A stretch of 20,000 nucleotides of DNA, taken from the IMG/VR virus record IMGVR_UViG_3300025647_000017; one strand, written 5' to 3'. How positions within the stretch are numbered: the first letter of the stretch is position 1; each line of letters starts with the position of its first letter. The notes beneath the pieces were generated by a model. The model searched no databases and was not told the DNA's origin. It was given only the letters and a program-made list of their open reading frames with translations. Positions 1-20,000 of this stretch are shown here, one piece after another. Both the position numbers and the translations under genes were made by a program. The stretch comes from an uncultured virus (IMG/VR IMGVR_UViG_3300025647_000017) (lineage: Duplodnaviria > Heunggongvirae > Uroviricota > Caudoviricetes).

Positions 1-238
1 TTACTACCCAACGATTACGTCTAGTAGTGGATTTATCTGGATCAATAAAATATCCAAACCGTTCATTCAATGCAATGAAATAATCTTTAGCACAACGAGT
101 GGTAGTTAATACTCCATGAATATCTACAAAGTAAAACTGTGGTAACCCGTTAGTAGCTTTAGCATCAAACTCTGGTTTAAGGTTAGCTACATACCCTGTG
201 AACTGAGGTTTACGTAAAAACACTTTACATTCTGTCAT
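1..238 (-). CDS. Hypothetical protein downstream of the major capsid gene (runs off the left edge)
   Basis: ATG at 238 preceded by an AGGAG SD (246-252); frame open to the window edge (MTECKVFLRKPQFTGY...); absent from the ORF track because it is truncated. Confidence 0.75.
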   Translation of the reverse strand, partial: MTECKVFLRKPQFTGYVANLKPEFDAKATNGLPQFYFVDIHGVLTTTRCAKDYFIALNERFGYFIDPDKSTTRRNRWVV

Positions 239-259
239 GTATTAATTCTCCTAAAATTT

Positions 260-292
260 AAAACAAAAAGGGAGCCATAAGAGGCTCCCTTT
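260..292 (-). terminator. Rho-independent terminator after the major capsid gene
   Basis: Stem aaagggagcc (267-276)/ggctcccttt (283-292) followed by a U-rich tail on the minus strand. Confidence 0.85.
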
Positions 293-310
293 GTATATAC
301 AAATTAACGG

Positions 311-1321
311 TTATACACGCAGGGTGTTACCAGTAGCTTTAACTACTAACTCTGGACGAGTGTTAACGATAATGAAACTTGATTCAGTCTCAACTTTAGA
401 AGCACGATGACTTGTATCATCTAAGAATACATACATCTCTTGTGCAACTTGGTTTGCATACAACACTGAGTCTGCAGGAGCATACTGTGCCATAAACATT
501 GTGCTGATACCCATTGGTAAGAAGTAAGCATCACCAGTAGCGATTTCACCAGAGATATCTTCAATGTAAGTAACACCAGAAGTATCAAATGAACGGTTGA
601 TTAACTCACCACCTAAACGACGACGTAGAGGCTCACTTTCACTTGGGTAGCTATCATATGCAGCTTGAACCAATGGATGAGTGATTAACGAGTTGAAGAA
701 ACCTGAACCAACGATTGCAATAACTTTGTAGCTATCACCATTGTCAGCAGCATTAGTGATAATACTTTGACGGGCTTCAGCTTCTACAGTAATACGTGGG
801 TCAACAGCATCATCAGTAAAGTCGATTGGGAAAGTTACTGGAGTAACACCGAACTCTGTGAAGTAGTTGTACTGACCTTGTAGCCACTCTGGAGAGTAAG
901 AACTACCTTTCAATGCTGCGTATAAAGCTTTCTCGAAAGTGTTAGTGTGAGACTTAGCAATACGATTCATAGAACGCATTACACGGTCTTGTAAAGTAGC
1001 TGGAGTATCAGAAGTACCATACAAACGTAAGTCTTGAATTTCCTGTGCTGTCCAACGTGTATCTAGTGGGAACAAAGGAATATTAAAGTTACGAGAGATT
1101 GCTGATTCACGACCAGCGAAGTTACGATCACCACCACGGGCACGAGCAGCAATCACATCTAAACTTTCAGTAACACGTTCAACTTGTGCTACAGTAGTCT
1201 CACCCATTACAGTGTTCTGAATTAAACCTAAGCTAGATAATAGTTTAGGTACGCGAGGGACTAGTTCAACAAGTGGAGTGAAATCTAGTACACCAAAATC
1301 GCCATTACGAGCAGTTGCCAT
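311..1321 (-). CDS. Major capsid protein (likely HK97 fold)
   Basis: 336 aa; last gene of a portal-protease-decoration-capsid series; lambda gpE-like C-terminus (TESSFIIVNTRPELVVK); strong terminator follows. Confidence 0.85.
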   Translation of the reverse strand: MATARNGDFGVLDFTPLVELVPRVPKLLSSLGLIQNTVMGETTVAQVERVTESLDVIAARARGGDRNFAGRESAISRNFNIPLFPLDTRWTAQEIQDLRLYGTSDTPATLQDRVMRSMNRIAKSHTNTFEKALYAALKGSSYSPEWLQGQYNYFTEFGVTPVTFPIDFTDDAVDPRITVEAEARQSIITNAADNGDSYKVIAIVGSGFFNSLITHPLVQAAYDSYPSESEPLRRRLGGELINRSFDTSGVTYIEDISGEIATGDAYFLPMGISTMFMAQYAPADSVLYANQVAQEMYVFLDDTSHRASKVETESSFIIVNTRPELVVKATGNTLRV

Positions 1322-1346
1322 TATTTATTTTCCTTCTAAATTCTTA

Positions 1347-1703
1347 TTATGCGAAAGTGTTAAGTTGTGCTGCAAGAGCAGTTTTACCAGCGGCATTAAT
1401 TGCACCGTCTGTAAACACAACGTTAGCTTCTTTAAATGTGCAACCACGTTTAGCAACTGACACAGTAAGTGTATCACCTACTACTAAGTCATCACCGTAA
1501 TCACGGACTGTTAGGTCATCAATCACACCAGCAGATGTTGCAGCGCCAGCAATGGCAACCTCAACACCAGCAGCAGTAACTACTGAACCATTCTTCATAG
1601 TAGCAGTCCAAACAACGTCTACGTCATCATGTGTGAAACCAGCTAAGTCAGTAACAATTGCATTAAGTACAATCTGTTCTGCGCCAAGGTTTAAATCAGG
1701 CAT
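1347..1703 (-). CDS. Head decoration/stabilisation protein
   Basis: 118 aa, Ala/Val/Thr/Gly-rich, lies between protease/scaffold and capsid genes; AGGAG SD. Confidence 0.65.
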   Translation of the reverse strand: MPDLNLGAEQIVLNAIVTDLAGFTHDDVDVVWTATMKNGSVVTAAGVEVAIAGAATSAGVIDDLTVRDYGDDLVVGDTLTVSVAKRGCTFKEANVVFTDGAINAAGKTALAAQLNTFA

Positions 1704-1727
1704 CGGGTATATCTCCTAGTTTTATAA

Positions 1728-3128
1728 TTATTTAGTTTTAACTTGAGCGGCTTTAAGTGCTGCAATTTTACCTTGCAATACGCTGTTACCTTGGGCTTCT
1801 TCTTTGAGTTCAGCACTAGTCGATGTGACAGTAGTAGCAAACTCAGTTTTAACTTGTTCTACTTCAAGTGCAGCAGCTTCAACCTTAGATTGAGCTTCAG
1901 TGACTTGAGATGCAGCTTCCATTAATACAGATTCATTTGATGCATTAGCAGCAGCAATAACAGAATTCATTAAACTCTTATGGTCTTCTTTCACATCAGC
2001 AGACATGAAGAAAGTTAATAGAGACTCTTTACACTCAGCTAAGAAAGGAGTAGTATCAAGTTGTGCTGATAACTTCTCTGTAGCCATTTGTGCTTCTTTA
2101 GCCTGATAAGCAGCTAACATAGATGCTTGTTGTTCCATTTGTGCTTGCATTTTAGCAAACTCAGCAGGATCTACTTGGAATTCAGCAGACATTGATTTTT
2201 TATCCTTTTGTTTAGAATTTGGGTTGATATCAATAGTTTGATCTTTTGGAGGAGTAGTAACATCTTCGTTTATTTCAGATTCAGGTACTTCAGATAAGTA
2301 GGTGTAGAATTCTTCCCCTTCCATAATCTTATCAACTAAACCTAATCTCAAACAATCATCAGATGAAAACATCTTAGCATCCGTACCTCTAACTACATCA
2401 GCAGAGATACCACGCATATTAGCTACATGGTCAACAAACTGCCCGTATAGAGAATCTACTTTAACTTGTAAGTCACTAATGAAATCGTTACGGTATTCAC
2501 CATTCTCATCAAATGGGACTTTAGATGCACCAGCAGTAATATACTTAACAGTGATACCATCTTCTTCTAACTTTTTATTATTGTTAGCTAGACGAATAAC
2601 TACACCGATAGAGCCACACTGTGCGTCAGGGTTCATGATAACTTCGTGTGCAGCACTTGCTAAAGCAAATCCAGCAGAAGCAGCCATACCATCTACATAG
2701 GCATAAATCTTAATACCAGCAGCGTCAGCTTTCTTACGTAATTCGCGAGATGTAGAGAACGCTCTGTACGCCTCACCCCCAGAACTATCAACTAACATCA
2801 GTACTTTAGTCACTTCACGGTTAGAAACAATCTCATCCATTTGCTCAAGCAAACCTTGATAAGAACATCCACCACAGTAAGCTTCCCAACCTGTTTTCTT
2901 ATAAGTTGTGGGACCTTCCACTCTCAAGATCCCTACGGAACCTTCTACCAAATCACCTGAGTTATACTCCATATGATCACTGGACAACTGGGCAGCATGA
3001 GATGCAGCTTCATAGATACCACTATTGCGGTCTTCTAGGACAGAAGCAATTTCTTCAAACTTAGTTGCTGTGATTAACTGGGGTAGGTCGAGGATTGATT
3101 TGGAGAGTCTTGGCAATTTATGTGCCAT
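1728..3128 (-). CDS. Prohead maturation protease (S49/SppA-like) fused to a C-terminal scaffold domain
   Basis: Motifs DSSGGE, DGMAASAGF and GSIGV; acidic linker then Ala/Glu/Gln/Lys-rich helical tail; start probably ATG 3128 or 3131 after AAGGAG. Confidence 0.85.
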   Translation of the reverse strand: MAHKLPRLSKSILDLPQLITATKFEEIASVLEDRNSGIYEAASHAAQLSSDHMEYNSGDLVEGSVGILRVEGPTTYKKTGWEAYCGGCSYQGLLEQMDEIVSNREVTKVLMLVDSSGGEAYRAFSTSRELRKKADAAGIKIYAYVDGMAASAGFALASAAHEVIMNPDAQCGSIGVVIRLANNNKKLEEDGITVKYITAGASKVPFDENGEYRNDFISDLQVKVDSLYGQFVDHVANMRGISADVVRGTDAKMFSSDDCLRLGLVDKIMEGEEFYTYLSEVPESEINEDVTTPPKDQTIDINPNSKQKDKKSMSAEFQVDPAEFAKMQAQMEQQASMLAAYQAKEAQMATEKLSAQLDTTPFLAECKESLLTFFMSADVKEDHKSLMNSVIAAANASNESVLMEAASQVTEAQSKVEAAALEVEQVKTEFATTVTSTSAELKEEAQGNSVLQGKIAALKAAQVKTK

Positions 3129-3167
3129 CATATCTCCTTTCAAGGATTGATTAATACCTTATGAGGT

Positions 3168-3196
3168 ATATTACCATTTAATAAGTGACTAATCAA
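3168..3196 (-). promoter_or_regulatory. Possible sigma70-type promoter for the protease-capsid genes
   Basis: TTGATT-17 nt-TAATAT with an extended -10 TG. Confidence 0.4.
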
Positions 3197-3234
3197 CCCT
3201 TTATTGTATTGTGATTAAAATGTCAAGGAATTAT

Positions 3235-4749
3235 TTAATTATTTTCCTTGTTGGCAACAGAACGGTCACCACCAGTAGCTGTAGATGTGCCAGTCCCATT
3301 ATTTAAACCTGAGTTCATAGCTGAGCCACTCTTACTGGTAGATTCTGCTAATAAGGGTGCAATACTTTCTGGTGTGGCATCATCAGCAAACCGATAAGTA
3401 ATACCAAGTTTACCATAGATTTCATTAAGGAATTTAGGATCTCTACTTGGAGTTAACCCTGTAGCAGTTACACGTTGAAGCATCTTACCAAATTCATCAA
3501 TACTTAATGGTTCAATTGCACCAGCCTTGATAACAGGTACATCTTCTGGAAGTAATTCCCACCCGTTGAGTCTAAACAGTTGTTGGTTGATGTCAGTATT
3601 TAATGCTTCTTCAATGACAGCGATATCTCGTTCAATATAGAATGAATGGATACTGTTCTGACCTTCAAGCATGTTATACGAGCCACCTGCACCATCACCA
3701 GCAATTAAGTTACCAGCACCGAATGCATTGTAGATAGCACGTTTACGCTGCTCAACTAGAGCAACAGTGTCAAAATTACGTCCGCCACCATCTATTCCCA
3801 TGAACTTAAGGTCGAAACTACGCATACCATTACCACTTTCACTTTGAGTGTCAGACGGTAATATAGTATAATTCTGTTCACCAGTATGCATGTTAGCCAT
3901 ATTGGTTTTAAGTTGCTCAACCATCAATCCTTCTGGACTAGAAGCATCTGCAGCAGCCTTAGAGAGGATATCTTCTGGTAGGTATAGGATAGGTGTACCA
4001 GAGAAATCTTTAGTCACACCGACTAACGTACACTCTTGTAGGAGTATCTTCTCACGCCATGCTGTGTAACATGTATCAAATGCTGACACACCAAACGGTT
4101 GAGCATCTGTACCACTATATGTGATCAATGCTAACTTGTTACGAGGTACACTTACATAACCTCTAGCAACATGCATTTCATAGTCGAACACATCTGATGT
4201 ATTTCTAAAGGCATTAAGGTTCTGCCTCATCTCAATAATATCACGACCACCATTACCAATAGTAAATGGCGTTGTTTGTTGCAATGATAGTGGATGAATG
4301 TAGAGTAATTTATCAATAGTCCAATAGTCTGCCCACTTACCCATACCTTTACGATAGGTCTTCTCGAATGGAGCTAAACCGTCACGTTTAAATTCTGATG
4401 CACTTCTAGCAAAACTACGTAACGTTTGACCTCTCATATTAGAGTAACAGTATTTGAGGAAGTCAGCAGCCTCTTTAGACTGTGTAGAATGTTGGTTATA
4501 GGTTATCTCATAATTAGAGAAAGCCTTCTCAACTAGGATACAGTTCGCTGCAAAGGCATTACCAACAGCATCATCAAGCAACATACATTGATATGTTCGA
4601 AGTCGTTGACTTTGTGATAGTTCATAAGGTCGGAGGATGTTTACTATTTGTTTAATAGTTTCAATTGCAGGAGTTGCAACACTTTTCTTGGACTGACGAG
4701 TCTCTCTGGTATCTGTTTTAATTCGTGCCGACTTCGGCTGTTTAGCCAT
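3235..4749 (-). CDS. Portal protein
   Basis: 504 aa, immediately upstream of the prohead protease; portal-like segments (QPFGVSAFDTCYTAWREK, GTPILYLP, ALNTDINQQLFRLNGW). Confidence 0.85.
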   Translation of the reverse strand: MAKQPKSARIKTDTRETRQSKKSVATPAIETIKQIVNILRPYELSQSQRLRTYQCMLLDDAVGNAFAANCILVEKAFSNYEITYNQHSTQSKEAADFLKYCYSNMRGQTLRSFARSASEFKRDGLAPFEKTYRKGMGKWADYWTIDKLLYIHPLSLQQTTPFTIGNGGRDIIEMRQNLNAFRNTSDVFDYEMHVARGYVSVPRNKLALITYSGTDAQPFGVSAFDTCYTAWREKILLQECTLVGVTKDFSGTPILYLPEDILSKAAADASSPEGLMVEQLKTNMANMHTGEQNYTILPSDTQSESGNGMRSFDLKFMGIDGGGRNFDTVALVEQRKRAIYNAFGAGNLIAGDGAGGSYNMLEGQNSIHSFYIERDIAVIEEALNTDINQQLFRLNGWELLPEDVPVIKAGAIEPLSIDEFGKMLQRVTATGLTPSRDPKFLNEIYGKLGITYRFADDATPESIAPLLAESTSKSGSAMNSGLNNGTGTSTATGGDRSVANKENN

Positions 4750-4801
4750 GTTAATTCCCCTTCATTAAATACATAGCTTTATATGCTTATGTTATAATAG
4801 G

Positions 4802-4830
4802 ATTATAGCAGATTTGGAAAAGTCAAGCAA
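4802..4830 (-). promoter_or_regulatory. Sigma70-type promoter upstream of portal
   Basis: TTGCTT (4830-4825)-17 nt-TATAAT (4807-4802) with an extended -10 TG. Confidence 0.6.
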
Positions 4831-4877
4831 ACTTGGAGGTATGTTGGTGATATGATGAGATTAGTATGAATTGAAGA

Positions 4878-4907
4878 TAATATAAAGCCAACCTTCTGGG
4901 TTGGCTT
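4878..4907 (-). terminator. Rho-independent terminator closing the accessory block
   Basis: Stem aagccaacc (4885-4893)/ggttggctt (4899-4907) with a U-rich tail on the minus strand. Confidence 0.7.
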
Positions 4908-4926
4908 ATGTTTTAATAATCACTCC

Positions 4927-5091
4927 TTATTTAACAATTGCAAACAATGGTGATTTAGTGTCAGCACCTAGCTCAGCCAATACATCAACTTTACTAGTAG
5001 AGATCGCCTCAGATAAATCAACTCCATCTTATAGTGATAATTGTGCAGTACGTGGTACACCATCTTTACGGTAAACGAATGTATATGTCAT
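4927..5091 (-). pseudogene. Small 54-codon gene interrupted by an in-frame TAA
   Basis: AAGGAG SD, ATG 5091; MTYTFVYRKDGVPRTAQLSL*DGVDLSEAISTSKVDVLAELGADTKSPLFAIVK*; internal TAA at 5031-5029. Confidence 0.6.
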
Positions 5092-5107
5092 ATTTAAATC
5101 TCCTTAA

Positions 5108-5299
5108 TTAAATTACTGCAGCAGCTGTTGCAAATACTACCACGCCAGCGTAAATTGCACATAGTTTTCTATACCCAACATCCCAATTAACTGGGTTTAA
5201 TAGTGTAGCATCCATATAGATAAATGAATATGCTAAAGTAATTAGTATAATAGGTACGAATGTTAGGCATAATACAGTTAATAAAATATATTTCCACAT
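5108..5299 (-). CDS. Small membrane protein (two hydrophobic segments)
   Basis: Start reassigned to ATG 5299 (MWKYILL) after AAGGAG; two hydrophobic stretches. Confidence 0.65.
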   Translation of the reverse strand: MWKYILLTVLCLTFVPIILITLAYSFIYMDATLLNPVNWDVGYRKLCAIYAGVVVFATAAAVI

Positions 5300-5309
5300 A
5301 GTGTTCTCC

Positions 5310-5582
5310 TTATCTATGATATCCAAGTGAAATTAAATATTCCGCTAATGAACAACCTTTTAATGTACAACTACTATAAACCTCAAGGTAAGTCTGTAAT
5401 TCACCTAGCTCTGAGCCTACAGGGTGCTTGACAGTGGCATCCTTCAACTTACCATGTGGGGTATCCATCTCATTGTTAGGGTCAGGTACTTTAACTTTTG
5501 ATAACATATTATTAATTCCCTTTAGTCTAGAGTTTACACCTTCTTCTAAGAATAATACCACCTTCTTATTTTTGTCATTCAT
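5310..5582 (-). CDS. Hypothetical protein
   Basis: 90 aa ORF with AAGGAG SD, packed in the operon. Confidence 0.65.
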   Translation of the reverse strand: MNDKNKKVVLFLEEGVNSRLKGINNMLSKVKVPDPNNEMDTPHGKLKDATVKHPVGSELGELQTYLEVYSSCTLKGCSLAEYLISLGYHR

Positions 5583-5597
5583 ACTACACTCCTTTAA

Positions 5598-5798
5598 TTA
5601 TGGTATCATAATCTCATATAGAAATGAGAATAAATCTGCACTTGTAACTCTAATAATGTCTTCAGATGAACCCCATAACACATGTACTTCATAGTAGTAA
5701 GTGTTATAGTCCGTCTTACCCTCACAAGACTTAACATCCCAACCTGCACAATGATGTCCAGTATGATTAAGGTAGTGTGCAATCATTTTTGTATTCAT
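5598..5798 (-). CDS. Hypothetical protein
   Basis: 66 aa ORF with AAGGAG SD and its own promoter. Confidence 0.65.
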   Translation of the reverse strand: MNTKMIAHYLNHTGHHCAGWDVKSCEGKTDYNTYYYEVHVLWGSSEDIIRVTSADLFSFLYEIMIP

Positions 5799-5832
5799 AA
5801 ATAAAAATCTCCTTACCGTTTAAGATAAGGAG

Positions 5833-5861
5833 ATTATGTCAGGGTTTATCTGTGTTGTCAA
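5833..5861 (-). promoter_or_regulatory. Sigma70-type promoter overlapping a terminator/SD-sequestering hairpin (5806-5835)
   Basis: TTGACA (5861-5856)-17 nt-CATAAT (5838-5833). Confidence 0.7.
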
Positions 5862-5864
5862 ACT

Positions 5865-7448
5865 TTATTTAAAATAGTTTTCCTTGATGTCCCAAATAGA
5901 CTGCTCCTTGAGGAACACACCATCTTTGTATAAGGTAGTCAGAAGTCCAGTCTGTTCTTCTTCCTCCGAACAACTCTGGTGTAGATTAAAGTCCTTGTCT
6001 ACCATCAACAAACCTCGTGCAGACTTCTTGAATACATCACCCATAGGTGTCTTCTGTTGTTCTAGGTTAACAATATTATCATCAATTTCTGCTACAGAGA
6101 AAGTTTGCTTATAACTCATAGAGAATAAATCTCGTGTGTTGTTTTGAAGGTTGGCATAACTACCTTTACCAATCACTAAGTTTATTGCAGAGAATCCTGT
6201 CTCAATCATACGCTCATAGATCTCCTTTTGGTGTTGTTGAGATATTGCCTCCCCATAGATAATTCCAACTTTAGGGTTTAAGAATTTCATCTTGCCTGAG
6301 GGTGTATTTAACTCTTCACCACCAAATACCTCCCATAAGATTTGTAGACTACCTTTACGTTCTAATTCACAATCAGACTCACTATCACCACAAATCACTT
6401 CTAGTGGGCGTTTCTTAGAGCTATCTGGACGCCACACCCACTTAGCAGGTAATCCATTTGCACCATCTTGTCGAGATAGGATTTTATCCTTATTAGCTAA
6501 AGCATATTCACTAATTGAACGGAAGTAATTCTCTGTGTCGGCAACATAAGAAAACATACCCGTTGTGTTATCCGCTAACAACCCAATTAGGGTTTTCTCA
6601 GTATCCTCTGTAATACCACGATATCGTAGTTCAGACAATAAACGACTAATATCTGCATGTTCAGACGCACGTATACTAACAGCAATTGGTGCATCTGTCT
6701 TAGGGTTGTAATCGTAGTATTGCGTTAGGAAATCAATAACAGCAACAGTATCACTGCCAATAAATGGAATAGAAGATGCACTACCTACACGCATACCATG
6801 TTCTGGTCCCATCATCCCACGAAATTCGAAGTTGTGGACACAGAATGGTAGCCACCCAGCAACAACTTCCACGGGTGCAGAGATGTTACCGTAATATTTT
6901 GACTGCTGATAAAACTGGTCAATAATAGTAGCAGTATTAATCATAGGGTAGATTAAATTACTTGATAAAGTTTCAAGATTATTTACCAACCACCCATAAC
7001 CCTCGAGGGTGTTCTTACTTGTGAAGATTGGTAATCCAATAGGGTAGCGAACACCCTCATCAATAGAACGAATCTCTAATGGTAAATAACCTAGTGTATG
7101 TAACCCCATAATATCTTCAATATAATCTTTATGATCAATCACTACGTCACCACCAAAGTGAGAAGTTAATCTTACAATAATACGAGATAATACCTCATCT
7201 ACAGGAGTTTTAAAGAACACTTCAAACAAATTATGGATATATTTGAATGTATGACGTGTACCATAGATTACCAAATTACCATCACTGTGATCAGAGAAAG
7301 TGAAGTATGCGTTCTTACGTGCAGTAAAGTTACTGTAGGAAGATAACACCTTAGTAGGGCTACCTTTAAACATCTCATGGTTGTGTAACACATTCATGCC
7401 AATCTTATAACTATCCACTAGTGCTTCGATTTGTAAATTAATACTCAT
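5865..7448 (-). CDS. Nicotinamide phosphoribosyltransferase-like protein (NAMPT/NadV family; candidate Namat)
   Basis: 527 aa; DSYK, HNFEFRG, ASEHA, RPDSS, YGEAI and KKSARG motifs match the NAMPT family with some substitutions. Confidence 0.85.
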   Translation of the reverse strand: MSINLQIEALVDSYKIGMNVLHNHEMFKGSPTKVLSSYSNFTARKNAYFTFSDHSDGNLVIYGTRHTFKYIHNLFEVFFKTPVDEVLSRIIVRLTSHFGGDVVIDHKDYIEDIMGLHTLGYLPLEIRSIDEGVRYPIGLPIFTSKNTLEGYGWLVNNLETLSSNLIYPMINTATIIDQFYQQSKYYGNISAPVEVVAGWLPFCVHNFEFRGMMGPEHGMRVGSASSIPFIGSDTVAVIDFLTQYYDYNPKTDAPIAVSIRASEHADISRLLSELRYRGITEDTEKTLIGLLADNTTGMFSYVADTENYFRSISEYALANKDKILSRQDGANGLPAKWVWRPDSSKKRPLEVICGDSESDCELERKGSLQILWEVFGGEELNTPSGKMKFLNPKVGIIYGEAISQQHQKEIYERMIETGFSAINLVIGKGSYANLQNNTRDLFSMSYKQTFSVAEIDDNIVNLEQQKTPMGDVFKKSARGLLMVDKDFNLHQSCSEEEEQTGLLTTLYKDGVFLKEQSIWDIKENYFK

Positions 7449-7459
7449 ATTTGTTCTCC

Positions 7460-8317
7460 TTATTTATTCAAATTAAAATTAGTAATATCTTGTTTGTTGA
7501 GATACTTACCAACTGTATGGTAACAGTACACATTATCAATCAAACCTTTTAAACTGTCAAGACCTTTTGCACCAATCATATGGGTAATGTAAAGATCTAC
7601 TTGTTTTGCACCAACCTCTTTTAATGCTTTGGCTAAGGTAATGAACGTACCACCGTAATCTAGTAAATCATCTGGGATTAACACTACCTTCCCTGTAAAA
7701 TCTACATCAGAGGGTAATAGGGTCTTGATAATCTTACCTGTACTAATATCACGTTCCTTTCCACAGTTGTATACATCAACCCTTAAGTGATCAGCAATAC
7801 TAGCAGCCTTATCAATTGCACCTTTATCTGGTGCTAGGATGATATCATATTTAGTATTAAAGTCATGAGGTAAGGATTGCTTAAAGCATTCAAGTTGAGA
7901 CTTTTCTACAATGTTTAAACCAAGGCGATACTTATCACAAATACCATACACAGCCTTCTTATTGTGCATATCACAAACATGGACCTCATCAAAACCTTCA
8001 ATATCTGCCAAAGACCATAGAAACATTTTAAGTGGTAATGGATTACCATCCTCAAACACTCTATCAGCACGTCCATAGATCATGTATGGTATATGTAAAT
8101 ATAGTGGAACATTACATTGTAACTTCATTTCATCAATACAACTCATAAGCATACGTAGCTCCTCAATAACTCGATACGCTGGTGTTGTTGGGCAAACGTT
8201 GATGCTGATATACTTGGGTTCTTTAGGTAGATTATCTAATTTAAATGTTATCGCCCCATCACTAAATTCAACCATATTAACTGGTATTTCTTTATTATCT
8301 GCAAATACTGTAATCAT
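7460..8317 (-). CDS. Ribose-phosphate pyrophosphokinase-like protein (candidate Adps)
   Basis: 285 aa; FSDG, PYMIYGRADR, DMH, APDKGA, KERD and the PRT motif IPDDLLDYGGTF. Confidence 0.88.
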   Translation of the reverse strand: MITVFADNKEIPVNMVEFSDGAITFKLDNLPKEPKYISINVCPTTPAYRVIEELRMLMSCIDEMKLQCNVPLYLHIPYMIYGRADRVFEDGNPLPLKMFLWSLADIEGFDEVHVCDMHNKKAVYGICDKYRLGLNIVEKSQLECFKQSLPHDFNTKYDIILAPDKGAIDKAASIADHLRVDVYNCGKERDISTGKIIKTLLPSDVDFTGKVVLIPDDLLDYGGTFITLAKALKEVGAKQVDLYITHMIGAKGLDSLKGLIDNVYCYHTVGKYLNKQDITNFNLNK

Positions 8318-8382
8318 ATTATTTCTCCTTATTTTAAAATTAACTCTAATTGTTCACTACTCATATCATTTGGGTCTAATCC

Positions 8383-8817
8383 TTATGGTAACAACTTCAA
8401 ATTAGAACGTAAATTATTATTCTGTCTCTGCAGCACTTCTTCTGGTACTTCGTGTACATTACCACTGTCATGTCTGTTTTCTACGATAAGACTAATAACA
8501 TCATAGTTGTATTGTTCTGCCAATTCAATATAAGGTTTGATTTCCTTTTCAGTGGTAGAAGTGTTATGGACAATGATGACACCAATACCCAACTCCATAA
8601 AGTCATCAACTATACCTTTACACCACTTATGAGCTGCAGCTAAATTCTCTACTTTGAAATTGTAATTACCTTCCTCGTCATAATGAAAGTCATCTGCTGC
8701 CACAGCGTAACAACCTTTACTTCCAATATCATTGTCAATAAGATCTTGCAGCCAATCAGCCAAAGTTGTCTTACCTGCGCCACTACAACCTCTAAGTATA
8801 ATAAGTTTATTTTTCAT
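8383..8817 (-). CDS. P-loop kinase (AAA_33/polynucleotide-kinase-like)
   Basis: Walker A RGCSGAGKTT, AADDF, HNTST; start reassigned to ATG 8817 after GAGG; overlaps the RNA ligase stop. Confidence 0.75.
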   Translation of the reverse strand: MKNKLIILRGCSGAGKTTLADWLQDLIDNDIGSKGCYAVAADDFHYDEEGNYNFKVENLAAAHKWCKGIVDDFMELGIGVIIVHNTSTTEKEIKPYIELAEQYNYDVISLIVENRHDSGNVHEVPEEVLQRQNNNLRSNLKLLP

Positions 8818-9697
8818 TAAAATAGTCCTCAATTAATTGTCTACGTTCATTCTCACTAAAAGAATAATAAACTTCTTTAGTGTAACCGTCAAGTAAATAC
8901 TGGTGGAAATCATAAAATTCTTCATCGATTTGTTTCTTGAATTCAGTAGGATTATCAAATGCTAAATCAATACGTTTACGTCCCATGCGGAGGAAAGCTT
9001 TCTTACTCAAATAATGAGGTGACTTTAGTTTACATAACACAACTCCAGTTTTGGCACACAATATCATATAACCTTCTTTATTAGTTTCAGGTATATCTTT
9101 GAATTTCATTAACCCAACAGAAGGTCTATGACAATGTAATAAACGTGCCATATGATCTAACACCCATTCACTGGACAATTCTCCAGAGTTGGTAGATCTA
9201 ATACCAATTAAATAAGCTCCCTCATCTTCATATACAATATGTGGGTCTGAGTTATCACAAATTTCAAACATATGTGTATACCCAGTAAGCATCATATCTG
9301 TTGCTAAAGGTTCAATCCACTTACGGGCTAAGTCTGCATATTCAGAGTCAATTGTACCAGTGGTAGAGATAATCAATCCATACTTACGTGTCATAGTAGC
9401 ACACCCTAGGAAACCATTAATTTTGGTAGGTATTTCTACCATACGTTCAGGATCAATAGTAACTCCATTCTCACCAAGGTTAAATACTTTCTTAAATGGG
9501 TGTACAATAATATTATCATCTTCATCTACGACTAAGCCACGGCACTCTAGTAGACGTTCATCTAAGTGCCACAGGTTATCCCAGAATACTTTCTTAGTGT
9601 ATTTTAGGATCGACAAACCTTTATATTTACCTTCAGTATAAGTTTTCTTCTTAACCAAACCTTGTTCAATTAAATCATCCACATTAAATTTAGCCAT
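8807..9697 (-). CDS. RNA ligase, T4 Rnl1-like
   Basis: ECRGLV; nucleotidyltransferase motifs I KINGF, III MFEI, IV KEGYMI, V KLKS. Confidence 0.8.
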   Translation of the reverse strand: MAKFNVDDLIEQGLVKKKTYTEGKYKGLSILKYTKKVFWDNLWHLDERLLECRGLVVDEDDNIIVHPFKKVFNLGENGVTIDPERMVEIPTKINGFLGCATMTRKYGLIISTTGTIDSEYADLARKWIEPLATDMMLTGYTHMFEICDNSDPHIVYEDEGAYLIGIRSTNSGELSSEWVLDHMARLLHCHRPSVGLMKFKDIPETNKEGYMILCAKTGVVLCKLKSPHYLSKKAFLRMGRKRIDLAFDNPTEFKKQIDEEFYDFHQYLLDGYTKEVYYSFSENERRQLIEDYFNEK

Positions 9698-10259
9698 TAT
9701 TTCTTCTCCCTACAACTTCAATTTGTTTCAACTCAGATACCACATCTTCAAGGTTTAATATTTTACCGTGAGCATCCCAACCTACATCCATAGTACGACC
9801 TTCAATACCAGAAGGAGAATCATGCAAGTGTCCGTGAAGCGCTATGCTACCATGATCACACTCGTTCCAATGCTTGATTGGGTAGTGCATCATACAAAGT
9901 TTAACACCATTAAATCTAAATTCCAAATAATCATAGAAAGGTACTCCCATAGCTCCTAGAACCTTCCTACAATGGTTTCCAGCAACCCAAGTTATATTGC
10001 CATTAAGTTGAGATATGATTGCCTCAGTAGCTTCTCTACCTTTAAATGAGAAGTCACCTAAGCTAATAACCTCATCATCAACACCAACTATAGAGTTCCA
10101 ATGCTCAATCAATGCTGCATTCATATCATCAACATTAGACCAAGGTCGAGTATCAGGACAGAATCGTAAGACCCCTGTATGGTAGAAATGTAAATCGCTG
10201 GTGATAAAGTATCTGGTGTCAGTGTTAGATGTATTAATTTTCTGTCCAAATTTAATCAC
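9690..10259 (-). CDS. Calcineurin-like metallophosphoesterase
   Basis: SDLHFYH, LGDFS, GNH, HYP and LHGHLH motifs; GTG start with AGGAGG SD. Confidence 0.88.
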   Translation of the reverse strand: MIKFGQKINTSNTDTRYFITSDLHFYHTGVLRFCPDTRPWSNVDDMNAALIEHWNSIVGVDDEVISLGDFSFKGREATEAIISQLNGNITWVAGNHCRKVLGAMGVPFYDYLEFRFNGVKLCMMHYPIKHWNECDHGSIALHGHLHDSPSGIEGRTMDVGWDAHGKILNLEDVVSELKQIEVVGRRNNG

Positions 10260-10291
10260 TTTGTAAAGCCTCCTATTTAAATTAGACGATA

Positions 10292-10320
10292 AATATACAA
10301 TACTTAAATCTACCTGTCAA
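10292..10320 (-). promoter_or_regulatory. Sigma70-type promoter for the phosphoesterase-ligase-kinase-NAD genes
   Basis: TTGACA (10320-10315)-17 nt-TATATT (10297-10292). Confidence 0.65.
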
Positions 10321-10370
10321 CCTATAAAATAAAACCCACACAAATTAATACATGGGCTTGATGGTTTAGT

Positions 10371-11477
10371 CTACTTATTCAGTTCAGTAATATACCATGT
10401 ACGTGCTTTAGTTGATAGGTATTTTCCCACTTCCTTCATTGTAAGGTTATTACTTTCAAGGACATCACCTTCTTCTTTATTAATGTCTTTACTTACCCAA
10501 CTAAGGAATGCACCAATTAACTTCTGGTCTTTACCTACCTCAGCTAAGCCTTGTTGTAGTCTATTCTCTGTGGCGGAATACTCTACAAACTCTTGAATTG
10601 AATTTAACTTTTCTACATTGACTGAAGCTACAGATTTAACTTTAGACACAGAATGTTTTTCACCTTTAGTTTTAAACCAATTACCACTGTCCCAGCAATG
10701 TTCATCACTAACTGGAGTCCATACTAACCCCTCTCCAAGGACTTGTGGTTTACCTGCGGCGCTCATTAGGTTAAGTTGTTTTGACACAGGACACTCAGCC
10801 TCACAAGCTTCAGTGTAACCTACTAGAGTGTTCTGGACAAACATAGGATTCTGGAAATCAATAGTGACCTTCTTTGTAGGAAAATCTATGATAGCGTAGA
10901 AACCGTCAGCTTGGGTATCATTATTAGTAAGCCCATAAGTTAGTTCTACTGGCAACCAACCTTGTTTCAGTGTTTGGTCAGTATCCCCAGCCTTGATACC
11001 AAAAATAAATAAAGACTTCTTAGGCAAGAACGAGATACCAACCGAACTCTGAATACCACTTCCACACCATTCACCTGAAATCTTAAGAGGGTATAACTCA
11101 ACACCATTGTAAGCTTTGGCAAAAGTCTTTGCTCTTTCTATAATAGTGTACAGAGAATCTAACCTACGAACCATTGTTTGAGCGAACTCAGCATTATCTG
11201 AAAGTAAAGTAAATCCTCCATTTTTAATATAACCTAGTAAATTATTCTTACTATGGAACGAAATAACCCCGTCTTCATCAACTACAATACTAGCATTAGT
11301 CCCATGTAACTTCACAGTACCAATGTATTCAATAGTAGGTGCAATAGCAAGTTCATTTAAGATAACATTACCATCTGCATCAAACCCATTAAATTTAGCT
11401 TGTTGTTGAATATTCTTAACCACATTACGGAATTGACCAGTAGAGTGGAATGAGTAGTTTGTTGGTTGTTGTGACAT
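10371..11477 (-). CDS. RNA ligase, Rnl2 family
   Basis: Motifs I KLHGTNA, III SGEWCG, IIIa FIFGI, IV GEGLVW, V FKTKGEKH. Confidence 0.82.
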   Translation of the reverse strand: MSQQPTNYSFHSTGQFRNVVKNIQQQAKFNGFDADGNVILNELAIAPTIEYIGTVKLHGTNASIVVDEDGVISFHSKNNLLGYIKNGGFTLLSDNAEFAQTMVRRLDSLYTIIERAKTFAKAYNGVELYPLKISGEWCGSGIQSSVGISFLPKKSLFIFGIKAGDTDQTLKQGWLPVELTYGLTNNDTQADGFYAIIDFPTKKVTIDFQNPMFVQNTLVGYTEACEAECPVSKQLNLMSAAGKPQVLGEGLVWTPVSDEHCWDSGNWFKTKGEKHSVSKVKSVASVNVEKLNSIQEFVEYSATENRLQQGLAEVGKDQKLIGAFLSWVSKDINKEEGDVLESNNLTMKEVGKYLSTKARTWYITELNK

Positions 11478-11524
11478 AATTTCCTCCTTATTTAATAAAA
11501 TTAATCATTCGTGTTAGTGAGATA

Positions 11525-11552
11525 ACTATATACTATATAAGAACAACGTCAA
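11525..11552 (-). promoter_or_regulatory. Sigma70-type promoter for the Rnl2-like gene
   Basis: TTGACG-16 nt-TATAGT with AT-rich sequence upstream. Confidence 0.5.
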
Positions 11553-11577
11553 CAACTATTTTTAATTTATTTAATAT

Positions 11578-11616
11578 AAAGAAGAACACCCCACTCACAT
11601 AAAGTAAGTGGGGTGT
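11578..11616 (-). terminator. Terminator after terL
   Basis: Stem acaccccact/agtggggtgt followed by a U-rich tail on the minus strand. Confidence 0.7.
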
Positions 11617-11700
11617 GTTAGGTGTGGAGGGAAAGTAGAAGATGATGAGGAAGTGGGTGTCACGTTGCGTGACAGGGGTATTAGAGATGAAGTAACTAGG

Positions 11701-12414
11701 TTACTTGATGCGGCTTCTGTGGGCAGCCAATGCCGTGGGGGAGGAGATTGTTGGTAGTGGGTAGGCTTTATGCAATTTAGTCTTTTGCAGAAAAGCCATA
11801 CAATCGCCAGCGCAGTCAACCCAGTCATCCTTGATCGATGCTGTAGATGGACTTCCATCAAAAGCTTCTAACTCTTTGTAGAAAGCCTCTAAAGTGGCTT
11901 TATTTTCAAAAGAACTTTCAACTATATGTACTAACCCATTCTGACATGCAGAAGAGAATATAGAGAAACGCTTTACTTTGCCACCTTTTACGTTACCAAC
12001 TTCAGAACCTCTTACATGAAAACCTTCATTTGTAAGCATCTTAGCTAAGTCTTCAAACTGCGCCTTACCAGCGCCACTCTCTTTAGGCAGTAATATATAA
12101 GTATCTTCTCCATCCCATTGAGCTTGTTGCAACATCCATGTATTTCTCTCGCCAAAGCGTTTCCTAAACCTACCAACTACATCAGTTTTAGGGTCTTTTA
12201 TCTCTGGGTGATAATTAGCAACTATAAAATATAGGCCGTCCTTTCTAATCATACGTACTGATGCAGAATAATCTGGATATCTATTTTTGTCACTAGGTTC
12301 AGAATGAGCTAAATCCCATGCTCTACATGCTAAACCTCCAACTGGCTCATTATCTACTTTGTGTAACCACTCCCTCTGGAATAGGTTACTCCCTTCTGGT
12401 CTTGCTAGCCAATT
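11701..12414 (-). CDS. terL: terL exon 6 (nuclease domain, 237 codons)
   Basis: NWLARPEG...RAWDLA...PDYSA...KDDWVD. Confidence 0.9.
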   Translation of the reverse strand, partial: NWLARPEGSNLFQREWLHKVDNEPVGGLACRAWDLAHSEPSDKNRYPDYSASVRMIRKDGLYFIVANYHPEIKDPKTDVVGRFRKRFGERNTWMLQQAQWDGEDTYILLPKESGAGKAQFEDLAKMLTNEGFHVRGSEVGNVKGGKVKRFSIFSSACQNGLVHIVESSFENKATLEAFYKELEAFDGSPSTASIKDDWVDCAGDCMAFLQKTKLHKAYPLPTISSPTALAAHRSRIK

Positions 12415-14297
12415 CGATTTGTTACAAAATTGTTAAATCTTGCACCTTACGGTCTCTATGTCACCATAGAAGTTCAGACTATATCTTTACCTATTAAGGT
12501 ATCTAACATTTCCACCTACTAGAAGTAAGCGTACACCATTTCTGGTTAGTCGTTGCACTACACAATTATATATTTTGCATAGCTCAGTATTGTCTCAGAG
12601 AGATATCCACTGAATTAAATAGATTTATAAAGACGGCAATTGTTCACCGTCTAGTAGTCTTGCCCTGTTAATCTTAGTCTGTGCCTTAAGTGCAGACAGA
12701 TACTTCGGATTTTGTTTGATTAGGGCTGGATTCTTAACTCCTTGTTTTATAACAAGGAGTTTGGACTATATCTTCACCTCTAAAGGTGTTCTATTTTCGA
12801 GTATAAGCACCCTACACCCTAACGGGTTAGTCTCTGAAGGTGTTAACCTATGGTTAACGTCCCTGCTGATTGTCTTTAGTTTATAAAGAGTTCCCAGCAA
12901 TTAAAAGAATTTTCACCATGAAATTACTAACATGGGCGACAATCATCTATCGAATATATTTCCCCCAATAAAACAAAACGTCATTGGAGGGACGTACACT
13001 GTCTTATCTTCAATTGGATTATACACATAACATAGGTCTGGGTATTGCTCTGCCAATGTTTCAGGATCATCTGCGAACACTGGGGTATCATCAACTACCA
13101 AGAAATATCTTATATGCCCTAATTTACTCTCATCAAACACTCCAGTTTCATCTAAATAATACTCTACCCATTGAAAAACCCAACTATCTGCATCTGGGTT
13201 GGTAGTGGCTAACATAAATGAATCACTGTCTGCAGCAGAACGCATACGTCCCATTAAATATAAAAACTGCGAACAAGTGAAGTGAGTTAGTTCATCGAAT
13301 CCGACAAAAGAATATTGTAAACCTTGCTTGTAACCTATTGATTACTATGGACTATATCACTGTCTACTTAGTAGACACTCTATTTTCGAGATTGTATTAA
13401 TCCCTACACCCTAACGGGTTAGTCTCTGAAGGTGTTAACCTAGGGTTAACGTCCCTGCTGATTGGTCACTACGTGACTATCCCAGCAATTAAAAGAGTTA
13501 TTCGAAACACATTACTGTATTAAGCCACCAAATTTTAATGGTTACCTTCCGCGTCACTTTCATGCTCAAGGTGTGTAAATTTAAGGTTGCCTCCTTTATT
13601 ACCCTCTGCACCACTGAACATGATTTCCATGTCCTTTTCTCTCACCCTTGTTCCTAGGGGTTGGTATAATTTCTTTGCCTCACTAAACAGACCACCTGCT
13701 GCTTTCAATGGAGGGGAAGTCCTACGGAACATTACCCCCTCAAAGTTGGGGTCGTTGTGAGCGTAATACCCTGCCTTCAATAAGAGTAACCTACTTTTGC
13801 CAGATCCTGCCAAACTGGACTATTATTCTTTATGTCACCATAAAGCTTAGATCATATCTTCCACATATAAGTGGCTTTCCATTTCGAGTATAAATACCCT
13901 ACACCTCTTCAGGTTGATCGTTGCACACAGTATAATTAAATACCTTCGCTCAGTATTGTCTCGTAGAGATATCCACTGAATTAGAAAAGTTGATTATCGA
14001 GGTGCCACAGGATTTACTAGCACCTCCGTAGATCATTACATCTACCTTCATTTGCGCTGCTAACGCTTGTTTCACTACCTTACGTGGATCGTTACACCAC
14101 TCTATGCATTACTGCACAAGTTGAGACTATATCTTATTACTCTATTGTTTCGAGTTCACTTGAACTCTACATCCTTTCGGATTAGTCGTTACACGTTTTT
14201 AATTCGCTAGGTATTATCCTATAAGGGACCTTCACCTAATTAAATAGATTTATAGTAGGCAAACATTACCTACTTGCGGGGATAATTCATTACTCAT
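11701..14297 (-). CDS. terL: Terminase large subunit, six exons: 14297-14268, 14072-14019, 13810-13538, 13326-12949, 12732-12646, 12414-11701; 511 aa after splicing
   Basis: Spliced product: MSNELSPQVG^KQALAAQMKVDVMIYGGA^AGSGKS (Walker A)...EGNH^QGLQYSFVGFDELTHF (Walker B)...ATTNP...NIFD^NP...RLLDG^NW...RAWDLA...DDWVD; GAGAGG SD before ATG 14297; all joins in frame. Confidence 0.93.
12415..12645 (-). mobile_element. Group I intron 5 (231 nt, ORF-less)
   Basis: P1 AGACGGU/GCCGUCU; P10 CAAUU/AAUUG; R GCAACGACUA; S AAGAUAUAGUC; terminal G at 12415. Confidence 0.92.
12646..12732 (-). CDS. terL: terL exon 5 (29 codons)
   Basis: NPALIKQNPKYLSALKAQTKINRARLLDG. Confidence 0.88.
12733..12948 (-). 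mobile_element. Group I intron 4 (216 nt, ORF-less)
   Basis: P1 CGAU/GUCG; P10 GAUU/AAUC; P, Q, R, S elements as in intron 3; terminal G at 12733. Confidence 0.92.
12949..13326 (-). CDS. terL: terL exon 4 (126 codons)
   Basis: QGLQYSFVGFDELTHF (Walker B)...ATTNP...GGNIFD. Confidence 0.9.
13327..13537 (-). mobile_element. Group I intron 3 (211 nt, ORF-less)
   Basis: P1 CCAU/GUGG; P AAUUGCUGGGA; Q AAUCAGCAGG; R UUCAGAGACUA; S GAUAUAGUCC; terminal G at 13327. Confidence 0.92.
13538..13810 (-). CDS. terL: terL exon 3 (91 codons)
   Basis: AGSGKSRLLL...MFRRT...DAEGNH. Confidence 0.9.
13811..14018 (-). mobile_element. Group I intron 2 (208 nt, ORF-less) inside Walker A
   Basis: P1 GAGGUGCU/GGCACCUC; P10 AUCCUGU/GCAGGAU; P7 GAUCA/UGAUC, a compensatory variant of GACUA/UAGUC; terminal G at 13811. 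Confidence 0.92.
14019..14072 (-). CDS. terL: terL exon 2 (18 codons)
   Basis: KQALAAQMKVDVMIYGGA, the first half of Walker A. Confidence 0.88.
14073..14267 (-). mobile_element. Group I intron 1 (195 nt, ORF-less, IA2-like)
   Basis: P1 AGUAGGU/GCCUACU with U-G at the 5' splice site; P10 UGUUU/AAACA; R GUAACGACUA; S AAGAUAUAGUC; two hairpins after P7; terminal G at 14073. Confidence 0.9.
14268..14297 (-). CDS. terL: terL exon 1 (10 codons)
   Basis: MSNELSPQVG; the start overlaps the endonuclease stop. Confidence 0.85.
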
Positions 14298-15753
14298 AAC
14301 TGTACCTCTCTTTGTATAAATCTTCTATAAAAGATATATCTATATTATTGGAGAAGATGTCAGAGATATTAGGTAATATTACATCATCATTACTCCCGTC
14401 TATAATATCATTAACCATCTCGTATAGAGTACTATCTAGGTTGAATATTTCCGTATACCCTCCGAATTTTATATTTGATTTTACCTGTAGTGGCTTGAAG
14501 AACATTTTTAAACTACTTTCAATCCTAGCACAATCTAGATATGACATCCTTCTGTAATTGAGGAATGTAAAAACAGAGTCTAGTGGTAGGTCTTTCTTGT
14601 ATGTATACTCCCTACTAGATAGGCTACTAGTAATACCTATTTTATAAACATTATCATCTAAGGAATCCACATATCCTAGGTAAAAATACCCATACTTCTT
14701 ATGGATATTAGGTATTTTCAATATAGAGGCTATAGACCACCTATTCATACCTAACTTACCACACGTAGGGCAACCAGAGTTTTTATTCTTATCCCTGTGC
14801 ATTAGAGGGGTAACATTAAACCATTCATCGTGCTGATTACACTTAAGTTTAACCTTAGTGGTATTATTTACATACTGCACTAAGGAGTAATCTAGCGCAC
14901 CATTCCCATATTCCACAATAGAATCAGAGATAAATTGGTCTTTACCTAAAAACATACCTTCCCTAGAACATTTCTGACAACCTTGCCCATTTACATGGTT
15001 ATTGGCTATAACAGAAAATTCACCATGCCCTTGTTCCTTGCAAAACACTTTAACATTTTCAACAGCATTGATATATTCAGTATTGGTGTAGTCGTATAAG
15101 TTATTATGTACCTCCATTGCCTCTTTAATAAAAGCTTCGTTGGTTTTTGTCATGGATATTTTACGATCTTCTTCTCCGCATGTAGGGCAACCTTGCCCTT
15201 GTATATGTGCAGACGGTCTCTGTTTAAAAGGGATGTTGTGTTTTGTACATAAGATCTCCATCATAGTGCGACTACAAACATAGTCCTCTACGTTATACAC
15301 ATATTTATCTCCGTGCAATGCTTTTGCTTTAGTGATGAAGACCTCACCTTCTTTTAAAATTTTACAATTACCACACCCACCATAGGGAGTATCTCTAACA
15401 GAAGATAAAGTAGATACATAGTGTCCATGTAACATACAGAACATATCTTGTTTAGAGTGTATGGTTTGGTACTCAGGGTTATCTAATACCTCATATTTAT
15501 CACCGTGAGCCTTTTCAATTAAACCCTTCTGTATTTCAAAGTTCTCTCGTCTTCGTATAGCCAATGCACAATCACCGCACCTTTGTCTTGCGTGAATATG
15601 AGAGGAAGGCATCATAGTAAACTCACCATGTATTGGGCATATAATCCTAATACTAGTCAACATAGCTATATATGGGTCTGGGTATTCATAATAGTCACCG
15701 TGGATAGCCTTCGCTTTTTCTATGAAAGTTTTAGTATTAAATTTTTCAGCCAA
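14290..15753 (-). CDS. Free-standing putative homing endonuclease: five Cys/His zinc-binding repeats plus a C-terminal GIY-YIG-like (T5orf172-type) domain
   Basis: Five ~62-70 aa repeats of the form FI.KA...HG..Y.Y...C..H..F.....H....C..C; C-terminus GYFYL...YKIGIT...R...E...GYTEIF; TTG start probably 15753 after GGAGG. Confidence 0.75.
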   Translation of the reverse strand: MAEKFNTKTFIEKAKAIHGDYYEYPDPYIAMLTSIRIICPIHGEFTMMPSSHIHARQRCGDCALAIRRRENFEIQKGLIEKAHGDKYEVLDNPEYQTIHSKQDMFCMLHGHYVSTLSSVRDTPYGGCGNCKILKEGEVFITKAKALHGDKYVYNVEDYVCSRTMMEILCTKHNIPFKQRPSAHIQGQGCPTCGEEDRKISMTKTNEAFIKEAMEVHNNLYDYTNTEYINAVENVKVFCKEQGHGEFSVIANNHVNGQGCQKCSREGMFLGKDQFISDSIVEYGNGALDYSLVQYVNNTTKVKLKCNQHDEWFNVTPLMHRDKNKNSGCPTCGKLGMNRWSIASILKIPNIHKKYGYFYLGYVDSLDDNVYKIGITSSLSSREYTYKKDLPLDSVFTFLNYRRMSYLDCARIESSLKMFFKPLQVKSNIKFGGYTEIFNLDSTLYEMVNDIIDGSNDDVILPNISDIFSNNIDISFIEDLYKERYSYE

Positions 15754-16105
15754 TAGCAACCTCCACCTTATCTACATACCACTCAACATAGTTCCCTATA
15801 TAAAAGTTTGGTATACCGTCTAACACTTCTTCCCCAAACTTATCAAACAAAGTCTTAACTTCTTTCCACTTATCTTCTTGGAATTCAGAAGCTATATAGA
15901 TTTCATTATCATAATCAGAAAGGTCATGTGATGTACCACCATACGTATAATCTATATAATCTTCCTGAATAGACGGATCTAACCCTGCAATCAACATTGA
16001 AGTTCCATGACCTACGTGCTTCATAGAGCATTCGTCTTGATCACCACATCTATCAATCTGCCATAACAATTGATTAACCTTCAAATTAGCTTGTTTCTTA
16101 TTCAT
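15746..16105 (-). CDS. Hypothetical protein
   Basis: Start reassigned to ATG 16105 (MNKKQ) after AGGAG; overlaps the start of the next gene. Confidence 0.65.
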   Translation of the reverse strand: MNKKQANLKVNQLLWQIDRCGDQDECSMKHVGHGTSMLIAGLDPSIQEDYIDYTYGGTSHDLSDYDNEIYIASEFQEDKWKEVKTLFDKFGEEVLDGIPNFYIGNYVEWYVDKVEVAIG

Positions 16106-16115
16106 ATCCTCTCCT

Positions 16116-16472
16116 TTAGTGTAGTTTATCTTTAGTACCCATATCAATCATAATACTATTAATATGAGGTATCTTATTTAATAATTCAATCAGCTTATCC
16201 AATTCTACGTACCCGTAGAGGTCGCTGACACGTTCTTTCTCTCCTCCCTCCATCATCATATCATACTCCATAATTAACTCTGCTACGCCACTCTCAGGAG
16301 TCACAGTACCATGAAATGTATCTTGATAGTGTGTGAATGAGAATCCTACTACCTCATCACCTTCTTCATCTACATACATCCCAAGTGACCACACATGGTT
16401 TAGTTTACTTAATTTATCATATGCCTCTAGTGTAGAAGGTTTGCAGCACCCATTCTTATAATCTTCTAACAT
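16116..16472 (-). CDS. Hypothetical acidic protein
   Basis: Start reassigned to ATG 16472 (MLEDYK) after AAGGAG. Confidence 0.65.
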   Translation of the reverse strand: MLEDYKNGCCKPSTLEAYDKLSKLNHVWSLGMYVDEEGDEVVGFSFTHYQDTFHGTVTPESGVAELIMEYDMMMEGGEKERVSDLYGYVELDKLIELLNKIPHINSIMIDMGTKDKLH

Positions 16473-16761
16473 TGGTAATCTCCTTAGTGTTTGGGTTGTA
16501 GGTAGCCTCAACAGTGTAGTCACTACCTTCAGAAGCAGCTTTATCCCAAGCTCTATATAACCCATTACGTTGGTCTTCAGCACTAATCTCATCTAACACT
16601 TTAACCAACTTCAAACACTGCAACTCATTCTCCCACATAATCTTAAACTCCGTTTGAAGTTCATCAATTGACAGGGTAGTGTTGCAGTACTCCTTAATTT
16701 GGTTAAGTTTATATCCAGCTTTCCAACAGAACTTTAAGTCTTCATATAGTTTAGTTTCCAC
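16456..16761 (-). CDS. Hypothetical protein carrying a terminase-nuclease-like motif
   Basis: GTG start, AGGAGG SD, 101 aa; contains RAWDKAASEGSDYTV. Confidence 0.65.
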   Translation of the reverse strand: METKLYEDLKFCWKAGYKLNQIKEYCNTTLSIDELQTEFKIMWENELQCLKLVKVLDEISAEDQRNGLYRAWDKAASEGSDYTVEATYNPNTKEITNVRRL

Positions 16762-16763
16762 AG

Positions 16764-17003
16764 TTACTTACCTCCTGTAAACAACATCACAATGGTCATA
16801 TCACCAAAGATGAACCCTGACACTGTTGCTATGATTAGTAACATACCCAACAGGAAGTCACTTGTAACATTTTCTAAGCCACTTTGTTTACTTAGGTATA
16901 ACTTTACTCCATAGCCACACCACATAGCCGCTACAATCCACCACGGAACCCATGCACCTACTATCCAACCAATTAAACATACGAAACCTATTGTGATGAC
17001 CAT
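16764..17003 (-). CDS. Small membrane protein
   Basis: Start reassigned to ATG 17003 after GGAG; two to three hydrophobic segments. Confidence 0.6.
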   Translation of the reverse strand: MVITIGFVCLIGWIVGAWVPWWIVAAMWCGYGVKLYLSKQSGLENVTSDFLLGMLLIIATVSGFIFGDMTIVMLFTGGK

Positions 17004-17004
17004 A

Positions 17005-17205
17005 CTATCTCTCCACCTTATCACAACTCACATTAAAATCATTCCCAGCACTCAAGTCATCGAATACCTCAACACCATTAATCATTAAGTAGAATCTGCC
17101 TCCATCATACCCTGTTTCAAAGGATGTAACACCTTTTGGCAATTTCACTTCTGATTCATTATTAAAACACTGGTTAGAATAATCTGTGAACACAACTTTA
17201 CTCAT
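17005..17205 (-). CDS. Hypothetical protein
   Basis: 66 aa, AAGGAG SD, first gene after a promoter. Confidence 0.65.
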   Translation of the reverse strand: MSKVVFTDYSNQCFNNESEVKLPKGVTSFETGYDGGRFYLMINGVEVFDDLSAGNDFNVSCDKVER

Positions 17206-17236
17206 AATTTTTCTCCTTCAATTAATGTAAGACCTA

Positions 17237-17265
17237 ATAGTAACTATACATTTAGTACCTGTCAA
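17237..17265 (-). promoter_or_regulatory. Sigma70-type promoter
   Basis: TTGACA (17265-17260)-17 nt-TACTAT (17242-17237). Confidence 0.7.
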
Positions 17266-17284
17266 CAACTAATCCTAAATTTTA

Positions 17285-17470
17285 GATAAAATAAATCCCG
17301 CTCTCACACTAAACGATGAGGCGGGATGAAGGAGGAATGTTCGAGAACCTATGAAGGAAGTTCTCTGGAAGGCTTTGGCAACCTTAATGCTGCTCTCATT
17401 TTAGTGTGTTGTATAGATACATATAGCAAGGAGTTACAAGGAGGGAGTAATCATCCTCACTGTATCTATA
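17285..17470 (-). ncRNA. Candidate ~185-nt small RNA or attenuator
   Basis: Own promoter (TTGCTT 17504-17499; TGA-TATAAT 17483-17475), 10-bp 5' stem (17461-17470/17412-17421), internal hairpin, terminator at 17285-17327, no ORF. Confidence 0.5.
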
Positions 17471-17507
17471 GGTAATTATATCAGATGGTTAATAGGGTAA
17501 GCAAATG

Positions 17508-17846
17508 TTAACCTTGTTTCTGTTCTGGAGGTGTGAATGCTACTAAGCTGATTGATGGTGCATTCGACTTTGGTAAAGCTAATGCTGCTGCTAACCCTTC
17601 TGCTTCTGCATCTTCTTTCTCATCCGCAGCCAAGGTAGCAGCCTCTGATTCCTTCATTTCTTTATATAATTTCAGAGTAGTATCAGCAGCACGAAGAACA
17701 GTACTATCAGCAGCCTTATCGTCATTAAGAATAGCCTCTATACGCTTCATAGCTTGTTCTACTAGAGTAGGTACCTTAGCCTTCATTTTAGCAGGAATTT
17801 CCCGCCAGTTACGCTCAGCCACATTTTCTGTTGTAGGTCTAGCCAT
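17508..17846 (-). CDS. Putative terminase small subunit
   Basis: 112 aa from ATG 17846 (MARPT), helical core, acidic linker, C-terminal beta-like PSISLVAF; lies upstream of terL; function inferred from architecture only. Confidence 0.45.
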   Translation of the reverse strand: MARPTTENVAERNWREIPAKMKAKVPTLVEQAMKRIEAILNDDKAADSTVLRAADTTLKLYKEMKESEAATLAADEKEDAEAEGLAAALALPKSNAPSISLVAFTPPEQKQG

Positions 17847-18051
17847 TTTCATCACCTAATAATTCTTGTTTATTATATTCATCTAGTGCAACATTAAATA
17901 GTTGTTCACCAGTAATTGGTAGTTCATACTCATCTTCATAACCCTTACATGAATTACACATGTAATCGTACTTAGAGTTTGATACATATGAGGGGTTTTT
18001 AATTATCTCGCCACATGGACAGATCACGTTTATTTCCTTATTGGATTTCAT
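17839..18051 (-). CDS. Small putative zinc-ribbon protein
   Basis: CPCG...CNSC motif pair; overlaps the start of the next gene. Confidence 0.55.
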   Translation of the reverse strand: MKSNKEINVICPCGEIIKNPSYVSNSKYDYMCNSCKGYEDEYELPITGEQLFNVALDEYNKQELLGDENG

Positions 18052-18099
18052 TTCCAACTGTTATTGTGTTATAAACACTGTTGTTTAATCTATAATAGT

Positions 18100-18128
18100 A
18101 TGTTACCACGTATGAATATGTTGGTCAA
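18100..18128 (-). promoter_or_regulatory. Sigma70-type promoter
   Basis: TTGACC-17 nt-TAACAT with an extended -10 TG. Confidence 0.5.
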
Positions 18129-18161
18129 ACTTATGAGGTTGTATGTCAAATTACAGGTATG

Positions 18162-18184
18162 AAAAAGCCCACCATAGGTGAGCT
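18162..18184 (-). terminator. Rho-independent terminator
   Basis: Minus strand AGCTCACC-TAT-GGTGGGCT followed by TTTT. Confidence 0.7.
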
Positions 18185-18189
18185 AACAG

Positions 18190-18579
18190 TTATAGTATGA
18201 ATTCTATCTTATTTAATAAGAATTGGTAATCGTAATCTGAGTTCCAAACTCTTTGATACACACAAGATAACATGTCTACATCCTCTACCATAAATTCATT
18301 ACCAACCACAATAAAGTTAATAATCTGGTGTAATGAAGCTATAACGTTTGATTTATATGGTGCATGTTGCAGTCGTTGTAGTGCAACACTTATATCATGC
18401 AAATAGGAATGTACCGCATTAGAAGGTATATTATCCTTAAGACAAGCTTGTTTTACCCTTACATCAGCTAACAATAACTCTATACGCTTAAATATCTTAT
18501 TGTGCAAGCCACTTGGTACATCGGGGCCAAGTCTTTGGTATACTTTAGCTAATTCCGCTATTTCTGTAAAATTATTCAT
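18190..18579 (-). CDS. Hypothetical protein
   Basis: 129 aa ORF with AGGAG SD. Confidence 0.65.
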   Translation of the reverse strand: MNNFTEIAELAKVYQRLGPDVPSGLHNKIFKRIELLLADVRVKQACLKDNIPSNAVHSYLHDISVALQRLQHAPYKSNVIASLHQIINFIVVGNEFMVEDVDMLSCVYQRVWNSDYDYQFLLNKIEFIL

Positions 18580-18630
18580 TTGTTTATTATTCTCCTGTCA
18601 CTTCCTAACTTAAGGAAATTTATTGGGTTG

Positions 18631-18655
18631 ATAAAAGCCCCGCATCTGCGGGAAC
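18631..18655 (-). terminator. Terminator closing the non-coding RNA region
   Basis: Minus strand CCCGC-AGAT-GCGGG then GCTTTTAT. Confidence 0.65.
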
Positions 18656-19402
18656 ATTTGTATGAGTGCATACCTGAAGCTAATCTGTCTTCAGTGGAAC
18701 TCAATGGTTCGGTACGTCTACCTAGATATTCGCAGTATCTTACTTCTGACTTTATAACAGAGCTTAGTAGAGGAACCTAACTCACAAGTAAGGACGTTTC
18801 CAAGGTTATTTATAAAGTTTTTAGTCATTACTACGGTTGCTACTTATATACCGACCAACCTCTAATAATAGGAGAAAATCGGTGTTGCGTTCTTTGTTCA
18901 CATGGTCGCTTACGTGTCTAATTTCTAATCCACCTAGCAGTGGTAACTTATTAGGAGAGTTGTATATGCACTATATTTCAGTGGAAGTAACTGCATACTA
19001 TTCTACCACCTTTACACACGAAACCTGTTTAAAGTCTGCTGTGCTATTGCCGACTAACTTGCCTTACGGCTACCATATGACGACATCATCAATTAAATTG
19101 AGAGAGGAACTTCATACTACCTTCTGTTCAACGCATCTGCGTTCACTTAATATAATGGTTTCAGTATAACCTCCACCACAGTGTCTACCATATGTAATTA
19201 TAACTAGAACTCATTAATAATGAGGGAAGTGTATAAATACTAACAAACAAGACCTTGTAATTAAAACCTATTACCGCATCGCACTGACCATTTTACTGGT
19301 TGGGAAGGAAACCTACTGCCTAGGTAAACATTAAACTATCTAGCGCCTCAGTAGGGACAAGTCATCCTTATCGTCTTGAGTTTATACACATCAGAAGTGT
19401 TA

Positions 19403-19475
19403 ATATGATTGTGAGATTCGAACTCACGTCCCCGTCTTTAGAACGGATATCTAGGCCAACTGAAAATAAATCATA
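19403..19475 (-). tRNA. Degenerate tRNA or pseudo-tRNA (nominal anticodon TAA, uncertain)
   Basis: Acceptor TATGATT/AATCATA; canonical T arm GTGAG-TTCGAAT-CTCAC; anticodon stem TCCGT/ACGGG with loop TCTAAAG; weak D stem, no U33, no encoded CCA. Confidence 0.6.
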
Positions 19476-19673
19476 TTATTAAAGTATCTGTTATCTAGTC
19501 GCTTGCTAGAGGCTGCGAAACATAAAATAAGCCATGCTACTGCACAGTCAAAACACTTTAATAATATAAACTATTTACGTCAGTTACTCGTTCAAAACAC
19601 CTTCTCACACTACACTGAGCAAAACTGTACTATATCTCAATGGTGTTGTCTAGTACTGACGGTGTTTTAAAAT

Positions 19674-19810
19674 TGGTCGGGAGTTGTAGACGTTACCCTA
19701 CACTATGAAGCCTCCACGCCATGATGCGTCCTCTGGTCATATTCCTTCGATAAAGGTGTCTCCAGTGCAATCATGACTCGGCACCCACGAACATCTTCGT
19801 AGAACTCCCG
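19674..19810 (-). ncRNA. 137-nt tRNA-like RNA with an acceptor stem and encoded CCA
   Basis: CGGGAGT/ACTCCCG 7-bp stem plus A plus CCA; adjacent stem-loop TGTAG-GGTAACGT-CTACA in the T-arm position. Confidence 0.65.
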
Positions 19811-19826
19811 TTTGTTTCTATAAGGT

Positions 19827-19855
19827 ATCTTAACCTTCTTTCTTGTTATTGTCAA
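19827..19855 (-). promoter_or_regulatory. Sigma70-type promoter for the ncRNA cluster
   Basis: TTGACA (19855-19850)-17 nt-TAAGAT (19832-19827). Confidence 0.75.
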
Positions 19856-20000
19856 TATTTATTTTACTAAGCTTATTATTAGTCCTACATCTAGATTCTT
19901 CTAATGAAACTGCTGGATTAATCAACTCTCCAGTCTTAAAAGGATTGGTAAAATAATCTTCAGCTAAACTAATTAACTTTAAATCCAAGGAGTCTGCACA
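19830..20000 (-). CDS. C-terminus of an unknown protein entering from the right edge
   Basis: 57 open codons (CADSLDLKLISLAEDYF...KKEG*) ending at TAA 19832-19830. Confidence 0.5.
   Translation of the reverse strand, partial: CADSLDLKLISLAEDYFTNPFKTGELINPAVSLEESRCRTNNKLSKINIDNNKKEG

What the first reader, a model, noticed from the sequence alone, without database searches (positions are those of the whole stretch)
11701..14297. Terminase large subunit interrupted by five minimal ORF-less group I introns
Seen: three apparent terL fragments plus intervening sequence resolve into six exons (10, 18, 91, 126, 29, 237 codons) and five introns (195, 208, 211, 216, 231 nt). Each intron has an exon-terminal U paired to G in P1, group I core elements and a terminal G; P10 is clear in four. 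Splicing gives an uninterrupted 511-aa TerL with intact Walker A/B and nuclease motifs. Known: group I introns occur in phage terL and other genes, usually one to a few per gene. Inference: five in ~1.9 kb, with micro-exons of 30, 54 and 87 nt, is extreme; packaging would need five successful splicing events, which may act as a timing or dosage control.
Basis: partly seen in the sequence, partly recalled or inferred. Interest (0 to 1): 0.9.

Follow-up and report, generated by a model that had tools for sequence, protein, structure and literature searches.

The report
Phage terminase gene with five introns
The DNA-packaging motor gene of this uncultured phage really is cut into six pieces by five tiny self-splicing group I introns, the highest count I found for one phage gene but a known kind of selfish-element infestation.

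Summary
Confirmed.

- **Intron identity:** all five match Rfam RF00028 (E 1e-9 to 1e-18; three reach the gathering score).
- **Splice sites:** each intron has an exon-terminal U paired to G in P1, a 4-7 bp P10 and a terminal G.
- **Structure:** the core helices covary (25 of 39 pairs compensatory).
- **Product:** the 511-aa spliced protein is colinear with uninterrupted TerL homologs at every join.
- **Natural controls:** Shewanella phage 1/40 and a ~98% identical contig lack introns at sites 1, 3 and 4 and carry introns at two other sites. That makes seven insertion sites in this clade. Exon differences cluster at the polymorphic sites.

One oddity is that intron 1 has no P8 hairpin. No RNA data exist, so splicing is inferred.

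Published maxima I found are three introns per phage gene, and four gaps in a crAss-like capsid gene. Earlier notes from this scan, on other DNA, list four in terL. This is a new member of a known kind and moderately interesting.

The parts
11701..14297 (-). terL gene (six exons, five introns; 2597 nt, of which 1061 nt are intron)
   Evidence: Spliced frame open for 511 codons. Pfam Terminase_6N hits exon 4 and Terminase_6C hits exon 6. The product aligns as a single HSP to 10 of 10 uninterrupted full-length terL loci.
14268..14297 (-). Exon 1, 10 codons, ending in the conserved PQxG motif
   Evidence: Aligns with homolog N-termini with no gap at the join. In runs X1 and X2 an allele has a variant exon 1 fused directly to exon 2. 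A GAGAGG ribosome-binding-like site lies upstream (read).
14073..14267 (-). Intron 1 (195 nt), site after codon 10; reduced core with no P8 hairpin and a 3-bp P6
   Evidence: RF00028 48.8 bits, E 1.1e-10. P1 has U.G plus 6 bp, P10 has 5 bp, 0 of 2000 shuffles reach both. Folding shows P7.1 and P7.2 but no P8.
14019..14072 (-). Exon 2, 18 codons (micro-exon), ending in the first half of Walker A
   Evidence: Against phage 1/40: 4 synonymous and 1 nonsynonymous differences.
13811..14018 (-). Intron 2 (208 nt), site after codon 28, inside the Walker A loop
   Evidence: RF00028 43.5 bits, E 4.2e-9. P1 has U.G plus 7 bp and P10 has 7 bp. The ortholog at the same site in phage 1/40 is 90.4% identical over 198 nt. 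P7 keeps 5 of 5 pairs through a double compensatory swap.
13538..13810 (-). Exon 3, 91 codons
   Evidence: 100% identical as protein in L004.
13327..13537 (-). Intron 3 (211 nt), site after codon 119
   Evidence: RF00028 53.1 bits. The site is uninterrupted in phage 1/40 and in L002. Paralog of intron 4: 82.5% identity over a 126-nt core.
12949..13326 (-). Exon 4, 126 codons, with the Walker B-like VGFDE
   Evidence: Pfam Terminase_6N, E 1.1e-7.
12733..12948 (-). Intron 4 (216 nt), site after codon 245
   Evidence: RF00028 74.9 bits. The site is uninterrupted in phage 1/40 and L002. 79% identical over 173 nt to an HNH-bearing intron in the tape measure gene of Shewanella phage 1/4.
12646..12732 (-). 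Exon 5, 29 codons (micro-exon)
   Evidence: 13 synonymous and 0 nonsynonymous differences from phage 1/40. No homolog of 60 has an indel within 3 residues of either of its joins.
12415..12645 (-). Intron 5 (231 nt), site after codon 274
   Evidence: RF00028 69.4 bits. Orthologs at the same site: 93.5% identical in phage 1/40 and 91.7% in L002.
11701..12414 (-). Exon 6, 237 codons plus stop; nuclease domain
   Evidence: Pfam Terminase_6C, E 9.2e-7. 150 longer homologs at E <= 0.001.
14290..15759 (-). 489-aa endonuclease-like ORF (T5orf172/MUG113 C-terminal domain) whose stop overlaps the terL start codon; candidate free-standing homing endonuclease
   Evidence: Pfam T5orf172, E 4.3e-7. PHROG 681 'endonuclease', E 1.1e-70, and PHROG 559, E 2.7e-42. 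574 phage records hold relatives, up to 9 places per record. Phage 1/40 has no such ORF annotated just upstream of terL.

Best explanation
terL of this phage, a relative of Shewanella phage 1/40, is interrupted by five small ORF-less group I introns of the phage IA type, which has P7.1 and P7.2 hairpins.

**Inferred expression route.**
- The gene is transcribed as one precursor.
- Each intron folds, pairs its internal guide with the U-ending 5' exon (P1) and with the 3' exon (P10), and excises itself by the usual two guanosine-initiated transesterifications.
- The six exons join into an mRNA for a 511-aa terminase. Walker A exists only after the exon 2/3 ligation.
- Ribosomes on unspliced RNA stop 0-22 codons into each intron.

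**What the introns are.** They are selfish mobile DNA, not a regulatory device.
- They form two paralogous lineages, {I1, I2, I5} and {I3, I4}.
- Their guide sequences have been retargeted to different conserved sites of the same gene.
- Close relatives carry different subsets.

**How they spread (inferred).** Between co-infecting phages they most likely move by double-strand-break repair with co-conversion of flanking exon sequence. The break would be made by endonucleases supplied in trans. Candidates are the T5orf172 ORF abutting terL and HNH genes in sibling introns of relatives.

**Shown versus inferred.** Shown here: intron identity, boundaries, structure, and presence/absence polymorphism at the DNA level. 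Inferred: actual splicing, and the route of mobility.
For: **Model matches.** 5 of 5 introns match RF00028 at E <= 4.2e-9, and 3 of 5 reach the gathering score.

**Splice-site anatomy.** P1 with U.G, P10 of 4-7 bp and a terminal G are present in 5 of 5. Shuffles reach the P1 and P10 values in 0-9 of 2000 trials.

**Covariation.** On nine family members, 95% of cells are paired, against 33-44% when partners are slid. 25 of 39 pairs have changes on both sides. 0 of 500 shuffles reach the score. P7 is 5 of 5 bp in all nine.

**Joins.** There are no query-gap columns at any join in a MAFFT alignment with 60 homologs of 480-540 aa. The nearest homologs are colinear. The spliced protein gives a single HSP to 10 of 10 uninterrupted full-length terL loci.

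**Natural intron-less alleles.**
- Phage 1/40 is continuous at sites 1, 3 and 4.
- L002 is continuous at sites 3 and 4.
- Contigs in X1 and X2 fuse a variant exon 1 to exon 2 exactly at 14072.

**Selection on exons.** pN/pS is 0.13 overall. Micro-exon 5 has 13 synonymous and 0 nonsynonymous differences.

**Persistence.** Contigs from four runs in four studies bridge all five introns at high identity. One run may be the window's source.

**Mobility.**
- The clade has seven insertion sites.
- Orthologous introns are 90-93% identical, while exon synonymous divergence is 0.35-0.73.
- Differences from L002 cluster at the polymorphic sites: 35 of 173 nt there against 53 of 1168 nt elsewhere, Fisher p 3.5e-11, with bins chosen after seeing the data.
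- Relatives of I4 sit in a tape measure gene with an HNH ORF.
- An endonuclease-like ORF abuts terL.
Against: **No RNA evidence.** None of the 16 listed runs is on record as RNA, so splicing is not shown for any intron.

**Weaker members.** I1 and I2 fall just under Rfam's gathering score.

**I1 is structurally reduced.** It has no P8 hairpin and only a 3-bp P6. Whether it can self-splice unaided is therefore open.

**The covariation control is not fully independent.** I derived the structure line from these same sequences, which favours it over the slid controls.

**The co-conversion signal is thin.** It rests on one pairwise comparison with bins chosen after seeing the data. The 5' half of terL is also generally more divergent than the 3' half.

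**The trans-endonuclease role is not shown.** Nothing shows that the T5orf172 ORF cuts terL. Its closeness to terL could be coincidental, because such genes are scattered in many phage genomes.
Confidence: 0.87

Rival explanations
1. The five introns are an evolved control device. Requiring five splicing events delays or limits TerL synthesis and so times DNA packaging. This is the first reader's inference, and the Bastillevirinae paper proposes a similar 'molecular on-switch' idea.
For: - All five introns must be removed to make Walker A and an intact protein.
- Group I splicing needs guanosine, and the discussion of PMC11878797 (passages read) proposes GTP-sensing switches for intron-bearing phage genes.
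- In-frame stops lie 0-22 codons into each intron, so unspliced RNA yields no TerL.
Against: - Intron content differs between near-identical phages. L002 lacks I3 and I4 but has another intron.
- An I1-less allele coexists in two runs.
- 10 of 10 more distant relatives have no intron.
- The variation looks like gain and loss with co-converted flanks. That is the signature of selfish homing, not of a conserved regulatory architecture.
Confidence: 0.08
2. At least one intron, most likely the P8-less I1, no longer self-splices. In that case TerL would be made from an internal start in exon 2, or with a host or phage helper, or this terL allele is on its way to decay.
For: - I1 lacks P8 and has a vestigial P6, while the eight other family members all have P8.
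- I1 scores below Rfam's gathering score.
- Exon 2 contains Met codons.
- Some homologs in the alignment start downstream of the exon 1 region, though these may be truncated gene calls.
- In PMC11878797 (passages read) some phage introns spliced in vivo but not in vitro.
Against: - I1 has the strongest P1/P10 after I2: 6 bp plus U.G, and 5 bp, with 0 of 2000 shuffles reaching both.
- Its P3, P4, P5, P7, P7.1, P7.2 and P9 are intact.
- The exon 1 peptide motif PQxG is conserved in most homologs. 51 of 60 have no deletion within 3 residues of join 1.
- I1 is found next to a second, divergent exon 1 in run X2, so it occurs in more than one background.
- The five-intron architecture recurs in four studies.
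Confidence: 0.12
3. The pieces are separate genes for a multi-subunit or fragmented terminase, and the intervening sequences are ordinary spacers, as the current annotation of phage 1/40 implies with three 'terminase large subunit' CDSs.
For: Phage 1/40's record annotates three separate terL CDSs plus an HNH gene. A table 11 ORF scan of the window also gives three fragments.
Against: - Exons 2 and 5 have no start codon at their 5' ends.
- Walker A is split between two pieces.
- Every spacer matches the group I model and shows covariation.
- Intron-less alleles are continuous exactly at the joins.
Confidence: 0.01

Closest known systems
terL of Shewanella sp. phage 1/40 (KJ018211; Baltic Sea ice isolate)
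   Same: It is the closest sequenced phage: 82.6% nucleotide identity over 57% of the query. It has orthologous ORF-less introns at the Walker A site (90% identical) and at the site after codon 274 (93%). PMC8541194 (passages read) states that group I introns occur in TerL of Shewanella phages 1/4 and 1/40.
   Different: Phage 1/40 has three introns, not five. Its sites 1, 3 and 4 are empty. It has an extra 983-nt HNH-bearing intron after codon 132, a site that is empty in the window. It has no endonuclease ORF annotated just upstream of terL. I could not find or read the original genome paper for these phages in the library.
Staphylococcus phage Twort orf142 (three group I introns in one gene, exon skipping)
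   Same: Several small, related, ORF-less phage-type group I introns sit in one late structural gene. The I5 core matches Twort-like Staphylococcus phage records. I know the paper here only from its title in the reference list of PMC11878797 and that paper's discussion.
   Different: Three introns against five. A different gene (tail tube, per PMC11878797). Splicing was shown experimentally there and is not shown here.
Multi-intron TerL and DNA polymerase genes of Bastillevirinae Bacillus phages, e.g. SIOphi TerL (PMC11878797)
   Same: terL is split by two or three group I introns. Splicing was verified in vitro or in vivo. Internal micro-exons occur, and exon skipping was seen (passages read).
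   Different: Those introns average 802 nt and many carry endonuclease ORFs. Here all five are 195-231 nt and ORF-less, and there are five rather than at most three.
Intron- and intein-rich genes of Zeta-group crAss-like phages (PMC7886860)
   Same: This is the highest published density I found. One capsid gene is in five fragments, and there are up to 14 introns per genome (passages read).
   Different: Those introns were recognised through encoded protein domains in three of four gaps, not by ribozyme models. The hosts are Bacteroidetes and some genomes use alternative genetic codes. Here there are five gaps, and all are ORF-less ribozymes.
Collaborative homing of an ORF-less intron with a neighbouring free-standing endonuclease
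   Same: ORF-less introns lie next to a free-standing endonuclease-like gene, together with flanking-exon mosaicism at polymorphic sites.
   Different: Cleavage of terL by the T5orf172 protein is untested. The resemblance is a lead from memory, not a test.

Membership tests
Group I catalytic intron (Rfam RF00028) | Significant match to the family covariance model | tested here: met
   5 of 5 at E 1.7e-18 to 4.2e-9. 3 of 5 reach the gathering score of 50 bits; I1 scores 48.8 and I2 43.5.
Group I catalytic intron (Rfam RF00028) | 5' splice site after a U that forms a U.G wobble closing P1 with the internal guide sequence | tested here: met
   5 of 5: U.G plus 3-7 further exon base pairs.
Group I catalytic intron (Rfam RF00028) | Terminal guanosine (omega-G) and P10 pairing with the 3' exon | tested here: met
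   5 of 5 end in G. P10 is 5, 7, 4, 4 and 5 bp for I1-I5.
Group I catalytic intron (Rfam RF00028) | Conserved core helices P3, P4, P5, P6, P7 and P9, supported by covariation | tested here: met
   95% of cells paired. 25 of 39 pairs have changes on both sides. 0 of 500 shuffles reach the score. P7 is 5 of 5 bp in all nine members. Caveat: I derived the structure line from these sequences.
Group I catalytic intron (Rfam RF00028) | P8 helix (part of the P3-P8 domain) | tested here: not met
   Met for I2-I5 and for the four relatives' introns. Not met for I1, which has only about 5 nt between the P3 3' strand and J8/7 and no hairpin in the fold. I file I1 as a group I intron by homology to its siblings, with its catalytic competence left open.
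Group I catalytic intron (Rfam RF00028) | Guanosine-dependent self-splicing of the RNA | not testable with these tools
   No RNA run is listed for the locus. It needs in vitro transcription or RT-PCR.
Phage-type subgroup IA (P7.1/P7.2 insertion between P7 and P3'; this definition is recalled) | Two extra hairpins between the P7 5' strand and the P3 3' strand | tested here: met
   P7.1 (4 bp with a tetraloop) and P7.2 fold in all nine members. The I5 core matches 67 phage records, including Staphylococcus, Aeromonas, Vibrio and Bacillus phages.
Terminase large subunit (Pfam Terminase_6N plus Terminase_6C) | ATPase domain with Walker A and B, followed by an RNaseH-like nuclease domain, colinear with family members | tested here: met
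   PF03237 hits exon 4 at E 1.1e-7 and PF17289 hits exon 6 at E 9.2e-7. GAAGSGKS and VGFDE are present in the spliced product. The product is colinear with 60 homologs.
Homing-endonuclease-driven mobile intron | Endonuclease ORF inside the intron | tested here: not met
   The longest stop-free stretch in any intron is 40-50 aa. Any endonuclease must act in trans. Candidates are the ORF at 14290-15759 and HNH genes in relatives' introns.
Homing-endonuclease-driven mobile intron | Presence/absence polymorphism at identical sites, with co-conversion of flanking exon sequence | tested here: inconclusive
   The polymorphism is clear. Clustering of differences near polymorphic sites is strong (35 of 173 nt against 53 of 1168 nt, p 3.5e-11). 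It comes from one pair, with bins chosen after seeing the data.

The most novel reading that the evidence does not exclude
This terL may be a natural nursery of one small ORF-less intron lineage. On this reading, copies colonised at least seven conserved sites of a single gene by retargeting their internal guide sequences. New sites would be seeded by reverse-splicing-type transposition and then spread between co-infecting phages by endonucleases acting in trans. The most reduced copy, I1, would still splice although it has lost the P8 helix. That would make I1 a naturally minimised group I ribozyme, possibly dependent on help from its sibling introns or on a host factor.
Probability: 0.22. 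Interest if true: 0.65.

Novelty: new member of a known kind. Interest (0 to 1): 0.45.

Why it matters
**Annotation.** Gene callers split this gene into three fragments and miss the 30-, 54- and 87-nt exons. The same problem affects the public record of phage 1/40, whose terL is annotated as three CDSs. terL is also the standard phylogenetic marker for tailed phages.

**Biology.** The locus is a compact natural experiment in intron dynamics.
- Three close relatives share a 1.5-kb coding sequence but occupy seven sites in different combinations.
- Sibling introns have been retargeted to new sites.
- Related TerLs carry intein-like insertions two codons from one intron site.
- An endonuclease gene sits next door.

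This makes it a good system for asking how ORF-less introns move and how many an essential gene can carry. The P8-less intron 1 is a specific, cheap test of how far the group I core can be reduced.

Tried and rejected
- **RNA evidence:** The look-up of sequencing runs listed 16 holders in 8 studies, with no RNA holder listed. Expression and splicing could not be examined.
- **Joints in laid DNA contigs:** those, table 5, have short sides (24-44 letters). They connect paralogous intron cores or come from relatives, so I did not interpret them as splice-like deletions.
- **Whole genome:** none is held for the window (error), so I could not look for introns elsewhere in this phage.
- **Metagenome scan for close relatives:** it returned 12 loci. 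One is the same contig as L004 and the rest are 40-55% identical. That gave no further intron-bearing alleles, only uninterrupted genes.
- **Precedent for a P8-less group I intron:** the literature search returned only irrelevant papers. I cannot say whether such introns are described.
- **Four, five or six group I introns in one phage gene:** the two phage papers with 'five group I introns' mean five per genome.
- **Paper search for phage 1/40:** the first attempt was rejected for term format. The redone search did not find the original genome paper.
- **Custom covariance model for a wider survey:** considered, then dropped in favour of exon mapping by tblastn, which is independent of intron type.
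- **MAFFT columns:** they are slightly off in P6, P7.2 (subfamily B) and P9 (subfamily B), and around I1's missing P8. I left P6-inner out of the structure line and read those helices from per-intron folds instead.
Full report
**Observation**

On the minus strand between 14297 and 11701, a table 11 ORF scan shows only three terminase-like fragments. They define six exons of 10, 18, 91, 126, 29 and 237 codons and five intervening sequences of 195, 208, 211, 216 and 231 nt. Joining the exons in a script gives an open frame of 511 codons ending in a stop. The introns make up 1061 of the gene's 2597 nt.

**Are they group I introns?**

- **Rfam matches.** Rfam's RF00028 model finds three of them above its gathering score in the whole window: I4 at 74.9 bits, I5 at 69.4 and I3 at 53.1. 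With permissive filters it finds all five. I1 scores 48.8 bits (E 1.1e-10) and I2 scores 43.5 bits (E 4.2e-9), and there are no further hits in the 20 kb.
- **Splice sites.** Every 5' exon ends in U and every intron ends in G.
- **P1 and P10.** A direct search for the internal guide finds, in each intron, a G that pairs with the exon-terminal U. It is followed by 3-7 bases complementary to the 5' exon and preceded by 4-7 bases complementary to the 3' exon. Shuffles of the intron's first 55 nt reach both values in 0, 0, 1, 9 and 1 of 2000 trials. P10 is therefore present in all five, not four.
- **Peripheral hairpins.** Per-intron folds show P4-P5-P6, P7.1, P7.2, P8 and P9 hairpins, with P7 at 5 of 5 bp in all nine family members examined.
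- **Covariation.** I put a hand-built structure line on a MAFFT alignment of the five introns plus four from relatives. 95% of cells are paired, against 33-44% when partners are slid by 1-3 columns. 25 of 39 pairs change on both sides, and 0 of 500 column shuffles reach the covariation score. The structure was derived from these sequences, so the slid control flatters it. The compensatory changes do not depend on that: one example is the CU/AG to UC/GA swap in P7 of I2 and its ortholog.
- **ORF-less.** The longest stop-free stretch in any intron is 40-50 aa.

**Are the joins right?**

- **Alignment with homologs.** A search with exon 6 returned 150 longer homologs. I aligned 60 of them, those of 480-540 aa, with the spliced product. 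There is no gap column in the query at any join. No homolog has an insertion within three residues of a join. At joins 4 and 5, 0 of 60 have a deletion. At join 3, 36 of 60 have a one-residue deletion two to three residues upstream, but the nearest homologs (P0002, P0017, P0018) are colinear.
- **Uninterrupted relatives.** The spliced protein aligns as a single tblastn HSP to 10 of 10 full-length terL loci at 33-61% identity.
- **Domains.** Pfam finds Terminase_6N in exon 4 and Terminase_6C in exon 6.
- **Selection.** Against phage 1/40 the exons show pN/pS of 0.13. The 87-nt exon 5 has 13 synonymous and no nonsynonymous differences, so the micro-exon is read in the predicted frame.

**Natural controls**

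The nearest sequenced phage is Shewanella sp. phage 1/40, at 82.6% nucleotide identity. Its terL is annotated as three CDSs plus an HNH gene.

- **Phage 1/40.** It is continuous at the window's sites 1, 3 and 4. It shares introns at site 2 (Walker A) and site 5. It has a 983-nt HNH-bearing intron after codon 132.
- **L002.** This viral contig is about 98% identical to the window across exon 6 and downstream. It is continuous at sites 3 and 4, has I5, and has a 241-nt intron inside codon 129.
- **L004.** This contig is 99.8% identical over 6.3 kb and has all five introns with the same scores.
- **Laid DNA contigs.** In contigs from four runs of four studies, pieces bridge every exon-intron boundary. 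In two runs a contig leaves the window exactly at 14072 and continues into a variant exon 1. That is an allele without intron 1. Another contig carries I1 next to a divergent exon 1. One of these runs may be the source of the window.

The clade therefore uses seven insertion sites: after codons 10, 28, 119, 132, 245 and 274, and inside codon 129.

**Relationships and mobility**

- **Two lineages.** The introns form {I1, I2, I5} and {I3, I4}.
- **Orthologs.** Introns at the same site are 90-93% identical between the window and phage 1/40. The exons are 73-91% identical, with synonymous divergence of 0.35-0.73. This suggests recent exchange or very strong constraint.
- **Paralogs.** I3 and I4 share an 82.5% identical 126-nt core, but their guide sequences each fit their own exons. 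The guides were therefore retargeted after duplication.
- **Other genes.** A relative of I4, with an HNH ORF, interrupts the tape measure gene of phage 1/4, and another copy lies elsewhere in phage 1/40. The I5 core matches 67 phage records from Staphylococcus, Aeromonas, Enterococcus, Vibrio, Bacillus and other hosts.
- **Clustered differences.** Between the window and L002 there are 88 differences in 1341 exon nt, of which 5 change an amino acid. They concentrate around the polymorphic sites: 19 of 86 nt from 57 nt 5' of site 3 through site 129, and 16 of 87 nt in exon 5 next to site 4. In distal exon 6 only 18 of 633 nt differ. Fisher p is 3.5e-11, with bins chosen after seeing the data.

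This is what co-conversion during double-strand-break-repair homing would leave. It would not result from clean reverse splicing or precise deletion alone.

No intron encodes an endonuclease. A 489-aa ORF with a T5orf172 domain and strong PHROG 'endonuclease' matches ends inside the terL start codon. Its family is widespread and multi-copy in phages. It is a candidate trans-acting homing enzyme, but its role here is inference.

**How it most likely works**

- **Expression.** I infer ordinary guanosine-initiated self-splicing of five introns from one precursor. Ribosomes halt 0-22 codons into any unspliced intron.
- **Phase.** All five introns are in phase 0, after a codon with U in third position. 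This is probably because a wobble-position U satisfies the U.G requirement at no cost to the protein. That explanation is my inference.
- **Regulation.** Intron content varies among near-identical phages, and more distant relatives have none.

**An anomaly**

I1 has only about 5 nt where the other eight introns have a 12-17 nt P8 hairpin, and its P6 is 3 bp. Its P1 and P10 are strong, and its other helices are intact. Exon 1 is conserved. Whether I1 splices unaided is open. My literature search for P8-less group I introns found nothing relevant.

**Comparison with what is known**

- **PMC8541194** (passages read) states that TerL of Shewanella phages 1/4 and 1/40 contains group I introns.
- **PMC7886860** (passages read) describes a crAss-like capsid gene in five fragments and up to 14 introns per genome.
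- **'Five group I introns'.** The two phage papers with this phrase mean five per genome.
- **Earlier notes of this scan**, on other DNA and unchecked by me, list terL genes with three or four group I introns.

I found no report of five in one phage gene, but my searches were limited to the held library. I rate this a new member of a known kind. The count, the small size and the site polymorphism are notable. The mechanism is standard.

Noticed in passing
window 14290-15759 (-): A 489-aa ORF with a C-terminal T5orf172/MUG113 domain and PHROG 681/559 endonuclease matches. Its stop codon overlaps the terL ATG. Relatives are multi-copy in many phage genomes. It is a possible free-standing homing endonuclease acting on terL.
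   Followed up: partly
P0001, P0009, P0019, P0028, P0040, P0055, P0090 (homologs of the spliced TerL): At least 10 of the 19 homologs longer than 600 aa carry a 145-330 aa insertion in the Walker A loop. It begins with Cys after GG(S/A)AG and ends in Asn before SGKS, so it is intein-like. It lies two codons downstream of intron I2's site. The P-loop is therefore a shared hot spot for introns and inteins. Pfam gave no intein domain for the three I scanned.
   Followed up: partly
window 8383-11477 (-): Directly downstream of terL lies an RNA-repair-like cluster: RNA ligase (10371-11477), phosphoesterase (9690-10259), a T4 Rnl1-like ligase (8807-9697) and a polynucleotide-kinase-like ATPase (8383-8832). 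Next come ribose-phosphate pyrophosphokinase (7460-8317) and nicotinamide phosphoribosyltransferase (5865-7448), then portal, protease, decoration and major head genes.
   Followed up: partly
L010:3001-4558 (Shewanella phage 1/4, KJ018209): The tape measure gene appears split by an unannotated intervening sequence. That sequence holds an HNH gene and two stretches similar to intron I4 (79% over 173 nt and 70.5% over 156 nt). The downstream 'hypothetical protein' may be the rest of the tape measure protein.
   Followed up: partly
L001:2971-5934 (Shewanella phage 1/40, KJ018211): The public annotation lists S140_92 as hypothetical and three separate 'terminase large subunit' CDSs. Exon mapping shows one terL with four exons and three introns, and S140_92 contains the first 28 codons.
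   Followed up: yes
window 12415-14267 (-): All five introns are in phase 0, each after a codon ending in U (GGT, GCT, CAT, GAT, GGT). Every internal exon is therefore a multiple of three, so exon skipping would stay in frame. In the relatives, the site after codon 132 is also phase 0 and the codon 129 site is phase 2.
   Followed up: partly
window 14268-14272, seen in run X2 (loose end at 14270): A contig matches the window through intron 1 and then switches to a divergent exon 1 only 3 nt upstream of the intron. This looks like a recombination boundary hugging the intron.
   Followed up: no
window 4750-5864 and 16600-20000: These stretches have only short or unmatched ORFs. For example, 15746-16147 and 18190-18579 have no PHROG or Pfam match. 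I did not examine them further.
   Followed up: no

Follow-up and report, generated by a model that had tools for sequence, protein, structure and literature searches.

The gene directly upstream of terL in the window (the whole stretch of 20,000 nucleotides of viral DNA that was analysed) is probably a free-standing homing endonuclease gene whose product belongs to the T5orf172 branch of the GIY-YIG superfamily, as its domain composition and its distribution among related phages suggest. The gene, the parts of its protein and its junction with terL are located as follows.

14290..15753, minus strand: endonuclease gene (called protein P0002, an identical 487-aa protein; PHROG 681 'endonuclease', E 1e-70)
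14755..15738, minus strand: five tandem zinc modules (Cys/His pattern, conserved ligands, PHROG 4605/559, PF05265, AlphaFold)
14404..14691, minus strand: T5orf172/GIY-YIG-superfamily nuclease domain (residues 357-452; Y360, K373-I-G375, R383, E414, E437)
14293..14403, minus strand: helical C-terminal tail (residues 453-489; conserved in orthologues; from the model)
14290..14297, minus strand: 8-nt overlap between the endonuclease stop (TAA 14292-14290) and the terL start (ATG 14297-14295)

The open frame on the minus strand spans 14290..15759, i.e., 489 codons from the first TTG, to which the residue numbers refer. The TTG at 15753-15751, 6 nt past a GGAGG, is the likely start codon and gives a protein of 487 aa.

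The zinc repeats were analysed at the protein level. The five modules of ~65 aa each (residues about 8-66, 76-134, 138-196, 207-266 and 273-335) follow the pattern C-x2(4)-H ... C-x2-C, with the CxxC at residues 61, 129, 191, 261 and 330, and their zinc ligands are invariant or nearly so in the 20 sequences of alignment A1. PHROG 4605 was matched in four stretches of the protein and PHROG 559 over residues 75-348. The precomputed Pfam annotation of P0002 contains PF05265 (DUF723); our Pfam scan of the window protein returned neither DUF723 nor CapR, only weak DUF4379 and zinc-ribbon matches, and the orthologue in phage S4-7 matches DUF723 (E 7e-8). In the AlphaFold model the modules have a pLDDT of about 85-95. 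The array presumably forms the sequence-reading head of the enzyme.

The C-terminal domain matched PF10544 (T5orf172) over residues 357-452 (E 4.3e-7; 30.8 bits, cut-off 20) and PF13455 (MUG113; 28.9 bits, cut-off 22.3). Both matches lie above their cut-offs, and together with the five Cys/His units they bear out the zinc repeats and the GIY-YIG-like domain that an earlier, sequence-only reading had described. The motif comprises YKIGIT (372-377), R383, E414 and GGYTE (433-437); R383 is nearly invariant in the 20 sequences, and E414 and E437 are invariant. The catalytic Arg and Glu are retained. By their spacing rather than by residue-level superposition, these residues would be equivalent to R27/E75 of I-TevI and E180 of Odn.

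The model of the isolated domain (pLDDT 92, pTM 0.86) was compared with known structures in a VIA wide search. Seven of the top 10 matches were GIY-YIG nucleases or GIY-YIG-like chains, all of them weak (Z 2.8-5.4): Slx1 scored Z 5.4 and 5.2, HIGLE 4.8, I-TevI 3.4, UvrC 3.2 and T4 Endo II 2.8. With the full model, residues 61-137 dominated the VIA wide search and gave unspecific helical matches. Foldseek found no match in the PDB at E <= 1e-3 for either model, no solved structure was matched by sequence at E <= 1, and the NCBIfam scan of the endonuclease gave nothing meaningful.

The last codons of the helical tail contain the ribosome-binding site and the ATG of terL, and the overlap with the terL start noted earlier is confirmed. 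A scan of 13900-17300 gave 13 promoter-like sites, a number at chance level (expectation 15.0 +/- 4.2), and the coding strand yielded no terminator. The overlap probably couples expression of the endonuclease to that of terL, and would hinder clean loss of the gene.

Five group I introns interrupt terL. The exact intron borders were set by comparison with Shewanella phage 1/40.

14268..14297, minus strand: terL exon 1 (30 nt, MSNELSPQVG; from alignment to the uninterrupted 1/40 terL start and the splice model)
14073..14267, minus strand: group I intron 1 (195 nt; absent in 1/40; P1 pairs GUAGGU with GCCUAC)
13820..14018, minus strand: group I intron 2 (199 nt; inserted at YGGA|, immediately preceding Walker A)
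13327..13537, minus strand: group I intron 3 (211 nt; from Rfam and the splice model)
12733..12948, minus strand: group I intron 4 (216 nt; absent in 1/40)
12415..12645, minus strand: group I intron 5 (231 nt; site common to 1/40)
11701..14072, minus strand: span of terL exons 2-6 (14072-14019, 13819-13538, 13326-12949, 12732-12646 and 12414-11701), interleaved with introns 2-5

Three of the introns scored above the Rfam gathering score (74.9, 69.4 and 53.1 bits) and two just under it (48.8 and 43.5 versus 50 bits; E 1e-10 and 4e-9). All five 5' splice sites are preceded by U, all five introns end in G, and splicing of the exons in silico yields 1545 nt that encode a 514-aa TerL without a stop. 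With lengths of 195-231 nt the introns are too short for an endonuclease ORF, and the longest chance frames touching them reach 41-44 aa; the description of the introns as ORF-less was thus correct. Rfam placed intron 1 at 14102-14308, which is shifted with respect to the true intron at 14073-14267, and hence intron 1 does not overlap the endonuclease gene. Calling the gene free-standing was likewise justified, as its end (14290) lies outside intron 1, which begins inside terL at 14267. Introns 1 and 2 are separated from the terL ATG by 30 and 84 coding nt, respectively.

We compared the terL start in 11 loci: the window, VPMCC14, S4-7, 1.084.O, ICP1, 2L372X, 10AMN, IBT_VpB-34, P018-4, vB_CoeS_P1 and 1/40. 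In five of them (window, VPMCC14, S4-7, 1.084.O and ICP1) the gene adjoining or overlapping the terL start is of the T5orf172 type, and in 2L372X a CapR+T5orf172 gene lies one ORF further upstream. Four loci (10AMN, IBT_VpB-34, P018-4 and vB_CoeS_P1) have an Endo VII/HNH-type gene (PHROG 1035) overlapping the terL start. The slot is empty in phage 1/40, the nearest relative, whose terL DNA is about 82% identical to that of the window and whose complete 139-kb genome contains no homologue of the endonuclease. VPMCC14 and 10AMN have TerL proteins that are 92-100% identical and yet carry different nucleases in the slot. Between close relatives, the endonuclease gene can thus be absent from the same locus or replaced there. 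Beside the slot, the comparison of VPMCC14 with 10AMN gave no clear signal of a divergence gradient (terL identity 84%, 93% and 89%). The occupancy across these loci marks the terL start as a hot spot, colonised repeatedly by nuclease genes of several families.

The endonucleases of the window, VPMCC14 and S4-7 are collinear, with five CxxC each, and share 37-48% identity, whereas for TerL the identity of the window protein to those of VPMCC14 and S4-7 is only 26-34%. This discrepancy fits a gene at a boundary of genetic exchange.

Two further features concern the upstream side of the gene.

15746..16105, minus strand: upstream ORF (119 aa from ATG 16105)
14298..16086, minus strand: segment comprising the endonuclease gene and the body of the upstream ORF, in whose place phage 1/40 has about 50 nt

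Of the upstream ORF, for which no family match was found, phage 1/40 retains just the initial 18 nt before terL. Homologues of this ORF (51% identity) occupy the same position in VPMCC14 and 10AMN and lie elsewhere in Aeromonas phage 2L372X. The ORF was considered as part of the endonuclease element; this was ruled out by the different location of its homologue in Aeromonas phages, and it is a resident neighbour outside the element. Replacement of a small terminase by the endonuclease gene was also considered, and the 115-aa ORF preceding the 2L372X terL has no homologue in the window.

In databases, tblastn with the endonuclease matched 1801 places in 658 phage records, often several per genome and up to 10 in one 49-kb genome. 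This patchy, multi-copy spread bears the signature of a selfish element. The earlier suggestion of a homing endonuclease is well supported by comparative data, namely the absence of the gene in 1/40, its replacement between VPMCC14 and 10AMN, and its patchy copies.

With the single protein as query, the same phage was the only find in IMG/VR (99.75% identity across window 11868-18197), and the scan with alignment A1 found 80 loci, in which, apart from this phage, the best segments were 29-41% identical and mostly covered the zinc-repeat part alone. A metagenome scan with the closer alignment A3 gave 13 loci, with the same contig as the only close match. Two metagenomic proteins (P0003 and P0007) are 47-49% identical to the endonuclease, and the nearest genome record, a 12-kb fragment (G001), gave no match.

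In all four metagenome runs (from three studies), contigs that are about 95-100% identical cross the junction between the 3' end of the endonuclease gene and terL, and the endonuclease gene and introns 1-2 remain linked in variants at about 95% identity. As a point against the homing reading, no endonuclease-less allele of the same phage was present in the contigs of the four runs, although contigs drop rare variants. A clean skip of the endonuclease gene or of a whole intron was seen in none of the five joints listed from these contigs. Three of the joints have a short side of 23-24 letters and connect similar intron cores; the other two, 13297>13948 and 13982>13538, stem from run X10, where site 3 holds a different intron.

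Taken together, these comparisons suggest how the gene might spread. A long DNA site would be read by the string of five zinc fingers, putatively of the DUF723/CapR type, and cut by the C-terminal T5orf172 domain. During mixed infection the enzyme would cut terL-proximal DNA of a relative without the endonuclease gene, and repair from the endonuclease-bearing genome would copy the gene along with flanking DNA. The terL introns are independent co-residents of the same conserved gene, of which introns 1 and 2, being nearest, would be dragged along by co-conversion without being required partners. The steps of cleavage, target location and mobility are those that we infer.

A closer partnership was proposed by the sequence-only reading, in the form of collaborative homing. 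In the version considered here, the endonuclease would recognise intronless terL at site 1 or 2, the intron would provide self-immunity by splitting that site, and the endonuclease gene and intron(s) would spread as a unit. We consider this unlikely, albeit with several points in its favour. The layout matches that of published cases, where a free-standing nuclease gene adjoins a conserved gene with ORF-less group I introns (PMC3984707, PMC10448857). Moreover, introns 1 and 2 are close to the stop of the endonuclease gene (only 30 and 84 coding nt away) and remain linked to the gene in the variants described above, neither the endonuclease gene nor intron 1 is present in phage 1/40, and ICP1 has both a T5orf172 gene and an intron in the position of window intron 2.

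However, the two true orthologues do not fit: the terL of S4-7 is intronless, and the only terL intron of VPMCC14 is at FD|EF, about 500 nt downstream. The terL of 1.084.O is also intronless despite its T5orf172 gene, so that intronless terL occurs in two of the six loci in which a T5orf172-type gene precedes terL. Conversely, introns and/or an intein-like insert are present in five loci without a T5orf172 gene in the slot. The intron 2 site is occupied in four loci lacking any T5orf172 gene (1/40, 10AMN, IBT_VpB-34 and P018-4), and also in ICP1, which has such a gene. As a rule, the co-occurrence of endonuclease and introns that the sequence-only reading had named as a check fails on these counts, and the two assort independently.

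Cutting at one or more of the five insertion sites had been envisaged as well. These sites share no common sequence or motif, which implies that at most one or two of them could be targets. In a more specific version, the five-finger enzyme would recognise the intronless terL 5' end across sites 1 and 2, a few dozen bases from the stop codon of its own gene, with introns 1-2 as immunity devices, and the endonuclease gene together with the intron-laden 5' part of terL would home as one cassette; we regard this as a long shot of about the same low probability. If true, it would represent collaborative homing by a nuclease family for which this has so far been no more than suggested, with two partner introns.

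The same comparisons bear on whether the protein could act as a trans-acting maturase, which would bind the terL introns and be needed for their efficient splicing. Some intron-encoded endonucleases double as maturases, with LAGLIDADG examples (PMC3984707). Five introns in one essential gene could also create a demand for help with splicing. However, phage 1/40 keeps three introns in its essential terL, those at sites 2 and 5 being homologous to the window introns, without any homologue of the endonuclease in 139 kb, which is a strong, if indirect, argument against this role. Furthermore, the protein has no RNA-binding domain match in Pfam or NCBIfam, and we know of no GIY-YIG or T5orf172 maturase. 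The maturase function raised by the sequence-only reading is thus highly improbable.

A domesticated nuclease or DNA binder that no longer homes would be another explanation, with a role as an aid to terminase cutting or packaging initiation (cf. the HNH protein of HK97), in exclusion of competing phages or satellites (cf. Odn) or as repressor (cf. CapR). This alternative is raised in the discussion of PMC10448857, and CapR and Odn provide precedents for the class (PMC10448857, PMC8263062). A nuclease gene of differing families overlaps the terL start in nine of the 11 loci, and the position of the orthologues, kept at only 37-48% identity, may reflect a conserved packaging role that benefits the host. 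Yet phage 1/40 packages its DNA with an empty slot and no homologue, and non-homologous nucleases swap between phages with near-identical TerL, which fits selfish turnover better than a fixed function. In addition, retention of the catalytic residues makes a pure repressor role unlikely. Overall, we consider domestication improbable, more so than collaborative homing, and a free-standing homing endonuclease remains the preferred interpretation.

The layout of the locus is already known from the cholera phage ICP1 and was published in 2023; the locus hence does not represent a new kind of system. In ICP1, a T5orf172 homing endonuclease gene (ORF130/gp131) adjoins the N-terminal exon of terL (Barth, Dunham & Seed 2023, PMC10448857). 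According to the same paper, splicing of the ICP1 terL was demonstrated by RNA-seq and RT-PCR, and collaborative homing is discussed as a possibility. Like the window protein, gp131 joins a T5orf172 nuclease to an N-terminal zinc-finger part (a CapR DNA-binding part in gp131), its stop overlaps the terL ATG, and the ORF-less intron of the ICP1 terL lies at the YGGA| site, i.e., the site of window intron 2. In contrast, gp131 is not an orthologue: it is 396 aa long, matches only locally (24% over about 260 residues) and differs in its N-terminal architecture, and the ICP1 terL has one intron versus five in the window.

The actual orthologues are the unannotated proteins of the Vibrio phages VPMCC14 (UUW39743.1) and S4-7 (AOQ26834.1), which are collinear over their full length at 41% and 37% identity, respectively. 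They too have five CxxC modules, carry the same domain and tail at the C-terminus, and are encoded directly upstream of terL, whereas their terL genes belong to a different clade and have one or no intron.

Odn (ICP1 Gp88) demonstrates that a T5orf172 domain can act as a DNA nuclease in vitro, with cutting abolished by E180A (PMC8263062). As described there, Odn resembles the window protein in its nuclease domain family and in the modular combination of a DNA-binding head with a nuclease, but its head is of the RepA_N type instead of zinc fingers and it serves in anti-satellite defence, not homing (PMC8263062). Collaborative or trans homing has been described for F-CphI and the psbA intron of cyanophage S-PM2, and for mobE and the nrdB intron of T-even phages (PMC3984707, PMC2790892, PMC6083498). 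F-CphI and mobE are of Endo VII/HNH types, and for these, cleavage at the intron insertion site was measured in the published work. The window endonuclease belongs to another nuclease family, and its gene and the introns assort independently among relatives.

I-TevI and the Seg proteins of phage T4 are GIY-YIG homing endonucleases in which the catalytic domain is joined to a separate DNA-binding region, and the Seg proteins are free-standing. The window endonuclease differs in belonging to the T5orf172 sub-family (KIG instead of YIG), in having its catalytic domain at the C-terminus, and in the five tandem zinc modules that presumably bind DNA; this five-module head may interest work on modular DNA-reading arrays and nuclease specificity. 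Against this background, the locus provides a well-resolved example of a terL 5' end where unrelated nuclease genes, introns and an intein-like insert compete. The pairs window versus 1/40 and VPMCC14 versus 10AMN, together with the intronless terL of S4-7, offer natural comparison sets for cooperation between endonucleases and ORF-less introns.

The endonuclease gene occupies an open frame on the minus strand (14290-15759), in which a TTG at 15753, with GGAGG 6 nt before it, gives a protein of 487 aa. This agrees with the length of the identical protein on record (P0002) and with the coordinates of the sequence-only reading. Five tandem modules of ~65 aa each, with the ligand set C-x2(4)-H ... 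C-x2-C, precede a C-terminal domain that matches Pfam T5orf172 and MUG113, both above cut-off. The zinc ligands of the five modules were invariant or nearly so in an alignment of 20 homologues, and R383 and E437 (numbered in the 489-aa frame), conserved in the family, are present. The protein matched PHROG 681 ('endonuclease'; E 1e-70), and PHROGs 559 and 4605 matched the repeat region alone. The 3' end of the gene, with its TAA stop at 14292-14290, overlaps the terL start (ATG at 14297-14295). Hence, the zinc repeats, the GIY-YIG-like C-terminal domain and the overlap with terL noticed in the first reading were all borne out.

The structural model of the full-length protein had a mean pLDDT of 88 and a pTM of 0.42, a pTM expected for a beads-on-a-string arrangement, and the C-terminal 150 residues modelled separately reached a pLDDT of 92 and a pTM of 0.86. 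Foldseek returned no significant match for these models. An alignment-based structure search placed GIY-YIG nucleases on top (Slx1, Z 5.4 and 5.2; HIGLE, 4.8; I-TevI, 3.4; UvrC, 3.2; T4 Endo II, 2.8). Because these Z values are low, the predicted GIY-YIG fold is taken as no more than supportive. The T5orf172 domain of ICP1 Odn is an experimentally proven DNA nuclease, and its cutting is abolished by E180A (PMC8263062).

The window consists of phage DNA. On its minus strand, small ORFs are followed by the endonuclease gene, terL, a block of RNA-repair and NAD-salvage genes, portal, protease and the major head protein. The closest sequenced relative is Shewanella phage 1/40, with ~82% identity in terL DNA. 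Of the five group I introns that Rfam identified in the window terL, three exceeded the gathering score and two fell just short of it. Intron borders were set by comparison with the 1/40 sequence and by the U/...G rule, which resulted in the following splice model.

Exons of terL in the splice model
14297-14268, minus strand, exon 1
14072-14019, minus strand, exon 2
13819-13538, minus strand, exon 3
13326-12949, minus strand, exon 4
12732-12646, minus strand, exon 5
12414-11701, minus strand, exon 6

The joined exons (1545 nt) encode a TerL of 514 aa, which can be aligned over its whole length with its counterpart in Vibrio phage S4-7, whose terL is intronless. Intron 1 is truly located at 14073-14267, from which the Rfam placement is shifted, and the endonuclease gene therefore lies outside every intron. 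As the first reading had stated, the introns are ORF-less: all five are 195-231 nt long and contain no endonuclease ORF. They fall within 831 coding nt of terL (11701-14297, minus strand). We found no common flanking sequence among the five insertion sites, and one sequence-specific enzyme therefore cannot target all of them. The introns themselves form similarity groups (I3/I4, 82.5% over 126 nt; I2/I5, 72% over 166 nt; I1 sharing short blocks with I5), which suggests that introns have spread within this one gene, and points to other routes for this spread.

Among relatives, insertions in terL occupy at least eight distinct sites. An environmental variant in one metagenome run (X10), ~95% identical to the window, has another intron at site 3, one that resembles window intron 2 (13297-13982; joints 13297>13948 and 13982>13538); strains thus differ in their introns but retain the exons. 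In Vibrio phage vB_CoeS_P1 (2741-4714 of the compared segment), TerL is encoded by a single open frame (657 aa), and its insert starts with a Cys within Walker A, following YGGSAG, at a distance of two codons from the position of window intron 2. This insert looks like a mini-intein.

We surveyed the slot directly 5' of the terL start at 11 phage loci, including the window.

Slot genes and terL introns at the 11 loci
T5orf172-type gene abutting or overlapping the terL start (5 loci): window, 5 introns; VPMCC14, 1 intron, between FD and EF; S4-7, 0 introns; 1.084.O, 0 introns; ICP1, 1 intron after YGGA (from PMC10448857 and an annotation gap; no Rfam detection at E <= 1e-3)
CapR+T5orf172 gene one ORF further upstream (1 locus): 2L372X, 1 intron
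Endo VII/HNH-type gene (PHROG 1035) overlapping the terL start (4 loci): 10AMN and IBT_VpB-34, 2 introns, one with an HNH ORF; P018-4, 2 introns; vB_CoeS_P1, no intron, in-frame insert of ~139 aa
Slot empty (1 locus): 1/40, 3 introns, one with an HNH ORF

Only the genes of the window, VPMCC14 and S4-7 are orthologues (collinear, 37-48% identity, five CxxC each), and the T5orf172 genes of ICP1 and 1.084.O differ from this group. The VPMCC14 protein matched no Pfam family at E <= 0.01, and was classed as T5orf172-type because it is collinear with the window protein, including the C-terminal domain, and matches PHROG 681. VPMCC14 and 10AMN have 92-100% identical TerL and different slot nucleases. 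Between the window and VPMCC14 or S4-7, TerL is only 26-34% identical, whereas the endonuclease is 37-41% identical; the gene thus lies where regions of different relatedness meet. Barth, Dunham and Seed describe this pattern (PMC10448857).

The sequence-only reading had proposed that the enzyme may cut intronless terL of competing phages while the ORF-less introns would protect the resident allele. Such collaborative homing, if confined to site 1 or 2, is consistent with the lack of both the endonuclease gene and intron 1 in phage 1/40, and with the linkage of the gene to introns 1-2 in environmental variants (~95-100% identity), where contigs bridged the junction in all four metagenome runs, from three studies. 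However, terL is intronless at two of the six loci with a T5orf172-type gene, and four phages that lack any T5orf172 gene have the site-2 intron; co-occurrence thus failed as a rule, and we consider this explanation unlikely. A role as maturase for the terL introns is highly improbable, as sites 2 and 5 in the essential terL of 1/40 still hold homologous introns, while the complete 139-kb genome of this phage contains no homologue of the protein; moreover, the maturases described in PMC3984707 are of the LAGLIDADG type. The observations of the first reading were confirmed, and its interpretation is supported in part. The gene likely encodes a homing endonuclease of the T5orf172 type, free-standing and located in a hot spot beside terL, with the introns co-resident but independent of it; a domesticated role of the enzyme is quite doubtful. 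By tblastn, the family was found at 1801 places in 658 phage records, often several in one genome. Metagenomic homologues with 47-49% identity are P0003 and P0007, the latter on a contig of 136 kb.

In 1/40, the first 18 nt of the ORF upstream of the endonuclease gene are followed by ~50 nt and then terL; the corresponding window segment of ~1.8 kb comprises the body of this ORF and the endonuclease gene. An unannotated 25-codon frame in 1/40 (7878-7951, minus strand, of the compared segment) has the same first six codons as the upstream ORF, and its other end overlaps with the ATG of terL. This frame was probably left behind when a deletion took out the upstream ORF, and perhaps also an endonuclease gene. 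The upstream ORF itself is resident and lies outside the endonuclease element, because homologues occur at the same place in VPMCC14 and 10AMN, and elsewhere in Aeromonas phage 2L372X. A near-identical IMG/VR contig (L004) showed 99.75% identity over window 11868-18197, then 94%, then scattered matches upstream of 18197 (contig 3307-3570 versus window 18197-18661). The drop at 18197 places a recombination boundary upstream of the endonuclease gene, at a distance of a few kb.

In the window, an RNA-repair set separates terL from the PRPP-kinase/NAPRT genes (8383-11477, minus strand: RNA ligase, phosphoesterase, a further RNA-ligase-like gene and a PNK-like ATPase). The corresponding place in 1/40 (2250-4784 of its segment) holds genes for a tRNA nucleotidyltransferase and one other nucleotidyltransferase; a swap has brought a different RNA-repair module to the position beside terL. 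A 50-nt stretch just downstream of terL (11548-11597) is 84% identical to an intergenic stretch elsewhere in 1/40 (9551-9599), and may represent a regulatory or repeat element common to both. A tRNA gene was also noted.

19402-19476, minus strand, tRNA-Leu (anticodon taa)

In 2L372X, CapR-repeat genes lie on both sides of the terL-portal pair (1176-2414 and 6387-7379 of the compared segment), the upstream one with four CapR modules and T5orf172, the downstream one with three CapR modules and no T5orf172 match. They look like the 'HEG island' bracket described in PMC10448857. Tandem zinc-finger repeats of the CapR/DUF723/DUF4379 kinds are also described there for T5orf172 endonucleases, up to six in phage Helene. 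For ICP1, that paper reports a T5orf172 endonuclease gene whose stop overlaps with the start of terL and, just before Walker A, an ORF-less intron with splicing shown by experiment; collaborative homing or endonuclease turnover is offered there as explanation (PMC10448857). The window gene has the same layout but is non-orthologous, with a five-module head and an unusually intron-rich terL beside it. It adds a further example to a layout already known from ICP1.

Follow-up and report, generated by a model that had tools for sequence, protein, structure and literature searches.

The Vibrio phage ICP1 encodes a lncRNA between gp139 and gp140, in a locus of ~1 kb that lacks open reading frames (ORFs) and runs from a promoter to a terminator. 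This locus, syntenic with the one described here, gives rise to the most abundant ICP1 transcript, ~800 nt in length, as reported in PMC7567579; in related phages, according to PMC9040626, an RNA of this kind precedes the lysis genes. Hi-GRIL-seq recovered chimeras of the ICP1 lncRNA with many transcripts of both phage and satellite (preprint 10.1101/2022.04.08.487710). The tRNA cluster of phage T4 contains tRNAs together with stable tRNA-like RNAs (species 1 and 2, encoded by rnaC and rnaD), and relatives have endonuclease genes inserted in such clusters. GOLLD and ROOL are likewise large phage non-coding RNAs that often adjoin tRNAs. Type III antitoxins are described as small pseudoknots with an A-rich loop (PMC12283969), and phage phiTE bears a pseudo-ToxI, a type III antitoxin RNA without a toxin. 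According to PMC3475682, phage-encoded ToxI mimics suppress ToxN abortive infection; in phiTE the suppression arises only after repeat expansion or capture of a true ToxI, and over-expression of just one aligned pseudo-ToxI repeat in that study had no antitoxic effect.

We analyzed a window of 20,000 nucleotides that forms the end of a 129,650-base virus record. The capsid protein of this phage shares 54% identity with its counterparts in Vibrio phages S4-7, VnaP and 1.170.O, and the closest annotated relatives of the phage at the locus of interest, hereafter the array, are Shewanella phages 1/4 and 1/40; its host is probably a Shewanella. Elsewhere in the window, five group I intron-like elements, three of which exceed the Rfam gathering score, interrupt the terminase large subunit gene (11701-15759, minus strand); an endonuclease ORF lies at 14290-15759. 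The region 5865-11477 (minus strand) encodes an NAD salvage pair, nicotinamide phosphoribosyltransferase and PRPP synthetase, and an RNA repair set comprising two RNA ligases, a phosphoesterase and a kinase-like ATPase.

The array is a non-coding stretch between a conserved promoter and a terminator. Both signals had been named in the initial annotation and are present in the sequence: the promoter is kept in the loci L005 and L006 and in phage 1/4, and the terminator has its stem at 18653-18638. The window holds no excess of promoter-like sites (70 found versus 73.9 expected), so this promoter taken alone is no better than chance. The claim that the stretch holds no credible coding sequence also stood: a Shine-Dalgarno 4-mer precedes none of its 13 ORFs of at least 20 aa, and their codon scores reach 0.4 at best, against 1.3-49.3 for eight reference genes, a thin margin for small genes. 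The 1250-nt gap that contains the array is the second longest gene-free stretch in the genome. The longest, at C1 44763-46974 (2.2 kb), shows no similarity to the arrays.

A blastn search with the array retrieved 87 phage records, four of them from Shewanella phages 1/4 and 1/40 and 83 from Vibrio phages, nearly all ICP1. In phages 1/4 and 1/40 the same flanking genes bracket a tRNA-Gly, a tRNA-Arg and a long gene-free sequence, and the ICP1 lncRNA occupies the same position. The array is thus the syntenic counterpart of the Shewanella 1/4 and 1/40 tRNA clusters and of the ICP1 lncRNA. In sequence, only a 44-nt core at the 3' end of the gp139-gp140 gap and short patches, including a block related to module M6, are common to the array and the ICP1 RNA, and the majority of the modules are different. 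Neither a tRNA nor an M5 match is present in ICP1, whereas the window array resolves into exchangeable modules. Unlike the ICP1-type locus, the window array is not followed by recognized lysis genes in the PHROGs annotation. The features of the array are listed in Table 1.

Table 1. Predicted signals and modules of the array, in the order of the presumed transcript (positions in the window).
Feature	Position	Strand	Remarks
Sigma-70-type promoter TTGACA-17-TAAGAT (predicted)	19827..19855	(-)	10/12 consensus matches
M1, tRNA-like RNA	19674..19810	(-)	z -2.21; complete homologs: L006, Vibrio phage 1.170.O
M2, branched stem-loop, borders redrawn	19594..19671	(-)	98.8% in L005; diverged in L006
M3, closed by a 13-bp perfect AU-rich inverted repeat	19473..19567	(-)	z -2.45
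M4, degenerate tRNA-like element	19402..19476	(-)	T arm canonical; D arm and encoded CCA absent
LK, near-invariant 30-mer, predicted small H-type pseudoknot	19372..19401	(-)	recurrent exchange boundary
M5, member of a pseudoknotted phage RNA family	19248..19378	(-)	covariance model R1
M6, conserved hairpin	19151..19249	(-)	5'-truncated relative to homologs; 92% in L006, 87% in phage 1/4
M7, conserved sequence module	19059..19143	(-)	70% to L020
M8, segment	18924..19058	(-)	no homolog among the loci compared
M9, conserved block	18800..18923	(-)	95% in L005, 85-97% in L006
M10, 3' module	18661..18799	(-)	two-hairpin core 18753-18694 common to the ICP1 lncRNA 3' end
Intrinsic terminator (predicted)	18631..18653	(-)	6-bp stem and T tract; identical in L006

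M1 is predicted to fold into a 7-bp acceptor-type stem, D-arm-like and T-arm-like hairpins and a long variable arm, with an ACCA end. Double changes occur in 12 of its 41 predicted pairs, among only three sequences; phages 1/4 and 1/40 hold just its 5' half. In size and in its tRNA-like 3' end, M1 is like T4 species 1/2. The array has no sequence similarity to rnaC or rnaD. M2 shows double changes in 10 of 23 predicted pairs (four sequences). The single full homolog of M3 is in phage 1/40 (92%), with no double change; in phage 1/4 the terminal stem of M3 encloses, as judged by eye, a different insert. M4 coincides with an element already noted as tRNA-like, for which ARAGORN calls a tRNA-Leu(taa) at exactly these positions; a true tRNA was rejected, given a fold without a D arm, no Rfam tRNA match at E<=1 and the ARAGORN call standing alone. 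No full homolog of M4 was found among the loci compared. Blocks related to M6 occur in ICP1 and four Vibrio phages, with three of six predicted pairs double-changed over eight sequences, and M10 matches ICP1 at 88.6% over 44 nt, with double changes in three of nine predicted pairs (seven sequences). M7 gave no consensus fold over eight sequences. M9 begins with a short motif common to Vibrio phage arrays, for which seven sequences likewise yielded no consensus fold. Many modules of the Vibrio arrays recur across genera.

The initial annotation had divided the array into seven stem-closed domains. Every closing stem that it named is present in the sequence; the borders of three of the seven domains proved wrong or unsupported. 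The proposed 18803-19172 domain (370 nt) is not a unit, since its folding z-score is -0.06 and relatives break inside it near 19124 and 18920; one strain contig spans 19124-18965, in the M8 region. The module proposed at 19578-19661 was redrawn to 19671-19594 because L005 carries the block without the actgacg arm. At 18663-18784, L006 lacks the 5' arm, yet tgagt (18703-18699) and actca (18667-18663) are kept, as judged by eye. Two elements, the near-invariant 30-mer at 19401-19372 and the module at 19249-19151, had not been recognized before. Folding stability in the array did not exceed that of shuffled sequence: the z-scores of the seven proposed domains were -2.21, -1.35, -2.45, -0.52, -0.83, -0.06 and -0.06, i.e., below -2 in just two, and 22 sliding windows across the array averaged +0.28, versus -0.42 for 46 coding windows.

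An Rfam scan of the array gave no match at E<=1. This silence carries little weight for short units, as Rfam also missed the ToxI unit of L032 described below. The covariance models of GOLLD and ROOL were among those without a match at this threshold, and a kinship to these RNAs is disfavored further by their architecture: each is a single conserved fold, and the window array is a mosaic.

Near-zero folding scores, together with the small CDSs annotated in homologous arrays in GenBank, are what would be expected of a neutral spacer or a set of small ORFs with hairpins arising by chance. We give this reading the lowest probability of those considered: no ORF has a codon score or ribosome-binding signal to match, conservation extends across phage families, and the covariation in M1, M5 and M10 (19810-19674, 19378-19248 and 18753-18694) already contradicts it there. 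The proposal of a non-coding operon of structured modules is thus borne out in part: synteny, conservation without coding potential and covariation speak for it, and several of its domain borders are wrong.

Comparison with near-identical phages shows that the modules are exchanged between them at recurrent breakpoints. L005 and the window agree at 1055 of 1057 positions downstream, yet the L005 array lacks M1 and M3-M8 and carries tRNA-Arg and tRNA-Gly in their place, while L006 has a 2.2-kb array that includes a tRNA-Met. Strain contigs from four runs share breaks at 19372/4, 19401/2, 19594 and 19676/7; the first two fall at the edges of LK (19372 and 19401 in strain contigs) and the last two flank M2. 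L024 and L027, identical to the window over 1450 nt, were excluded from these counts, and L007, L014, L015 and L031 were treated as chance matches. The shared 30-mer, the recurrent breaks and the L005 and L006 differences together argue for this exchange, and its route would most simply be recombination at shared blocks. LK itself was rejected as a repeated recombination site, being present in a single copy in its own genome. Variation is also seen outside the array. L026 (~2540-2900) has the array of L005, but the 115-aa gene that lies upstream of the terminase region differs in its 5' part; mosaicism thus reaches beyond the array. A 129-aa ORF (18190-18579, minus strand) without a PHROG match lies between two terminators; it is missing in L005 and in strain contigs, which are joined at 18186-18670 and 18186-18712, and a related ORF replaces it in L006.

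Endonuclease genes of the HNH or T5orf172 type interrupt several Vibrio arrays, so homing could explain the mosaicism with no need for an arms race. SegB, whose gene lies inside the T4 tRNA cluster, is a precedent for endonuclease-driven shuffling, and the mobile promoter cassettes of T4-type phages (PeSLs) are a further one. These observations belong to the main rival of the reading that we prefer, namely that the array consists of cis-acting elements (for RNA processing, as an RNase barrier, or for antitermination or translation) and decayed parts of a tRNA cluster, shuffled by homing or recombination and devoid of a general decoy role. The genuine tRNAs at the same locus in relatives, the degenerate appearance of M4 and the truncation of M6 fit it as well. 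It leaves unexplained, however, the near-perfect host antitoxin unit found in such arrays, and the window array ends at a terminator; we consider it rather unlikely overall.

M5 belongs to a family of pseudoknotted RNAs that shows strong covariation and occurs in T4 and in many unrelated phages. Its elements follow the order PA, PB, a variable hairpin PC, PA', a three-way junction (PF, PD, PE) and PB'. In the window, PA is formed by 19369-65/19309-05 and is crossed by PB (19361-57/19258-54), and the junction comprises PF (19303-02/19268-67), PD (19300-297/19290-87) and PE (19284-83/19277-76). The covariance model R1, trained without the window lineage, scored the window copy at 32.3 bits (E 1.2e-7; runner-up 11.7 bits) and the copies of Vibrio phages, Barba phages and L020, L030 and L032 at 23.7-36.4 bits. 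The Shewanella 1/4 and 1/40 copies were weak (12 bits), and the model found no M5 in ICP1. A pattern scan of IMG/VR returned 74 loci, of which 15 were treated as chance matches; R1 matches 59 of the 74, many of them training sequences. The family was traced via L020 to Barba phages and T4-like phages, and the JD18 copy matched 1042 of 50,697 phage records at E<=10, in 376 cases over at least 80% of its length.

Across an alignment of 51 copies, two PF pairs form without exception (14 and 13 double changes); a PE pair forms in 48 of the copies (15 double changes) and the third PF pair in just 32. PD pairing is no evidence, because PD belonged to the search pattern. Candidates and chance matches had been sorted by eye beforehand, and the covariance model later concurred. 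In an anchored count, both PF pairs were found in 53 of 53 candidates versus 4 and 6 of 11 chance matches, after 5 of 58 candidates and 1 of 12 chance matches without the exact anchor had been dropped. The PA pairing score was 10.74 versus 8.88 ± 0.25 with shuffled partners. For PB there was no signal without an anchor (11.40 versus 11.18 ± 0.31 shuffled), while anchoring on PA gave 9.82 versus 8.31 ± 0.27 over 55 distinct sequences, and 7.64 versus 7.93 in the chance set; these shuffle tests ignore the relatedness of the sequences. M5 is absent from Rfam. We found no description of it in the literature, including the covered part of the PMC10690425 supplement, and M5 may be among the 10,000 candidates listed there.

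The T4 copy of M5 lies between denV and vs.8, 6 kb from the tRNA cluster, and comparison with that cluster ruled out an identity with rnaC or rnaD. It overlaps the annotated vs.8 start (L125 4845-4907, minus strand; ~64.85-64.9 kb). In other T4-like phages the homologs are intergenic, and the vs.8 start annotated in T4 may have been called too early. Across 56 M5 copies, 25 lie within 80 nt upstream of a gene, a position that suits a cis role, as does that of the T4 copy, and M5 in particular may act in cis; the remaining 31 have no gene within this distance, which speaks against such a role.

The crossed-helix order of M5 is reminiscent of HDV-like ribozymes. Together with the invariant core and the tandem copies in L081, L089 and L091, this raises the reading that the polycistronic RNA is cut by its own modules, M5 or others, as self-cleaving ribozymes not yet described. 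HDV-like ribozymes have a conserved L3, however, unlike the PC loop of M5, which is free in length and sequence, and no Rfam ribozyme match was obtained for known self-cleaving ribozymes in the array or in the M5 homologs. We judge this reading very improbable. A hammerhead reading of LK and M5 was rejected by eye, with GAAA and CUGA taken as the hammerhead motifs: neither has the GAAA core, and the window M5 lacks CUGA.

M5 also bears on the function proposed for the ICP1 lncRNA, that of one long base-pairing RNA which sponges small RNAs of host or satellite or triggers mRNA turnover. The Hi-GRIL-seq chimeras and the weak overall folding of the array, which leaves much sequence free, agree with this. 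However, an abundant RNA ligates promiscuously, and the authors report chimeras rather than their outcome. Only short patches are common with ICP1, and in M5 the internal pairing is conserved while the stem sequence varies, which points to shape rather than seed pairing. For the window array we find this explanation improbable.

Six of 20 other arrays, some of them from a different type of phage, contain LK at 96.7-100% identity. All 63 of 63 cells of its predicted pairing are paired, with one double change, a level that 53 of 500 shuffles also reached. The predicted pseudoknot has an A-rich loop, and its architecture resembles, by eye, a cptI row in a table of PMC3401426. Exact-pattern searches for cognate tandem LK repeats upstream of a bacterial type III toxin found none, and the LK pattern gave five single matches and no tandem repeats in GTDB; such searches would miss diverged cognates.

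A type III antitoxin unit is carried by arrays that share modules with the window. L020, L030 and L032 each contain one ToxI unit that is 97% identical over 35 nt to the repeats of pECA1039. These repeats precede toxN in pECA1039, and the table in PMC3401426 lists them as toxI/toxIN. Matches to the unit, at up to 97%, occur in 77 plasmid records, where it mostly stands as five repeats. All three loci have M5 in common with the window, and LK and M7 in part. The ToxI-bearing arrays come from other types of phage and have only these three modules in common with the window array. Five of eight IMG/VR loci with a ToxI unit also hold M5. As in phiTE, the antitoxin RNA occurs without its toxin: a check of 14 phage loci and of the window's own genome found no toxN. 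The two cases differ in copy number, as phiTE is reported to need 4.5-5.5 expanded repeats, the module-sharing arrays have one near-perfect unit, set among modules unrelated to it, and the window array has none (best ToxI-like score 22, p 0.43). A Shewanella TenpI motif had no match in the window array either. Searches for ToxN and TenpN in 401 and 400 genomes, respectively, of a sampled class found no match and are uninformative, since the controls were also silent.

Single ToxI units without toxN also occur outside such arrays, in L133 (1201-1226), L136 and L138; in L133 a second, diverged unit lies directly behind the first. The arrays of L004 and L023 contain diverged ToxI-like units by eye, with scores not above shuffles. 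A module that recurs in the arrays of L036, L037, L038 and L043 looks, by eye, like one of the type III antitoxin repeats tabulated in PMC3401426.

Because M5-sharing arrays of other phages carry an antitoxin RNA copy, the array is likely to be a kit of decoys. We see about an even chance that the locus is a polycistronic, hypervariable cassette of RNA decoys against RNA-based defenses of the host. The ToxI unit supports this guess, already made in the initial annotation, indirectly, through the module-sharing arrays; no decoy target was found for any window module. In such a cassette, the locus of this ICP1/Shewanella-1/4-like myophage would be transcribed from the promoter to the terminator as one abundant RNA, which host RNases may cut at AU-rich spacers and long terminal stems into separate RNAs. 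The modules would then bind and neutralize RNA-binding defense proteins of the host, such as type III toxin ribonucleases and tRNA-cleaving nucleases. The tRNA-like M1 and M4 could serve as baits for tRNA-targeting enzymes, LK could be a type III antitoxin-like pseudoknot, and shared modules would provide the recombination sites for exchange. The two RNA ligases and the phosphoesterase encoded in the window fit a phage that faces RNA-cleaving defenses. M5 sits less easily with mimicry, as a mimic would be expected to have a host counterpart and none was detected: the strict M5 pattern matched 58 of 126 loci and 0 GTDB genomes.

A broader reading is more tentative, and we rate it as somewhat less probable than even. 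Such loci may be RNA anti-defense islands in which one strong promoter drives interchangeable decoys traded among unrelated phage families, with the ICP1 lncRNA and the odd RNAs of tRNA clusters as instances; some decoys would have been copied from host defense, as with ToxI, and others, such as M5, would be phage inventions.

What is new here is the M5 family and the ToxI connection. The parts list, the covariation-backed fold and the ToxI module make the RNAs of ICP1 and of tRNA clusters testable module by module. In T4, whose genome is among the best studied, M5 appears to be a conserved RNA that annotation has missed. If the decoy model is true, phage counter-defense includes RNA cassettes that are invisible to protein-centered surveys.
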